DNA of 51,604 nt from the IMG/VR virus record IMGVR_UViG_3300036861_000596, positions 1-51,604 of that record; one strand, written 5' to 3'. Under the pieces are notes generated by a model. It saw nothing but the letters and a program-made list of their open reading frames with translations. It had not been told where the DNA came from and did no database searches. How positions within the stretch are numbered: position 1 is the first letter of the stretch; the number at the start of each line of letters is the position of its first letter. Positions 1 to 51,604 of the stretch are shown piece by piece. The DNA comes from a virus (taxonomy: Duplodnaviria; Caudoviricetes). Both the position numbers and the translations under genes were made by a program.

Positions 1-127
1 AATCAGGACTTCGAGAATGTCGGCGACGACGATGGGGACCTGCGTGTAGACCTTGTTAGCCATTTAGAGTACCCATTCCAGGAGGACAAAGCCTGCGGCC
101 CCAGCTCCACCCGTGGTCGAGCCCGCC
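1..127. repeat. Terminal direct repeat identical to 51478-51604 (circular assembly overlap)
   Basis: Exact 127-nt identity of both ends; the ORF starting MANKVYTQ reads through the junction. Confidence 0.95.
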
Positions 128-837
128 GCGCCACCCCCGCCCCCACCTCCGGCCCCGCTGTTCGCGGCCGCGGGCGCTGAGCCGCCCGCGCCGCCATTGC
201 CGCCGGTCCCGCCTTGGCCCCAGAGGGTCGTCGCCCCGCCCCCGCCCCCGGCTTGCGAGGCGGTCGTGGTCCCCGCGCTGCCAGCTACAAAGGCGCTGCC
301 AGTGGTCTGCCCGCCATTCCCGCCGTTTGCAGCCGTGGTGTTCCCGGCCCCTCCACCGCCGGCCCCCGGAATCCCGAACGGGGTCGAGACGTTTGCGGCG
401 CCTCCCGCAGTGCCAGGGTTTCCTGCCGCTCCACCAGCCCCCGCCGTCCCGACCCCGGCCGACCCAGCTCCGCCGACGCCCGCATTCGTCCCGCCGTTGC
501 CACCTTTCGCGGTGATGGTGGTCGTCCCCGCCACACTCGAATCACCCCCGGCGCCGCCGCTCGCGGCCGACGCGGCGGTGCCCCCAGCCCCGACCGTGAC
601 CGTGAGCACCTGGCCCGACGTGGTCGAGAGAGGAACCCGCGTGCCGAGCCCGCCCGCCCCGCCCCCGCCCCCGCCGAGCGCCGCCGCCGCGTTGCTGCCG
701 CCGCCGCCTCCGCCGCCGCCCTGGATTGTGCAGTGGAGAAGCGACACGTTACCGGGCACGACAAACGTGTTCGCCCCCGTCGTCGTAAAGCGTTGCGACT
801 GGGACTTGGATGAGCCGGGGTGGTAGAGCACAGACAT
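64..837 (-). CDS. Glycine-rich virion/tail-associated protein
   Basis: 257 aa with GGGGGG runs, FTTTGANTFVVP at the N-terminus and GAAGFVLLEW at the C-terminus, typical of phage Gly-rich domains. Confidence 0.75.
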   Translation of the reverse strand: MSVLYHPGSSKSQSQRFTTTGANTFVVPGNVSLLHCTIQGGGGGGGGSNAAAALGGGGGGAGGLGTRVPLSTTSGQVLTVTVGAGGTAASAASGGAGGDSSVAGTTTITAKGGNGGTNAGVGGAGSAGVGTAGAGGAAGNPGTAGGAANVSTPFGIPGAGGGGAGNTTAANGGNGGQTTGSAFVAGSAGTTTASQAGGGGGATTLWGQGGTGGNGGAGGSAPAAANSGAGGGGGGGAAGSTTGGAGAAGFVLLEWVL

Positions 838-855
838 GGTGCGGGAACCTCGTGT

Positions 856-1152
856 TTAGCGGATGTAGACGAAACCGATCGTGCTGGAGGCGGTCGTGCT
901 GAGCTGGACTTTGACGGTCCCGCTGATCCGTAGAGGGACGCTGGTCTCATCCGCCCCCGCCCCACCCGTCTGGAGTCGAGAGATACGGTTGGTAGCGTTC
1001 GTGCCACCCTGGTAGAGAGTAATGGTCGCCGCCGCCCCCGACGAGAGCCGCATCGTCACGTAGGCACCCCCGCTCACCACCGGGACGGTCACGAGGTTGG
1101 CGTGGTTCAAGAGGGTGGCGAGGTTGAAGCCGACGAGGGTACCGATAGGCAC
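856..1152 (-). CDS. Small beta-rich putative virion protein
   Basis: 98 aa, Ser/Thr/Gly-rich, in late operon. Confidence 0.6.
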   Translation of the reverse strand: MPIGTLVGFNLATLLNHANLVTVPVVSGGAYVTMRLSSGAAATITLYQGGTNATNRISRLQTGGAGADETSVPLRISGTVKVQLSTTASSTIGFVYIR

Positions 1153-1165
1153 GAGGGAGGCCCCC

Positions 1166-1537
1166 CTAAAGTAGGGAACAGCGGACGTGGGAGCCCTTAC
1201 GGAAAGTGTAGGGATCTCCGGGGAGTTGCAACTCAGCGAAGCCGACGTCGGCGGTGCGAGGCGCGAGGGGCGTCTCGAACTCGGTCCAACTCAGGACGGC
1301 GAAGCGATTGGCCGTGGGAGTCTCCGCCTCCCCCCAGGAGATGCGGAGGCGGCGGGCCGCGAGGGGAGTCTCCGTCTCGGCCCACGAGACCAGCGCCCGG
1401 CGTGGAGCTAGCGGCGCCTCGACCTCGGCCCACGAGACCCGCACGCGGCGCGGCGCCGTCGGCATCTCCACCTCGGCCCACGCCACCTGCGCGCGATTTT
1501 GGGCCGGGGCCGCACCCCCGACGAGGAGCAGCAGCAC
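1166..1537 (-). CDS. Protein with six 16-aa tandem repeats
   Basis: Consensus RxxVSWAExExPxAPR; start abuts the upstream stop. Confidence 0.7.
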   Translation of the reverse strand: MLLLLVGGAAPAQNRAQVAWAEVEMPTAPRRVRVSWAEVEAPLAPRRALVSWAETETPLAARRLRISWGEAETPTANRFAVLSWTEFETPLAPRTADVGFAELQLPGDPYTFRKGSHVRCSLL

Positions 1538-2199
1538 TATTCGAGCGTGAAGGCGACGAGAACTGACACGCTCCCGACGCTAGCGACCGCTCCTTGCTTG
1601 AACAGCACGCCACTGTTCTCCCGCACGGTGAGCTTCTGGCCGTAGAAGAACTGCGGGATGAGGTTCTGCCACTGTGTCAAGTAGCCCATGCTGGTGTTGG
1701 TCTCTTCAGGGGCTACGTTCGACGGGAACAGCCACCGGCTGATGGTGGCACCCCCCGTCGGGGCGACCCGGGCGGTGATTTGGGCGGGGATGGCCGCGTT
1801 GGTCTCGTCGAACTTGGTGAAGTTGCCCCCGCCTACGTCGAGGGTGGCGCTATCCACGGAGGCGGCGGTGCCGCCAGTCCCGACCGCCGACGTGCGATAC
1901 ATGTCCACGCGGACAGCGACGACTCCGGTAACGCCCACATCCAACTTCGGGATCAGCCACACACCCCGAATGTCCAACACCTTGCCGCTGCCGGTCGCGT
2001 TGAACAGATCGACGAGGAGCTTGCTGGCCCCGACCGCAACAGGGGGCGAGCAGTAGAAGTAGGTCGGGAGCGAGCCGGAGATGTGACCCGATTCGTCGGC
2101 GAGGATGACGACCTGGTGCTCTTTGCTGCCGAGGGTGTGGGTGGCGACGGTCGCCCCCGAGCCGGGGGTAACGAGGATGGAGTCGTTAGCGAGGGTCAT
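1537..2199 (-). CDS. Putative virion structural protein
   Basis: Start MTLANDS overlaps the upstream stop (ATGA); 220 aa, beta-rich. Confidence 0.65.
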   Translation of the reverse strand: MTLANDSILVTPGSGATVATHTLGSKEHQVVILADESGHISGSLPTYFYCSPPVAVGASKLLVDLFNATGSGKVLDIRGVWLIPKLDVGVTGVVAVRVDMYRTSAVGTGGTAASVDSATLDVGGGNFTKFDETNAAIPAQITARVAPTGGATISRWLFPSNVAPEETNTSMGYLTQWQNLIPQFFYGQKLTVRENSGVLFKQGAVASVGSVSVLVAFTLE

Positions 2200-2597
2200 A
2201 CCTGATTCGCCGTGAAGTGGAGACGGAGGTTGGCGTAGTTGGTGATGCTGTCGGCTTGCGCCCCGCTCAACGTCTGAGCCTGCGTGACCCACCCATTCGC
2301 AATATCCGTGTGCGACCACGACGCGATGGACGTGCCGCCTTGCATGAGCGCCACCGTCAGGTTGATCTGGGCACCTCCCGCGGCGTCCTTCTGGTAGCGA
2401 TAGCGGACGATGTGGCCGCTGCTGGACTGCGGGTCTTCCACGTCGCTGAGTCCGACTTGGAGCGTGGCGTTGGAGGGGGCGAGGGCTGATTGGGTGAAGT
2501 CCCCATCGTCTACGGCGCTCTCATCGATGACGCTCCAGGAGGGGTCGCTCCACCCGTTGAGCGCCACGTCGCTGTCGGGACGGGCAAACTGGGCCAT
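2196..2597 (-). CDS. Putative virion structural protein
   Basis: 133 aa, beta-rich, translationally coupled. Confidence 0.65.
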   Translation of the reverse strand: MAQFARPDSDVALNGWSDPSWSVIDESAVDDGDFTQSALAPSNATLQVGLSDVEDPQSSSGHIVRYRYQKDAAGGAQINLTVALMQGGTSIASWSHTDIANGWVTQAQTLSGAQADSITNYANLRLHFTANQV

Positions 2598-2729
2598 CTA
2601 CCGTGTCACCTGCCATCCGTGCTGGCGGCACCAGTGGACGTGGAGGGTTTTGGTCAAACGGAGGCTAAACCCCCAACTCGGGGCCCACCGCAGGTAGGAC
2701 TCACCGGCTCCGATGTAGTTACGGGGCAT
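2598..2729 (-). CDS. Small hypothetical protein (43 aa)
   Basis: MPRNYIG... fills the gap between coupled genes. Confidence 0.4.
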   Translation of the reverse strand: MPRNYIGAGESYLRWAPSWGFSLRLTKTLHVHWCRQHGWQVTR

Positions 2730-3393
2730 AGTCGGGGAGAGGGGCGCGCCAGAAGTCGGGCGGCTCGTTGGGGTCACCACCATGTTTCCAGTGGTAGCGC
2801 AGCCGATTCGCCATGAAGAGCAGGTCCTTTCGAGCGGCCCACGGGCAGGCCGTTACGACCTGGCGGGAGCCCGTGCGCGTCACGTTGGCCGCGGGGACAC
2901 TCACGAGCTGCACGCCGCTGAGGAGGGCCCGCTTGAAGAAGTCGGTGTCCTCGTACCAGGCCGGCACGAACGTCTCGTCGAAGGGGCCGACTTGCTCGGC
3001 CACCGACCGCGAGACGGCCCAGCACCACCCGCTGATCCCGAGCCCGTAGGGCTTGCTCCCGCCGGTGAGGGGGAAGGCGATGTGGCCCATGAGGGCAGCG
3101 TCGTAGAGGGGGCGGTCCCAGCCCGGCTCGACATGCGTCGTGGTGGTGACGAAGGCGAACACGTCGCCGTGGGCGAGCCGGCGCCCCTCGTTCCAAGCGG
3201 GAGCGATGCCACGGTTGGTGGGCCAGAGCGTCGCGGCGCTCGTCCGCAGGGGTCGGCGGTGAGGCGAGCCGTTATCGACGACGATGACTTCGAGGGGGAC
3301 CTCGGCGGTGTCCCAGATACGCTCGATATTGGCGTGGGCCATCTGTGCCAGTTCGGGAGTAACGTTCCAAACCGGGACAATCACGCTCAGCAT
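2719..3393 (-). CDS. Glycosyltransferase family 2
   Basis: LSVIVPVWN, EVIVVDNGS, NRGIAPAWNEG, GPFDETF, YEDTDF motifs. Confidence 0.9.
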   Translation of the reverse strand: MLSVIVPVWNVTPELAQMAHANIERIWDTAEVPLEVIVVDNGSPHRRPLRTSAATLWPTNRGIAPAWNEGRRLAHGDVFAFVTTTTHVEPGWDRPLYDAALMGHIAFPLTGGSKPYGLGISGWCWAVSRSVAEQVGPFDETFVPAWYEDTDFFKRALLSGVQLVSVPAANVTRTGSRQVVTACPWAARKDLLFMANRLRYHWKHGGDPNEPPDFWRAPLPDYAP

Positions 3394-3506
3394 CTTCGGC
3401 ACTCCGGTCGGGGGCAGACCGTCCCCACCCAGTGGAGATGGTCGTCGGCCACCCCGGGCGGGCGGGCAGCGACGATTCCGCGCGGCTCGACGACTTGCGA
3501 CTTCAT
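3387..3506 (-). CDS. 39-aa Cys/His-containing microprotein
   Basis: MKSQVVEPRG...HLHWVGTVCPRPECRRC; overlaps both neighbours. Confidence 0.45.
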   Translation of the reverse strand: MKSQVVEPRGIVAARPPGVADDHLHWVGTVCPRPECRRC

Positions 3507-4420
3507 AGAAACAACTCCGCCCACACGTGCATCGCCCGCTTCAACGTGCGCCAATAGCCGCTATCCGGCAGGACGAGCTTGTCGGCCAGCTCGTAGTAGC
3601 ACCGGGCCACGCTATCCTGCGTCAGGCGCACCTCGTCCACCCGCTCCCACAGCCACTCATTCGCCGCCTTCGGCTCGCGCTCCTTGATGAGGTTGATGTG
3701 GGGGTCGCTGGCCCGCTCGTGGCGTACCCACGGGCTCCCGCTGCGAACGGCGAAGCCGAGGTGATCGCACACCTTCTTCGACATGACCCCGGCCCATATA
3801 TCGCCGAAGCGGTCGTAGCCCCACGGCACGTCGTAGAGGAGGTGCGTGCCCATGAGCATGAAGTACATGGCCGGCACCATCTCCCGGCGGAAGGCGAGGT
3901 TCATGCCGCTCATCGGGTAGTAGCTTCCCGCCCCGATCCATCCCCTGATTCCTTCGTACTGGTAGGGCGGCGGGCTGGCGAGTTGCGTCTCAGCGTCTAG
4001 ATCGGGGATATGCGACCAGAGCCCGTGGTTGATGTGGGTTGGTCGGAGGCCCCGGTTCTCTGGCATGCCACGCGGCTTGATCGTGACGGTGGGCTTCCAA
4101 CGAGGCTCATCCGTCTCTAACCACTCGACGTGGTGCTTGAGCCAACGCCCGTCGGGATAGCAATCGTCGTCAATGGTGAGGATGTAGTCGGCCCCATCCC
4201 GCCACGCACGCCAGAACCCGTAGCTGCGAATACAGTCCGTCTGGCGGGGGATGATCCAGGCAGAATTCTTACCCAGCGCGTGGGTGATTTCTAACCACGT
4301 CTCCGGCTCGTCCAGCACCTCGTACACGCGCACGTCGAGGCGGTCGAACTCGGCCTTCCACTCTCGTCGCCACCGTTCGAGGCTGTCGGGGCGGTTGCTG
4401 GGACAGACGACGGCGATCAT
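3503..4420 (-). CDS. Reversibly glycosylated polypeptide / UDP-arabinopyranose mutase-like protein (GT75)
   Basis: YILTIDDDCYP, NHGLWSHIPDLDAETQL, YPMSGMNLAF, PAMYFMLMG, RFGDIWAG, KKVCDHLG, HERASDPHINLIKE parallel plant RGP motifs; ATG at 4420 overlaps the upstream stop. Confidence 0.88.
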   Translation of the reverse strand: MIAVVCPSNRPDSLERWRREWKAEFDRLDVRVYEVLDEPETWLEITHALGKNSAWIIPRQTDCIRSYGFWRAWRDGADYILTIDDDCYPDGRWLKHHVEWLETDEPRWKPTVTIKPRGMPENRGLRPTHINHGLWSHIPDLDAETQLASPPPYQYEGIRGWIGAGSYYPMSGMNLAFRREMVPAMYFMLMGTHLLYDVPWGYDRFGDIWAGVMSKKVCDHLGFAVRSGSPWVRHERASDPHINLIKEREPKAANEWLWERVDEVRLTQDSVARCYYELADKLVLPDSGYWRTLKRAMHVWAELFL

Positions 4421-5016
4421 CTCGTCGGCACCTTCACCGCCTCGACCCGCACCGTCGGGATCTGGGCGGCATGGTAGTCCTTCCCCGGCCCCGTCACGTA
4501 TCGCAAGAACCCCCCAAGCATGACGAGCAGGCCGAGGGAGTCGGCGGTATAGCCGTAGTAGTGCCCATCGATGAGGGGGTTGTCGTAGCCCCCGTAGATC
4601 CCCCCCACCATGATCCCGACGTTCCCCGCGAGCCACTCCTGGCACATGCGCCGCATGTCGGGGGTCTCGGCGATGAATAGGCCGTTGGGGCGCAGGACCC
4701 GGTGGGCCTCTCGGGCGATGTGGAGCGCGGCGACGGGCGGGACGTGTTCGAGCGCCTCGAACATCGTCACCTTGTCGTAGGTGGCATCCCCGAGGGGCCA
4801 GGGCTCGCGGAAGTCGAAGGCGAGGTCCTGGGCAAAGACCGGCTGCACATCGACGTTGGTGGCGCCCGGGATCGGGTTGACCCCCGAGCCAAGGTTGAGG
4901 TGGTCGGGACCGTCGTAGCCGATCCACTTGAGGCGGGGATCCATGCTCGTATCGACGGGCCAGCGGGCCCGCATCGCTTGACCGGCGGCGTAGTAGAGCG
5001 GCGGGTACTCGCTCAC
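4417..5016 (-). CDS. Class I SAM-dependent methyltransferase (Methyltransf_11-like)
   Basis: LNLGSG, NVD, EALEHV, HRVLRPNG, ETPD motifs. Confidence 0.88.
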   Translation of the reverse strand: MSEYPPLYYAAGQAMRARWPVDTSMDPRLKWIGYDGPDHLNLGSGVNPIPGATNVDVQPVFAQDLAFDFREPWPLGDATYDKVTMFEALEHVPPVAALHIAREAHRVLRPNGLFIAETPDMRRMCQEWLAGNVGIMVGGIYGGYDNPLIDGHYYGYTADSLGLLVMLGGFLRYVTGPGKDYHAAQIPTVRVEAVKVPTR

Positions 5017-5954
5017 AGAAGCGCCCCCATCGCCGCCTTCAGGGCGGCCCGTTCCCCCTCCAGCGGCAGTACCTCCTGCACCCCCCGGCTCATCACCCGC
5101 CCCTCCTCAGCGATCTCGACGACGGGACGGCGGAGGAGCCGCTGCGCCTGGGCGGTGAAGTCGGTCGTGTCGCTCGACAGCACCACGTCCATCCCGCACC
5201 GCCGCATGAGCATGTCGCTGCTGTGCCCGCCGTAGCCGAGCACGTAGCACCCGCAGGCCCCCGCCTCGAACGGGGGGAGTGTCCCGCCCTCGGGATAGCC
5301 GAAGGCGAAGAACACCAGGGACTCTTGCAGAATACGGCTCGTCTCCGCCTCGGACTGCCCGTCGATGGCGACCACGTCCCACCCGTCGAGAGCCCCGCTA
5401 AACCGCAACCACCCGAACACCTGCTGCGCCTCGTCGGGGTGCTTCCGGGGCATCCACGCGATCTGCCGACGCTTGGCCGTGCCGAGCGGGAAGGTGAGGG
5501 GGTCGATCCCGTGGGGGACGACGTGGACGGGGTGGTCGGGGAATACCGCCCGCAGCGCATCCCGACAATAGTCGGTCAGCACCATCGTCCCCACGACGCG
5601 CGGGTCCCGGTAGGGGGTGGCGCAGTCAGGCGGGGGTGGGACTGAGTAGCCCCGGAATGTGTAGTGCGAGTTCTGGTTGAAGACGATGGTCCGCACGCCG
5701 GGCGGGGCAATCTCGGCCGTGTTCGGGCCCATGATCTCGTTGGTGACCAGCACGTCCCCAGCGCGGAGCGCGACGCCGTCCAGGTACGCGACGGGGTAGT
5801 CGTGGCTGATCCAGGGGTACCGAAACCCGGGCGTGACGTGGAGCAGCCGAGCCGACCAGCCCATCTCGTCGAGCAGGCGGACGTGGCGGACGTGGGTCTT
5901 GGTGCCCCCGGAGGGCGGGCGGTGGTCCGCCGCACTGGGCAGGTAGTAGATCAT
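5013..5954 (-). CDS. Glycosyltransferase, GT-B/GT4-like
   Basis: PSGGTK N-terminal loop, VVPHGID, WMPRK, EGGTLPPFEAGACGC (EX7E). Confidence 0.85.
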   Translation of the reverse strand: MIYYLPSAADHRPPSGGTKTHVRHVRLLDEMGWSARLLHVTPGFRYPWISHDYPVAYLDGVALRAGDVLVTNEIMGPNTAEIAPPGVRTIVFNQNSHYTFRGYSVPPPPDCATPYRDPRVVGTMVLTDYCRDALRAVFPDHPVHVVPHGIDPLTFPLGTAKRRQIAWMPRKHPDEAQQVFGWLRFSGALDGWDVVAIDGQSEAETSRILQESLVFFAFGYPEGGTLPPFEAGACGCYVLGYGGHSSDMLMRRCGMDVVLSSDTTDFTAQAQRLLRRPVVEIAEEGRVMSRGVQEVLPLEGERAALKAAMGALL

Positions 5955-7048
5955 CGCGCAGTCTCCACGCGGCCCTCATAACCGGCCGCCCTCACCTTCT
6001 CCGTTATCTCGTCCTCGAAGTTCCACGGCAACACCAACAGCTTCTCAACCGGCTCGTCGAGGAGGGTCTGGAGCGGGACGACCGGCACGTTGTAGGGGGT
6101 GATGAGACCCTGCTTGGCCGGGGTCTCATCCACGACGTATCGTAGGTAGGACGGCCCCAGTCCCACGACGGTGCAGAACACCGTCCCCTTCGCCGCCGCA
6201 CCGAACGCGCCCCAGGTATGGCGCTCGGTGTACGTGTCCCACCACCGTCGAATGCGCTCGTCGAGACGGGTGTGGAAGCGCTCGTACGGGGCCGGGGTGA
6301 GCAGTTGCGTCTCGGACGGGTCGTCCTCGGCGCTTGCCCGGGCCTTCATCGCCACGACCCGCACCGACCCCCCGTGGATCGGCAAGTACTCCAGGTTGAT
6401 GATGTGAAGGTCGTGCGCCGCGAGCAGGCGGCGCAGGCTCGTGATCGTCCAGTACGAGAGGTGCTCGTGGTAGATGGTGTCGAAGGCGATCCCCGTCAAC
6501 AGGTCGAGCAGGTACGGCACCTCGACCACGAACACCCCGTCCGGGGCGAGCAGGCGCGCCACCTCCCCGACGAAGGCATGCACCTCATCGACGTGGCCGA
6601 GCACGTTGAGGGCGGTGATGGCGTGGAAGGGGCCGACGAGGCCGAAGGCGGGGAAGGTGCCGCGCCACACGTCCTCATGCTGGGGGCTGGGGTCAATCCC
6701 GACCACGTCCCACCCGGCCGCCTCGGCGGCGACGAGGAGCGTGCCGTCGTTGGCCCCGATATCGAGCCACTTCCCCGGGTGTAGATACCCCCCAACCACC
6801 TCCACGAGGCGCTTGCAGTGGGCCCGGAAGGTGGTGCTCACCCCGCTCCGGTACGGATAGCCCGTGTAGAGCGTGGTAGGCGAGAGCACCGTCGTGAGCT
6901 GGCTCAGCCCACAGGCAGGGCAGCGGGCCACGACGAGGGGATAGGTATCGGGGTAGGGCGCGCTGGGCTTGCGGAGGGCGTTGGCGAGGGGTTGCTTGCC
7001 GAGGTCGAGCCACTCGATCGTCGGGGTCGCGCAGACCCGACACGTCAC
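5951..7048 (-). CDS. NDP-sugar C-methyltransferase (Zn-binding domain, SAM domain, C-terminal domain)
   Basis: CRVC, LDLGKQPLAN, CPACGLSQL, LDIGANDGTLL, YHEHLSY, HGGS, GAAAKG, KQG, LPWNF; GTG start at 7048 overlaps the upstream TGA. Confidence 0.92.
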   Translation of the reverse strand: MTCRVCATPTIEWLDLGKQPLANALRKPSAPYPDTYPLVVARCPACGLSQLTTVLSPTTLYTGYPYRSGVSTTFRAHCKRLVEVVGGYLHPGKWLDIGANDGTLLVAAEAAGWDVVGIDPSPQHEDVWRGTFPAFGLVGPFHAITALNVLGHVDEVHAFVGEVARLLAPDGVFVVEVPYLLDLLTGIAFDTIYHEHLSYWTITSLRRLLAAHDLHIINLEYLPIHGGSVRVVAMKARASAEDDPSETQLLTPAPYERFHTRLDERIRRWWDTYTERHTWGAFGAAAKGTVFCTVVGLGPSYLRYVVDETPAKQGLITPYNVPVVPLQTLLDEPVEKLLVLPWNFEDEITEKVRAAGYEGRVETAR

Positions 7049-8040
7049 GACGAGACCCCCAACAGGGCCGTCGTGGTCTCCTGCTGGCCCGGTCCCCTGA
7101 GCCAGTCGAGATACCCCAAGAACGTCCCGTCGCTGTGGGCCTGCGGGAGGATGCGCCGCCAGTACACAACCCCCGCCGCCGTCAACGCTGGCACCCAGCT
7201 CTCCCCGACGGGGGGACGCTGGAAGCACGGACTATCGCCCGGGAGCACGTAGTTGCGGTTGAGCTGGGTATCGAAGTGGCTCAATAGAAGGCCGGTATCG
7301 GCGTAGATGACGCCCCCGGCCTCGTCCCGCATCCGCATCATGAAGAAGCGGTCATGCCCCCAGCGGTTGCGGGTCTTCCCGCCCACGTCGTCGGGGGTGC
7401 TATCCTTGAGCACATCGTCAAACCACGGCCCCTTCAGCTTCCGCACATAGGCCATGTTGACGAGCATGCAGCCCGCCCCGGCGCTATGGATGGGGATGAG
7501 CGCCCCGAGCGGCCAGTCCCAGAAGGCCCCGGCCTCCGCGTCGAGGTAGAGAAGGGGCTCAACGGGCTCGATCTTCGTCGAGTACACCCCCGTGATGACC
7601 GCCGCCTCGGGGTGTTTCCGCATCGCCCCCCACAGCCGATAGAGCGTCGTGTCGGGGAACAGCACGTCATCGTCGAGAAAGCAGACCGTCTCGATGTTCT
7701 CGGCGAGGGCCGTCTCCAGGATGGCGTTGCGGGCGGCGGCCGGGAGCTTGCCCTTCTGCACCGTGTACGACATGGCGGTGTTGAGCGGGTGGAGAAGCTG
7801 GAGCAGGCTGATGAAGAACTCGACGGGGGGGAAGCCCCGCGTCGGGATGCCGATGGTGATGGCGGGCGCGCCCGGGCTCACCTTGATCGGCTCCTTGGCC
7901 CGGTACATGACCGGGTCGGGACCGCGCTCCGTATCGAGACGCCCCAACAACCGGGCGAACAACTCCTCCCCGGTGATCTCGTCGGGGAGGGGGCCCAGGA
8001 ACTCCGTCAGCAGCTTCGTCTGTCTCAGATCCAAGTTCAC
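7045..8040 (-). CDS. GT-A fold (GT2-like) phage glycosyltransferase
   Basis: IGIPTRG, ARNAI, FLDDDVLFP (DxD), AGAGCMLV, PWF, GHDRFF, IYADT. Confidence 0.85.
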   Translation of the reverse strand: MNLDLRQTKLLTEFLGPLPDEITGEELFARLLGRLDTERGPDPVMYRAKEPIKVSPGAPAITIGIPTRGFPPVEFFISLLQLLHPLNTAMSYTVQKGKLPAAARNAILETALAENIETVCFLDDDVLFPDTTLYRLWGAMRKHPEAAVITGVYSTKIEPVEPLLYLDAEAGAFWDWPLGALIPIHSAGAGCMLVNMAYVRKLKGPWFDDVLKDSTPDDVGGKTRNRWGHDRFFMMRMRDEAGGVIYADTGLLLSHFDTQLNRNYVLPGDSPCFQRPPVGESWVPALTAAGVVYWRRILPQAHSDGTFLGYLDWLRGPGQQETTTALLGVSS

Positions 8041-8063
8041 TCAACATCTCCTATCGCGGCGGG

Positions 8064-8450
8064 CTATTCAGGTACTGGCGGCCACTTCGGCAGGTCGGTC
8101 GTCTCCGTGAGGGGCGGGCCCACGGGCCGATACCCCCTCGTGTCGGGCGGGGTTGTCTGCGTCTTTGAGCGCATGCGCTGGAGCCACTGGCGTTCCATCT
8201 CCGCCCGCTGGCGGGCTTGCTGAGCCTGCTGAAAGCGCTCGAACGGCACCACAACCCCACCCCGCCCCGGCAGCGCATTCCCCATGAAGCGGGCGAGGGC
8301 GCTCAGGATATCGATGAAACTCATCGGGTGGGCGGGCTGGAGGCCCTGCGCAGCCCCTTCCGCCGTCGGGTCCGGCGTGAAGAGACCAGCAGGGCTCCCG
8401 CTCGCCTGGAGCGCCCGCACGAGGTCCGGCTCAAGCTCGTACGGGTTCAT
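8064..8450 (-). CDS. Hypothetical protein
   Basis: 128-aa ORF in late operon. Confidence 0.55.
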   Translation of the reverse strand: MNPYELEPDLVRALQASGSPAGLFTPDPTAEGAAQGLQPAHPMSFIDILSALARFMGNALPGRGGVVVPFERFQQAQQARQRAEMERQWLQRMRSKTQTTPPDTRGYRPVGPPLTETTDLPKWPPVPE

Positions 8451-8453
8451 CGG

Positions 8454-8969
8454 CTACTGTTCGAGGTAGATGTAGGTGGTGAGGTCGTTGTTGGCAGGGG
8501 CGAGGTCGGCGGAGGTGATGATGACCGCGCCGATGCGATCCCCGGCGACGACGGTGTCAACGTCCTTGTTCTGGACGGTGACCCAGCTCCGAACGCTCGT
8601 CGCGGCGTTGACGTTCGTGAACACGGTCGAGCCGTTCTTGGTCACGCGGACGCTGACAGTCCCGGCGGTGATGTGCGTGGAGAGGCAACTGGCCACGCCG
8701 ATGATGGAGCCGCCCCGCAGGGTCGGGACGGTATCCTCCGCCCCGGAGATGGCGGCGAGGTCGTGGACGGTGCTCGCCATCGACGTAGTGAGGTTGAGGT
8801 TGACGAAGGGCCCTACCGCCATCAACAGGCCCCCGACGTTCTGCGTGACAACGTCGCCGTTATTCAACAGGCCGGTCCCGACCGTCTGGGAGTCTCCCGA
8901 AGTGGCAAACTCCAGGAGGGTGCTCGACCCAACGAGCTTGAGGGGTGCGGACATGGTCTTACGAGCCAT
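8454..8969 (-). CDS. Putative head fibre/decoration protein
   Basis: 171 aa, beta-rich, after the capsid gene, AAGGA RBS. Confidence 0.6.
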   Translation of the reverse strand: MARKTMSAPLKLVGSSTLLEFATSGDSQTVGTGLLNNGDVVTQNVGGLLMAVGPFVNLNLTTSMASTVHDLAAISGAEDTVPTLRGGSIIGVASCLSTHITAGTVSVRVTKNGSTVFTNVNAATSVRSWVTVQNKDVDTVVAGDRIGAVIITSADLAPANNDLTTYIYLEQ

Positions 8970-8989
8970 CGATTGTCCTTATGGGAGGG

Positions 8990-9092
8990 CCCCCTCCCTC
9001 CACACACGGGCTGACACGCCGGCACCGGCGTCTCTCCGTGCCTAAAGGGGTGGAGGGAGGGGGGTTGCTTGAATAGCGCGGAAGGCTATTCA
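8990..9092 (-). other. Structured intergenic element downstream of the capsid gene
   Basis: 14-bp inverted repeat 8990-9003/9050-9063 with nested stems; second hairpin 9070-9077/9085-9092. Confidence 0.6.
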
Positions 9093-9105
9093 GGTGAGCT
9101 TAGAA

Positions 9106-10026
9106 CTAGGCTCCTGGCGAGCCCCACACCTGCCGCCAATCGACGCAGCCCCTCGACCAGCGGGCCCGCACAACCGACAGCATCGTGGTGTTCTTGATAT
9201 CAAAGTCGCTCGACGAGGTGAAGGGCAGGCGGTCGTAGGCCCGCAGTCCCATGTCGTTCACGTCCGAGGGCTTCGCCACGAACCAATACGCGTCCGTGTC
9301 GGTGATCTCGGACCAGAAGACCGGCGTGAGCCCCTCATTCTCCTCGTTGAGGATGTTCTTCTCGTTATCGGTCGTGTAGGGCTTGTCCGGGGACTTGAAC
9401 ACCTCCCCGTACACCCACCGCATCGCGGGGTTGGCCACGAAGTAGGCCGGCTGGGCCCCGATGCGGATGCCCTGGTCGTCGGTCAGGTTGGCGAAGTGGT
9501 TGAACACGGTCTGCGCCGCGCTGATCCCCAGGTCGGCCGCCCCCAGGTTGGAGATGGTGGAGCCGTTGTAGAGGGTGTGCGTGGCACAGATATCCGACCC
9601 GTCGGCCGCATCCTCGGTCCCGAACGAGTTGTTGAAGACGTTGCTGAAGTTGACTTCCTTGGTGAAGCGGTGCGACTTCGCAGCCGCCTTGGCGAGGCTG
9701 GCGACCAGCTCATCCTGGTCGTCGTCCTCCATCTCCTCCGTCACCTGCCACGCCACGCCGAACTTGGTGTGCGTGAACTTCTTGTCGAAGAGCTGCGCGA
9801 CCGAGGCGAGCGGGTAGTCCTCACCCTCCCCAACGACGGAGAAGGTCGGGAACCCGGTGAACCCGGTCACGTTCTCGAACTGACGCTTGCTCTTCTTCCA
9901 GCCGAAGAGCTTCTTCCAGGCGCTCTTCTTCTCGTCCAGGTCGCGCGACTGGATATAGACGGCGTCGATGAACGCCAGCCGACTCGTGAAAATGTCAGGG
10001 TAGTTGTTGCGAACCATCATGGGCAT
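9106..10026 (-). CDS. Major capsid protein (HK97 fold, Mu gpT-like)
   Basis: 306 aa; EGEDYP, HTKFGVAWQVTEEMEDDD, DWRQVWGSPGA end; follows scaffold and decoration genes. Confidence 0.88.
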   Translation of the reverse strand: MPMMVRNNYPDIFTSRLAFIDAVYIQSRDLDEKKSAWKKLFGWKKSKRQFENVTGFTGFPTFSVVGEGEDYPLASVAQLFDKKFTHTKFGVAWQVTEEMEDDDQDELVASLAKAAAKSHRFTKEVNFSNVFNNSFGTEDAADGSDICATHTLYNGSTISNLGAADLGISAAQTVFNHFANLTDDQGIRIGAQPAYFVANPAMRWVYGEVFKSPDKPYTTDNEKNILNEENEGLTPVFWSEITDTDAYWFVAKPSDVNDMGLRAYDRLPFTSSSDFDIKNTTMLSVVRARWSRGCVDWRQVWGSPGA

Positions 10027-10039
10027 CTACATATCCCCC

Positions 10040-10525
10040 TTACACACCGACCCGGCTCTTGCCGGCCAGCCAGTGCTCGCTGATCTTGACGATGAGGGGG
10101 ATGTTCTTCCCGAAGGCCACGTCCGGGTCCTTCCCGATGATGCGGAGCTGGGCGGTCGCGGTCGTGGCGGTGGAGATATCCAGCTCGTGCTGAGACTTCA
10201 GGAACGTTGCATTCCCGGTGGTGGCGAGAATATCGGCGTTGGTGCCGATGGTGGTCTGGGCAGGGGTCCCGGCGGCCCCGTCGTCCTGGATGTAGTACTG
10301 CTGGTCAGGATGGTCGGAGACGAGGACGGTGTTGTAGGTCGCGCTCTTATATGAGAGCGCCATCCCGACGAGGAAGGTGTTGCCGGCGGTGGCGATGGCG
10401 GCTTTGCCATCGACCCGCATGAGAACGGCATCACCCGGATAGATAGCGGCGCTGGTACCGGCGTTGTACTCCTTCATGTGAAGGATGCGCCCCGCCGGCC
10501 AGAACCCGCGAGGGTTGTCAGCCAT
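10040..10525 (-). CDS. Capsid decoration/cement protein
   Basis: 161 aa, DNPRGFWP...IYPGDAV...DHPDQQYYIQ; directly upstream of the capsid gene. Confidence 0.65.
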   Translation of the reverse strand: MADNPRGFWPAGRILHMKEYNAGTSAAIYPGDAVLMRVDGKAAIATAGNTFLVGMALSYKSATYNTVLVSDHPDQQYYIQDDGAAGTPAQTTIGTNADILATTGNATFLKSQHELDISTATTATAQLRIIGKDPDVAFGKNIPLIVKISEHWLAGKSRVGV

Positions 10526-10527
10526 AG

Positions 10528-11046
10528 TTAGGTTGCCTTTTCGATCTCCGCTGCGCTCAGGTCATCAGCGCCCAGGTACACCTTCGGCGGGGTAACCCCA
10601 GCAGAGCGGGAGAGACGAGCGACTTCTTCTTTGAAGCGCTCAGGGTTGCGGGAAGTTTTCGTTTGGTCGATGGTGCGGTCGCGCGTGCGGCGGCGGCGCT
10701 CGCGGGCCAGGCGGCCCGGTATCACGCCGAGGAAGGCGTCCTCGTTCCAGCGGATCAGGTTGTCGACCGAGATGCGAATCCCCGGTGCGCACCGTCCCCG
10801 CTCGATGAGGGCCCTGTCGGCAGCATCCGGCGAGTAGGCTTCGTATCCACGCCACCCGCCGCCACGATCAATGTACGGCTTCGAGAGCCACCGCCATTCC
10901 TTGTCCCCGCTCTTGAACTTGGCGAGGATAGATTTGGGGGGGCTCGGGATGCCGTCTCGATTCCACAACTCCTCTACGTCGATGTACTCACCCGCTTCCA
11001 CCGTCTCGGCAACCACGTCTACTTTCGGCTTCTTCTGAAAGGCCAT
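10528..11046 (-). CDS. Hypothetical head-module protein
   Basis: 172 aa between scaffold and decoration genes. Confidence 0.6.
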   Translation of the reverse strand: MAFQKKPKVDVVAETVEAGEYIDVEELWNRDGIPSPPKSILAKFKSGDKEWRWLSKPYIDRGGGWRGYEAYSPDAADRALIERGRCAPGIRISVDNLIRWNEDAFLGVIPGRLARERRRRTRDRTIDQTKTSRNPERFKEEVARLSRSAGVTPPKVYLGADDLSAAEIEKAT

Positions 11047-11050
11047 CTCG

Positions 11051-11860
11051 CTAACTCACCACGATGTTGCGACCCGCCCGCTTTGCAGCGAGGGTCTTGG
11101 CAAAGATTTTGGGGTCCACACCGCCCGCTTCAGCCATGTCGCGCTCCCGCTGGGTCAGCTTCACCTCGTCCCCCTCATCAGCGACGGGGCGACGGGCGCC
11201 ACGCCCGACGTTCTGCGACTCCACCTCGATCGTCTTGTCCACGTTCGAGCGCCGGGCCTTCGGGGCGAGCCCGAGACGGCCAGCGGCCCGCTCTGTCGCG
11301 GTGTAGTGGGCGTTGGGCAGGGCCCGCTCCCAGTCCGTCATCTCCCGGTGGTAGATCTGCATGCCGACCTTGTGCAGCTCACTCGACGTGTCGTAGGCTT
11401 CCGGCCACGCCTCGCGCAGGGCGGACGAGGCCCGCTCGTGCTCCTGGTCGTTGCGGTAGCGGGCGTAGCCCTGTTGGGACGCCTCCTCGATGAGCTGGCG
11501 GCGCTCGTCGGCGGCGACCGCGGTGCGCTTGGCCTCCAGGCGGCGGTACGCCTCGTAGGGGTCGATGCGGGCGAGTTCGCGGAGAGCGGCCTCGTCGTCA
11601 TCGGCCTGGCCGGTCGGCTTCGTTTGCCCCGCCCGCTGATACGCCTCGATAACGGTCTTGGCGACGCCGACGGCCTGCTGGTACTTGGGGAACTCGGTCT
11701 CCAACTGCTGCCAGCGGGCGGCCTTGCCCTTGTACGCCTCGGGCTCATCCTCGATGCCGTACTTCTCCTTGACGTAGCGGCGGAGGGTGGTCTCGTCGGG
11801 CTCGGCGGGGGGCGGTGGGGTGGGCGGGGTGGCGGGTGTGATCTCGATCGGCTCAGCCAT
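11051..11860 (-). CDS. Capsid scaffolding protein
   Basis: Charged and helical, Pro-rich N-terminus, VKLTQRERDMA C-terminal motif; position after portal. Confidence 0.7.
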   Translation of the reverse strand: MAEPIEITPATPPTPPPPAEPDETTLRRYVKEKYGIEDEPEAYKGKAARWQQLETEFPKYQQAVGVAKTVIEAYQRAGQTKPTGQADDDEAALRELARIDPYEAYRRLEAKRTAVAADERRQLIEEASQQGYARYRNDQEHERASSALREAWPEAYDTSSELHKVGMQIYHREMTDWERALPNAHYTATERAAGRLGLAPKARRSNVDKTIEVESQNVGRGARRPVADEGDEVKLTQRERDMAEAGGVDPKIFAKTLAAKRAGRNIVVS

Positions 11861-11861
11861 G

Positions 11862-12065
11862 CTAGGCGGTGTCCTTTCTCTGCATCTCACGAAGGCGACT
11901 CAGCGCCATCTCCACCCCTTCCAGGCGACCGAGGGCGAGGGCGTGGTCGGAGGTGGGGGCGCGGGCGGCTCGCTTCAACAGATCGGTTTGGATAGCGGTG
12001 AGGGTGGCGAAGATCGCATGCCAGCCCTCCTCTTGGGCAAAGAACTCCCTCAACGCAACGTCCAT
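11862..12065 (-). CDS. Small protein between portal and scaffold
   Basis: 67 aa, helical. Confidence 0.6.
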   Translation of the reverse strand: MDVALREFFAQEEGWHAIFATLTAIQTDLLKRAARAPTSDHALALGRLEGVEMALSRLREMQRKDTA

Positions 12066-12087
12066 TCAGCTTCTCCGGGTAGGGGGG

Positions 12088-14325
12088 CTAGAAGGTGAGC
12101 CCGCCGGGCTGCGGGGGGCGCGGGACCTGTGTGGGCCCGCCGCCGACCCCCGCCGGGAGCCCCGGTTGGGGCTGGGGCTGGGCCGCCATCATCATCTGCT
12201 GCATCTGCTGGGCGAGCATCTCCTGCATCGCGGCTTGCTGGCGGGCTTGGAGCTGGTGCTGCGCGACGAGCCGCACTTCTGGAGCGAGCCCGACCGCGTC
12301 CGGCGACTGGAGGTACCGCCCGAGCTTATCGACGATGACCTGGTGGTTCTCCCCCGGCATCGGCAGCACGTCCTCCCCAGCGAGCACGCGCCCCAACACC
12401 TCGTCAGGGTTGCGGGCGGCCGGCTGGGGCGGGGCCTGGATGATACGCTCGATGTTGGGCACGTCGAACACCTTCAACAACTGGCGGTACCACTCGGCGA
12501 TCCCCTGCGGGGTCATCACGCCCATTTGCATCAGGAATCCCTGGACGTTTGGACCGAGCGGCCCCTGTGCGAAGAAGCTAAAGGTGTTGCGCTCGATTTC
12601 GCGGTCGGTCGAGAGGGAGTTACCGGTGAACTTGAGGTCGAGCAACTTCGACAGGTCGTCACGGGTCACCACCACGTCCGGCGCGCCGAGGGCCCCACGG
12701 ATACGCACCTCGCGCCCGGGCGGCATGTACTGGCGGTAGAGGGCGAGGATCTGCGTGAGGAGGCGCTTGAAGTCCTCCTGGATGCGCCGAACCTGGAGGT
12801 CGTTCCCGATGGCGCTCTGGGAGGCAAGCTGCTGCACGCCCGTCGCGGTCCGCGAGGCACCCTGCGTGTCCCCGGGCCGCCCCATCGTGATATCGTTCAC
12901 CTTCGTGCGCTTCTCGATCAGATCCCAAATGACGCGTTCCTCATCGCGCCGCCACGCCGTATAGTCGGCGGGCTGGGCCATCTTCACCGCGTTCACATCA
13001 TCGACGGGGATCATGACGCCCGGCTCAAGGGGCACACGCTCGGCCGGCAACCCAGCCTGGGGCTGATACCACCCATACGGGGTATTGCCGATGGTGCCCG
13101 CATCGATCCGCTGGTTGTGGATCGTGTTGATCTCGGCTTGCAACCCGTCGAGGATGAAGGGGTACCCGACGGACCAGAAGGCATCGGCAACGGGGAACAT
13201 GCCGAAGGTGACGAAGGGGCGCATCCCGTGCCGGTACACCTCTTCCAGCCGGTTAACCCGCAGCACGATATCGGGCTTCTCCTTGACGACGGTGCCGATG
13301 ATCTCCTCGTCGTACCCATCATCGTTGACATCGTACTTGCGGTAGCTGTCGAGCAGCTCGATCCGGGAGGGGGTACCGACGCGCTGGGTCTCGGCCGCGC
13401 CGGTGATGGCCTCCCGCACTTCCTTCGCCCCGGAGGTGTTGGTGTCGGGGGCCTTGGAGGGGTCCTCCAGCAGCTCCAGGTCCTCCAACTCGGACTTGTC
13501 GAGCTTGCGGAACGTCCCCTTCCGGCACTCCCGCTTGATCTGGTCTAGCGTGAGCCAGTAGCGGTGGGTGACGTGGTCGGCGCGCTGGAGGTCGGCGGGC
13601 GCGTCCGACTCGACGCAGAAGTCCTCGGGGTTCACGTAGGTGATGAGGGGCGCGTCCCGGACCACCTCGTTGCGCTCGGTGAACACGTAGACCTTCGTCG
13701 GGGTCTTCTCCACCTCGACGACGCGCTTGCCCTTCTCGGCCACCATCACGACGTACTCTTGGGCCTGCTCGGGCGAGCCCCCCGTCCGCTGGACCGCCTC
13801 GACGAGGGTCGTCTCGGCCTGGTAGATGGCCTGGAGCGCCTCTTGGAGGGGCGTGTCGGGGGGGAACTCGTGGCGGTCCCGGACGTGGCGAATCTGAAGA
13901 TCCCACGTCACCTTCACCGGCTGGGTCCCCACCACGCACGCGCTGAGCAAGACCCGGTCCATGATGGGGAAGAGGGCACAGTCCTCCCGCACGGCCCAGT
14001 CGAGGAACTGCTCCTGCTTCTTGGCGTATTCCTCGTCGGAGGGGTCCTGGGGCTGGAAGGCGGCGATAGGCTCGGGCTTGAAGAGGGCCGCCATGTAGCG
14101 CGGGTGGGCCGTATCGATGACCGTTGCGGTCACCGGCACGAACAGATTCGACGCCCCCTCCCACGGCTCGTCCTTGGCGACGGGGCGGTTCTGGTACATC
14201 GCCAGCCACTTCGGCAGATCGTCGAGCCACTGCTGCCGGTCGTCGTTATCGTCCTCCCAGTCCTCGACGATGAGTTGGCCGAGTTCGGTCAGCTCCTCCG
14301 CGGGCAACTCGACGTGCTTGGGCAC
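12088..14325 (-). CDS. Portal protein (podovirus-like)
   Basis: 745 aa after TerL; PWEGASNLFVP, Q/P-rich C-terminus. Confidence 0.88.
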   Translation of the reverse strand: MPKHVELPAEELTELGQLIVEDWEDDNDDRQQWLDDLPKWLAMYQNRPVAKDEPWEGASNLFVPVTATVIDTAHPRYMAALFKPEPIAAFQPQDPSDEEYAKKQEQFLDWAVREDCALFPIMDRVLLSACVVGTQPVKVTWDLQIRHVRDRHEFPPDTPLQEALQAIYQAETTLVEAVQRTGGSPEQAQEYVVMVAEKGKRVVEVEKTPTKVYVFTERNEVVRDAPLITYVNPEDFCVESDAPADLQRADHVTHRYWLTLDQIKRECRKGTFRKLDKSELEDLELLEDPSKAPDTNTSGAKEVREAITGAAETQRVGTPSRIELLDSYRKYDVNDDGYDEEIIGTVVKEKPDIVLRVNRLEEVYRHGMRPFVTFGMFPVADAFWSVGYPFILDGLQAEINTIHNQRIDAGTIGNTPYGWYQPQAGLPAERVPLEPGVMIPVDDVNAVKMAQPADYTAWRRDEERVIWDLIEKRTKVNDITMGRPGDTQGASRTATGVQQLASQSAIGNDLQVRRIQEDFKRLLTQILALYRQYMPPGREVRIRGALGAPDVVVTRDDLSKLLDLKFTGNSLSTDREIERNTFSFFAQGPLGPNVQGFLMQMGVMTPQGIAEWYRQLLKVFDVPNIERIIQAPPQPAARNPDEVLGRVLAGEDVLPMPGENHQVIVDKLGRYLQSPDAVGLAPEVRLVAQHQLQARQQAAMQEMLAQQMQQMMMAAQPQPQPGLPAGVGGGPTQVPRPPQPGGLTF

Positions 14326-15725
14326 TAGCGGACCCGCCGGAAGGCGTAGTAGCGGCCGGCGCGGGGGCTCTTCACCGTGTGGGGGTCTCCTGCGAGGTCG
14401 TAGAGGTGGATGATGATGTAGCGGAGGGCGTCGAAGAGGGGGCTGTAGTCGGGGTCCTGGACGGGCTCGTCCTTATCCGGGGCGTAGACGTAGCGCCCGT
14501 CGAAGCCGGCGATCAGGCGCCGCGTCGAGTCGTCGGGGGAGATGAGGAGGCCCGGCTCGCCGTCGTCCCGCATGTCGAGCAGGTTGCGGATGATGTTGAA
14601 GCCGCGCTCGATCGGGGCGGGCTTGTAGCGGACGGGGAGGCCGTGGGCCCGGAAAATCTGCGCGTCGGTCTCCTTCGCGCTCGATACGCGCCGGTTGGCG
14701 TCATGCCCGCCGAAGCACTCGATTTCCCCGCCCGGGAACCACTCGTCGGTACGGCGCTTGAGCCCAACGGCGAGCTTGTAGGTGTCCAGCTCCCGCGGGG
14801 CCCACGTCTTGAGGATGACGAGGCGGTTGTCGGGGTCGATCTGGGCCCACACGACGCCCGGCGCCCGAAACCCCCAATCCACCCCGACGTAGAGCGGGCG
14901 GTTCTTCTGCCAGCCGAGGGGGGCGCGGGCGACGTGGAGGGTGGGCCGGAACGCGGGGAAGATCGGGCGCTCCTGATCACTCTCAGCCCATTCCCCGTCG
15001 AGGTACTTCTGTATCCAGATCGGGTCGTAGCGGGACCGCAGGTCCTCGATATAGCCAGGCGGGAGGTGCGCCTTGTTCTCGGTGCTGTTCGTCCGGTAGA
15101 TGGTGTAGTGCTCGCGCTGGGCCGGGATGCGGGCCTTCTCCTCGACGAACCACTTGTAGATCCAGTGGCGGCGGCTCGTCGGGTTGTTGGCGAGCAGGCC
15201 CACCCGCGGGTAGCCCAACTGGCGGCACCGGCCGATGAGCATGCTTACCGCCGGCTCGGTCACCTGGTCGGCCTCATCGACGCCGAAGCTGGCGATGTCG
15301 AGGGACTTGTACTTGGTCTCCGCGCCCTCTAGCGACCGAAACTTGATAACCGACCCATTCGGCCACCGATACTCCATCTCCCCGGAGTTCCACACCCCGA
15401 CGCTGAGGGTCGTGCCGGCTGGGGCCTGCGACCGCAGCGCCTCGTCAAGGTCGGCGACGAGGGTGTGGAAGGTGACGAGGGTGGTGTCACGCAGCTCGGT
15501 ATAGTTGAACCGCCCCAGCAGGGTCTTGATACCGGGATAGGCGAGGCTGAGCCCGATCATGGCCCGGCAGAGGTACCAGCTCTTCCCCGACCCGAGCGAG
15601 CCCGTGTAGTCGATCATGCGGACGAAGGGGTCGGCGGGCTGGGCGAGGGCGAGGGTGTCGAGGCACTTCTGCTGGGTTGGGAGGGGGGTCCAGAGCTTGC
15701 CGATATCGAGGGTGATGCGATCCAC
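14325..15725 (-). CDS. terL: Terminase large subunit
   Basis: Walker A GSLGSGKS, Walker B GVDEAD, NPT motif, nuclease GVDWG and DALRY. Confidence 0.93.
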   Translation of the reverse strand: MDRITLDIGKLWTPLPTQQKCLDTLALAQPADPFVRMIDYTGSLGSGKSWYLCRAMIGLSLAYPGIKTLLGRFNYTELRDTTLVTFHTLVADLDEALRSQAPAGTTLSVGVWNSGEMEYRWPNGSVIKFRSLEGAETKYKSLDIASFGVDEADQVTEPAVSMLIGRCRQLGYPRVGLLANNPTSRRHWIYKWFVEEKARIPAQREHYTIYRTNSTENKAHLPPGYIEDLRSRYDPIWIQKYLDGEWAESDQERPIFPAFRPTLHVARAPLGWQKNRPLYVGVDWGFRAPGVVWAQIDPDNRLVILKTWAPRELDTYKLAVGLKRRTDEWFPGGEIECFGGHDANRRVSSAKETDAQIFRAHGLPVRYKPAPIERGFNIIRNLLDMRDDGEPGLLISPDDSTRRLIAGFDGRYVYAPDKDEPVQDPDYSPLFDALRYIIIHLYDLAGDPHTVKSPRAGRYYAFRRVR

Positions 15726-15731
15726 GTCTCC

Positions 15732-16025
15732 TCACGATCCGATGGCCTTGTCGCAGTGCCCGGGGTCTACGAGGCTGCAAATCCAGCACACGAAGCGGGC
15801 CCAACAGGGAGGTTTTATGCCCCTCTCGTGCGCATCCCGTAAACGGCGGCCGGCGTGGCTAGAAATCGTCTCGTCCACCAGCCCATTCAGGACCCACACG
15901 TTGACGAGCTGATCGACGGCAATCCAGCGTCGGCGAAACCAGCTCGCGGCGACGTGGGGGTCGGGGGGGATGCCGGGGCTTAGGTCAGACGATTCGGCGG
16001 TGTACCACCTACGGAGCGAGCCCAA
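15732..16025 (-). CDS. Conserved phage protein (DQLxN...DETISS...HC family); start uncertain
   Basis: IAVDQLVN...DETISSHAGR...DPGHC pattern recognised from many phages. Confidence 0.6.
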   Translation of the reverse strand: MGSLRRWYTAESSDLSPGIPPDPHVAASWFRRRWIAVDQLVNVWVLNGLVDETISSHAGRRLRDAHERGIKPPCWARFVCWICSLVDPGHCDKAIGS

Positions 16026-16146
16026 GGAAGCTGAGAAGGGGCTGGACGAGCCCGGTAGGGAGATAGCCGAGGGCCCCGGCCCCGGCGACCGCGAGCCCAG
16101 CGGCGAGGATGAGGTACTTGCGGGAGTTGGCCAGCAGGTGGTTCAT
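16009..16146 (-). CDS. Small membrane protein (holin-like candidate)
   Basis: 45 aa, hydrophobic. Confidence 0.5.
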   Translation of the reverse strand: MNHLLANSRKYLILAAGLAVAGAGALGYLPTGLVQPLLSFLGLAP

Positions 16147-16148
16147 GG

Positions 16149-16400
16149 CTACTCGGCGTGGTCGACGACCGGGTTGAACGAGCCGCGCGGCCCGCAATCG
16201 ACGTTCACGTTGAACGTCGAGTCACCGAGGCAGTTCACCTCGATATGGGGCATCGTCGGGCCGGTCACGTCGGCTCGGGTGCCGCCGTTGGTGCCGTCAC
16301 CATCCCCTGTACAGCCGGCGAGGGCCAGGGCGGTTGTGAGCAGAACTAGGGCGACGAGGGCGACCCTCCCGTCGACGGGACCTTTTGGATCGATCTTCAT
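16149..16400 (-). CDS. Lipoprotein
   Basis: MKIDPK...LALAGC lipobox; AAGGAG RBS. Confidence 0.65.
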   Translation of the reverse strand: MKIDPKGPVDGRVALVALVLLTTALALAGCTGDGDGTNGGTRADVTGPTMPHIEVNCLGDSTFNVNVDCGPRGSFNPVVDHAE

Positions 16401-16402
16401 AC

Positions 16403-17017
16403 CTACTCCTTGTCGAGCACTTCCGCCTCGACGACTTGGGCGACGGTGCGGGGGATGACGCGGGGTCCGAAGGTGTTGTCGGTGATCACCACCTCGACAC
16501 GCTTCTGCTGGGGGCCGCGCTCGTTGTAGCGGGGGTCGTGGTTCTTGAGGAAATAGATGAGCCAAGCGGGAATGCGATTCCCGGGGCTGAGCACCTTTCG
16601 CATGAATAGGCCATGCGCCTCCTCGGTGATGATCTGCTCGACCTCCTGTAGGTCGGCGGAGAGGCGGGCGTGGTCCCGTCGCCAATTCACCAGATCGACG
16701 TAGGGGATGGCGAGCGTGCGGGCCACCGCGGCGAGGTTGCCCTGGTGGGTGAAGTAGGCGGCGACGATCTCCTCGTGGCGCTCGGGGGTGTAGGGGACCG
16801 CGGGGGCCCGATACTCCCCCAGCGAGTGCTCCTCCGTCACCCGCTTCAGCATCCGCCCCCGCTGGCGCCGGAGCAGGGGGCTCCGCTCCTTGTGCGGGCC
16901 CGTCGTCGATAGGACGGGGGCCTTCTCCCAGACGGGGGTGAGCAGGGCGAGCGTTGGGGAGGGCACCTTCGGCAGGGGGACGGGGGGCGGGGCTTCGTTC
17001 GGGTTCGGTTGTGCCAT
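16403..17017 (-). CDS. terS: Terminase small subunit
   Basis: HTH segment (GNLAAVARTLAI..NWRR), LIYFLKN, position upstream of TerL. Confidence 0.75.
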   Translation of the reverse strand: MAQPNPNEAPPPVPLPKVPSPTLALLTPVWEKAPVLSTTGPHKERSPLLRRQRGRMLKRVTEEHSLGEYRAPAVPYTPERHEEIVAAYFTHQGNLAAVARTLAIPYVDLVNWRRDHARLSADLQEVEQIITEEAHGLFMRKVLSPGNRIPAWLIYFLKNHDPRYNERGPQQKRVEVVITDNTFGPRVIPRTVAQVVEAEVLDKE

Positions 17018-17035
17018 GCCTACTTGGTGAAAGTT

Positions 17036-17112
17036 TGGCTGCCGAGGCTGGCCTCGAACCAGCGACCCCCTCGTTAACAGCGAGGTGCTCTACCGGGCTG
17101 AGCTACTCGGCA
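17036..17112 (-). tRNA. tRNA-Asn (GTT) with encoded CCA
   Basis: Acceptor TGCCGAG/CTCGGCA, D stem GCTC/GAGC, anticodon arm CCTCG-CTGTTAA-CGAGG, T arm GCTGG-TTCGAGG-CCAGC, G73, CCA. Confidence 0.95.
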
Positions 17113-17614
17113 GTAGGCGACCCCCCAGTTAGCCCCCCAGAGCGCGTTCGACGAGGGGGGCGCTATCTCCCTATTGGCTGGCGGGCTGGAGGGGCTTGGC
17201 GGGGCCTGTTCGGTTGGTCGCCAGCCTCCCGAACTGCCACTTTCTGGCCAGTTACGGGGGGCGGGACCTTTTTGGCGGGGGGAAAATTGGGCGGGCTAGC
17301 CCCGCGTCGCACCCCCCACCCCCCTTGGGGTCGGGGCCGGTCTTACCAGGGGCCGCCGGCCGGCCCGCCGGGGGCCTCCAAACAGGGTCATTTCGAGGCT
17401 CGACTCGCCAACCAATCCGCCTGCAACGGCGCCCACTTAGCTAGACACTCTCGCCGTATACCGAGCGGTATACGCTCAGCCCCGAGCTGCCCCCCAGGGG
17501 GCAAGGTGTCTGCCCTGTCGGCGAGGTTGGCACGATACTTGCCGGGCCGTTCACCACCCTCGTGCCAACTTGGCACAGCGGCCGAGCCCGCGCTGGGGCT
17601 GGCAAAAATAGAGC

Positions 17615-17642
17615 TTGACAACGTGGTCTAGCATGCTAGACT
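17615..17642 (+). promoter_or_regulatory. Sigma70-type early promoter
   Basis: TTGACA-16 nt-TAGACT with extended TG; AGGAGGAGG RBS downstream. Confidence 0.75.
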
Positions 17643-17687
17643 AGGGGTGTAAGGAACGGCCGATCACCCGAACAGGAGGAGGTCAAC

Positions 17688-17960
17688 ATGATCCGTATCA
17701 ACCTCGCCCCCAAGCCCCGCCCCCACCATTGGATCGGCATGGCCGGCCTGCGCGGCTGCATACCCGCGGCGTGCGCTAGCTACGCCACGTACGATGACGC
17801 CGTGGACGGCCTAGCCGAGACGCACGACCTTGGCCGGAAGCGACGCGCGGCGCTCCGGCGAGACGGCTACTTGGAACTGAGCCGGCACCGCTACGGTAAC
17901 GAGTATGCCGAGATCACGGAGTGCGACTGCAAGACGCCGGAGGAGCATGACGATGGCTAG
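17688..17960 (+). CDS. Early hypothetical protein
   Basis: Strong RBS, 90 aa. Confidence 0.7.
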   Translation: MIRINLAPKPRPHHWIGMAGLRGCIPAACASYATYDDAVDGLAETHDLGRKRRAALRRDGYLELSRHRYGNEYAEITECDCKTPEEHDDG

Positions 17961-18330
17961 TCAGACGGCACATACGCCGGGGCCGTGGTCGTTTGGGGGC
18001 AAGAGTCAGGAAGGGCAGACAGTTGTCTACGCTGTCAACCCGCACCACCGGGGCGAGGAATGGGTAGCCGACTGCAATACGGGGCATCACTCCGCGAAAG
18101 AATGCGTGGCCAACGCCCGCCTGATCGCAGCGGCGCCGGAGATGCTCGCCACCGTCGAGAATCTAGCGCGCGTATTAGTGCAGGCGACGGATGCTCGCCA
18201 CATGCCAGACTGCAACATCTACCACTCGTTCACGGCGACCGTATGCGATTGTCCCTACCGTCACATCTGGGCCGGCGCGACGGTCGCACTGGAGAAGGCC
18301 CGCGCCCTGCTGCGCGCCGTGGAGGGGTAG
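17953..18330 (+). CDS. Phage HTPGPW...ANARLIAAAPE family protein
   Basis: Both hallmark motifs present. Confidence 0.8.
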   Translation: MASQTAHTPGPWSFGGKSQEGQTVVYAVNPHHRGEEWVADCNTGHHSAKECVANARLIAAAPEMLATVENLARVLVQATDARHMPDCNIYHSFTATVCDCPYRHIWAGATVALEKARALLRAVEG

Positions 18331-18332
18331 CC

Positions 18333-18653
18333 GTGAGGCAGCGCGACCCACTACCGCCTCCGTTCCCGGTTGGTGCTCGCGTCCAGTATCTCGGACCTAC
18401 CCGATCCACTTATCTCCAGCCTGGAGACGTCAAGGTGATTGTCCGCGTTCACGCCGGCCGACGTGGGACAGGCCAGCAATTGCGGGATGACGACGGACCA
18501 ATGATTTACGAGGACACCGGCGAGCCGATCCTTGACGAGACACGGGACGGACGGTCGGTGTGGACCTACACCGACGAGCGAGGCCGTGAACAAGGCAGGC
18601 TCATTTGGCCAGCAGACGCGCATACGTGGCGCGCGGTGGAGGGTGCATCATGA
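18333..18653 (+). CDS. Hypothetical protein
   Basis: GGAGG RBS and GTG start; coupled to neighbours. Confidence 0.6.
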   Translation: MRQRDPLPPPFPVGARVQYLGPTRSTYLQPGDVKVIVRVHAGRRGTGQQLRDDDGPMIYEDTGEPILDETRDGRSVWTYTDERGREQGRLIWPADAHTWRAVEGAS

Positions 18654-18793
18654 AACCCCCACGCTGTCTCGGTTGCGGCCGTCACCCCCGCGTCTGCTGG
18701 ATCATGCCGTGCCTGGTACTCGAAATCGCCCTCGCCAAGGGCCGGCGGGCGACGCTGGCGTGGGGCCGGCAGGCGGGGCTGATGGTGCGCTAG
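18650..18793 (+). CDS. Small Cys-containing protein
   Basis: MKPPRCLGC; ATGA overlap. Confidence 0.5.
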   Translation: MKPPRCLGCGRHPRVCWIMPCLVLEIALAKGRRATLAWGRQAGLMVR

Positions 18794-18882
18794 AGTCCCC
18801 GTCTGGGGTAGACTAGGCCGGTACGAGTTGACCACGGTTAACGCATGGCGGGGCCCCACGGGGGGCCCAGAGGAGACAGACT

Positions 18883-19056
18883 ATGGATACCCTCACAACC
18901 CTGAGGCAGACCCTCGAACAGGCCGGCGCCGACGTCGATCCGCACGGTAGCGGCCTCGCCGTCGTCACGCACTACGATACCGAGCGGCTCGCCGCCATCG
19001 CACGCCGGGCGGGGTACACCGTCAGATACACACCGGACGGATTTATCGCCGAGTAG
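18883..19056 (+). CDS. Hypothetical protein (57 aa, not in ORF track)
   Basis: AGAGGAG RBS; MDTLTTLRQTLEQAG...FIAE. Confidence 0.65.
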   Translation: MDTLTTLRQTLEQAGADVDPHGSGLAVVTHYDTERLAAIARRAGYTVRYTPDGFIAE

Positions 19057-19106
19057 ACTAGACGAACGCACGGCGGGCCCCGCGAGGGGGCCTAGAGGAG
19101 ACTAGA

Positions 19107-19310
19107 ATGACCAGCCAGATCGAGGAAACCCGCTACTACGGTACGGACACCGAGACCTACCGCCTGCACTCGGACGGGCGCGTGGACGTGGTCAGCCACG
19201 AGACCGGACAGACGTGGCAGACGACCCGGGAGCAGATCCCGGCCGCCGCCATCCCTCTTTCCGCTGCGCTGGTGCCCGACGTCGATTGGGGAGACGTAGG
19301 GGGCCACTAG
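19107..19310 (+). CDS. Hypothetical protein
   Basis: AGAGGAG RBS, 67 aa. Confidence 0.65.
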   Translation: MTSQIEETRYYGTDTETYRLHSDGRVDVVSHETGQTWQTTREQIPAAAIPLSAALVPDVDWGDVGGH

Positions 19311-19313
19311 GGC

Positions 19314-19342
19314 TTGACACACCGCGCCAACCTTGCTAGACT
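19314..19342 (+). promoter_or_regulatory. Sigma70-type promoter
   Basis: TTGACA-17 nt-TAGACT with extended TG. Confidence 0.8.
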
Positions 19343-19395
19343 AGCGACTAGGGCCCGCGCCGTCGAAGCGGGCCCAGAAGGAGGCGCTGCGACTG

Positions 19396-19749
19396 ATGGA
19401 CCGACCCATGCGCAACACCGACTCGCTGTACATCCGCGGGATCCCCGAGGAGATCCGGGAGGCCGTCAAGCTGCGGGCCCAGAACTCGGGCTCGACGCTC
19501 CAGACCGCCGTCGCCGCGCTGTGCGCCGGCTACTTGGCGGGAGAATACACGCCCAACCTCGGCAAGCCGATCCGGTGGGTCATCCCCCCGGAGATGCGGG
19601 AGGCCATCGCCCTCCGCCAGGCTGCGACGGCTCAGCGAGCGGCGGTCCGCTCGCAACTCCGCAAGATTCGTATCGTTTATCGACAACCACGCGGGAGCAA
19701 GCGGCCGCCGTCAACGGCGTTGTACACGCCCCCGTTGAGGGTCATCTAG
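19396..19749 (+). CDS. Ribbon-helix-helix-like DNA-binding protein
   Basis: SLYIRGIPEEIREAVKLRA resembles Arc/FitA-type RHH; AAGGAGG RBS. Confidence 0.6.
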   Translation: MDRPMRNTDSLYIRGIPEEIREAVKLRAQNSGSTLQTAVAALCAGYLAGEYTPNLGKPIRWVIPPEMREAIALRQAATAQRAAVRSQLRKIRIVYRQPRGSKRPPSTALYTPPLRVI

Positions 19750-19814
19750 TCCCAGTTGGGACGCCTTCAGAAGCTTGACAGGCCTGCACCCCCGCTGCGA
19801 ACATCGCCCCCACG

Positions 19815-20588
19815 ATGAGTCCACTTACCGACTACCAGTACCGGCGATTCGTCGCCCGGTTCAACGAGTACCAGGCGGGCCACCCGTCGCCACTACTGGT
19901 CGAGCAGCTCCGGGAGTGGCTCGCCACTCTCCCGGTGAGCGCTCAGGCACATGCCCGGGCCGCGCTTAAGCGGGCCCTCGGGCGCCTCGTCGAGTGGGAC
20001 GACGTGGGCGTCGCTCGCTATCGTCGGAATCGCGCCACCCTCCAGGCCAGCATCTTGAGCACCCGTGAGCAGGACACTCTCCTCGCCAGTCTCCAGACGA
20101 GCCGGGAGCGGGCGGCCGCACATTGCCTGTTCACGCTACGCCGGGTGGAGGTGGCGCGGATGGCGTGGTCGGATATCGATTGGGCTGAGCGGGTCGCCTA
20201 CATCCCCCGGGGCAAGCAAGACAAGCCGCGGTGGACCCTGTTGTCGGCGGGGGCCGTCGAAGCGCTCGCCATGCTCTACGCCGAGGAGGCGCGCCCCACA
20301 TCGGGGCCGGTGTTCCGGTCGTTGCGGGGCGGCCACCTGCGGCCGAACAGCCTGGGGACGTGGTTCGACGGGCTGGTCCGGCGGGCGGGGCTCAAGCGCC
20401 CCGGCCGTAACTGCCACGCCCTCCGCCGGACGATGGCGACGAGCTACCTCCGGGCCAACCCCGGCGATCTAGACGGCTTGCGGGAGGTGATGGGGCACGA
20501 ATCCATCGCCACGACGGTTCTGTACAACTACCCCCAGCCGGCCGATCTAGCCCCGCGGCTCGCCCGCGCCCTCTCGCACTGCCGATAA
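19815..20588 (+). CDS. Tyrosine recombinase/integrase
   Basis: LRRVE (R), RGKQDK (K), HALRR (HxxR), MGH, TTVLY (Y). Confidence 0.9.
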   Translation: MSPLTDYQYRRFVARFNEYQAGHPSPLLVEQLREWLATLPVSAQAHARAALKRALGRLVEWDDVGVARYRRNRATLQASILSTREQDTLLASLQTSRERAAAHCLFTLRRVEVARMAWSDIDWAERVAYIPRGKQDKPRWTLLSAGAVEALAMLYAEEARPTSGPVFRSLRGGHLRPNSLGTWFDGLVRRAGLKRPGRNCHALRRTMATSYLRANPGDLDGLREVMGHESIATTVLYNYPQPADLAPRLARALSHCR

Positions 20589-20630
20589 CCACGCCCGAGC
20601 AGCCCGAAGGCGGGGGGCAACCCTTACGGC

Positions 20631-20659
20631 TTGACAACGTAGACGATATAGGCTAGCTT
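20631..20659 (+). promoter_or_regulatory. Sigma70-type promoter
   Basis: TTGACA-17 nt-TAGCTT. Confidence 0.7.
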
Positions 20660-20880
20660 GATAGTGCGAACGCAGGAGTGCGCTAGGGAGAACGGAGGAG
20701 AGCATGAAAGCCGAAACGTGCGTCCGAATCGAGCTGACGGGGGAGGAGCTGGCGCGCCTCATCGAATGTGGGTCTGTCTACCTAACCGAGGCCATCGGGG
20801 GAAAGTGCCTCATCGCTGCGTGGTCGGTACCCACGACGGGGGGGCTGATGCTCGAATTTCAGGCAGAGGGAGGATGAGCG

Positions 20881-21183
20881 ATGGCTGACAGTCTCGCCGC
20901 GTTGCTAGACGGGCTGGGCCAGACGGCGGACGAGGTGGCCGAGTTTCTCCAGGGGCAGGGGTGCATGGGGATACGTGGCCACCCTCACCTGTGTCCCGTT
21001 GCTCACTATCTCGCGCGCATGCACGGAGAGCATTGTGCCGTCGCGTCCCACATTGTCGTCAACGAGACGCACAGAGCCGTCGTCGATACCCCACCTGCCG
21101 TCCGAGACTTCATCGTCCGATTTGACGCGGGAGACTATCCCGAGTTGAGGTATCCCGCGTCAGAAACTGGAACACCCACGTGA
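20881..21183 (+). CDS. Hypothetical phage protein
   Basis: 100 aa; CPVAHYL...FDAGDYPEL. Confidence 0.65.
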   Translation: MADSLAALLDGLGQTADEVAEFLQGQGCMGIRGHPHLCPVAHYLARMHGEHCAVASHIVVNETHRAVVDTPPAVRDFIVRFDAGDYPELRYPASETGTPT

Positions 21184-21404
21184 CCTGGGACACCCGCGCC
21201 ACCACCCTCGACCCCGGCCTCACCGCGATCACCCTCCGCGCCCGGCATGAGCAAGCGGGGCACTACGTCGCGGTGCGGGAGTGGGAGCGGCGTCGCCAGC
21301 GCCGACGAGTGCTAGAGGCCCTGGCCGGCGGGCTCGTCCTCATCGCCGTCGTCGGGCTCGTGGGGTGGGCCGTGTACTGCGTGGGAGGGCTCGTACATGG
21401 GTAG
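21180..21404 (+). CDS. Small membrane protein
   Basis: C-terminal hydrophobic helix; coupled. Confidence 0.55.
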   Translation: MTWDTRATTLDPGLTAITLRARHEQAGHYVAVREWERRRQRRRVLEALAGGLVLIAVVGLVGWAVYCVGGLVHG

Positions 21405-21606
21405 GCTCGACCCTCGCATCCTCCGCCTCATCTGGAGCCGCTGGACCCCGGAGCGGCCGGAATTGCTCGTGCGGAGGAAACGTGTCGTGAGAACGGACGA
21501 CGACCACGACGACGCCTGTAGCGCCTGCGGGGCTACCTGGACGCACCTTGCGGAGGATCACGAGCCGTGCGGGGACCTGTGCGGGCACTGTCACCAGCGG
21601 GACTGA
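21397..21606 (+). CDS. Small Zn-binding protein
   Basis: CSAC and CGHC motifs. Confidence 0.5.
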   Translation: MGRLDPRILRLIWSRWTPERPELLVRRKRVVRTDDDHDDACSACGATWTHLAEDHEPCGDLCGHCHQRD

Positions 21607-21638
21607 AGCCCGACGGACCGAATCGGGAGGGAGGGTAG

Positions 21639-21944
21639 ATGAACCAGCGTTCAGCCGATGCCTTGATGCGAGCCGCACTCGACGGGGTGCGGCAAATCGT
21701 CGGGAACTACACGGACGGCCGGGGTGGCTATTGCGCGATGGGGGTCATCCAGCGGAACGCTGGGTTTGTACACGACGAGAGTTTGTCCCGTTACGCACGC
21801 GTCTGTCCCGAATGCGGGCCATTCAAGATCCCGTTTCACACCGAACGTGACCTGATCATCCACCTCAACGACCACCACCACTGGGACTTCCTCACCATCG
21901 CCCGCAAGCTCGGCCCGTCGTCGGGATTGGAGGACGAGGCATGA
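21639..21944 (+). CDS. Hypothetical phage protein
   Basis: YCAMGVI...HLNDHHHWDFLTIA; RBS present. Confidence 0.65.
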   Translation: MNQRSADALMRAALDGVRQIVGNYTDGRGGYCAMGVIQRNAGFVHDESLSRYARVCPECGPFKIPFHTERDLIIHLNDHHHWDFLTIARKLGPSSGLEDEA

Positions 21945-21978
21945 CTTGGCGAGAGCGAATCACTGAGGAGCGCGAACC

Positions 21979-22308
21979 ATGACCTGGCGGGAGCGGCTTG
22001 TGGCGGCTCGGGAGCGGGGCGCGTTCACCGACGAAGATCGTCTGCTAGCCGCGCATTGGCGTAGTTGCGCGGTCGGTGAACAACACGCGGCGATGCCGAC
22101 GGTCGTGATCTACGACCGTTGGAGGCATCACAATCCTGTCGGATGTAACTGCAATATCTGCCTGTTTCCAGCGGATGCAGAGTTAGTCGCGCTCGGGGGC
22201 CAGAATGGATTCTGCGGCGCGGTCCTTAGCAACGACTTTGCCGCTGCCGAGGGCTCTCTCGACGCGATCGAGGACCGTGTGCTCCAGCTCAAGCGAGGCG
22301 AGCGATGA
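21979..22308 (+). CDS. Hypothetical phage protein
   Basis: 109 aa, GAGGAG RBS. Confidence 0.65.
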   Translation: MTWRERLVAARERGAFTDEDRLLAAHWRSCAVGEQHAAMPTVVIYDRWRHHNPVGCNCNICLFPADAELVALGGQNGFCGAVLSNDFAAAEGSLDAIEDRVLQLKRGER

Positions 22309-22460
22309 TGAGGTGCCCCCGCTGCGGCGCCCGAACCCGCCACCTGTTCCGCCTCGCTGGTCGCCTCGTCTGCCGGCGGTGCGTGCTCCGGGAGATGAAG
22401 ATAAATCCCCCCGCCGTGTACGAACGAGCAACCGGCTAGCTTTCCCACGGGAGGGAAAAC

Positions 22461-22835
22461 ATGGCTCATCGTCGCACCATCGACCCCACCGCCAGCCGTC
22501 TCTACGTCATCACGGCGCCCCGTGAGCGCATGGACTCGGCCATACGCCAACAGGTGCAGGATAGCCGCGTCATTCTGTCTGGTGACGCCCGTGAGATAAC
22601 GGAATGGGCGACCCGGATGGGGCTCACCCCCGCGGCCCTCGTCGAGCAGGTGCTCGCGTGTTGGGTCGCCGACCGCCGGAATGAGGGCCATACCGTCGTT
22701 TGTCGGTGCTGTCCCTGCCGGCGGGAGGAGTGGCGGGCTGAACCCGTCGCCTACGCGAAGGCGACCCGGGAGGATGCGTTGGCGCCGCTAGGTTTGGACG
22801 GTCCAGTAGCGCGTCGGGAGCGCGAGGTGCTGTGA
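22461..22835 (+). CDS. Hypothetical protein
   Basis: GGAGG RBS, 124 aa. Confidence 0.6.
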   Translation: MAHRRTIDPTASRLYVITAPRERMDSAIRQQVQDSRVILSGDAREITEWATRMGLTPAALVEQVLACWVADRRNEGHTVVCRCCPCRREEWRAEPVAYAKATREDALAPLGLDGPVARREREVL

Positions 22836-23056
22836 CCTACGGCGCTTGCGACGTTTGCTCCCGCCTCGGCCCCGTCACCGCCCTCGTCGTCGCGGAGGAG
22901 ATCGTCGAGGAGTGCATGGCGTGCTATCTGCGGATACGGGCCGTGCGGGGAGAGCCGGCATCCACCCCCGCCCCCGTCGGGCATGTCTGCCAGGACGGCC
23001 GGGTGGTGAGCTACCGGCAGGAGGTGTGTTCGAGGTGTACGGCGTTGGAGGTCTAG
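22832..23056 (+). CDS. Small Cys-rich protein
   Basis: Three CxxC motifs. Confidence 0.5.
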   Translation: MTYGACDVCSRLGPVTALVVAEEIVEECMACYLRIRAVRGEPASTPAPVGHVCQDGRVVSYRQEVCSRCTALEV

Positions 23057-23134
23057 GTGGGGAGGGCCTGTATCGCCAGGCCCGGGGAGCGAGGGGGCCG
23101 CCCGTAGGCACACAGGCCCCTCTACTATAACCGT

Positions 23135-23698
23135 TTGCATGACACCCCCGCCCCGACGGGGGCTCACCCAGGAGGGCTGGATGAGTACGACATGGACAGT
23201 GCTGAACTGGAAAAGTGCTACGAGACCAATCATATCCGATGGATACGAGTCGCGGTCGAGTGGGGAGCGGGTCGCCAGAGCGCCGAGGACATGGTCCACG
23301 ACGTAATGGTGTGGCTCCTCGAAGGGGTGGACGGGCCTTCCTCAGGGGAGGCGCTAGAGGATGCCGTCGAGCGGCTGATCCGACGGCGCGTCTCGGAGGG
23401 GCGGCGGGAGCAGGAGGAGCAGGCGACCCTGCCACGCACCCCCACGCTCGACCAGCTCGACGAGCGCGGGATCGTGCATGGGGCGGTGGCGGCGCTCTCT
23501 CCGGCCCAGCAGACCGTGGTATGGCGGTGTTTGACACAAGGGGCGACGGAACGGATGGTCGCGCAGGAACTCGGCGTGCATCCGGGGACCGTCCAGGTCC
23601 ATCTCCGGCGGGCGAGGCGGCATCTCCAGACCCAGCTCGAAGGACTGGGCGCGGGGCGTAAGATCCGGCACGAGCGTCGCCCACGACGAGACCGTTAA
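23135..23698 (+). CDS. ECF-like sigma70 factor (start uncertain, possibly 23192)
   Basis: Region 2 AEDMVHDV; region 4 LSPAQQTVV...VAQELGVHPGTVQVHLRRARRHL. Confidence 0.8.
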   Translation: MHDTPAPTGAHPGGLDEYDMDSAELEKCYETNHIRWIRVAVEWGAGRQSAEDMVHDVMVWLLEGVDGPSSGEALEDAVERLIRRRVSEGRREQEEQATLPRTPTLDQLDERGIVHGAVAALSPAQQTVVWRCLTQGATERMVAQELGVHPGTVQVHLRRARRHLQTQLEGLGAGRKIRHERRPRRDR

Positions 23699-23736
23699 GC
23701 CCGGCCGGTGAGCCGGGTACGGTTAGGGGGAACGGG

Positions 23737-24063
23737 TCAGCCCGTGGGGGCTGGCCCGCTCTCGTCTCGGGGATAGGCTCGCCAACCCGGGAGCGTGCCC
23801 GTACAGTCGGGATACTGGCTACACCCGAGGAAGGGCTTGTACGGGCCGTGGCACCACCGCATCGTCTCCCCACATCTGGGACACCGGGGCAACTTCGCCG
23901 CCCAGTACGCCCGCTTGATCCTGGCGATGTAAACCGCCTTCTCGCGGGGCCGCATCGTCATCCTGTCCGGTCCGAGTAGTTGAGTAAGATATTCTTGTTT
24001 CGTATCTCCTGTTGTAGTATGAGAGGGGGGTATTTCTTTTTCACTCGATTTCCTCCGACGCAC
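23737..24063 (-). CDS. Topoisomerase-type C4 zinc-ribbon protein
   Basis: CPRCGETM...FLGCSQYPDC. Confidence 0.7.
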   Translation of the reverse strand: MRRRKSSEKEIPPSHTTTGDTKQEYLTQLLGPDRMTMRPREKAVYIARIKRAYWAAKLPRCPRCGETMRWCHGPYKPFLGCSQYPDCTGTLPGWRAYPRDESGPAPTG

Positions 24064-24811
24064 CCGCCGGGATCGCCTTTAGAATCAACCCCTTACCTGC
24101 CCATGAGGGGTCGATCCTGATGGGGGTCTTTAAACCGAACGCGCGAGATTTATCTGGCTCCAATGTCGTGCGGTAAAGTCCGTCCCGCCGAGCCCGTCCC
24201 CGGTAGCGCGTGTGGTACATGATGGCGTCGGCCATCCCCAGCCACGCCTTCGCCCCCCGCACCGTCCGCCGGTAACCCTCCTCGTGGATCTTCTCGTGCT
24301 TCAGGACGAGGATGGTGGTCTCGTTGGCGGCGGCGTGCTGGACCCGGCGGAGCCCCCGGACGCGGCGGGTCGCCTCGGCGTTGTCGTTCTCGTCCTTGAT
24401 GGCGAGGGCGGGGGTGGCCGTGTCGATGACGATGAGGCCGGGCTTGAAGGTGGCCGCCGTCGCCAGCATCGACGGCTCCCAGTCCTCGGCCAGGGTGAAG
24501 TGTTCGAGCTGGAGCATGGCGTCGAGTTCGGGGGTGGGCGGGCAGCCGAGCCCCTCCCATACCCACCGGCAGTATTGCTCGAAGTCCTGCCGGGCGTTCT
24601 CTACGTCGTAGTAGAGGACCCGGGCCCGCTCGACGGGGTGGGCGAGGAAGGGGAGACCGGCCGCCACGCAGAACGCGAGTTGATAGGCTAGCACAGACTT
24701 CCCGACCCCGGGCTCCCCCGCCAGGACCACCAACGAACCCCGGGAGAGCACCTCTTCCACGACCCACCGCGGTTTCGTCTCTTCCCGCAACAACACCTCG
24801 GACGGCTTCAT
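24041..24811 (-). CDS. RepA/AAA_25-like RecA-fold helicase
   Basis: GEPGVGKS, VLYYDVEN, LIVIDT, LKHEK, RGAKAW; GGAGG RBS. Confidence 0.85.
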   Translation of the reverse strand: MKPSEVLLREETKPRWVVEEVLSRGSLVVLAGEPGVGKSVLAYQLAFCVAAGLPFLAHPVERARVLYYDVENARQDFEQYCRWVWEGLGCPPTPELDAMLQLEHFTLAEDWEPSMLATAATFKPGLIVIDTATPALAIKDENDNAEATRRVRGLRRVQHAAANETTILVLKHEKIHEEGYRRTVRGAKAWLGMADAIMYHTRYRGRARRDGLYRTTLEPDKSRAFGLKTPIRIDPSWAGKGLILKAIPAGASEEIE

Positions 24812-24831
24812 AGACAGACCTCCTCACTCTC

Positions 24832-24860
24832 ACCGTTTGCATGACAGTCATGCAATCGGT
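24832..24860. promoter_or_regulatory. Palindromic operator-like site between divergent genes
   Basis: ACCG-T-TTGCATGAC-A-GTCATGCAA-T-CGGT. Confidence 0.6.
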
Positions 24861-25742
24861 AAGGGTGTGGAGAGTAGCGCGGCCTACAGCCCGACCCAGA
24901 CCGAGACGTGGGCCACCTGCCCCGTCAAGTGGTGGCTCACGTACCAGGAGAAGTGGCGTCCACGGCGCTGGGGAGTGCCCCAGCTCGCCGCGCTCGTCGG
25001 CTCCGCCGTCCATGCTGGCCTCGCCGTCTACTATCGGGACCGCCTCGTCGGGACCCCTCCCCCGGCGACCGGGCGACCGGCCCTCCTCACCACCGCCATC
25101 ATGGCGGCCCAAGCCACGCTTGCGGCCGAGCTGGTGGTGGTGCGTGAGGGGGGCTACGTCGTCCAGCCGCAGCAGGAGGCGAGCCTCGCCGGGCTGCCGG
25201 CCCGGGTGGAGCGCGTGCTGACGAAGTTCGTCGAGCAGGACCCCATCCCGGCCCCGTGGACGATCAAGGGGGTCGAGCTGGAGATGCCCCGTGCAGGCCA
25301 CGCCCGTCTCGACCTGGCGGTCGAGGACGAGATGGGGCCGGCGGTGCTCGATTGGAAGTACAAGGGCACGCTCGATAAGCGGTACTACGACAAGGAAGTG
25401 GCGCGGTATCGACACTCGTGGCAGATGCGGCACTACTGTTGGGGGTATGGCGAGCTGCTGGGCGAGCCGGTGAGCCGCTACTACGTCGGCCTCATCGTCG
25501 GGGACCCCTTCCAGGTCAGCCTGCTCCAGTACGACCTGGCCCCCGAAGACCAAGCAGCATGGCTCCAGTCGGCCCAGCGTATCTGGACCCACATGGACGC
25601 GATGAAGGCGGGGCGGGAGGAGCCGTGGATGAGCCCGACGCACGAGACGGTCTACGGGCCGTGTGAGTTCCAGGACATGTGCCTACGGTGGCGATGGGAT
25701 GAGAACCTGGCCCAAACCGACTACGTGAGGAGGGTGAGATGA
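24837..25742 (+). CDS. PD-(D/E)XK exonuclease (RecB/Cas4-like)
   Basis: SPTQ..CP..W, GSAVHAGL, RLDL, VLDWK, QMRHY, CEFQDMC. Confidence 0.85.
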   Translation: MHDSHAIGKGVESSAAYSPTQTETWATCPVKWWLTYQEKWRPRRWGVPQLAALVGSAVHAGLAVYYRDRLVGTPPPATGRPALLTTAIMAAQATLAAELVVVREGGYVVQPQQEASLAGLPARVERVLTKFVEQDPIPAPWTIKGVELEMPRAGHARLDLAVEDEMGPAVLDWKYKGTLDKRYYDKEVARYRHSWQMRHYCWGYGELLGEPVSRYYVGLIVGDPFQVSLLQYDLAPEDQAAWLQSAQRIWTHMDAMKAGREEPWMSPTHETVYGPCEFQDMCLRWRWDENLAQTDYVRRVR

Positions 25743-25927
25743 ACGTGGCGTTGGCGAAGAAGTATCTCGACGCAGCCGAGACGCTGCTTTGCAGTTTGGA
25801 GTCGGGAGCAGACTTGCTCGGTTTCAGTGATCTAGCAAACAGCTTGTTTGCAGTGAGGTCTGATGTACATGCGGCCTATTTGTACTTGAACGAGGAGCCC
25901 GAGCCCAACGACGAGGTGCCGTTCTAA
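25739..25927 (+). CDS. Hypothetical protein
   Basis: 62 aa ending in DEVPF. Confidence 0.55.
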   Translation: MNVALAKKYLDAAETLLCSLESGADLLGFSDLANSLFAVRSDVHAAYLYLNEEPEPNDEVPF

Positions 25928-26641
25928 GTGCGCACCAAATTCGACCTCGACCTCGTCAAGGCGGATCGGCTCACCGTGCTCATCCATGGTGGCTATGCCG
26001 TCGGCAAGACCCACCTCATCGGCGACATGCTCAAGCATGAGAAGCAGGCCGGGGCGGTGGCCTTCGTTAACGTCGCCGGGGAGGATGGCCACCTCTCGGT
26101 ACCGCTCGGGCTGGGGGCGATTGGCGAGACCGTCGAGAGCGTCGCCGACTTCGAGGAGATGCTCGCCGAGTACGGGAAGGCCCCTCGCCACGCCATCGGC
26201 ATCGACAGCATGAAGGCGCTCGTCCGCCTCGTCATGCTGAAGGCGTGCGGGGGGCGCATGCCGGAGAAGACCGACTACATGCAGATCCACTGGATCATGG
26301 AGAACCTCGTCACCAGCCTGCGACGGGTCGCCAGCCTCGTCCTCGCCGTGTGCCCCAGCGACAAGTCGGTGGATAGCCAGATCACGGGGCGCACGATGAT
26401 TACCCCCGATCTGCCGGGGCGGGAGGCGCATGGCTCGGCGGGCTGGTTCGATGCCGTGGGGTACATGACCGCCGACGTGCAGGGGCCTAACAAGGTGGCC
26501 CGGAAGGTCAGCTTCACCCCGAATAGCCAGTACGTGACGCGGCAGCGGTTCCGCCGGCTAGTGCCGGACGTGACGCTGCCGGAGGGCGAGGGCGGGTGGG
26601 CGCGCATCTACGGGGCGGTGCAGGAGGCGCTGAAGAAGTGA
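25928..26641 (+). CDS. Sak4/AAA_24-like ATPase (recombinase)
   Basis: GGYAVGKT, IGIDS, PDLPG, WFDAVGY; flanked by nuclease and SSB-like genes. Confidence 0.8.
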   Translation: MRTKFDLDLVKADRLTVLIHGGYAVGKTHLIGDMLKHEKQAGAVAFVNVAGEDGHLSVPLGLGAIGETVESVADFEEMLAEYGKAPRHAIGIDSMKALVRLVMLKACGGRMPEKTDYMQIHWIMENLVTSLRRVASLVLAVCPSDKSVDSQITGRTMITPDLPGREAHGSAGWFDAVGYMTADVQGPNKVARKVSFTPNSQYVTRQRFRRLVPDVTLPEGEGGWARIYGAVQEALKK

Positions 26642-26785
26642 CCTGGCAAGTCAAGTCCATCCACTGGATCCCCGACGTGGGGTATGTCCTGGAGATCGAG
26701 GACTTCGGGGAGGACGAGGCGGCGGCCCGCACCTACGCCGAGCTGCTACAGGGGCGGCAGGAACGGGTCCGGGTGGAGCGGGTAC

Positions 26786-26956
26786 ATGAGCCAAGTCTGG
26801 CGTAGGCGGCGAGCCCCGCCGGTCGAGACGGTGGCGTGCCCGGAGTGTGACGAGCCGGCGTTTCATGTGTACGGGGCGATGTGGCAGTGCAGCCAGTGTC
26901 GAGTGAGTTTCATCCACGAGGCCAAGGAGGCGCGTAGTGTTCAACGTCAGAAGTAA
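26786..26956 (+). CDS. Small zinc-ribbon protein
   Basis: CPEC...WQCSQC. Confidence 0.5.
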   Translation: MSQVWRRRRAPPVETVACPECDEPAFHVYGAMWQCSQCRVSFIHEAKEARSVQRQK

Positions 26957-27149
26957 GCATCCCGACCAGCTCTTCAAGAAGCTCGACGGGATCAAATCCC
27001 TACTCACTCGTCTCGCGGAAGAGGCGAGCGAGCACGTCGAGCATCACAGCCAGAAGGTTGACGCGCTATCCGCGGCGGTGGTGCAGGCACAGGCCCATAA
27101 AGAGCAGTCGTGGCGGGTGCGGGACGACATTCTCAAACTTCTCGGATGA
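26937..27149 (+). CDS. Small coiled-coil protein
   Basis: 70 aa, RBS present. Confidence 0.55.
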   Translation: MFNVRSKHPDQLFKKLDGIKSLLTRLAEEASEHVEHHSQKVDALSAAVVQAQAHKEQSWRVRDDILKLLG

Positions 27150-27165
27150 AAGCGAGGCGAGGTAA

Positions 27166-27726
27166 GTGAGCGATTTCGACAAGCTCTACGAAGACGTGAT
27201 GAACGCGATCCCGCCCGACACCTTCTCGAAGGAGGCGACGGCGGTGCCGAAGCGCGTGCCGACCGGCACGTACAAGCTCACCATCGCGGAGAAGACCCTG
27301 GAGGTGGGGGAGGAGACGTTCAAGAACGGCAACCCCAACCCGAACGCCGGGCGCGTCATGGTCCGGTGCAAGGCGACGCTGGAGAAGGATGGGGTGAAGG
27401 CGGGGACGGCGTTCCCCGATCTGAGCCCGGTCGAGAAGCGTACCGAGAAGGGACGGCTCGACGCGCCCAGCCAATTGTGGGGCCACGCGATCAAGACCCT
27501 CGATCTGGTCGGCTCGCCCAACCAGGCCGTGTTCGACGCGCTCGGGATGTATCCGTTCAAGTCGCGGGTCGAGCTGACGGTCAAGTCCCCGGACGGGAAG
27601 TTCACGAACTCCCCCCCGGGCAAGACCCAGGACGAGTGGGAGGCCGAGCTGACGAGCGCGGGGTATGACCCGGCGGCGTACGCCTTCTTCAACCAGGTCC
27701 GCAGCTTGGGTAGGTGGGACGGCTAG
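27166..27726 (+). CDS. Putative ssDNA-binding protein (DUF669-like)
   Basis: VPTGTYKLTI N-terminal motif and C-terminal NQV; context with Sak4. Confidence 0.55.
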   Translation: MSDFDKLYEDVMNAIPPDTFSKEATAVPKRVPTGTYKLTIAEKTLEVGEETFKNGNPNPNAGRVMVRCKATLEKDGVKAGTAFPDLSPVEKRTEKGRLDAPSQLWGHAIKTLDLVGSPNQAVFDALGMYPFKSRVELTVKSPDGKFTNSPPGKTQDEWEAELTSAGYDPAAYAFFNQVRSLGRWDG

Positions 27727-27728
27727 GC

Positions 27729-27995
27729 GTGGCCAAGCCGGGGGGATACAAGCCAAGCCCGGCCGAACAGGAGACCATCATCCGGTGGGATGAGGAGGAG
27801 CAGCGGGTTCACATTTTCTCGTCAAGCCGGAAGACCATGCGGTATGCCGAGGGGGAGCTGGGCCTCCACCCCCTCCGCCGGAGCGAGTGGTCGCGGGTCT
27901 ACCCGGGGGTCCCCCTGGCTGAGTTCCGATGGGGTCTATTTCGCCCGTCTAGGATGCAAAAGGCCCCTCGGCGGTCTGTAAAATCAACAACTTAG
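27729..27995 (+). CDS. Hypothetical protein
   Basis: EQETIIRWD motif. Confidence 0.55.
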   Translation: MAKPGGYKPSPAEQETIIRWDEEEQRVHIFSSSRKTMRYAEGELGLHPLRRSEWSRVYPGVPLAEFRWGLFRPSRMQKAPRRSVKSTT

Positions 27996-28063
27996 AAACG
28001 CGGCGGGACAGCCGATGGAGAAGGGCTATGGACCATAGCCTGCCCGCGCAGGGGGGAGGAATA

Positions 28064-28306
28064 GTGGCGAAGTTCGTGGTTCCGGCATCAGGCGACGTGG
28101 ATGTGGTGGAGTTCATCTTGGGGTACGGCGAACCGTTGGCGGTGCGTGATATCCGAGCCGACCTTAACGTGTTCGCGGCTCAGGTCCAGGTAGAGTGCCT
28201 CGACGACGACGATGATGCCGAGAACGGCGTCCTCGTCTACATCCCGGGGATCACCCTTGGCGAGTTGAGGGGCGAGCCCGAGATCGAGAGGGATAGAGAG
28301 GCCTAG
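28064..28306 (+). CDS. Acidic hypothetical protein
   Basis: GGAGG RBS and GTG start. Confidence 0.55.
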   Translation: MAKFVVPASGDVDVVEFILGYGEPLAVRDIRADLNVFAAQVQVECLDDDDDAENGVLVYIPGITLGELRGEPEIERDREA

Positions 28307-28488
28307 TCCACCAGGTGGTGGGGAACGGCAAGCGATGGTAGCCGGCTCGGCCGAGCTAGAGTGAGCCGTTTCTCTTATACGCCTAAGGCGGGGTTACCGC
28401 TGAGCGCTCAGCCGCCTAGGTGATTTTCTAACCGAGTACGGCCGGGTCTACCAAGGCCCGGCCGTTCCATCTCTAGAGGGGCACGGCG

Positions 28489-28662
28489 ATGGATCTGTGG
28501 TGTGAGCTGTGGGGCAAGGCGGATGGGTTGGGCGAGCTGTGGTATCGCCTGTACTCCCTGCGGGCACCGTGGAGCGAGGTGTCGGCCTACGCGGCGTTCT
28601 GCCAGGGCGGGCTCGTGGATTGGTGGTGGGCGAGGTGGGCCCTCGTCCATATGTGGTCGTAG
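28489..28662 (+). CDS. Trp-rich microprotein A (57 aa)
   Basis: AGAGGGG RBS; 9 Trp; paralogue at 38905-39069. Confidence 0.6.
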   Translation: MDLWCELWGKADGLGELWYRLYSLRAPWSEVSAYAAFCQGGLVDWWWARWALVHMWS

Positions 28663-28665
28663 GCG

Positions 28666-28989
28666 ATGCAAACCAAGACGGTTGAGACTTTCTGGGCCCG
28701 TATCAACATGAGCGGCCCGATTGATATAGCCAAGCAGACCATCCGAGTAGCCTGCTTACAGAAGGGGCTTTGCGTCACGGTACAACCCACTACGTTCATT
28801 TACACAGGCGGTGAAGAAGTTGGGTTTACCGTTGGTCTGCTTAACTATTCGCGGTTCCCAACGACTTCAGAAGAACTGACGGCGCGCGCACTGGATCTGA
28901 TGCAGCGTCTCCTTGAAGCGACGTGTCAACACTCGGGGCTCCTTATGACACCCGAGGAAACGATCTGGATTAGTAAGCGGAGTGAATAG
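28666..28989 (+). CDS. Conserved hypothetical phage protein
   Basis: GLCVTV.PT.FIYTGGEE.G...NY.RFP pattern. Confidence 0.7.
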   Translation: MQTKTVETFWARINMSGPIDIAKQTIRVACLQKGLCVTVQPTTFIYTGGEEVGFTVGLLNYSRFPTTSEELTARALDLMQRLLEATCQHSGLLMTPEETIWISKRSE

Positions 28990-29722
28990 GAAATTGCGAT
29001 GGGTAGCGTGGTTCTCCTGTGGAGCAGCAAGCGCGGTCGCCTCTAAGTTGACGGTCGAGCGACATGGTGCGGCCTGTGAAGTGGTCTACTGTGACACGCT
29101 AGCGACCGAGCACCCTGACAATGCCCGGTTTTTCTGCGCGGTTGAGGAGTGGATTGGTCAGCCTATCCGCGTGATCCGCTCATCCACGTATGACACGGTG
29201 GATGCAGTATTCGAGAAGACACATTACATGGCGGGGGTGTGGGGGGCTCGTTGCACGACTGAGATGAAAAAGCTGCCGCGACAACACTTCCAGCAACCTG
29301 GGGATGTTCACATATTTGGCTATACCGCCGAGGAAACAAAGCGGGCCCAGCGATTTGAGACGAACAACCCCGCGCTAGACGTGGAATGGGTGCTCATTGA
29401 GGCGGGAATCACGAAGGCGGAGTGTAAGGAGCGGTTGTCCGCAGCGGGGATTGCACTGCCCGCGATGTATGCGCTCGGCTTCAACAACAATAACTGTCTC
29501 GGTTGTGTTAAGGCCACGTCGCCTGGTTATTGGAATCGAGTTCGACGGCTCTTCCCGGAGGTGTTTGAGCGACGGGCCTGGCAATCCCGAAGCTTAGGTG
29601 TTCGACTTACGCGAGTACGTGGGAAGAGGATCTTCTTGGACGAGTTAGAACTCGAAGCTGATGCACCTGATGACACGGAAATTGATTGTGGGCCGGTGTG
29701 CCAGACCGTTGAGGCGACATGA
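28982..29722 (+). CDS. PAPS-reductase-like / adenine nucleotide alpha-hydrolase protein
   Basis: WFSCGAASA degenerate PP-loop, EHPDN, NNNCLGCVK. Confidence 0.75.
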   Translation: MNRKLRWVAWFSCGAASAVASKLTVERHGAACEVVYCDTLATEHPDNARFFCAVEEWIGQPIRVIRSSTYDTVDAVFEKTHYMAGVWGARCTTEMKKLPRQHFQQPGDVHIFGYTAEETKRAQRFETNNPALDVEWVLIEAGITKAECKERLSAAGIALPAMYALGFNNNNCLGCVKATSPGYWNRVRRLFPEVFERRAWQSRSLGVRLTRVRGKRIFLDELELEADAPDDTEIDCGPVCQTVEAT

Positions 29723-30162
29723 TCGTTAAGCCCGTCACATGTCAGGGCTGCCCCATGTTCCAGGACGGGCGCGGGTTCGTGCCTGACGAGATCGTGGACG
29801 GGGCGACCACCTTCGTGCTCGGGCAAAACCCGGGCGCGGACGAGGAGCGAGAGGGCCGCCCCTTCGTCGGCAAGTCGGGGGCGCTCATGGAGAAGGTGTA
29901 CTTCCCCATCGCGGGGCTCGTTCGGGGCGAATCGGTGTCGATCGGGAACGTGCTGCGGTGCCGGCTCATCGTCAACGGCAGGCGCTCCAACACGATGCCG
30001 GCGGGGGCCACGCTCAAGGCGGCCGTCGCCCACTGCACGGCGGCGTACCTGCGGATACCGGCGAGTACGAGGCTCGTCGTGGCGCAGGGGGCGTATGCCG
30101 TCAAGCTGATGGGTGGCGAGGATAAGAAGGTGAGCGAGTGGAGAGGGTTCTTGTTGCCATGA
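29719..30162 (+). CDS. Family-4 uracil-DNA glycosylase-like domain, N-terminal part
   Basis: CQGCP, GQNPG..E...GRPFVGKSG, NVLRCR, VVAQGAYA, WRG; lacks the terminal H-motif. Confidence 0.85.
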   Translation: MIVKPVTCQGCPMFQDGRGFVPDEIVDGATTFVLGQNPGADEEREGRPFVGKSGALMEKVYFPIAGLVRGESVSIGNVLRCRLIVNGRRSNTMPAGATLKAAVAHCTAAYLRIPASTRLVVAQGAYAVKLMGGEDKKVSEWRGFLLP

Positions 30163-30314
30163 GCTACGTCGTCTATCTCCACATCGTAATCGGGCTCGGC
30201 GTGGCGGCGGCCCGATTCCCTAACGTTGCGACAGCACCCTTCTGGGATATCCTCCTCACCGTTGCGATCTGGCCTGTGCTGATCGGCGGGTGGTTGTGGC
30301 GCACCCTACACTAG
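30159..30314 (+). CDS. 51-aa two-helix membrane protein (not in ORF track)
   Basis: MSYVVYLHIVIGLGVAAA...ILLTVAIWPVLIGGWLW; ATGA overlap. Confidence 0.6.
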   Translation: MSYVVYLHIVIGLGVAAARFPNVATAPFWDILLTVAIWPVLIGGWLWRTLH

Positions 30315-32236
30315 CCGTCCTCCACACCGCCGAGCTGCTGCGGGACCCGAAGATGGCGGTCCCGACCGCCAGTGACTGGGCGAAGGTGGGGCGGTTCTTA
30401 CGTGGGGAGTGGCCCCGCCGTGTCCCGCCGTCCCTCGTCAACCCAACCAAGCGCGAGCTAGAGGAGTGGTGCCGCTTTGCCGAACAAGCGCCGTTCGTCG
30501 TCATCGACACGGAGTACAACCCCGAGACGCTCTACCTCACGCTCGTTGGGCTCGGCTACCCCGGGGGGCCCGTCGTCCAGCTTGAGTGGCCGCACGTCTG
30601 GGACGGTCGAAAGGCAGTCTACGCCGCTCGACTCCGTGCATTGGTGGGGCATGTGCCCGTCGTGTTCCAGAATGCTTTCGCTGACATTCCGGTGCTCGCC
30701 GGGAACATGGCTATCGCCTATGGAGATTACGGTCGGGTAGACGACCTCATGCTCGCCCATGCGGTCTTGTGGAGCGAGCTGCCGCACGACCTGGGGTTCT
30801 TGGCGAGCCTGTACGGCGAGCACCCGAAGATGAAGCATCTAGCCCATATCGACCCGCTCCGGTACAACCTCGGCGACGTGGTCGATACGGTGAGTGCGTG
30901 GGAGGCGGTCTCGCGGGAGTTGGCGGCGGACCCCCTCAGCAAGCGTGTCTACGAGACCCAGTCCCTCCCCCTCATCCCGAGTCTGATGGAGAGTAAGCGA
31001 CATGGAATACGTATTGACCCTGCACAAGTGGAGCCCGCTTCTCGGCGCTTACGTGCCCGGATGGACAAAGCTCTTTTCACTGGCCACGCCTACACTGGCT
31101 ATCCAGTCAACCTTGGCAGCGACGATCAAGTCGCTTTCTGGCTCTACACCGTCGAAGGGCTCCCCGTCCAGCGCCACAAGGAAACGAAGCGGCCGACGAT
31201 CAACCGGGACGCCCTCACCGAACTCGCCCAAGCGCTCGGCGAGGACCACCCGCTCATCGACGCGCGCCTAGACTATGCCGACGCCCAGCAAGACTACACC
31301 AACTTTGTGGTTAAGGCCCTGCGTGATCCTGGAGGGCCCCTGGATGCAAGTAACGTACTGGACCGCTGGTACCCCAACGTTGCCATTCACGCCCAAGCAA
31401 GCGGACGCCACTCGACGACGGACCCGCCGCTCAGCTCACTACCGGGTGATCTTGAGTCTCTCCTAGTACCCGACGAGGGCGAGGCGTGGATCGACTACGA
31501 CTGGTCCAATATCGAGCCGCTCTTGCTCGCAGCCCTGACGGGAGACACCGCCGAGTATGAAGCGATCATGGCGGGGCACGATCTGCACACTCGTAATACG
31601 TGCGATGCGTTCGGCTTGGCGTATCCCCCGGTGCTGTCTAAGCCCGTGGAGGGGCGCCCCGAGAACCTGGTGTGGATGGAGCACGTGGGGTGGCAGGGGG
31701 AGCATGACTCCCGTCGCCGCTGGACCAAGGCGCTCGCCCTCGCCCTCAACTATGGCAAGAAGCCTGAGAATGCCCACCGTATCCCACGGACGGCCGAGGT
31801 GGGCCTGACCCGACAGACCGCCTACCAGGCGGCCCTGCGGTACATGAGCAAGCGAGGGAAGTGGAGTGCCTGGCGACAGCAAGTCCAGGCCGACATATCA
31901 AGCACCCGTCATCCTGAGTCTCGCACCTTCCTGGGGCGTCGGCGGCGTCTCCTCGGTGGTAGTGAGGTGGCATTCCGAGAGGCGCTTAATCATCCATGCC
32001 AAGGCGGGGTTTCAGACATTTTCAATACCACCCTCCTGGAGATTAAGCGACGCCTGCCTGGGGCTCGATATGTGCGGGGTCAGCATGACCGACAGGTGTG
32101 GGCCGTGCCGATAGGCGAGGCCGACGAGGCCCAGCAGGTGATCCGAGAGGTGGCGGAGCAGCCGTGGCAGATCAACGGGCGAGAGGTGCGGTTCCCGGTC
32201 ACGTTCAAGGCGATACGGAGGGGGGTAGGGGGATGA
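30290..32236 (+). CDS. polA: DNA polymerase family A with 3'-5' exonuclease domain
   Basis: ExoI VIDTEY, ExoII QNAFAD, ExoIII YNLGD; motif A DWSNIE, motif B RWTKALALALNYG, motif C QHD. Confidence 0.92.
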   Translation: MVVAHPTLAVLHTAELLRDPKMAVPTASDWAKVGRFLRGEWPRRVPPSLVNPTKRELEEWCRFAEQAPFVVIDTEYNPETLYLTLVGLGYPGGPVVQLEWPHVWDGRKAVYAARLRALVGHVPVVFQNAFADIPVLAGNMAIAYGDYGRVDDLMLAHAVLWSELPHDLGFLASLYGEHPKMKHLAHIDPLRYNLGDVVDTVSAWEAVSRELAADPLSKRVYETQSLPLIPSLMESKRHGIRIDPAQVEPASRRLRARMDKALFTGHAYTGYPVNLGSDDQVAFWLYTVEGLPVQRHKETKRPTINRDALTELAQALGEDHPLIDARLDYADAQQDYTNFVVKALRDPGGPLDASNVLDRWYPNVAIHAQASGRHSTTDPPLSSLPGDLESLLVPDEGEAWIDYDWSNIEPLLLAALTGDTAEYEAIMAGHDLHTRNTCDAFGLAYPPVLSKPVEGRPENLVWMEHVGWQGEHDSRRRWTKALALALNYGKKPENAHRIPRTAEVGLTRQTAYQAALRYMSKRGKWSAWRQQVQADISSTRHPESRTFLGRRRRLLGGSEVAFREALNHPCQGGVSDIFNTTLLEIKRRLPGARYVRGQHDRQVWAVPIGEADEAQQVIREVAEQPWQINGREVRFPVTFKAIRRGVGG

Positions 32237-32929
32237 GTGAGCGACGCGAGCAAGGTGCTGCTGCTCGATATCGAGGCTAGCAGCCTAGAGGCCGACTTCG
32301 GGCATTGCTATTGTTTCGGATACAAGTGGCTGGGCGAGAAGCGCCCGCGCATCCTCAGCATGACCGACTATGCCAAGCCCTGCACCACCTGCAAGCGGGT
32401 CGATACGATGAGCGATAAGCGGCTCATGCAGACGGTGTACCCGCTGATGAGTCAGGCGGATGTGTGGGTGGGGTGGTACTCGAAGGGGTATGACATTCGC
32501 TTCCTCAACACCCGCATGCTCGATGCGGGGTTGCCGCCCCTCCCGCCCGTCGCCCATGTCGATTTGTACTGGACGGCCCGGTGGCAGCTCAAGTTGTCGA
32601 GCAACCGGCTCGCCAGCGTCCAAGACTTTCTCCAGTTGAAGGCGAGCAAGACCCCGCTCAACAAGCGGGTGTGGCGACAGGCGCAGGCGGGGCATGGGCC
32701 CTCGCTCCGCTATATCGAGGAGCACTGCCTGGCGGATGTAGAAGTGCTGGAGCAGGCGTACGAGAAGCTCCGGCCGCTCGTGCGGTCCCACCCCCATGTC
32801 CGAGGACAGGGACCATGTCGGGTGTGCGGGAGCGAGAAGCTCCAGCGACGGGGGCTCGCCGTGGGGACGTGGGTCAAACCAAGGTATCGCTACCAGTGTC
32901 AGGAGTGTGGTGCATGGCAGACGAGGTGA
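32237..32929 (+). CDS. RNase H-like (YprB/RNase_H_2) exonuclease with C-terminal Zn ribbon
   Basis: LDIEA, YSKGYD, HVDL, HCLADV; CRVC...CQEC. Confidence 0.85.
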   Translation: MSDASKVLLLDIEASSLEADFGHCYCFGYKWLGEKRPRILSMTDYAKPCTTCKRVDTMSDKRLMQTVYPLMSQADVWVGWYSKGYDIRFLNTRMLDAGLPPLPPVAHVDLYWTARWQLKLSSNRLASVQDFLQLKASKTPLNKRVWRQAQAGHGPSLRYIEEHCLADVEVLEQAYEKLRPLVRSHPHVRGQGPCRVCGSEKLQRRGLAVGTWVKPRYRYQCQECGAWQTR

Positions 32930-33198
32930 CAGACGAGGTGATCCTACCTGACGGAGCGGTGGTCGAGCAGACCGCCCGCTACCGGCGTATCACCATCAAC
33001 GCCCCCGAACGGGTCTACGACCAGTTTCTCCAGCTCCAGGAGATGGCGAAGGGGCTGGTCCCGGACAGCGTGGGGGAGTTCGTGTTGGGGCTGGCGGTGG
33101 CGGGGGCGCGGGGGTTCTACGCCCAGCTCCAGCTCCAACGGCGAGAGGAGCAGCGGGTTCAGCTCGCCGGCCGCATCGTCGAGGTGGGGCGTGACTGA
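32914..33198 (+). CDS. Hypothetical protein
   Basis: MADEVTDEV start with AGGAG RBS. Confidence 0.55.
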   Translation: MADEVTDEVILPDGAVVEQTARYRRITINAPERVYDQFLQLQEMAKGLVPDSVGEFVLGLAVAGARGFYAQLQLQRREEQRVQLAGRIVEVGRD

Positions 33199-33508
33199 CA
33201 AGGTCAACACGCTCGACCGCGCCCTCGCCAAGCTCTTCCTCACCCACGCCCGCATCGCCAAGGCGGTCCGGGTGGCGAGCTGGGAGCTGGAGGAGGCGGT
33301 GCGGGAGAGCGTCCTCTTCGAGGAGCGGATGTATAAGATCATTAAGATCATGGACCTGTGGGTAGAGGTGCGGAATGGGCAAATCTCCAACGGCGAAACG
33401 GCTGACGATCTGGATCGACAAGGCGTGGGCGATGCACCCCCTTATCAACGCTTTGGAGGAGAAGGGCCACCGCGTGCTGCCGATCCCGACGACGGATCTC
33501 GCCCCTGA
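33191..33508 (+). CDS. Hypothetical protein
   Basis: Coupled start; 3' part overlaps the next ORF. Confidence 0.45.
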   Translation: MTDKVNTLDRALAKLFLTHARIAKAVRVASWELEEAVRESVLFEERMYKIIKIMDLWVEVRNGQISNGETADDLDRQGVGDAPPYQRFGGEGPPRAADPDDGSRP

Positions 33509-33617
33509 TTTGGTGTTGAGCGAGGTGGCGCACTATTGGACGACGGCGATGTTCGAGACGAAGTATCTGGACGTGGCGCTCAAACGAGCGCGGGCGAAGA
33601 AGGTGGGGAAGGCATGA
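33375..33617 (+). CDS. Hypothetical protein
   Basis: GAGGTG RBS, 80 aa. Confidence 0.6.
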   Translation: MGKSPTAKRLTIWIDKAWAMHPLINALEEKGHRVLPIPTTDLAPDLVLSEVAHYWTTAMFETKYLDVALKRARAKKVGKA

Positions 33618-33826
33618 GTAGGGCGAGTGAATTTCTGGCGAAGGTAAGCGAGAGGCCGCGGGTGGAGATCCCGGGTGCAGACGACGACTACAGTACATGG
33701 GCAACGATAACGCTCCGGGATAATGGAGACGTCGAGATATACAATGGGATCCTAAGCAAGCCGACTATCCTCCGTGCCGCCATCATCCCGACCCTACTCG
33801 CATGGCTTAGGGAGACCTTTGAGTGA
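33614..33826 (+). CDS. Hypothetical protein
   Basis: ATGA-coupled. Confidence 0.55.
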   Translation: MSRASEFLAKVSERPRVEIPGADDDYSTWATITLRDNGDVEIYNGILSKPTILRAAIIPTLLAWLRETFE

Positions 33827-34242
33827 AACCCGCCCTGAAGCGGCGCCCCGTCGCCGTCCGCTTCCTTGAAATTCCCCTCACCATCTACCGTCTCCACGTC
33901 GTCGTGACGTGGGAGACGACGCTCCAGGAGATTGTCAAATATGCTCGACGTGGACACGTCGAGTTGTCGGCCGGCTGGCGTGCGGACTTCACGCGGATCG
34001 CGGCGAACTCGGCCTGCCAAGGCGTCTGTATGACCCTTGGCGACGGCAACTGCGACCTCCTCGTGTGGCTGCGGCACCGGCCACGCCGCGCCATCCACTA
34101 CGGCACGCTGTACCACGAACTCTTCCACGTCGTCCAAGAAGTCAGCAAGGCACGCAACCTCGGCGCCGAGATCGAATCCCCGGCGTACGTGTACGAATAC
34201 CTCGCGACCGCCTGCAACCGTGCTCTCTGGAATCGGAGGTGA
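33823..34242 (+). CDS. HExxH zincin-like protein
   Basis: LYHELFH...E.PAY. Confidence 0.6.
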   Translation: MKPALKRRPVAVRFLEIPLTIYRLHVVVTWETTLQEIVKYARRGHVELSAGWRADFTRIAANSACQGVCMTLGDGNCDLLVWLRHRPRRAIHYGTLYHELFHVVQEVSKARNLGAEIESPAYVYEYLATACNRALWNRR

Positions 34243-34246
34243 TCCC

Positions 34247-34606
34247 ATCAAACCAGCCCTCGACCGCACCATCGCCATCTTCAAAGACCTCGCCGAGGCA
34301 CGGGAGCTATTCCCGAAGGCGACCCACATGGGGGTGTTTAATGGGTCCCACCGGCAGGCGTTTCTCTGTACCCGCGTCGAGCGGGTGGAGGGGGACCTGA
34401 CGGCCTACTACGAGGACGATATCGTCGCGGTGTGGCCATCGGACGTGCCGTGGCTGGTCGTCAACCTGAAGGCTGTCGAGTTGCTGAGCAAGCGGGAGAC
34501 GGAGGAGCGCATTCACGCGGATGGGGTCGCGTCGAAGGCGTTCCATGCGGAGTATGAGGAGGGGGGCGAGGAGGCGGTCGAGTTGGTCCAGCGAGGATAC
34601 CTGTGA
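34247..34606 (+). CDS. Hypothetical protein (start uncertain, possibly ATC)
   Basis: Open frame filling the gap; strong SD upstream. Confidence 0.5.
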   Translation: MKPALDRTIAIFKDLAEARELFPKATHMGVFNGSHRQAFLCTRVERVEGDLTAYYEDDIVAVWPSDVPWLVVNLKAVELLSKRETEERIHADGVASKAFHAEYEEGGEEAVELVQRGYL

Positions 34607-34839
34607 AGCTCCCCCGCCGCGTCGTGTTCCCCTTCGGCTACGTCGTGCAGGTTCTCCAGGTCCCCCCGGAGGTGCTGAGTGGGGATAGCGACAGCGAGTG
34701 GAATGCCGACACCCGCACCATCACGATCAACAAGCAGTGTGCGGTTGCCCGGCGGCGGTATCTGTTGCTACACGAGCTGGAGCATGCGCTTAACGATCTG
34801 CACCACTGGGCGATGGATACGGGGGTTGGGAAGAATTGA
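34603..34839 (+). CDS. Small HExxH metallopeptidase-like protein
   Basis: TITIN...LLHELEHAL. Confidence 0.65.
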   Translation: MKLPRRVVFPFGYVVQVLQVPPEVLSGDSDSEWNADTRTITINKQCAVARRRYLLLHELEHALNDLHHWAMDTGVGKN

Positions 34840-35243
34840 GCGACATTCGGGGGATATCCCTTCCAAGTGAATACAACCCCGCTCCGTGTCATACGGGAAT
34901 ATTGATGGGCGAGACGTGTTCTGACCCGATGTGCTGTAAGCCGATGGAATACGACTCCGCTCCAGCAGGGGTGCGACCTTGGGGCGGGATAACAAGCGGG
35001 GTACCCCCAGTCGTCGACGACCCCCGGTGGTCCGCCATCGTGGACGAGGTCGAACACCCGGCCCACTACAACGTGGGGAAGTACGAGGTGCTCGACGTGG
35101 TGCTGGACTGGAAGCTCGACTTCCTGCTGGGCAACGTCGTGAAGTACGTGGCTCGCGCCGCCCACAAGGGGAACGAGCTGGTGGACCTGTGCAAGGCCCG
35201 CGAGTATCTAAACCGGGCGATCAAGGAGCGTACGCAAGCATGA
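34836..35243 (+). CDS. DUF3310 domain protein
   Basis: VEHPAHY...EVLD...GNVVKYVARAAHKG...DLCKAREYL. Confidence 0.85.
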   Translation: MSDIRGISLPSEYNPAPCHTGILMGETCSDPMCCKPMEYDSAPAGVRPWGGITSGVPPVVDDPRWSAIVDEVEHPAHYNVGKYEVLDVVLDWKLDFLLGNVVKYVARAAHKGNELVDLCKAREYLNRAIKERTQA

Positions 35244-35470
35244 CCAAGTATGAGATTGCCGAGGGTGGGATCTGGGAAGAGGCAGGCTGGGAGATACTAG
35301 TGGACTATGTGCTGAGCGAGTATGACGAGCGTTGCCAGCATGTTGTAGGCGGGAAGCTGCGCTTCGTCGCGAAGCTCCTCAACGAAGGTGGGTTCAACTC
35401 GACCGGGTTATGCCTAGAGTGTGCAGTCAAGGCGTTGGATGCGGTGGGTGGCCTATCTCTACCTCGATAG
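35240..35470 (+). CDS. Hypothetical protein
   Basis: NEGGFNSTGLCLEC; AAGGAG RBS. Confidence 0.6.
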   Translation: MTKYEIAEGGIWEEAGWEILVDYVLSEYDERCQHVVGGKLRFVAKLLNEGGFNSTGLCLECAVKALDAVGGLSLPR

Positions 35471-35646
35471 CGAGAAATGGTACTGCGAGCGATGTGGGAG
35501 CCGGTGGATCGGGGGGGACGCGCAGACGATGAGGTGCCTGCGGTGCCGGTACGAGTGGCCTGTCCCGTCTGTGGAGGGCAGCTCGTCGAGTACCACTGCA
35601 AGGCGAAGTGTCGACGGTGCCCGTACTTGAGGGATTGTGGGGACCC

Positions 35647-35675
35647 TTGACGGGGCGGGGTAGGGGTGCTAGACT
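35647..35675 (+). promoter_or_regulatory. Sigma70-type promoter
   Basis: TTGACG-17 nt-TAGACT with extended TG. Confidence 0.75.
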
Positions 35676-35693
35676 ACGTAGGGAGGGCTGGGG

Positions 35694-36020
35694 ATGAGCG
35701 AGCCGATCAGTAGCCACGACCGAGGGAAGTCAGACCCCGTGGGGACCTGGCTGGTGCAGATGTGCCCCCAGGAGCTTCAGGTACTCGCCGAGGCACCCCC
35801 CGCCGAGCCCCGCGAGGCCGAGCCGAAGGACCCCTACGTCGCCGCCCTGGAGGCGGTGGCACGGGCCGCCCGCGCGCACCTCGAAGAATTGAGGCTGTCG
35901 GGATCATCAGCGAAGGGCAGCCGAGAGCGGGCGAGTCGGACGTTGAGGCTGGAGCAAGCCCTGGCCGCCCTGGACGTAATGCGGCTCAGGGGAGTGCGGG
36001 CGGTGGAGGAGTGGGGATGA
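35694..36020 (+). CDS. Hypothetical protein
   Basis: RBS; shares sequence blocks with the next gene. Confidence 0.6.
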   Translation: MSEPISSHDRGKSDPVGTWLVQMCPQELQVLAEAPPAEPREAEPKDPYVAALEAVARAARAHLEELRLSGSSAKGSRERASRTLRLEQALAALDVMRLRGVRAVEEWG

Positions 36021-36451
36021 GCGTTCGAGAACCAGGATGCCGGGAATGCGAGCGGATGACGAGCGGGGATTGCGGGGGCCACGGAAGCAAACAGGTCGGC
36101 CGCGTGGAGTTCAACGACCCTACGTTCCGGCCTGACCCGACGTTCTGGCCTGTGGTTCGGATCGCTCGCCCCGCCGAGCCCCGCGAGCCGATCAGCAGCC
36201 ACGACCACGGGAACTGTGCGCTGTGCGATGAGATCGAAGCTCGCCTCGCTGCCTTGGAGGCGGTGGCGCGGGCGGCTCAAGATTTCATCGAAAAAGATAC
36301 GGCATACCGACTGATGGATGAGCCTATTTGCTCCCACGGTTCTATGGAAGAGCACAATGCTGCGGTGGATGCGGCAGCAGACGCGCTAGTTCTGCTGAAC
36401 AATCTCAGTCTAGCCGCCCTGGCGGCGGCCCGCCGAGGGGAGGGGGCGTGA
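36017..36451 (+). CDS. Hypothetical protein
   Basis: GGAGGAG RBS; coupled. Confidence 0.6.
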   Translation: MSVREPGCRECERMTSGDCGGHGSKQVGRVEFNDPTFRPDPTFWPVVRIARPAEPREPISSHDHGNCALCDEIEARLAALEAVARAAQDFIEKDTAYRLMDEPICSHGSMEEHNAAVDAAADALVLLNNLSLAALAAARRGEGA

Positions 36452-36648
36452 GACGAAGCATTGTGCTGTTGGCGTGGTTCTTCACGGTCATCGCGTGGCC
36501 GGAGGGTCAGCATCTGCCTTTCGCATTCCACGTTGGGCCATTCGCTGAGTACGCGGACTGTCTAACGGCGCGACAGGCCATACCGTCGAACGGCGGGCCG
36601 TTCGGCATCGGTATGGAGATAACTCGCTGCTGGACGGATGGACGATGA
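36448..36648 (+). CDS. Small exported/membrane protein
   Basis: Hydrophobic N-terminus, two Cys. Confidence 0.5.
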   Translation: MRRSIVLLAWFFTVIAWPEGQHLPFAFHVGPFAEYADCLTARQAIPSNGGPFGIGMEITRCWTDGR

Positions 36649-36869
36649 CCCCGCCAACTGACCCGGCCCGTCGGTATCGCTGTGCGGGCTGTGGAGAAGA
36701 GTATCTCGCGGAGAGCGGTAGCCATGGCCGCGTCGTCGTTCGCACGCGAACCGGCTGGGCCCACGATCCGTCCTGCGATGGGCGGTGCCGGTCCTGCCCG
36801 GTGCCGATTCCCGAGCCGTACGAGGATCTCGAAGAGTGCGGCCCGGTGCTGGAGGTGAGCGATGACTGA
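36645..36869 (+). CDS. Small Cys-rich protein
   Basis: CAGC and C...C..CP. Confidence 0.5.
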   Translation: MTPPTDPARRYRCAGCGEEYLAESGSHGRVVVRTRTGWAHDPSCDGRCRSCPVPIPEPYEDLEECGPVLEVSDD

Positions 36870-37140
36870 CCCGGCCCGCGCGGCGGCGGAGCGGGTGGCA
36901 ACGAACTGCCACCACGTCCCTTGGAGGATAAGGATACGCCCACGCCCTCTCTGTCAGTCGTGCGCCGCCGCCGCCCTCACTGCCTACGCCGCCGAGCAGG
37001 TCCGGGCGGAGCGGAAGGCGATCGCCGACCGAATCGAACACATGGCCTTCGAGCCGGAGTCGATGAGTCAGCGACGGCGGTGGTGCGTGCAAGTTGCGGC
37101 CGCCCTCCGGGGGCGCGGCGGGGAGGGGGAGGGGACGTGA
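36862..37140 (+). CDS. Hypothetical protein
   Basis: GGAGGTG RBS. Confidence 0.55.
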   Translation: MTDPARAAAERVATNCHHVPWRIRIRPRPLCQSCAAAALTAYAAEQVRAERKAIADRIEHMAFEPESMSQRRRWCVQVAAALRGRGGEGEGT

Positions 37141-37376
37141 AGCGATTGACGGACGGTGAGAAAGCGACGCTGCTGGTCTACATCAGTGAGCATGGGATGC
37201 CCAAGTGGGCGAGCGGGAACCGGCAACACGCTGCCCTTGCGGCGCTGACGGGATGGGGAACGAACCGGGCGAAGGCGGCGCTGAAGCGGGCCGAGGATTC
37301 TGGGTATCTCGATACGGAGAGGGAAAGAGGCCATGCGGCGGCCGCCCGCGCCCGCGGCGGGGAGGCGGGGACGTGA
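37137..37376 (+). CDS. Winged-HTH-like small protein
   Basis: LAALTGWG..RAKAALKRAEDSGYL. Confidence 0.5.
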   Translation: MKRLTDGEKATLLVYISEHGMPKWASGNRQHAALAALTGWGTNRAKAALKRAEDSGYLDTERERGHAAAARARGGEAGT

Positions 37377-37612
37377 GCGCAAATATCTACTGGCTTCCGA
37401 TAACTGAGGGTATTGCCGTGAACTGTTCAACGCCGTCAGCGTTTCGCGCGGCGATGGAAAAGGCCTTTGGGGAGCCACCGTGGGAATTGGATCGGTCGGC
37501 AATCGACACGCTACGTGGCATGGCCGCTGCTTCACACAGCGAGGCTGGCTTTGGGGGTTTGGTTGACGCCCTCTGCGAATATGGTCGCATCCGTGTCTGG
37601 ATGCAGTACTGA
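37373..37612 (+). CDS. Hypothetical protein
   Basis: Coupled GTG start. Confidence 0.55.
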   Translation: MSANIYWLPITEGIAVNCSTPSAFRAAMEKAFGEPPWELDRSAIDTLRGMAAASHSEAGFGGLVDALCEYGRIRVWMQY

Positions 37613-37655
37613 TGACGCGACTTATGACGGGGGCGGCCCCGAGACGGAGGGGACG

Positions 37656-38420
37656 ATGAGCTGCACTCATGGAGAAAGCAGCGAGCGCCATCCCTGTGAA
37701 CTGTGCCAACTGACCGCCGCGCTGGCCGCCCGGGAGGCCGACGTCACGCGGCTCATCCAGGAGCGGGACTCAGTGGCCATCCAACTCAAGTTTGACAGCG
37801 CGGCGTGGAATCAGTCTATGAGAGACCGGGTGCACGCGCTCCAGGAGGCCCATGCGGAGGCGGCGCGACTCACGGAGGAGCTGCGGGACGCGCAGCAAGC
37901 CGCCGCTTCACACGAGGCAAAGCTGGCCGAATGGCGTGATGATCGAGCGGCTCTCGCGGCCGCGCTGGCCGCCCGGGAGGGGGAGCTGCGAGAGTTCGTC
38001 CACGCTGTCAGCCGGATTTTGGCTGATGGGAGAGAGACAGCCTACCCCACCACGAAGGACTGCCTGGAGGGGCTTGGCCTGTTCATGAAGCTTTGGCTCG
38101 ACGCGATCGCGGTAGCCACGCCACTGTTCCAGTCGGGCGGGCGATGGGCGGATCTCCTGACGCCGGGCCAGTCAATCACCAGCCAAGGACCGCAGGCGCT
38201 CTCCGCCCATGCCGAGGCGCTGGAGGCCGAGGTGACACTGCTCGCGGCGGAGCGGGATGCGGCAGTCAGCGAGGCCGCAGAACTGCGCAGGAGTTTCGAC
38301 GCTCGGCTCGCCGTCTTCGCCGCTGGTGCCCGGGCGGCTCGCGAACGGGATGAGGCCCAGATGAAGCTGGACGTCGCCGAGCGCGAGCTGGCGCGGGTGC
38401 GGGGGGAAGTGGCCCCGTAA
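37656..38420 (+). CDS. Coiled-coil protein
   Basis: Heptad-rich; AALAARE occurs twice. Confidence 0.65.
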   Translation: MSCTHGESSERHPCELCQLTAALAAREADVTRLIQERDSVAIQLKFDSAAWNQSMRDRVHALQEAHAEAARLTEELRDAQQAAASHEAKLAEWRDDRAALAAALAAREGELREFVHAVSRILADGRETAYPTTKDCLEGLGLFMKLWLDAIAVATPLFQSGGRWADLLTPGQSITSQGPQALSAHAEALEAEVTLLAAERDAAVSEAAELRRSFDARLAVFAAGARAARERDEAQMKLDVAERELARVRGEVAP

Positions 38421-38444
38421 ACCTGGACGACCCCCAGAAACCAA

Positions 38445-38492
38445 AACGCCCGTTCACGAATCGTGAGGGTTCACGAAACATGAACGGGCGTT
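38445..38492. terminator. Hairpin at the convergence of the two arms
   Basis: AACGCCCGTTCA/TGAACGGGCGTT; T-rich tail on the minus strand. Confidence 0.65.
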
Positions 38493-38511
38493 GGTGTCTG
38501 TGGTGGCGGGG

Positions 38512-38703
38512 CTAGTCGAGGCCGCGGTGCTCCCCCGTACGGTGCTTGACCCCGCACTTGGTACACGTCGGCGCCCCCCGGCGGAGGCGCCGCTGCTCGC
38601 TCAGGCCGACGGCGATCGCCTGCGCGCGGCTCTGGATATGGGGCGAGGCTCCGCGTTTGAGTTCCCGCATAGCATCACCGACGTTGCGGATGGGCATGGT
38701 CAC
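38512..38703 (-). CDS. DUF6496-like small basic protein
   Basis: MRELKRG...QAIAVGLSEQRR. Confidence 0.6.
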   Translation of the reverse strand: MTMPIRNVGDAMRELKRGASPHIQSRAQAIAVGLSEQRRLRRGAPTCTKCGVKHRTGEHRGLD

Positions 38704-38861
38704 TTCTCCAAGCGGTCGAGCCGGGCCTCGTGCTGCTTGAGGCGGCGCTCGACGTGGGCGAGGTGGTTCGACTTGAGCGTGTAGACGACTTGGCCGAGAA
38801 TCAGGGTCGCCCCCCAGTTCCCCAGCACGAGCGTCGTCAACAGGGTCAACAGGTCCATCAT
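38700..38861 (-). CDS. Membrane protein with coiled tail (holin/spanin-like candidate)
   Basis: MMDLLTLLTTLVLG...NHLAHVERRLKQHEARLDRLEK. Confidence 0.55.
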   Translation of the reverse strand: MMDLLTLLTTLVLGNWGATLILGQVVYTLKSNHLAHVERRLKQHEARLDRLEK

Positions 38862-38904
38862 ACGTACACCGCGCACGGCGCGAGGCTCGCCAGCAGGTAG
38901 AGCC

Positions 38905-39069
38905 CTACGACCAATAGTGCAGCGACGCCCAGAGCCCCCAGTACCAGGGCAAGAGTCCGGCGTCGCACAGGGCCTCCCACGGGCTCATCGGCCAGTCCCA
39001 GGTCCCCTCCAGCAGGCCCGTTTGCGTCAGGACGCACCACAGGTGGTCGAGCGTGTCAGGGTCCGCCAC
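38905..39069 (-). CDS. Trp-rich microprotein B (54 aa)
   Basis: GTG abuts the upstream stop; 8 Trp; similar to 28489-28662. Confidence 0.5.
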   Translation of the reverse strand: MADPDTLDHLWCVLTQTGLLEGTWDWPMSPWEALCDAGLLPWYWGLWASLHYWS

Positions 39070-39255
39070 TCACAAAGCCACCCCCGGGGGGGCCGGCGGC
39101 GCCGGGGCGGCCTCCTCGATCTGGCTGGGGGAGATCGGCTGGCACAACAGCACCATCGTGCCGCCCCCGGCCTGGGCGGCTTGGCAGACGAGCGGGGGGT
39201 GGGTCACGGCGCACCCGGTCACGAGCAAGGCGAGAGCGAGCCACAGGAATCGCAT
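39070..39255 (-). CDS. Pro-rich lipoprotein (o-spanin-like candidate)
   Basis: MRFLWLALALLVTGC lipobox; follows the endolysin. Confidence 0.65.
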   Translation of the reverse strand: MRFLWLALALLVTGCAVTHPPLVCQAAQAGGGTMVLLCQPISPSQIEEAAPAPPAPPGVAL

Positions 39256-39278
39256 GGTCGGAAACTCCCCCTTCGGGG

Positions 39279-39629
39279 CTAGGCGTCGTGGAGGGTTCGG
39301 GCGATCTGGATGTGGATGTGCGGGGCCCACTTCGCCGCCACGACCGGGTCGGCCGGGGGCGTGGTCTCCAACAGCACGTCGTAGCGGAGCCCGCAGGCGG
39401 CCTGGATCTCGGTGGCGAGGGCGTTCCAAATCCCGGGCGGCAGGTGCTTGATGCGGAGGTCGGCCGCCTTCCCCTTCGCGTGAACGTCGGCGGTGTGGAC
39501 CCCGTCGGTGAGGCTGGTGATCCACATGGTGGCAGAGAACTTGCGGTAGACCTCCTTCGCGATGAAGAGGGCGAGGAGGAGTTCGGTCGTAATGCCGGAG
39601 GGGTTGACGGTGGTCAGGAGGCGGGTCAT
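39279..39629 (-). CDS. Endolysin, peptidase M15-like
   Basis: ITS..DG.H, H..GKAAD, HIH zinc-ligand pattern. Confidence 0.8.
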   Translation of the reverse strand: MTRLLTTVNPSGITTELLLALFIAKEVYRKFSATMWITSLTDGVHTADVHAKGKAADLRIKHLPPGIWNALATEIQAACGLRYDVLLETTPPADPVVAAKWAPHIHIQIARTLHDA

Positions 39630-40669
39630 TCGGCCGACTCGTAGGGGTTGAGGGTGGGGGAGATCCCGACGGTCCCCCCAGCGAGGAGACTCTCTAGCAT
39701 CGGCTTGGCGGGAGTACGCGCGACCGCCTGGCCCACCTTCGTAGCCCCCATGAGCGCGGCCGGGAGCATGGCCGACGGGTGTCCCGTCAGGGCTCCGGTA
39801 ATCCCTCCGGCAGCAGCACCCCCCTCCAGCATGCCCCAGAGGCCGCGCGATGGGAGCAGGGCCCGCCTGACGTAGAGGTCGGTGAGGTTGGTGAGGAGCG
39901 TCTCAGCGGCCTTCGAGCCCTGTCCCGCGGCCGTTCGTAGGTCTGACATGAGCGCTCCGTATAGCGCTTGCCCCTTCGGGAACCGTAGAAGCTGGCCAAT
40001 CTCCTGTCGGAGATCACTAATCAGCTTGATATCGATAGGCATCTTGGTCTCCAACGCCTTGACCATCCGCTGGATCGCGCCCGAGGCTAGCGGGATCTGC
40101 GAGAACTCTCCCGCCATCTTCGAGGTTTCGGGGAGGGCGATTTGCTCACCGCTGCCAGCGGCGCCCTTGATCGCCGCAGCAGAGCGTCCTGACACAGCGC
40201 GCGTGACGGCTTGGCCAGTTCCCAATAGACGCCCGGCGAGCCCGCCTCCAACTCCCAATAGGGCATCGACACCCGCTTGTGGAACGTTGGGCTGATCCCC
40301 CGCGAGCCCGCCCCCCACGAGAGAACCGATCCCAGCCCCGACACCAGCCCCGACGGGCCCGCCTGCCCCGCCGATGGCAGCCCCCACGGCGGGAGCCCCC
40401 CGGCGGACGAAGTCCTTCGCCGTATCCGTAGTCTCAACGGCGGGGGGGTGGGGGACCGGCGCCGTCAGGCTCGATAGCCAAGCCAGCACGTCCGATGCAC
40501 TTCGTGGCATCCCGGCGGTTTGGGCCCCTCCGGCGAGTCCACCCAGCAGCATCCGCCCTGGCTCGCTTGCGGGGCTGCTGACTTGGCGATACCCGGAAGG
40601 AAGCTCAGTACCGGCTGGTCCCTCATAGACCTGCCCCGTCGAGTCCTGAATGAAGATCGTCTCAGCCAC
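39626..40669 (-). CDS. Putative ejection/internal virion protein
   Basis: Gly/Ala-rich hydrophobic segments; podoviral position. Confidence 0.6.
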   Translation of the reverse strand: MAETIFIQDSTGQVYEGPAGTELPSGYRQVSSPASEPGRMLLGGLAGGAQTAGMPRSASDVLAWLSSLTAPVPHPPAVETTDTAKDFVRRGAPAVGAAIGGAGGPVGAGVGAGIGSLVGGGLAGDQPNVPQAGVDALLGVGGGLAGRLLGTGQAVTRAVSGRSAAAIKGAAGSGEQIALPETSKMAGEFSQIPLASGAIQRMVKALETKMPIDIKLISDLRQEIGQLLRFPKGQALYGALMSDLRTAAGQGSKAAETLLTNLTDLYVRRALLPSRGLWGMLEGGAAAGGITGALTGHPSAMLPAALMGATKVGQAVARTPAKPMLESLLAGGTVGISPTLNPYESAE

Positions 40670-40670
40670 G

Positions 40671-42359
40671 CTAGCCTCCCACGCGCTTGAAGCCTGGGGG
40701 TGGAGGGAGGGGTACGCCAGCTCCCGTTCGGGACCGATTGTCTAGCGCCGTCAGCTCGTCGAGTCGCTTCTGGACCTGGGACTGGAACGTCGCCATCTCG
40801 CTCGGGCGACCGGCAATCTCCATGATCTTTGCGTGGCGGGCCCCGCTGATAATGTCGTTGATGAGGGCCTTCTTGAGGTTCTTGATTTCCACTGTGTCCC
40901 ACTCACCGGGGATCGCCCCAGCCACGCGTTCGATATCTCGATCCGTAAGGACGCCGCGTTCTCCGCCCACCTCCCGAGAGAGGTTACCGAGGAATGCCTT
41001 GCGGGTCTCAGCGTAGGTGGCGGCGAGGGGATTATCACGGAGCCATTCGGCCCTCTTGAAGTTGCCCACCTGCGCGGCAACCGTAGCCGGGCTCGTGGCC
41101 GTGATCGTCTTGTCGGCGAGGGCGAAGAGACCTACGGTGATATTTTCGGCCCGCTTGAGCCCGGTGAGCATCTTCTTCTGCTCGTCATTCACCTCGACGT
41201 AGGGGCCGGTGTCCACATCACGATTGGTGGCGGCGTGTGGGGGTTGCTGGAGTTCCCCCGTCTGCATCAACACGCCGACGTGGGCGTGGTCGGCTCGCTT
41301 CTTGGCGGGGGCAGGGGCGTCGAGCGCGGCCTCGATATGACCAGCCCCGGTGGCCTTGCCGATCTGGACGGCTTGGGCCGTGTCAAGCGCGAGAGAGTCC
41401 CGAGCGGCCTTCTTCGCCTTCTGCGCCCCGTCGACACCACCACCGAAGAACTGCCCCCACGGCGTTCGGGCCAGATCGAGGTCAGACATGCCGAGGATGG
41501 TGGTCTTCTCGAAGATTTGCAGATTGGCCATCGGGTTGAAGTTGGCGTCGGGGGGCTTGAGCAAGCCGGCGTGGATGCGTGCGGCCGTCTCGTCACCTCC
41601 CGCGACCGGCTTGGGGCCGCCGTTCACGAGGTAGTTGAGCCAGGCCCGCTTGTCGGCCGCGTCGAGCGTCTCGCCCTCGACCTTCGCGGTGGTGGCACGG
41701 GTGTGAGCGAGGGTGGCCTGCTTGGAGGGGCTGCCCTCCTCGATGAGGAGCTTGAAGGCTTCGGCCGGGATCGCTCCGACCCGTTCCGGGGACTGCTTGG
41801 CGAGGGCGTCGAAGAAGGACAGGGCGGGGCGAGTCGTATCGGGCAGCTTCATCTGCCCGGCAGCGTCGAACGCGGACGGGACTTCGGGGACGGTGCGGGC
41901 CGGCAGGGGGCTGGTGATGGGGCCGGTAGGCTCCTGCCCACCCCCGAAGTTGCTCATCCACGAGTTGTAGGGGGCGGGGGGGACGACCTGAGGCTGTTCG
42001 GTGAGACCCGTATCGGGGAGCCGCACATCCGCGCCCGGGACGGTCTGAGGGCTCATGTCGCGGGCCATGCCCGTCACGAACTGGCCGGCGTTCGAGAGCC
42101 GGCGCTGCTCCGCGGCGATCTTGGCCTGCTCGACGGCGTGCAGATAGCGTCCCTTGATGGCCTCCTGAAGCATCGCCATCCGGGACTGCTGCTGCTCCCG
42201 CGCAGCCTGGAGGGCGTTCTGCTGGGCGTACTGGCGCTGTTGGGCCTCCTGCTGGAGGAGGTTCTTGAACAGCAGCTCCATGCCGCCGCCGATCCCCTCG
42301 CCGAGGCCGCTGGAGAAGGCGTAGCCGGGGTTGTCCTGCTGGAGATAGGGGTTCGCCAT
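40671..42359 (-). CDS. Putative ejection/internal virion protein
   Basis: 562 aa, Q-rich helical N-terminus, GVLTDRDI motif. Confidence 0.65.
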   Translation of the reverse strand: MANPYLQQDNPGYAFSSGLGEGIGGGMELLFKNLLQQEAQQRQYAQQNALQAAREQQQSRMAMLQEAIKGRYLHAVEQAKIAAEQRRLSNAGQFVTGMARDMSPQTVPGADVRLPDTGLTEQPQVVPPAPYNSWMSNFGGGQEPTGPITSPLPARTVPEVPSAFDAAGQMKLPDTTRPALSFFDALAKQSPERVGAIPAEAFKLLIEEGSPSKQATLAHTRATTAKVEGETLDAADKRAWLNYLVNGGPKPVAGGDETAARIHAGLLKPPDANFNPMANLQIFEKTTILGMSDLDLARTPWGQFFGGGVDGAQKAKKAARDSLALDTAQAVQIGKATGAGHIEAALDAPAPAKKRADHAHVGVLMQTGELQQPPHAATNRDVDTGPYVEVNDEQKKMLTGLKRAENITVGLFALADKTITATSPATVAAQVGNFKRAEWLRDNPLAATYAETRKAFLGNLSREVGGERGVLTDRDIERVAGAIPGEWDTVEIKNLKKALINDIISGARHAKIMEIAGRPSEMATFQSQVQKRLDELTALDNRSRTGAGVPLPPPPGFKRVGG

Positions 42360-42361
42360 CG

Positions 42362-42799
42362 TTACGACATGCCCTCGGGGAACAGGTCCGGTGCGCCGCC
42401 GGAGCCGGGCCAGCCCGACATGGGCTCATCCCCGATCCCGCCGAGGGTGTCCTGGCTGACGCTGTAGGGACCGGGGGTGGGGTTCGCACCGGTCGGGAAC
42501 ATCTTGCTCACCCCGTAGGCGCCGGCCATGCCGATGCCCTGCCCCAGCCCTGGCAGGAGTCCCTGCCACCACGACGGCTGGTTGGCGTTCGCCGAGTTCT
42601 GCTGGAGCTGGTTCGCAAACATCATCTGGTAGGGCAGCAGGAGGGCCTGCATGTAGGCTGGGACGAGGGCGCGGGGGATACCAGCGGGGATCGAGAGGTT
42701 CCCCCCGACGGGGAGCTTGCCGAAGCCACCGTTCTCGTAGGGGTTCCCCCCACCACCGGCGGGCTTCGTCGGCTGCTGCGGAGAGGCGAGACCTGGCAT
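42362..42799 (-). CDS. Putative internal virion protein
   Basis: G/P/Q-rich. Confidence 0.55.
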   Translation of the reverse strand: MPGLASPQQPTKPAGGGGNPYENGGFGKLPVGGNLSIPAGIPRALVPAYMQALLLPYQMMFANQLQQNSANANQPSWWQGLLPGLGQGIGMAGAYGVSKMFPTGANPTPGPYSVSQDTLGGIGDEPMSGWPGSGGAPDLFPEGMS

Positions 42800-42811
42800 G
42801 GTGGGGGGCTC

Positions 42812-44242
42812 CTATGCTTGGATGAGGGGGTTGGCGAGGCCGCCGGGGAGGGGTTTGTTGCCGGGGTTGGATGGGGGTGGGGTGGGTGGGCCACCCGGCT
42901 TGCCACCGCCGCCCCCGCTGCCCCCTGCACCAGGCGGAGCGAAGGGGTTGGGGAACTCAAGCCCCCCGAAGCCCTCCCACGGCATCCCCGCCGCCTCCAG
43001 CATGGCCTGGATACGCTCCCGCTCCGTTGCGAACTGCTCCTGCGCGTACCACGGCCGGAAGTACTGCTCGAAGGCTTGCTGGCCGAGCTGGAAGGCAGGC
43101 TCGAACATCGTCGGGGTCGCGGCGTAGGTCGAGGCGGCCTTGCCGAAGCGGTCGATATCCTGCTGGCGGCCCTGGAGACCGAGGCGCATCGCCTCGTCGG
43201 TGGCCCGCGCCCCGGACAGGGCCCGCTGGCGATTCATCTCCCCCAGCACCTCCCCGACCGCCCCGGCGTACGCGCCGCTGTTGGCTCGCGTCCCGCCCCG
43301 GCCGAGGAACGACTCGGTGATGGAGCCGGTCTTGCTGCGGAGGGGGGCGTTCGGGTCGCCCCCGCTGAAGGGCAAGCCGGCGGCCGTCAGCATCGCCCCT
43401 GTCGGCACCGTGGACATGCCGGGCACGTTCCCCACGAGCTGCTCGGCTTGGCGGAGGATATCGTCGTCGGCGATCTGCTGGATGCTGGAGCGCATCTGGG
43501 AGAAGTCGGGCGAGCCCAGCAGGGAGCCGGCGGAGGGCATGCCCGTCAGGCGGCTGCCGATATCGGTCATGTTCCCGAAGATGGATTGGCGCTGGTTAAG
43601 CCCCGTCTGCATGAGCTGCTGGAGCACGTCGTTGGTGATGCCGGTGTTCTGGAAGGTGGGGTTGCCGGGCTGGGCGTGGCCGAGGGTGAAGGGGTTGGAC
43701 AGGCTGTTCGGCCCGCCCCCGACGGGGGGAGAGCCGGCGAAGCTCGAATCGTAGACCTGCCCGGCGAGCTGGAGGATGCCCTGCTGGATGGCGGGGTCCA
43801 TGGGCGTGCCGGGGGCGTTGCCCTGGTTCCACCAGTCGGAGATGTTCTGGGTGATGTTGCTAAGGAAGGTACCGCGGTCCTGTCCACCCTGGCGAGCGTT
43901 GGGGATCGCGGACTGGTTGAGGTAGCCGAGCCAGTGCTGGCTGAGCGGGCCGGGCAGCTGGGGGCTCCCGGGCTGCATCGGCTGGGGCGGGCGGATCCCC
44001 ATCGAAGGGGGCATCGGGTCTATCCGGCTCATCTCCGGGCCCATCGTCGGGAACGCGGGATGTGCCGCGTTCGTCCCCATCGTCGGCACGGCGGGGTTCG
44101 TGGCGTTCGTCCCACGAGCCGCGTACGGGTTCTGCGGCATGTTGGTGCGAGCCTGCGTCATGCCGGTCCAGGGGTTGCCCGCCTGGGGAGCCTGGCCCTG
44201 CATGGCGTAGGGGTTCTTAACCGGAGACTGGCCGTAGATCAT
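42812..44242 (-). CDS. Putative internal virion/pilot protein
   Basis: 476 aa, low-complexity G/P/Q/M. Confidence 0.6.
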   Translation of the reverse strand: MIYGQSPVKNPYAMQGQAPQAGNPWTGMTQARTNMPQNPYAARGTNATNPAVPTMGTNAAHPAFPTMGPEMSRIDPMPPSMGIRPPQPMQPGSPQLPGPLSQHWLGYLNQSAIPNARQGGQDRGTFLSNITQNISDWWNQGNAPGTPMDPAIQQGILQLAGQVYDSSFAGSPPVGGGPNSLSNPFTLGHAQPGNPTFQNTGITNDVLQQLMQTGLNQRQSIFGNMTDIGSRLTGMPSAGSLLGSPDFSQMRSSIQQIADDDILRQAEQLVGNVPGMSTVPTGAMLTAAGLPFSGGDPNAPLRSKTGSITESFLGRGGTRANSGAYAGAVGEVLGEMNRQRALSGARATDEAMRLGLQGRQQDIDRFGKAASTYAATPTMFEPAFQLGQQAFEQYFRPWYAQEQFATERERIQAMLEAAGMPWEGFGGLEFPNPFAPPGAGGSGGGGGKPGGPPTPPPSNPGNKPLPGGLANPLIQA

Positions 44243-44589
44243 GCGTAGGGATTCCCTGCCAAGGGCGGCTTCTGGGGATAGCGCTGCCCGATCTTGTTCA
44301 TGTCCATCATCATCGCCAGCTTGTTTTGCGGGGGCATGCCCATCGCCATCGGGGACTGGCTCGGCTGGGCCAGGCCGCCACCCGGCGGGGCCGGCGGGGT
44401 CGGGCTCGCGCCCCCAGTCCCCATCGGGTTGAAGTCGTTGGCGAAGCTCCCCCCCTGCCAGTCACTCGCGTTGAACTGGCCCACGAGCTGGTTGAAGAGG
44501 GCCATCAGCATCGATGGGTCCAGCCCGCTCATCCCTCCAGCCCCGCCCATCCCGCCTGCGCCCATCATGCCGTACATGCCGTCGTTCAT
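44239..44589 (-). CDS. Met/Gly/Pro-rich protein
   Basis: Coupled; ends in GNPYA. Confidence 0.55.
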   Translation of the reverse strand: MNDGMYGMMGAGGMGGAGGMSGLDPSMLMALFNQLVGQFNASDWQGGSFANDFNPMGTGGASPTPPAPPGGGLAQPSQSPMAMGMPPQNKLAMMMDMNKIGQRYPQKPPLAGNPYA

Positions 44590-45179
44590 AGTGTGTAGGG
44601 GTTTCCTTGTGGTGGGGTGTTGAGAGCCTGCATGGCCATGCGACGGCGCATCTCGTCGGACATGCCCATCGCCATCGTCGAGGTGGGGGCCGGTGCACCG
44701 TAGGGCGAGCCGGGGCCGAGGCCGGGATTGTCGAGGGTGTGGTCGGCGGGGGCCGCGCCGAGGCGCCCCGCCAAGGCGCTAAGGGCCTGTACACCAGTAT
44801 TGGCCTTGCTGGCGAACCCCCCGGTAAGGAGGTCGGCGGGGTTCGGCGCCCGCCCCGTCAGGGCCGTCCGCGCCACCTGCCCAAACACCCCGAAAGCCGG
44901 GTTGACGAGTCCGAGGAGGGAGGAGAGGGTCGATAGCCCCGTCAGTCCGAGATCCTTGAGGGCGCGCTCGAAGTCGGCTACTTTCCCATACGTCCCCATC
45001 GCGGCGGCCATCTCGCGGGCCACTCGATTCCCAACCCCGCTGTACTCCGCGGAAAGGTTAGGCCCGAGCCCCTGCGGACCCCCGGTCGGGTTCCCGATGC
45101 CGGGGTCGAGCGAGACGTCATAACCACCGCCAAACCCACCCGGGTCGATACTCGGATCAGGTGCGCCCGCGTCTTCCAT
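44586..45179 (-). CDS. Putative internal virion protein
   Basis: Coupled; GAGGT RBS. Confidence 0.55.
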   Translation of the reverse strand: MEDAGAPDPSIDPGGFGGGYDVSLDPGIGNPTGGPQGLGPNLSAEYSGVGNRVAREMAAAMGTYGKVADFERALKDLGLTGLSTLSSLLGLVNPAFGVFGQVARTALTGRAPNPADLLTGGFASKANTGVQALSALAGRLGAAPADHTLDNPGLGPGSPYGAPAPTSTMAMGMSDEMRRRMAMQALNTPPQGNPYTL

Positions 45180-45773
45180 CTAACCTCGCAGGTGTGCTTT
45201 CTGGGTGTTCATGGCGCTGTGGGCGCCGAGCTGGGCGAGCTGGGTCTGGACCCGCTCGCCCTTCTGCCGTAGATAGTCGGTGTCCTTGAAGGTGGTGAGG
45301 GGGTAGGGGCGGGGGAGGCGCGTGACGAGGTCGTCGAGGGGGGCGCCGAAGTAGAGGTGGACGGGGAGGCCCGGCACCTCCAGGGAGCCGAGCGGCGGGC
45401 CGAAGTGCTGGGTACACATCGCAACGGCGGCGTCCTGGTCGGCGGGGATGGCCACGTAGAGCCGCTGCCACCCCATCACCTGGAGATCCCGCGCCTGACA
45501 GGCCCGCAGCTTGCTCGCCACGCCTTGTCGGCGGTGGGTTGGGAGCACGGCGAGGCCGAAGTCGTCGGCCACCCCCTCCGGCATGAGCCCGACCGCGGCG
45601 TACCCGACGACCTGCCCCTCCACGACCGCCTTGTGGACGTGGTACACGGGCCAGTGCAGCAGCTCGAAAAGGCCCCCGTCGAGCAGGAAGGGGTTGTATC
45701 GGCGGAGCGCCTGCACCGCCGCCCGATCAGCCCAGCTCGCCATATATACCCGACTAAGCATCCGACTAAGCAT
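45180..45773 (-). CDS. GNAT acetyltransferase-fold protein
   Basis: VVGYA, LAVLPTHRRQGVASKL acetyl-CoA motif; between nozzle and ejection genes. Confidence 0.8.
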   Translation of the reverse strand: MLSRMLSRVYMASWADRAAVQALRRYNPFLLDGGLFELLHWPVYHVHKAVVEGQVVGYAAVGLMPEGVADDFGLAVLPTHRRQGVASKLRACQARDLQVMGWQRLYVAIPADQDAAVAMCTQHFGPPLGSLEVPGLPVHLYFGAPLDDLVTRLPRPYPLTTFKDTDYLRQKGERVQTQLAQLGAHSAMNTQKAHLRG

Positions 45774-47208
45774 CTCGTCTCCCAATCTTGACGGCGCCCA
45801 TCTCCAACCCGTACGCCGCGAACCCGGTCGTGCTGTTCGTGATCTCGCTCTGGAAGGCCCGCCCGACGATGTGGCCGCCCGCCAGCGCCCCGTGCGCGCG
45901 GTGGAGCTGGAAGTCATACCCCGTCTTGGCCATGGCCACCGTCTCCTTCGTCGTGAAGGTCTGGTTGCCGTCGACGGCGTATTTGATGACGGCGTTGCCG
46001 GCCTGGGCCTTGAGCCACCAGTCCATGTCCCGGAGGCCCCACACACTGCCCGGGTTGCCGAAGACGAACACCTTCGAGCGGGCGCGGCCGACGACGGTGC
46101 TGGCGTTCCAGGTCGTGCCGTTGTCGAATTCCAACACGTACGAGTCGCTCGTCCCGATGTAGACGCGGCGGCGGCCGTTGGCGTCGGGGAGGGACTGGAA
46201 GCTGGTCCCCGTCGTGGTGAAGGGCCAGAAGGCGATATCGTCGTCGGTGAGGGTGTTCAGGTCGAGGATGAGGCCGACGCTGGTGTAGCCGTCGAAGAGG
46301 GTAGCCCCGAGCGACATGACGACCCAGTTCCGCATCGGGTAGTAGGCGGCGGCGCCCTGGTCCACGTTCACCCAGTCCACGCTATCGAGGAGGCGCCGCA
46401 TGCGCCGGGTCGGGAGGATGACCTGCCGGCCCTGGAGGAACCCCGGCCCGCCCTCGGTCCACATGAACAGCCCCTTCGGGGTCCAGCAGATCATGTTCGG
46501 GGCGCGGGAGCCGAGCGTGGCGAGCCGCTTCGGGGCGAAGGTGACGGGGCTGTAGCCGGCCAGGTACCAGACCGACCGGTCCTTCACGAAGAGGTTGTAC
46601 TCATCGACGGGGACGACGGCGTTGATCTGCTCGCCATCGTCGAGGCCGATGTTGACGATGTTGCTGACGGGCCAGGTCGTGGCGGTGGCGGTGTCGCTGT
46701 AGCGCACCTCGGTTCCGTCGTGGCCGGTCGCCAGGATGAAGTCGCCCTGGACGCTGAGGTACTTCGCGGCCGGGGGCGAGCCGGCGAGGGCGTGGAACGT
46801 GCCGGTCGGGCCCCCCCACGCCATCATCGTCCGCCCGTTGGTGATGATGAAGGAGTTGTTGAAGACGATGGATTTGGGCCAGGGGCGCAGGTCACCGTTG
46901 TAGGTGGACGAGAGGCTGGTCCAGTTCCCCGACGTGCGGTAGCCGATCACGTCGTTGTTGCTGGTGGTGATGAAGTACTTGGTCCCGCTGTTCTGCTCGT
47001 ACTTGTGGACGCTGGTGAGCGCCCCCCCACCAGGGAAGGCGGTGCTGACGAGGCGGGCCGCGCCGGGGATGACCTTGAGCCCCTGATCCCACACCACGTT
47101 CTGCGAGTCGGCCAGCTCGTCCTCGGCGAGGCTGAAGGGCGGGTCGGTATAGTTCGGCCCCTGGCGGAAGCTGTGTTGGCGTTGGACGGTCAGCTCTTCG
47201 ACGCTCAT
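45766..47208 (-). CDS. Tail nozzle / DNA stabilization protein (P22 gp10-like)
   Basis: 480 aa beta-propeller-like; VRYSD, LFVKDRSVW. Confidence 0.7.
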   Translation of the reverse strand: MSVEELTVQRQHSFRQGPNYTDPPFSLAEDELADSQNVVWDQGLKVIPGAARLVSTAFPGGGALTSVHKYEQNSGTKYFITTSNNDVIGYRTSGNWTSLSSTYNGDLRPWPKSIVFNNSFIITNGRTMMAWGGPTGTFHALAGSPPAAKYLSVQGDFILATGHDGTEVRYSDTATATTWPVSNIVNIGLDDGEQINAVVPVDEYNLFVKDRSVWYLAGYSPVTFAPKRLATLGSRAPNMICWTPKGLFMWTEGGPGFLQGRQVILPTRRMRRLLDSVDWVNVDQGAAAYYPMRNWVVMSLGATLFDGYTSVGLILDLNTLTDDDIAFWPFTTTGTSFQSLPDANGRRRVYIGTSDSYVLEFDNGTTWNASTVVGRARSKVFVFGNPGSVWGLRDMDWWLKAQAGNAVIKYAVDGNQTFTTKETVAMAKTGYDFQLHRAHGALAGGHIVGRAFQSEITNSTTGFAAYGLEMGAVKIGRRDA

Positions 47209-47798
47209 GTGCTGGAAGGGATCAACTCGACGACGAGAAGATGGGCGGTGATAGCATCACTCGCATTGGCAAGTTGTCCTTTCACCGCGATCTTGAGCGC
47301 GGCTCCCGTCGAGGTAGCAGTACTCGTCGCAGACGTGTCGGCGGTGAGCCCCACTGAGAAGGCGACGATGCTCGTATCGAATAGGGAGGATCCCACCACC
47401 CGCTGCACGGCCTCGCTGGCTACGTTGAAGAGAGTGGCTTGGTAGAGCCAATCACCCGTAAAACCGACCAGGGTGGCATGCTCCTGGAAGACATGGTCCG
47501 TACCGGCCCCATCAGTGAGGACAAGGCGGACGGTCTTTACGCCGTTCGTGCCGGTGATGGTCCCACCCGCAACGATTCGCAGCCCGCCGGACTTACCGAT
47601 CTGACCCGAGCTGAAATTGATCGACTGGAGCGTTTGAAAGGAGCCGGCCCCTGACGTAGTCCCGGAAGTGGCGTTGAACCCGAGCAACCGGGTGCTCTTG
47701 CGGTACACAAATTCGTACAACGTCCCGTCGGAGACGCTTTTCGGGTTGTAGTCTTGACGGGACAGGAGCAGCGGAGCAGATTCGTCGGCGATGGCCAT
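47205..47798 (-). CDS. Putative tail-associated protein
   Basis: 197 aa, S/T/G-rich beta. Confidence 0.6.
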   Translation of the reverse strand: MAIADESAPLLLSRQDYNPKSVSDGTLYEFVYRKSTRLLGFNATSGTTSGAGSFQTLQSINFSSGQIGKSGGLRIVAGGTITGTNGVKTVRLVLTDGAGTDHVFQEHATLVGFTGDWLYQATLFNVASEAVQRVVGSSLFDTSIVAFSVGLTADTSATSTATSTGAALKIAVKGQLANASDAITAHLLVVELIPSST

Positions 47799-47812
47799 TT
47801 GTATCAGCGATG

Positions 47813-47821
47813 TGCTATACT
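47813..47821 (+). promoter_or_regulatory. Extended -10 promoter for the antisense moron
   Basis: TGCTATACT followed by GGGAGG RBS. Confidence 0.55.
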
Positions 47822-47840
47822 TCTGCTGGGAGGCGGAATC

Positions 47841-48215
47841 ATGAAGAAGATAGCACTCCTTCTACTTCTGGTCGCAGGACCAGCGGTCGCCAACGAGTTC
47901 TACGCGTTCGATCCCGCCTTTCCTGGCGGGGCTCATCCAGCGGACTGTGGCAATATCGACACGTTTGGGAATCGTTGGCTCATCGTGGGAGCCGGGCCTG
48001 GTGGCGAGCCCCGCGTGAACGCCTACGTGATCCGGGGTGGAGAAGCCCAGGGGCCGATCTATTCGTGGTTAGCCTACGACCCGCGGTTTGCCGGCGGAGT
48101 ATGGGTCACGTGCGGGGTGGTAGGGCTCTACACGGTCGTCTGGACCGGTGCGGGCCCGGGGGGCGGCCCTCATATCCGATCATGGGTCATGCCTGGCCCC
48201 CAAATCCCTTACTAG
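47841..48215 (+). CDS. Secreted protein with two FG-GAP-like repeats (moron)
   Basis: Signal peptide MKKIALLLLLVAGPAVA; A(F/Y)DPxFxGG...GAGPGGxP twice. Confidence 0.75.
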   Translation: MKKIALLLLLVAGPAVANEFYAFDPAFPGGAHPADCGNIDTFGNRWLIVGAGPGGEPRVNAYVIRGGEAQGPIYSWLAYDPRFAGGVWVTCGVVGLYTVVWTGAGPGGGPHIRSWVMPGPQIPY

Positions 48216-48925
48216 GTCGTGTTGATGCGGATCGTCTCGACGGGGTAGGGGCGGGAGTAATACTGGCGGTAGTTGGTCTCGCGGGGGACGAGGCGGGGAC
48301 CCTGTTCCTTGCGCGGCTTGTTGAAGGTGCGGCTCACCTGTCCGAGGAGGCGCTGGTACTCGGCCCACATGAACTGGGCCCGCTTCTCGTCCCGGTCCTT
48401 CAGGCGGCACTTCCAGACTGCGTAGGTGACGATGGGGCGATCGAACCACTCGGGATAGCCGCTGCTTGCCGTCGAGCCGCTCATCCGGGCCGGCCGATAC
48501 GAGTACAGCATGCGTAGCCCACTAGCGAGGGCCGAGGTGGGCTTGGGGTAGAGCCCGATGGTGTTCGAGCGCCAGTACCAGCTCGTGGGGGGTGTGGTCG
48601 CGCCCCCGGTGACGGTGCTGTCTTCCCAGTCGAGTACGTCCCGGAAGAGCGACTCGTATGTCGTCTCCTCCAGCGTGACCCACGATCCCGACCCCCCGTA
48701 GTGGACCTGCTTGACGTTGATGGTGTCGGTGGGGAGGCCATATTCGGCTTGGCTGGCGACCACGTCGGCCGTCGCCGTCGCGACGAGCGGCTCCACCTGC
48801 ACCGCGATATCATCCACGGCATCATAGAGCCACTGGTCGATCTCGGTCAGGGCGAAGAACCCGCTCGTCTCGCCGAGCCGGGCGAGGACTTCGGTCTCCA
48901 TCTCGGCCCGGGTCATGTTCGCCAT
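48212..48925 (-). CDS. Head-tail adaptor protein
   Basis: EYGLPTD, P.SWY, IGLYPKP, IVTYAVWKC..KD pattern; position. Confidence 0.7.
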   Translation of the reverse strand: MANMTRAEMETEVLARLGETSGFFALTEIDQWLYDAVDDIAVQVEPLVATATADVVASQAEYGLPTDTINVKQVHYGGSGSWVTLEETTYESLFRDVLDWEDSTVTGGATTPPTSWYWRSNTIGLYPKPTSALASGLRMLYSYRPARMSGSTASSGYPEWFDRPIVTYAVWKCRLKDRDEKRAQFMWAEYQRLLGQVSRTFNKPRKEQGPRLVPRETNYRQYYSRPYPVETIRINTT

Positions 48926-48927
48926 GG

Positions 48928-50856
48928 CTAGATGGGGTCCACGGCGAAGCCGAACCCGGAGACCTGCGCCGACGTGCCGGTGGCGTTGTTGACGAACTTG
49001 AGGGCGAGAAAGTCTCCCGCCGAGCAGGTGGCGGTGTTCGCCACGTTGGAGACGGTGCCGAAGGCGGCCCCTGCGGCCACGGTCGCCGCAATCGATGTAT
49101 CGGCGGCGTTGCGCCGAATGGTGGCGACGAGGCTCCCGGACGCGGGCTGCGTGTTGTTGGTGCGGACGTAGAAGTCCCGCATTGTCCCCGCGCGGGGGAC
49201 CATGAAGACCCGGTTGGCCTCGGTCGTGTTGAAGGACTCGGAGCCTTGGCCGCCGTAGGTCGTGGTGCTGGCTGCGATCGTCGCCACCCCCAACGTGCCG
49301 CTGAAGAAGCTGGAGGGGAGACGGACGTTGTTGACGTAGGGGGCGGCGGCGAGGTTGAGGGTGCCGGCGCCCTTGTCGGTGCCGGTGGGGGTCCCGATCT
49401 GGACGCCCGGGCCGATCCGCATGCGCTCGACGAGGGTTGCCGAGCCCGCCGTGGTCGTGGACAGGCGCAGGTGGCTGCCCTGCTGGGTAGTGTTCCACGC
49501 CTCGCTCGCCACCCCGACGATCTGAATGGCGCTGTTGTTGAAGGCGGCCCCGGTGTGGCCTCCGATCTCGATGGCCCCGAGGAAGTCGGACGAGTTGACG
49601 AGGACCGGCGTCGCCGCCGTGCCCCGGGCCTTTCGCAGAATGAGCTGGACCTGGTTCGCGTTGGCCGCGTAGCCGGTCAGGACGAGGTTCCGCAGGGTCG
49701 CGTTGACGGCGTCGTCGACGATTTCCATCGCCCCCGTCGTGGCCCGGATATGCAGGTCTCCCGACCCCGACGTGTGGACGTGGCCCTGTTGGTTGCTGTC
49801 GAGATAGATGAGGTTGCCGACCGCCTTGTCGCTCAGCACCCCGCCGGTCGTGTTGGACTCCACCCACGGGTAGAGCACCACACACCCCTTCGTCGAGCCA
49901 GCGTCGGTCGAGACCCCTAGGCGAATCCCATACGCCCCGTTGCTGCTGTAGATCCCGCCGATGAGGACGAGGCCCTGCCCGCTGTATCGGAGCCCGTCGC
50001 TGGTGTTGGCGTTCGCCTCACACCCCAGCATCAACGGCCCGTTGTTGTCGGCCGAGCCGCTCGCATCCTCAACGATGTTGAAGCCGTGGCCGCCGTTCGA
50101 GTAGGCCGCGCACGCCTCGAAGGTCATCAGGTTGTTGTTGGCGGTCCCGCTCGGGACCCGGACGCCATCGCTCAGGAACCGCTTGATGACCACGTCCTTG
50201 AAGTGGGATCGGTTGCCACCGGCGATGGTGATGCCGATGGCGCCCGCGTTCGCACCGTCGAGGACGAGGTTCTCGATCTGGACGGGAGCCGTGATGGAGA
50301 GCGCGTTGATCGACCCGCTGGTGCGGATGATGGAGCCGTTCGTCACGTCGGCGGCGACGCGGGCGGCACGGGTCCCGATGATCTTCTGGCCCTGGTTGGC
50401 GAGGGTCAGCGCAGTGGTGATAAGATAGATCCCGGCGGGGACAACCACGTCCTTGCCGCTGGCGATGGCGTTCGTCAGGGCGGTCGTGTCGTCGGTGGTC
50501 CCGTCCCCCGTGGCCCCGAACTCCTTCACGTTCGCCCACATCGACTGCACGCCCATCGTCGTGAGGGTGCCGGCAGTGACTCGCAACTCGACGGTCGAGC
50601 CGGCGGCGAAGGACTGCGCGGTGGTGCTCTCCTGGGCGCGGTTCCCCGCGGAGGTGGTCAGCGTGTCGGACGACCGGGCGGTGATCTTGATGATCTCCCG
50701 GTTGGAGCCGTTCTCGACCGTCACCAGGAAATAGTCTCCCCCGGTGGGGCTGGGGAAGGCGGCCCCACCCCCGGCCGCGAGAACAAGCGAGGTAGACCCC
50801 GACGTGATGGCGGTCAGGAGGGTGCTGGAGGCGTTGTTGGAGAGCTTCTGTGCCAT
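48928..50856 (-). CDS. Tailspike/tail fibre with pectate-lyase-like beta-helix
   Basis: NVKEFGATGDGTTDDT, VPAGIY, parallel beta-helix repeats. Confidence 0.85.
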   Translation of the reverse strand: MAQKLSNNASSTLLTAITSGSTSLVLAAGGGAAFPSPTGGDYFLVTVENGSNREIIKITARSSDTLTTSAGNRAQESTTAQSFAAGSTVELRVTAGTLTTMGVQSMWANVKEFGATGDGTTDDTTALTNAIASGKDVVVPAGIYLITTALTLANQGQKIIGTRAARVAADVTNGSIIRTSGSINALSITAPVQIENLVLDGANAGAIGITIAGGNRSHFKDVVIKRFLSDGVRVPSGTANNNLMTFEACAAYSNGGHGFNIVEDASGSADNNGPLMLGCEANANTSDGLRYSGQGLVLIGGIYSSNGAYGIRLGVSTDAGSTKGCVVLYPWVESNTTGGVLSDKAVGNLIYLDSNQQGHVHTSGSGDLHIRATTGAMEIVDDAVNATLRNLVLTGYAANANQVQLILRKARGTAATPVLVNSSDFLGAIEIGGHTGAAFNNSAIQIVGVASEAWNTTQQGSHLRLSTTTAGSATLVERMRIGPGVQIGTPTGTDKGAGTLNLAAAPYVNNVRLPSSFFSGTLGVATIAASTTTYGGQGSESFNTTEANRVFMVPRAGTMRDFYVRTNNTQPASGSLVATIRRNAADTSIAATVAAGAAFGTVSNVANTATCSAGDFLALKFVNNATGTSAQVSGFGFAVDPI

Positions 50857-50863
50857 GGTCCCC

Positions 50864-50992
50864 TTAGAGGGTGCGAATGTTCCAGGTCGTCGAGATGACG
50901 ACGGGCTTGATCCACAGGATCGACGGCCCGTTCACGTCCCCCTGGTGCTGGACGCTGTCGGTGGCGTTGACGGCGACCTTGTTGAGCAGCAT
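50864..50992 (-). CDS. Small hypothetical protein (42 aa)
   Basis: MLLNKVAVNATD... fills the gap. Confidence 0.45.
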   Translation of the reverse strand: MLLNKVAVNATDSVQHQGDVNGPSILWIKPVVISTTWNIRTL

Positions 50993-50995
50993 GGG

Positions 50996-51307
50996 CTAGG
51001 CTTGGAAGTAGGTAACCTGGAGGACGCCGCTCGTACCCGTCGAGCGGATGGTCTTGAACTGGCTCAGGTTGTCGGACCCCCAGATGGTAAACGAGTCCCC
51101 CGAGTTGAGGAGGTGCCCGTTCGTGGCCGCGTTGACCGTGCCCCCGTCGAAGCGGTAGCGGAGCTGGGCTGTCTCAGCGGTCATGAAGGCCCCGATCACC
51201 TGGCCCCCGTTGATAGGGTCGAGCTTCGTGGCGGTGAGCGTGACGACCGTCGAGCCCACCGCGAGGCGCTCGAAATCGACGGCCCGGTACATCTCTCGGA
51301 TGAACAT
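50996..51307 (-). CDS. Small putative virion protein
   Basis: LRYRFDGG...GHLL...LQVTYF pattern; TAATG coupling. Confidence 0.65.
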   Translation of the reverse strand: MFIREMYRAVDFERLAVGSTVVTLTATKLDPINGGQVIGAFMTAETAQLRYRFDGGTVNAATNGHLLNSGDSFTIWGSDNLSQFKTIRSTGTSGVLQVTYFQA

Positions 51308-51540
51308 TACGTTCCCTCTGCCGTGTTCGCAGCCGGCACGACGTTCGCGTTCAAGAAGTTGACGAGGGTCGTGATCTGCCCCCCAGAGAGGGGCACGTCC
51401 ACGCGCTTGACCGACCCGAAGTCGGAGCCATCTTGGAGCTTGGGCTGGTAGGCACAACGCACTACGAAATCCCGTCCAATCAGGACTTCGAGAATGTCGG
51501 CGACGACGATGGGGACCTGCGTGTAGACCTTGTTAGCCAT
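51307..51540 (-). CDS. Hypothetical protein spanning the circular junction
   Basis: 77 aa; its start is also present at position 63. Confidence 0.6.
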   Translation of the reverse strand: MANKVYTQVPIVVADILEVLIGRDFVVRCAYQPKLQDGSDFGSVKRVDVPLSGGQITTLVNFLNANVVPAANTAEGT

Positions 51541-51604
51541 TTAGAGTACCCATTCCAGGAGGACAAAGCCTGCGGCCCCAGCTCCACCCGTGGTCGAGCC
51601 CGCC

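Follow-up and report, generated by a model that had tools for sequence, protein, structure and literature searches.

A GT75/RGP-family protein predicted to interconvert NDP-pyranoses and NDP-furanoses within a phage glycan cassette

The window analysed here, a stretch of 51,604 nucleotides corresponding to IMG/VR virus record IMGVR_UViG_3300036861_000596, is a whole phage genome with direct terminal repeats (127 bp) and a completeness rating of 100%. Among its genes are those for terminase, portal, capsid and fibre proteins, so that the mutase-like gene described preliminarily at this locus is indeed phage-encoded. A tyrosine integrase (19815-20588), one tRNA (Asn; 17036-17112) and a Ser/Thr-rich protein (8454-8969) are encoded in the same genome. 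A six-gene cassette sits on one strand between the capsid and tail genes; its members and the flanking genes are the following:

64..837, minus strand: glycine-rich tail fibre or minor tail protein, given for context (matches to the tail families PHROG 863, 356 and 416 at E 3.1e-13 to 7e-06)
2719..3402, minus strand: GT2 glycosyltransferase (GT2a), 227 aa (Glycos_transf_2 E 9.7e-08; PHROG 29879 'galactosyl transferase' E 1.5e-10; 51% to the copy in the related phage L002)
3387..3506, minus strand: possible 39-aa ORF bridging the RGP gene and GT2a, an uncertain call (ATGA overlap between its start and the RGP stop; stop codon just beyond an in-frame ATG of GT2a)
3503..4420, minus strand: predicted GT75/RGP-family NDP-sugar pyranose-furanose mutase (P0001), 305 aa (Pfam PF03214, AF2 model, Foldseek, catalytic residues)
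4417..5016, minus strand: class I SAM-dependent methyltransferase, 199 aa (Methyltransf_23 E 4.6e-07, Methyltransf_11 E 1.4e-06)
5013..5954, minus strand: GT-B (GT4/Glycos_transf_1-like) glycosyltransferase, 313 aa, the candidate user of the furanose donor (weak Glyco_trans_1_2 match, E 0.0076)
5951..7051, minus strand: NDP-sugar 3-C-methyltransferase-like protein (C-MT), 366 aa from a GTG at 7051 (Methyltransf_13 zinc domain, Methyltransf_23, Methyltransf_14)
7045..8040, minus strand: GT2-like glycosyltransferase (GT2b), 331 aa (Glycos_transf_2 E 1e-06; 48% to the L002 homologue)
9106..10026, minus strand: major capsid protein, given for context (Phage_capsid_4 E 1.7e-12; 59% to the L002 copy)

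The preliminary description had placed the gene beside glycosyltransferases, and Pfam searches do find the GT4-like transferase and the two GT2 genes around it. The Pfam match of the GT4-like protein itself is weak, its homologues carrying PF00534/PF13692, and the C-MT-like protein has its best PDB matches in the D-mycarose 3-C-methyltransferase 4rv9 (E 6e-52) and in TcaB9 (E 2.4e-43). Start-stop overlaps of the GTGA/ATGA type, pointing to translational coupling, join GT2b to C-MT, C-MT to the GT4-like gene, this gene to the methyltransferase gene and the latter to the RGP gene. The C-MT-like gene has one GTGA and one ATGA overlap, one at each end, and the methyltransferase gene at 4417..5016 shares a GTGA between its GTG start and the stop of its upstream neighbour, and an ATGA between its stop and the RGP start. 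The RGP reading frame translates into 305 amino acids without an internal stop, and on sequence grounds its start codon is the ATG at 4420, because homologues align from residue 1-2 and because of the ATGA overlap with the stop of the upstream gene. A longer stop-to-stop frame, reaching 4927, runs over the methyltransferase gene and does not represent the RGP gene. Third-position GC content (GC3) of the RGP gene is 0.85, similar to that of its neighbours (0.87-0.92).

All eight motifs quoted in the preliminary description occur in the P0001 translation in the order given there, namely TIDDDC, RGMP, HGLWSHIPDLDAETQL, PMSGMNLAF, PAMYFMLMG, RFGDIWAG, KVCDHLG and HERASDPHINLIKE; the plant counterparts set beside them there were compared in part, through the alignment with rice UAM2 and the available text of PMC6861824. 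The proposed assignment to GT75/RGP is borne out by a match to the Pfam RGP family that chance would by no means explain (PF03214; E 3.6e-29, 102.5 bits over a cut-off of 23.8), in an alignment confined to P0001 residues 127-302, i.e. profile positions 155-335 of 342. PHROGs and NCBIfam returned no match to P0001. A profile of the family searched against the PDB retrieved the actinobacterial mutase MtdL (E 8.8e-39) and rice UAM2 (E 1.4e-37). The AF2 model of P0001 (pLDDT 96.9) shows the GT-A-like Rossmann N-domain, the family-specific core and the C-terminal helices seen in MtdL, and in Foldseek MtdL (E 1.2e-20, TM 0.72-0.76) and UAM2 (E 6.2e-18, TM 0.73) were the only matches below E 1e-17, the next GT-A folds appearing at E 1.6e-05 or higher with TM of at most 0.45. 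Membership of P0001 in the GT75/RGP family can hence be regarded as practically certain.

Among the closest characterised relatives are MtdL of Marinactinospora thermotolerans and Hyg20 of Streptomyces hygroscopicus, GT75 enzymes that act as GDP-L-galactose/GDP-L-fucose pyranose-furanose mutases (PDB 7XPR, 7XPS and 7YUA). P0001 shares with MtdL the fold, the Mn site (DxD plus His), the nucleophilic Arg, the base Asp and the beta-phosphate Arg, but it is about 70 residues shorter (305 vs 376 aa), lacks the MtdL insertions and is only 22-24% identical; moreover, MtdL belongs to an antibiotic pathway of an actinomycete and P0001 to a phage glycan cassette. Alignments place MtdL D109-D111, R159, D195, R257, D260, H287 and R289 at P0001 D84-D86, R117, D140, R204, D207, H234 and R236, respectively. 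Across 149 homologues R117, D140, D207, H234 and D86 are invariant, D84 is missing from a single sequence (148/149) and R204 is kept in 138. Likewise, R117, G118 and P120 of the RGxP motif (RGMP in P0001) are present in every one of the 149, and the pRGlP of the family profile aligns with PRGFP of MtdL and RGYP of UAM2. DDD84-86 corresponds to the central DxD motif for the divalent cation. According to the available part of PMC9937993, H287 of MtdL is Mn-binding, R257 is the beta-phosphate Arg and D260 is the base Asp; these residues, which separate active from inactive members of the family, are H234, R204 and D207 in P0001. It is therefore very probable, as judged from its residues, that P0001 is an active mutase.

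The reaction that we propose would be a flavin-independent, divalent-cation-dependent interconversion of an NDP-sugar between its pyranose and furanose forms. On the model of MtdL, Mn2+ would be held on the diphosphate by the third Asp of DDD84-86 together with His234, and the beta-phosphate would be bound by Arg204. Arg117 would attack C1 to give a transient arginine-sugar adduct, the 'reversible glycosylation', and Asp207, aided by Asp140, would shuttle protons for ring opening and closure. Flavin-dependent UDP-galactopyranose mutase (Glf/UGM) performs the same type of reaction, from NDP-pyranose to NDP-furanose, but neither its fold nor its cofactor is related to those of GT75, FAD taking the place of the divalent cation and arginine (PMC9937993, in part). 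The autoglycosylated arginine is Arg158 in OsUAM1 and Arg159 in MtdL. Autoglycosylation of GT75 members on this conserved Arg, along with the retention by plants of inactive class-2 copies (PMC6861824, in part), could suggest that P0001 is a non-catalytic, primer-type RGP seeding or scaffolding glycan synthesis, as plant class-2 RGPs or glycogenin do. This is very unlikely, as the inactive class-2 proteins have DDN and lack both the His that binds Mn and the Arg that binds the beta-phosphate, whereas P0001 keeps DDD, R204 and H234. Furthermore, the available text of PMC9937993 proposes the arginine-sugar adduct of MtdL as an intermediate of the mutase reaction itself, and the separate role of self-glycosylating primer that had been offered for the protein is for this reason unlikely.

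The preliminary description had also called the protein a plant-type UDP-arabinopyranose mutase, a label that our comparisons do not sustain. No plant name appears among the best 120 matches listed, which are prokaryotic, metagenomic or unnamed, the named ones being bacterial MAGs, and P0001 lacks three signatures of plant class 1. The nearest sequences, at 40-65% identity, come from viral contigs and bacterial MAGs, while rice UAM2 shares 20% in the Foldseek alignment from which the MtdL figure also derives. With the plant proteins, i.e. class-1 RGP/UAM such as OsUAM1 and AtRGP1-3 and the solved plant structure, class-2 rice UAM2 (8CID), P0001 has in common the Pfam family, a DDD followed by Cys, the R-G-x-P with its autoglycosylated Arg, the order of the motifs and Pro7. 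It departs from them at the first motif (D37-E38-P39 vs DGD) and at the third (D140-L141-D142 vs DYD), the plant class-1 states being those of PMC6861824, in part, and it carries Thr61-Asp62 at the site of MtdL Ser86-Asp87 where the active AtRGP1-3 have Asp-Ser, a state taken from the mutant design in the available portion of PMC9937993. At its middle position the third motif is a weak marker, since residues there are very diverse in prokaryotes (L in 27, F in 25 and Y in 14 of 78 genome copies); the rule equating DLD with bacteria, drawn in the available part of PMC6861824 from 9 bacterial sequences, fails in these 78 copies.

The specificity residues of P0001 are in fact mixed. Pro7 is the plant (UDP) state of MtdL Thr13, the substitution T13P of PMC9937993 (in part); Thr61-Asp62 and Ser171 (MtdL Ser228) are MtdL-like; Gly172 replaces MtdL Gln229, as it does in class-2 rice UAM2; and Pro39, at MtdL Asn42, is neither the plant nor the MtdL state. 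Given that Pro7, Pro39 and Gly172 differ from MtdL, the preference for nucleotide and sugar may differ as well. Pro7 and Gly172, the common Pfam family and the name 'RGP/UDP-arabinopyranose mutase' that the JGI pipeline gives to several relatives, albeit automatically, would all suit an enzyme like that of plants, with UDP-L-arabinopyranose as substrate and UDP-L-Araf as product. We nonetheless consider this identity improbable, because Thr-Asp stands where active plant RGPs carry Asp-Ser, in MtdL D87S abolishes activity and S86D abolishes GDP binding, and GDP-L-fucose or GDP-L-galactose is the substrate of those bacterial members that have been characterised (PMC9937993, in part); the first and third motifs also differ from DGD and DYD. 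In addition, the genome encodes neither UDP-xylose synthase nor 4-epimerase, and no pentose is indicated by the C-methyltransferase-like neighbour or by the dTDP-glucose-dehydratase-like neighbours found in other phages. Such neighbours were of no help in predicting the sugar-site residue, since in most of the 10 viral loci where an RmlB-like gene is close by, position 62 is Ser and not Asp.

The rarity implied by the preliminary description stands in one respect only: we found no characterised phage member of GT75 in the literature, but at least 103 IMG/VR contigs carry a gene for a relative, an 'uncultured Caudovirales phage' protein is entered in UniProt under the name RGP, and GT75 has been reported among viral auxiliary genes in a study of a soil virome. 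In a tree built without plant class-1, archaeal, MtdL or Hyg20 sequences, the viral relatives form deep virus-only clades. A tblastn search of 50,697 phage records gave a single match, to an uncultured 595-kb phage, and no GT75 gene was found in the records of cultured phages; megablast of window positions 1-25000 against the same records gave no match, and the portal and capsid proteins show only 21-30% identity to those of uncultured and marine or freshwater phages. Around the gene, 70 non-redundant viral loci provided 135 immediate neighbours, which include 21 GT2 genes, 18 SDR dehydratases/epimerases and at least 7 methyltransferases. The enzyme family is thus known and recurrent in many uncultured phages, P0001 being, by its sequence, a further member.

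Two related loci are informative about the cassette. The phage L002 retains five of the six genes at 48-53% identity, next to capsid and portal genes that are 53-59% identical, the methyltransferase at 4417..5016 having no homologue at that locus. The GT4-like protein has homologues in L002 (50% identical) and in a second phage, L024 (47%), each encoded within about 1 kb of the RGP gene; the two genes are adjacent in L002 and separated by one 324-aa ORF in L024. This recurrent proximity in three phages favours the GT4-like protein as the partner of the mutase. P0001 would draw on a host NDP-pyranose, since the phage has no NDP-sugar-making gene of its own (neither a PF01370 epimerase/dehydratase nor a PF00483 nucleotidyltransferase was found when sought in the genome), and its furanose product would serve as donor for one of the glycosyltransferases co-translated with it, of which the GT4-like protein (5013-5954) is the most likely. 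That P0001 feeds a cassette glycosyltransferase we hold to be likely. The three glycosyltransferases, the 3-C-methyltransferase-like protein and the second methyltransferase would then build a methylated, furanose-containing glycan. The expected substrate of the C-MT-like protein is an NDP-4-keto sugar, and no SDR-family dehydratase or ketoreductase is encoded in the genome, as judged by the lack of a PF01370 match; therefore, the pathway as read here is incomplete.

The acceptor of such a glycan can be sought in the virion, in the host envelope or in DNA. A soluble, cytoplasmic acceptor, most likely a virion protein, would suit a cassette whose proteins have no convincing membrane segment (the highest Kyte-Doolittle mean over 19 residues is 1.71, reached at residue 171 of the methyltransferase-like protein). 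Coupled genes inside a one-strand run from capsid to tail, with no promoter-like or terminator-like site seen within the cassette on its strand (a weak test), suggest expression together with the late genes. A virion protein as the target is nevertheless about an even bet, the argument being weakened by L024, whose GT4-like, unknown and RGP genes form a module flanked by UDG and DNA polymerase A, away from the structural genes, so that late-operon placement is not universal. Temperate phages carry glycosyltransferases that modify surface glycans. The cassette could modify the host cell envelope, through lysogenic conversion or superinfection exclusion, with the mutase supplying furanose for a surface glycan; the integrase makes a role in the lysogen possible, the L024 arrangement would be compatible with it, and soil-virome papers have taken viral GT75, by annotation, as cell-wall biosynthesis. 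We regard modification of the envelope as rather unlikely, given the late-gene context and a cassette with no flippase, polymerase or membrane glycosyltransferase and no clear transmembrane segment.

T4-type DNA glucosyltransferases have a GT-B fold, as the GT4-like protein is predicted to have. Together with the position of the L024 module next to a UDG-superfamily gene and DNA polymerase A, and with the dCMP deaminase and DNA polymerase III genes found near the gene in other viral loci, this might hint at glycosylation of phage DNA, the furanose being a base hypermodification. It is, however, a highly improbable role, since a thymidylate-synthase-like hydroxymethylase was sought in the genome and none was found, the replication-region ORFs scanned included no base-modification family, and the cassette stands among structural genes both in the window and in L002.

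In the reading that we favour, P0001 would be an Mn-dependent NDP-pyranose/furanose mutase feeding a phage glycan, and this glycan is probably virion-borne. The complete sequence of events, from GT75 mutase through cassette glycosyltransferase to a methylated furanose-containing glycan, most likely on a virion protein, appears reasonably likely as a whole. Mycobacteriophages offer a parallel, as their own glycosyltransferases glycosylate capsid and tail-tube proteins (Freeman 2023, as cited in the available part of PMC12363180). For Che8, Corndog and Myrna, as here, capsid or tail proteins are the presumed targets of the phage-encoded glycosyltransferases (PMC12363180, in part). The two systems differ in that no GT75 gene was found in the records of cultured phages.

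It is tempting to speculate further, although we think it doubtful, that a mobile two-gene core, made of a GT75 mutase and a dedicated GT4-like furanosyltransferase, makes and transfers an undescribed NDP-furanose in a lineage of phages of about 50 kb infecting uncultured hosts, for example a pyrimidine-NDP 6-deoxy- or C-methyl-hexofuranose. With additional glycosyltransferases and methyltransferases this core might coat the virion with a methylated furanoside glycan, and GT75 might represent an old, recurrent phage route to furanose donors that is independent of the flavin enzyme.

Furanose sugars are strong antigens and receptor determinants, and to our knowledge mammals lack them. Characterised GT75 mutases comprise only two bacterial enzymes and a set of plant ones (PMC9937993, in part). 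The finding of GT75 mutases that are intact by their residues, embedded in phage glycan cassettes and spread over virus-only lineages bears on a family that is wanted for enzymatic NDP-furanose synthesis, and P0001, being compact, confidently modelled and easy to express, is directly testable. If active, the phage copies would broaden the known substrate range of the family and would add a furanose branch to phage glycosylation, so far shown for mycobacteriophage virions.

The open reading frame at 3503-4420 on the minus strand encodes a protein of 305 aa (P0001, the mutase) without internal stops, whose translation contains, in the order stated, all eight motifs quoted in the preliminary description. 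The ATG at 4420 is its true start, since homologues align from residue 1-2 and the codon forms an ATGA overlap with the stop of the upstream gene; a longer open frame reaching 4927 was discarded because it crosses the neighbouring methyltransferase gene in a different frame. The GC content at third positions (0.85) resembles that of the neighbours (0.87-0.92), thus making the gene compositionally at home. The membership of the GT75/RGP family previously proposed is sound: P0001 matched Pfam RGP (PF03214) with E 3.6e-29 and 102.5 bits (cut-off 23.8), the alignment being confined to residues 127-302 of the protein and the profile largely plant-derived. PHROGs and NCBIfam contained no matching model. 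Among PDB sequences, P0001 as a single query retrieved MtdL, the GT75 mutase of the actinobacterium Marinactinospora thermotolerans (E 7e-21), and rice UAM2, a plant class-2 member (8CID; E 5.5e-12), and a profile built from 39 relatives scored both nearly equally (136.5 and 132.5 bits, respectively). The AlphaFold2 model derived from the same 39-relative alignment (mean pLDDT 96.9, pTM 0.93) was matched by Foldseek to MtdL entries (E 1.2e-20 to 1e-19, TM 0.72-0.76) and rice UAM2 (E 6.2e-18, TM 0.73), the next matches, to generic GT-A transferases, being twelve orders of magnitude weaker (E >=1.6e-05, TM <=0.45).

The roles assigned to MtdL residues were transferred to P0001 through printed sequence alignments.

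MtdL residues, their roles as given in the accessible part of PMC9937993, and predicted P0001 counterparts
Asp109-Asp111 (DxD; Asp111 is the metal ligand): Mn2+ binding; Asp84-Asp86
His287: Mn2+ binding; His234
Arg257: beta-phosphate binding; Arg204
Arg159: nucleophile, arginine-sugar adduct; Arg117
Asp260: general base; Asp207
Asp195: helper of the base; Asp140
Asp87, Ser228, Gln229: sugar contacts; Asp62, Ser171, Gly172
Thr13, Asn42, Ser86: base selectivity; Pro7, Pro39, Thr61
Arg289: diphosphate contact, loop A; Arg236

When 149 non-identical homologues (71 viral ones, window included, and 78 from GTDB genomes) were aligned with MAFFT, Arg117, Gly118, Pro120, Asp140, Asp207, His234, Asp86 and Asp37 proved invariant, with Asp84 conserved in 148 sequences and Arg204 in 138. 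None of the marks of inactive plant class-2 proteins described in the available portions of PMC9937993 and PMC6861824 occurs in P0001, which has DDD rather than DDN and retains both the His and the beta-phosphate Arg. Given these retained residues and missing marks, sequence and fold predict a catalytically complete, presumably active GT75 enzyme. The specificity residues, as read from the alignments, form a mosaic, with a plant-like Pro7, MtdL-like Thr61-Asp62 and Ser171, a Gly172 that departs from MtdL Gln229 as rice UAM2 also does, and a Pro39 resembling neither state. Active plant RGPs carry Asp-Ser where P0001 has Thr61-Asp62, and the first and third motifs of plant class 1 are DGD and DYD, in contrast to D-E-P and DLD in P0001. 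At the equivalent positions of MtdL, S86D reportedly stopped GDP binding and D87S stopped activity (PMC9937993, in part). The rule that DLD marks bacteria derives, in the section available of the review PMC6861824, from nine sequences; we dropped it as a marker, the middle residue being L in 27, F in 25 and Y in 14 of the 78 genome copies. UDP-L-arabinose is one substrate candidate among several.

The best 120 matches listed include no plant names; the top ones among them are proteins 65% and 62% identical on short metagenome contigs, and those with names belong to MAGs of Dormibacterota, Anaerolineae/Chloroflexi, Gottesmanbacteria and Nitrospirota. Neither these matches nor the motifs, with Asp-Ser, DGD and DYD all lacking, support the earlier label of plant-type UDP-arabinopyranose mutase. 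Searched exhaustively, 1.84 billion cluster representatives yielded 1130 clusters at E <=0.001, 677 at <=1e-10 and 213 at <=1e-30. Scans with two peptide patterns, from which the best 80 loci per collection were retained, matched 209 stretches in GTDB species genomes (188 encoding relatives) and 117 in IMG/VR (103 encoding one). The GTDB relatives, with identities up to 49% in the best-matching segment, occur in Patescibacteria, Chloroflexota, Acidobacteriota, Planctomycetota, Pseudomonadota, Solirubrobacterales and other groups. A quick maximum-likelihood tree of the 149 rows (IQ-TREE, LG+G4, SH-aLRT only, midpoint root without outgroup) groups the window with the viral loci L002 and L024 at 100% support. 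Mapping the viral label onto this tree takes 11 changes, of which well-supported branches force at least 5, and virus-only clades comprise 25, 16 and 8 rows, counts to be read bearing in mind that some IMG/VR records may be misassigned.

Two further viral groups deserve mention. In an 11-member virus-only clade (99% support; L021, L023, L026, L027, L028, L045, L049, L052, L054, L056, L059) the position of the beta-phosphate Arg (R204 in the window) is taken by Gln and the middle of DDD by Asn or Thr, changes that accompany lost substrate binding in MtdL or plant class 2; its function may be altered. Several of its loci also encode, close by, an HK97-type capsid protein and a dTDP-glucose-dehydratase-like protein. 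On large viral contigs of up to 205 kb that form another clade (L037-L041, L057 and related), the neighbourhood of the RGP homologue contains DNA polymerase III alpha, dCMP deaminase and P-loop ATPase genes instead of structural ones.

The window spans its whole IMG/VR record, which has direct terminal repeats, measured here as 127 bp, and is rated 100% complete. It encodes a large terminase, portal, capsid protein, tail fibres, a tyrosine integrase, a family-A DNA polymerase with an exonuclease subunit, a UDG-superfamily protein, a PD-(D/E)XK nuclease, a sigma-70 region-4 protein and a single tRNA. Megablast of positions 1-25000 found no DNA-level match among 50,697 phage records, and portal and capsid reach at most 21-30% identity to proteins of uncultured, Pelagibacter, Roseobacter and cyanobacterial phages. 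A temperate lifestyle is probable. The full tRNA-Asn(GTT) gene, 17036-17112(-), lies ~2.7 kb from the integrase gene (19815-20588(+)) and may be related to the attachment site or the host. The product of 64-837(-), rich in glycine (GGxGG-type), is a fibre or minor-tail protein; the proline-rich open frame 113-826 on the opposite strand is an artefact of repeat composition.

The mutase gene belongs to a six-gene minus-strand cassette flanked by head genes (portal, scaffold-like, capsid 9106-10026, small proteins 8454-8969 and 8064-8450) and by tail/fibre genes running from 2597 down to 64 and then, across the terminal repeat, at 50.9-40 kb.

Genes of the cassette
7045-8040, minus strand, GT2-like transferase (GT2b; Pfam match)
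5951-7051, minus strand, NDP-sugar 3-C-methyltransferase-like protein (zinc domain and C-terminal domain)
5013-5954, minus strand, GT4-like GT-B transferase (GT1; weak Pfam match and homologues' families)
4417-5016, minus strand, SAM methyltransferase (Pfam match)
3503-4420, minus strand, mutase P0001 (motifs and Pfam RGP)
2719-3402, minus strand, GT2 transferase (GT2a; Pfam and PHROG matches)

The best PDB matches of the 5951-7051 product are D-mycarose 3-C-methyltransferase (E 6e-52) and TcaB9 (E 2.4e-43). Overlaps of 4 nt (GTGA or ATGA) link the first five genes. A further ORF may exist at 3387-3506(-), encoding 39 aa that are Cys-rich at the C-terminus; its ATG overlaps the mutase stop (ATGA) and its own stop falls just beyond an in-frame ATG of GT2a, so it would carry the translational-coupling chain over the 100-nt gap to this last gene. 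A consensus scan, a weak test, detected no promoter-like or terminator-like sites on the minus strand within the cassette, and the six proteins all lack a convincing membrane segment. No SDR epimerase/dehydratase or nucleotidyltransferase was found in the genome, so precursors must be host-derived; likewise, no thymidylate-synthase-like hydroxymethylase was found, which makes glycosylation of hydroxymethylated DNA bases unlikely.

The 16.4-kb contig L002 derives from a true relative of the window phage, sharing portal, capsid and three more head genes (30-59% identity) and, in slightly altered order, GT2b, the C-methyltransferase, GT2a, GT1 and the mutase (48-53%); the small methyltransferase (4417-5016) has no match there. 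Its mutase is followed downstream, at 11593-12168, by a hexapeptide-repeat acyltransferase (Hexapep E 3.9e-26) with no counterpart in the window, suggesting an acylated glycan in that phage. L024, a relative of lower GC (47.7 kb, GC 47-51%), has in common with the window the GT4-like gene (47% identity) and the mutase, in a GT1-unknown-RGP module (8078-10921) between the UDG-superfamily and DNA polymerase A genes of the replication region. The middle gene encodes a 324-aa protein without a Pfam family; in the window, UDG and PolA meet at the same kind of junction (29719-32236), which lacks the module. The GT4-like family comprises few proteins (52 at E <=1e-05), and 9 of them reside on contigs equal in length to ones with RGP hits, a hint that the gene may travel with the mutase as a pair; where IMG/VR loci encode a GT1 homologue (three cases), the mutase is present in the two closer ones and absent from the third (34% identity, GC 25%). 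The 135 immediate RGP neighbours surveyed, from 70 viral loci left after dropping 11 identical copies, include GT2 (21), SDR dehydratase/epimerase (18), Methyltransf_24 (7), Methyltransf_23 or Methyltransf_11 (6), GT1 (3) and DNA polymerase III alpha (3); the commonest SDR neighbour is nearest to dTDP-glucose 4,6-dehydratases (E 7e-47, below the NCBIfam cut-off).

The phage mutase most likely draws on a host NDP-pyranose and would equilibrate it with the furanose form by an Mn2+/Arg117 route, as proposed for MtdL in the accessible text of PMC9937993. Consumption of the furanose donor by a cassette transferase, the co-inherited GT4-like enzyme being the first candidate, would pull the equilibrium, and the remaining glycosyltransferases, with both methyltransferases, would finish building a methylated glycan on an acceptor in the cytoplasm. 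A virion protein is favoured as acceptor because the cassette sits among late structural genes in two of the three related phages, because membrane components are absent and because virion glycosylation has a precedent in mycobacteriophages (Freeman 2023, as cited in the part available of PMC12363180). Against this reading count the L024 arrangement within the replication region, the integrase gene of the window phage and the 4-keto substrate expected for the C-methyltransferase-like protein, for which the phage encodes neither source nor reductase. Two small proteins with 23% Ser+Thr and no family match, 8454-8969(-) beside the capsid gene and 856-1152(-) among tail genes, are candidate glycan acceptors or decoration proteins.

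PMC9937993, in the portion available, places GT75 mutases in plants and names only MtdL and Hyg20 in bacteria. Our searches of the literature on GT75, RGP or arabinopyranose mutase in phages and viruses retrieved no characterised phage member, in agreement with the preliminary description. Earlier records already place the family in phages: viral auxiliary genes were annotated as GT75 in a soil study (PMC11032446, echoed in PMC12016548, both as far as available), BFVD holds a match (E 1.3e-13) named in UniProt 'Reversibly glycosylated polypeptide (Fragment)' from an uncultured Caudovirales phage, and a copy 36.7% identical to P0001 occurs in an uncultured 595-kb phage record. The mutase gene, set in a phage glycan cassette, adds an uncharacterised member to a known enzyme family and is of moderate interest, chiefly as an easy way into phage furanose glycosylation.

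Follow-up and report, generated by a model that had tools for sequence, protein, structure and literature searches.

In the phage genome analysed here, a gene for a fused uracil-DNA glycosylase (UDG) and family A DNA polymerase (PolA) is broken in two. As the preliminary description of this DNA had claimed, the split lies inside the UDG domain; it falls precisely in the loop that leads into the last UDG strand, and the same break recurs among relatives with varied cargo. The locus is very probably a case of "genes in pieces", split at a mobile-element hot spot, mended by complementation between the protein fragments and left with a small ORF as orphan cargo. The window is the whole analysed stretch of 51,604 nt (Caudoviricetes; IMG/VR record IMGVR_UViG_3300036861_000596).

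The ORF list and the sequence place an N-terminal UDG gene (UDG-N), a small gap ORF and a polymerase ORF at 29719-32236, in three different frames (Table 1). The small ORF shares the sequence ATGA with the UDG-N stop and a further 25 nt with the polymerase ORF, and the gap between UDG-N and polymerase measures 130 nt in the window. A promoter and terminator scan found no such site in 29500-30500; together with the two overlaps, this suggests an operon-like layout. A repeat search at the gap edges returned short, weak repeats only. The polymerase frame is closed by TAA at 30221-30223 and open from 30224, with in-frame CCT codons at 30251, 30254 and 30305. As in genes in pieces, the two fragments have a separate stop and start.

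Table 1. Features of the split UDG-PolA locus (positions in the window)
Feature	Position	Strand	Remarks
UDG-N fragment gene	29719..30162	+	Frame 1; 147 aa; ends ...KKVSEWRGFLLP
Break point	30157..30162	+	CCA (Pro147) 30157-30159, then TGA 30160-30162; ATG of small ORF overlaps the stop (ccATGA)
Small gap ORF	30159..30314	+	Frame 0; 51 aa from ATG 30159; 58 aa from GTG 30138
Polymerase fragment gene	30290..32236	+	Frame 2; 648 aa from GTG 30290, 646 aa from GTG 30296; starts MVVAHPTLAVLHTAELLRDPKM
UDG-C piece on polymerase chain	30302..30424	+	Residues ~5-45, from alignment to fused homologues
3'-5' exonuclease domain of polymerase fragment	30446..30814	+	PF01612, residues 53-175, E 2.4e-4; invariant D73, T74, E75
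Family A DNA polymerase domain	31028..32233	+	PF00476 (DNA_pol_A), E 1.2e-25; DNA polymerase I models also match

Judged by its profile matches, UDG-N is a fragment of a family-4-type uracil-DNA glycosylase. It matches the Pfam UDG family PF03167 (E 1.2e-11) at profile positions 6-98 of 141 only, and TIGR00758 at positions 1-121 of 173 (51 bits, cut-off 125.3), of which the fused homologue P0009 covers 1-167. Its profile also matches the family-4 structures 4zbx, 1ui0 and 1l9g (E ~1e-18), at chain residues ~12-147 of 192-205; thus the last quarter of the domain is absent. A family-4 UDG carries the whole fold in one chain, whereas UDG-N is without the last strand, motif B and the final helix, and the polymerase chain holds what remains of the fold. 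What UDG-N carries is motif A and a CxxC...C...C pattern, whose cysteines C8, C11, C81 and C106 align with those of 1ui0 and 4zbx; in family-4 enzymes four such cysteines bind the 4Fe-4S cluster. Across 54 stand-alone N-fragments Q36, P38, G39, N77, C81, R82, C106, G124, R142 and G143 are invariant, and N37 is nearly so. Motif A reads GQNPG in the window and its relatives, at the conserved position but with residues unlike the family-4 consensus GE(A/G)PG. The UDG-like ORF had been described as stopping at VSEWRGFLLP*, and it does end in WRGFLLP followed by TGA. Most UDG-N-like proteins of 80-258 aa (63 of 68) have the WRGF motif; 50 of these 63 end at most 14 residues past it and 13 exactly three past it. 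WRGFL-x-P followed by the stop, as in the window, ends seven of the latter 13, and also L003 and L096, two split loci among the relatives.

The final UDG motif missing from UDG-N opens the polymerase ORF in another frame, as the same description had proposed. Fused homologues align across the break (P0009, ...VSEWRGFLAPVHSLGAATKVLVTLHPADLFRDPKM...; P0013, ...DWRGFPHPDKPVLATLHPADLYRNPKM...), and because these uninterrupted chains read through it, the polymerase N-terminus corresponds to the UDG C-terminal motif. This alignment had been named in advance as a check. The piece consists of the strand TLAVL, the motif-B histidine H12 (LHTAELLRDP) and a helix (DWAKVGRFLRGEW). The histidine that follows the last strand in family-4 enzymes, within HPS/HPA...LR, is present on the polymerase chain, in a motif that reads HT, not HP; 25 of the 26 split-type homologues retain it, as do 38 of the 45 fused ones. 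Glycosylase activity is uncertain, since motif A is GQNPG rather than GE(A/G)PG and motif B is HT rather than HP, and the function may have been retained. The remainder of the polymerase ORF matches DNA_pol_A and, weakly, a 3'-5' exonuclease family, for which the Pfam match falls just short of the curated cut-off; its phrog_17 match begins at residue 8. No ATG precedes the motif in this ORF. The only starts there are the two GTG codons, behind a weak Shine-Dalgarno-like GGCGG, and the polymerase is probably translated separately from one of them. The database gene call (P0001) leaves out the UDG piece, because it starts downstream of the motif, at ATG 30353.

The 51-aa two-helix ORF previously noted between the fragments does overlap both genes, and its two hydrophobic stretches (residues 1-18 and 28-47, Kyte-Doolittle ~2) fit the term "two-helix". 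Its GTG start has AAGGTG 6 nt upstream, and its GC content by codon position (0.61/0.45/0.78) is gene-like; the ORF probably yields a real product. As an "inserted membrane-protein gene" the ORF is plausible, with its coding-like composition, but it is an orphan with no relative anywhere searched. It matched no Pfam or PHROG family, its only match among 5.8 billion proteins was itself, and a tblastn comparison with 118 loci found no match at any split site, its best one (E 0.066) lying elsewhere. A likeness to the hydrophobic gap ORF of the split locus L057 was not above chance (136 of 500 shuffles scored as high), and a GhoT/OrtT-like identity was set aside, as the protein-atlas cluster scored 0.85, all atlas leads stayed below 0.9 and Pfam gave no backing. 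The small ORF is best read as orphan cargo of the insertion slot, and it is a candidate translational bridge between the fragments.

Fused and split forms are both frequent among the relatives. The polymerase N-terminus found a match in 76 loci. Fused genes make up 48 of these, and 13 others are split, UDG-N lying upstream; in this group L003 and L020 are one contig present in two collections. The remaining 15 show no UDG-N in the 15-4000 nt of upstream sequence available for them. Two of these 15 turned out to be split, L001 with a gap of ~4.1 kb and L033 by eye, and L096 is a further split locus. The "split" of L022 may be a sequencing frameshift, as its contig name gives a coverage of 3. 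The split gaps measure 130 (window), 187, 204, 231, 357, 434, 463, 482, 575, ~880, 1750 and ~4100 nt; L058 and L059 have identical gap and ORF layouts. Every split maps to the stretch that separates the WRGF strand from the LATLH strand, which gives a single break point against contiguous homologues. The downstream fragments of relatives start with MKALATLH, MNGLATLH, MKTLAVLH, MQILTLLH, MIAQPYKAVLAALH or MSMPEILAVLH; most have their own ATG, and fused forms have no Met at the position where these fragments begin. In a database survey of 91 polymerase homologues, 45 were fused and 26 started at most 40 residues before the motif, without UDG.

At least seven changes between fused and split forms are required on the tree, four of them forced by well-supported branches; the tree was made by a quick method from 56 of 77 rows and has several long branches. 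All six members of the window's clade are split (five on the tree, L033 placed separately), and lineages with split forms share only ~50-68% identity. In a sub-clade near the window (L057, L058, L060, L033), motif B is remodelled to LHLS(S/G)RNEG.... By sequence, the window's family is remote from every named phage: its best matches among GenBank phages come from uncultured phages, are fused and show 30% identity in the polymerase, and a DNA search of 29719-32236 against GenBank phages gave no match. A single-protein scan of viral contigs returned nothing, and a scan of genome contigs returned only an unrelated bacterial PolA (23% identity). Literature searches yielded no paper describing a split UDG-PolA.

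Different genes occupy the break in different relatives. Endonuclease_7/HNH genes (PF02945) lie in the gaps of L003 and L077 (E 2e-17 and 6e-24), and their proteins share only the Endonuclease VII core. The L013 gap holds a weak D12-methylase-like ORF, the gaps of L014 and L096 hold small ORFs homologous to each other (E 1e-11), and in L001 an RGP-family gene (PF03214, E 3.5e-19) stands in the gap together with a gene of weak glycosyltransferase likeness. In L077 one recent insertion of an HNH cassette at the break is seen. Outside a 608-nt cassette, this locus matches two fused loci at 96-97% identity; compared with fused L079 the flanks are 96% and 97.4% identical, and 608 nt stand in place of 135 nt. 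The edge of the cassette doubles as a boundary of sequence exchange. Unlike L003 and L077, the window has no endonuclease gene at the break, only the 51-58-aa ORF, so the origin of its gap is deduced from the relatives. DNA conservation around motif B identified no endonuclease target site; the pattern shows constraint at the protein level.

The retained UDG piece is equally constrained in split and fused forms. Over the 45 nt coding for the strand and motif B, mean pairwise DNA identity by codon position is 0.66/0.70/0.38 in 19 non-fused and 0.63/0.66/0.36 in 28 fused sequences, so that in both forms the first two positions are conserved and the third is not. Co-folding of UDG-N with the polymerase fragment, another check set beforehand, scored 0.93 (three runs: 0.93, 0.88, 0.94) against 0.03 for the best of three controls; 58 of 80 solved complexes reached this mark, as did 2 of 110 mismatched pairs, counts that are only a rough calibration because the co-fold here used its own alignments. 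The runs share at least 94% of contacts, with a partner pLDDT of at least 76. In the predicted interface, residues 5-17 and 25-34 of the polymerase chain meet UDG-N residues 117-125, 141-146 and 60-67. The polymerase-borne strand is predicted to lie between two UDG-N strands, so UDG-N alone would miss an inner strand. This pass may mirror known structures rather than binding, as many structures have been solved for the fold that the two chains make up between them. The recurrence of split forms with their own starts, the constraint and the co-fold support the earlier proposal of a split domain that reassembles from two chains, and the fragments probably do assemble physically.

The split might instead have inactivated the UDG, leaving pieces that no longer assemble or act and that persist as relics or in new, separate roles such as DNA binding or processivity. 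The deviation of motifs A and B from the family-4 consensus and the remodelled motif B of L057, L058, L060 and L033 are in keeping with such decay. A non-catalytic processivity role is proposed for polymerase-fused UDG-like domains in a passage of PMC3201878, and N4-like fused UDGs are described as being without catalytic residues in one of PMC13697223. Decay nevertheless seems improbable, given the ten residues (Q36 to G143) invariant across the stand-alone N-fragments, the constraint found on the retained piece, which is the same whether the gene is split or fused, together with its histidine in all but one of the split-type homologues, the persistence of split forms over such diverged lineages, and the inner strand that UDG-N by itself would miss in the co-fold. 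Ribosomes might also take off at CCA-UGA (30157-30162) and land on CCU at 30251, 30254 or 30305, producing a fused chain as in T4 gene 60. The stop directly after the take-off codon and the frame open from 30224 would suit such a bypass; landing at 30305 would give a loop length near that of the shortest fused homologues, and T4 has its gene 60 bypass element together with a homing-endonuclease insertion. Bypassing of that type is marked by a stable stem-loop where the ribosome takes off and by a short coding gap of ~50 nt. Here take-off (CCA) and landing (CCT) codons differ rather than being identical, the distance between them is 92-146 nt, not 50 nt, and the gap RNA (30145-30325) has a folding z of +0.76, with 161 of 200 shuffles folding as well. 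In composition, moreover, the gap resembles a gene read in a third frame. In relatives the gaps of up to 1.75 kb and ~4.1 kb hold genes and the downstream fragments have their own ATG, so the family needs no bypass. The bypass once suggested from CCA-TGA to an in-frame CCT thus finds no support in codons, structure or relatives and is very unlikely; hardly more can be said for the variant in which a share of ribosomes crosses the window gap to CCU 30305, giving a fused chain plus both separate chains.

One chain could also be restored by splicing, with the gap as an intron or with split-intein halves flanking the break. SPO1-like phage polymerase genes carry group I introns with HNH endonucleases according to a work cited in PMC2988022, PMC2677866 describes "fractured genes" in which split inteins occur with a homing endonuclease, and two of the gaps here hold HNH genes. 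Against this, an Rfam search of 29400-30700 with E up to 10 gave two chance-level matches only and no intron family, and in 10 split loci no Rfam family reached its gathering score. Known self-splicing introns are longer than 130-140 nt, and the fold of the gap RNA is unremarkable. No Hint or intein family was found; with zero extra residues after the native loop of UDG-N, which stops three residues after WRGF, and six before the polymerase strand, no space is left for halves of an intein. Splicing would also leave unexplained why downstream fragments in relatives begin with ATG, and it is extremely improbable. That misassembly or a sequencing error created the stop and frame change has next to no probability, even though the record is a metagenome assembly and the break of L022 may stem from low coverage. 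Contigs of 9338 and 6802 nt that a second assembler made from two sequencing runs, which are contigs rather than raw reads and whose runs may be the source samples, show 0 differences and no joints over 29700-30700. The same architecture occurs across many independent samples, and a 130-nt insert with a gene-like ORF is no point error.

Under the favoured history of a gene split by mobile DNA and mended by complementation, the ancestral phage gene would have encoded a family-4-type UDG, a 3'-5' exonuclease and a family A polymerase as one chain. Mobile DNA would have broken the gene by entering a surface loop, the one that joins the WRGF strand to the last UDG strand. The break in the window's lineage would be inherited and old, and the remnant would be the 130 nt with the orphan hydrophobic ORF. 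The three overlapping cistrons are probably co-transcribed and separately translated as UDG-N, the small ORF product and the polymerase with its UDG-C piece. The UDG fold would most likely be restored by non-covalent complementation, with a composite active site drawing motif A and the four cysteines from one chain and the motif-B histidine from the other, and the reassembled UDG would dock UDG-N onto the polymerase. We add as a speculation, which we hold to be rather less than an even prospect, that the loop now serves as a permanent slot for cargo and that the overlapping small ORF is a translational bridge keeping the halves equal in amount.

Such loci form a natural split-protein experiment with many repeats. 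As the UDG loop tolerates breakage, a strand-plus-helix of ~45 residues on the polymerase can, by prediction, dock the other 147 residues, and the loop is a candidate break point for engineered split glycosylases. Known from a few T4-type cases, "genes in pieces" would thereby reach family A polymerases and a large family of uncultured phages, with one site reused by different cargo, a recent HNH cassette included. The split also explains why gene callers report a "partial UDG" beside a polymerase that seems to start at an internal Met, and such pairs should not be counted as pseudogenes.

The locus resembles T4 gene 60 in the stop directly after a potential take-off codon and in a region linked, in relatives, to endonuclease insertions. 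It differs in having no matched codons, a longer gap, no stable predicted structure and a coding-like ORF that fills the gap, and in that the bypass-like feature is not conserved in relatives. A bypass, if true, would be the second natural long-range case, arising like gene 60 at a homing-endonuclease scar. UDG-fused family A polymerases are reported from SPO1-like, N4-like and T5 phages (passage of PMC3201878), and the SP15-like YerA41/phiLo have a UDG-fused PolA whose active UDG acts ahead of the fork (passage of PMC13697223). The domain order, with an N-terminal UDG, is the same here, and the window's fused relatives keep motifs A and B. The YerA41 enzyme has 1306 aa with large SP15-like inserts, whereas the window encodes 648 + 147 aa without those inserts; the words split, intron, intein and homing have 0 occurrences in the text of PMC13697223.

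The closest parallels are genes broken by endonuclease insertion. In Aeromonas phage Aeh1, the free-standing homing endonuclease gene mobE splits nrdA, and the two products reassemble into an active enzyme (passages of PMC3045599 and PMC2988022). There as here, insertion turns a conserved enzyme gene into two cistrons without RNA or protein splicing, although reassembly in the window is a prediction. The host gene in the window is a UDG-PolA fusion and its gap has no endonuclease; the cut falls inside a ~190-aa domain and leaves a single strand and helix on the other chain, and the same site is filled by many different cargoes across a large family. NrdA-a and NrdA-b of Aeh1 have insertion-derived tails reported in those passages as essential, whereas UDG-N ends at its native loop without such tails. 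In the T4-related Aeromonas phages 25 and 44RR, the PolB gene 43 is split into 43A and 43B, whose products are reported to co-purify and to be active (Petrov et al. 2010, as cited in a passage of PMC2988022). By that account a seg endonuclease occupies the break in one phage and only a short intercistronic sequence does so in another, which parallels L077 and L003 against the window. The gene 43 split concerns a family B enzyme and a break in the polymerase proper, while that of the window concerns a family A enzyme and a break in its accessory N-terminal glycosylase domain.

The virus record that contains the split gene is complete, measures 51,604 bp at 66% G+C and has direct terminal repeats; the runs in which it occurs are labelled soil metagenome. 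Pfam places UDG-N, the window's N-terminal UDG fragment, in the UDG superfamily, over profile positions 6-98 of 141 only. A profile of UDG-N and its relatives matches the solved family-4 UDGs 4zbx, 1ui0 and 1l9g/1vk2 (E ~1e-18) along chain residues ~12-147 of 192-205, and of the 173 positions of TIGR00758, UDG-N covers 1-121 versus 1-167 in a fused homologue. From this partial coverage it follows that UDG-N has both motif A (GQNPG) and the cysteines of the CxxC...C...C pattern; absent from it are the last strand, motif B (the His after that strand) and the closing helix. All three missing elements are found at the start of the polymerase ORF. The preliminary description had taken the polymerase N-terminus for the C-terminal part of UDG, and this was borne out by alignment to uninterrupted homologues of 780-830 aa that run through the break; two of these fused proteins, P0009 and P0013, read ...VSEWRGFLAPVHSLGAATKVLVTLHPADLFRDPKMRLP... 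and ...DWRGFPHPDKPVLATLHPADLYRNPKMKL... across it. The break site of the window is a short, length-variable loop between the two strands, and the spacing of this loop in fused loci differs by ~66 nt. The coordinates and codons of that description were rechecked in the sequence and are all correct.

Features of the split gene in the window and of the break in related loci
Feature	Location	Content	Details
UDG-N ORF	window 29719-30162	147 aa	ends ...VSEWRGFLLP, CCA then TGA
Small ORF	window ATG 30159 or GTG 30138 to 30314	third frame	AAGGTG 6 nt upstream of GTG 30138
Polymerase ORF	window GTG 30290..32236	frame differs from UDG-N	opens MVVAHPTLAVLHTAELLRDPKMAVPTASDWAKVGRFLRGEW, then 3'-5' exonuclease and family A polymerase
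N-fragment end	L003	WRGFLRP, stop	
N-fragment end	L096	WRGFLKP, stop	
N-fragment end	L057, L060	WRGFLGA, stop	
Gap cargo	L003, L077	Endonuclease VII/HNH genes	PF02945, E 2e-17 and 6e-24
Gap cargo	L013	weak D12-methylase-like ORF	DPPY motif
Gap cargo	L064, 1.75-kb gap	DUF7666 protein among several ORFs	
Gap cargo	L058, L060	ORFs of ~115 aa	no family assigned
Gap cargo	L091	82-aa cysteine-rich ORF	
Gap cargo	L014:600-773, L096:5732-5965	homologous small ORFs in different phages	45% identity over 38 aa, E 1e-11
Gap cargo	L001 1-3920 (virus record G001, ~32.3-36.4 kb; ~4.1-kb gap)	ORFs of 316, 324 and 331 aa	

A tight string of genes on the same strand surrounds the split gene (window 28982-29722 and 32237-32929). 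The end of a PAPS-reductase-like gene (phrog_424) overlaps the start of UDG-N as ATGA, and a separate gene for an RNase H-fold 'DNA polymerase exonuclease subunit' (phrog_403, PF13482) begins on the base immediately following the polymerase stop. In the public annotation both genes are shorter than their ORFs (at 29719-29757 and 30290-30355): UDG-N starts there at Met13 (135 aa, P0121), with loss of the CxxC cysteines, and the polymerase at ATG 30353 (627 aa, P0001), with loss of the UDG strand and motif B. Both patterns of short call are common in database relatives, as MYQDG... starts and as starts at a conserved Met past motif B.

The break is recurrent and not private to the window. Ninety related loci were taken from viral and metagenome contigs and classed where the polymerase N-terminus matched (n=76). 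In 48 of these, UDG and polymerase form one open frame; 13 are split, with UDG-N and polymerase in different ORFs, including L003 and L020, a single contig present in two collections, and the pair L058/L059, which have the same gap and ORF layout. The other 15 have no UDG-N within the 15-4000 nt of upstream DNA available; among them, the virus record of L001 places a UDG-N on the same strand at ~4.1 kb upstream, and L033 has a UDG-N tail and a separate polymerase start. L096 is an additional split viral locus. In every split case the N-fragment ends just past WRGF, and the polymerase fragment opens a few residues ahead of the strand, usually with its own ATG, where fused forms have no Met; these starts include MKALATLH, MNGLATLH, MKTLAVLH, MQILTLLH, MIAQPYKAVLAALH and MSMPEILAVLH. 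Gap sizes extend from the 130 nt of the window, the shortest apart from a doubtful 13-nt break in L022, to ~4.1 kb. In L022 (170-420), two frame changes occur within ~100 nt relative to fused forms, with almost no gap; this split may reflect sequencing errors or a frameshift, since the contig name gives a coverage of 3.

Database proteins agree with this picture. Among 91 polymerase homologues, 45 are fused, 26 start at most 40 residues before the motif without a UDG, 9 are called from the conserved Met just past the motif, like the public call of the window, 2 are of other kinds, and 9 have no N-terminal match. The WRGF motif is present in 63 of 68 UDG-N-like proteins of 80-258 aa; 50 of the 63 end within 14 residues beyond it, and for 13 the end comes exactly three residues beyond. 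Three UDG-N-like proteins that run into motif B are probably cut-off fused forms.

As judged from sequence, the retained UDG piece has the pattern of a translated, constrained protein rather than of a relic. In the 45 nt of DNA for the strand and motif B, mean pairwise identity by codon position is 0.66/0.70/0.38 among 19 distinct non-fused sequences, a set that takes in loci with no UDG-N seen and possibly some cut-off fused genes, and 0.63/0.66/0.36 among 28 fused sequences. The motif-B His is retained in 25 of 26 split-type and 38 of 45 fused proteins, and motif A and two cysteines are invariant in the 54 aligned N-fragments.

A co-fold paired UDG-N (alignment A2) with residues 1-50 of the polymerase, taken from alignment A1. 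It scored 0.93 (0.93, 0.88 and 0.94 in the runs) versus 0.03 for the best of 3 controls; among solved complexes 58 of 80 attain this mark, and among mismatched pairs 2 of 110, counts that hold only roughly here because author-made alignments were used. The runs share at least 94% of contacts, with a partner pLDDT of at least 76. Polymerase residues 5-17 are placed against UDG-N 117-125 and 141-146, and helix 25-34 against 60-67; the polymerase-borne strand would therefore be an inner strand of the sheet. The model supports binding of UDG-N to the polymerase piece, and the pass may reflect likeness of fold, because the chains make up the halves of a fold that has been solved many times. One of the two readings first proposed, a split domain that reassembles from two chains, is well supported by the comparative evidence and the predicted complex.

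The other reading was a ribosomal bypass from the CCA at the end of UDG-N to an in-frame CCT. This is unlikely: the codons are unmatched, the distance would be 92-146 nt, the gap RNA is without notable structure, the composition of the gap is gene-like in the third frame, and the relatives do not need a bypass. A simple frameshift is impossible because TAA at 30221-30223 closes frame 2. An intron finds no support: with an E cut-off of 10, window 29400-30700 gave no Rfam match beyond two at chance level, no Rfam family reached its gathering score in 10 split loci, and the gap RNA is predicted to fold no more stably than shuffled sequences (z +0.76). A split intein at the break would have no space for its halves, and a check of ORFs and Pfam found no Hint domain. 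Misassembly as the origin of the gap is opposed by the contigs of a second assembler, which show 0 differences in two runs, a comparison of contigs rather than raw reads in runs that are possibly the source samples.

The loop acts like a slot with changing contents. Of the three ORFs in the L001 gap, one belongs to the RGP family (PF03214, E 3.5e-19) and one is weakly glycosyltransferase-like. The L014 and L096 small ORFs share CS.C..LGSF...EQ..EGA..RAE, and no Pfam or PHROG family was matched by either. The split, HNH-bearing L077 matches fused L079/L080 at 96% identity along 779 nt on the upstream side and at 97.4% along 3451 nt on the downstream side. Inside these flanks, 608 nt in L077 stand for 135 nt in L079, and the part exchanged is the last ~50 codons of UDG-N. 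The cassette carries a diverged copy of these codons with a stop, the HNH gene, and an ATG overlapping the HNH stop that starts the polymerase fragment. L077 looks like a recent insertion by endonuclease-driven homing with co-conversion of one flank, a picture that agrees with the location of nuclease genes at exchange boundaries between phages reported in PMC10448857.

Further sites may exist. The polymerase ORF stops at ~360-575 aa while the tblastn match continues in L057, L058, L060, L009/L083-L085, L066-L070 and L076-L080, where matches cover 2.2-2.9 kb versus ~1.9 kb expected; this suggests at least one further break or insertion site inside the polymerase of related loci. The polymerase of the window itself is uninterrupted.

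A quick maximum-likelihood tree was built from 56 distinct polymerase sequences, using only residues past the motif and leaving out 21 of 77 rows (duplicates, fewer than 170 residues, or a match starting past residue 35). At least 7 changes between fused and split are needed, 4 of them forced by well-supported branches, on a tree that is unrooted, has several long branches and includes L022 with its possible frameshift error. The window groups with L022, L033, L057, L058 and L060 (SH-aLRT 91). All six members are split and polymerase identity inside the clade is ~50-55%, so the break of the window is inherited and old. At the polymerase starts of the other five, the region of motif B is remodelled and longer: LHLS(S/G)RNEG.KGKDGGLSR.A.EM replaces LHPADLFRDPKM, with the His kept.

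The window's own gap contains the small ORF, whose start shares the bases ATGA with the UDG stop and whose end reaches 25 nt into the polymerase ORF. Its GC by codon position (0.61/0.45/0.78) is neighbour-like, it has two hydrophobic stretches, and it has a public gene call (P0190). Composition, ATGA overlap, hydrophobic stretches and gene call favour a real gene; chance ORFs of this length are common at 66% G+C, and 62 ORFs of at least 30 aa overlap a 5-kb span. No relative was found in the protein database search or the related loci, no family in Pfam or PHROG, and the protein atlas gave weak leads only. The small ORF is read as orphan cargo of the slot. No promoter-like or terminator-like sites were found in 29500-30500; since the ORF also overlaps both neighbours, it may pass ribosomes between the fragments.

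An N-terminal UDG on family A polymerases is described in passages of PMC3201878 for SPO1 and T5, and of PMC13697223 for N4-like, SPO1-like and SP15-like groups, where the SP15-like UDG is active and works ahead of the fork. The words split, intron, intein and homing do not occur in the text of the latter, supplementary alignment aside, and no report of a split UDG-PolA was found in the literature searched. The best GenBank phage matches to the window's family come from uncultured phages with a fused gene, at 30% identity in the polymerase; by sequence, this family is far from any named phage. The gene split is confirmed overall, and the class of mechanism to which it would belong, a gene split by insertion, is already known. 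PMC2988022 and PMC3045599 describe nrdA of phage Aeh1 split by mobE, the T4 topoisomerase genes 39/60 with mobA, and, in phages 25 and 44RR, a gene 43 in the two pieces 43A/43B, separated in 44RR by no more than a short intercistronic sequence. Compared with these split genes, the new features are the host gene, UDG-PolA; the position of the cut within a small domain, which leaves the partner with a peg made of one strand and one helix; the lack of insertion-derived tails in the window; and the repeated occupation of a single loop by different cargo in a large uncultured family.
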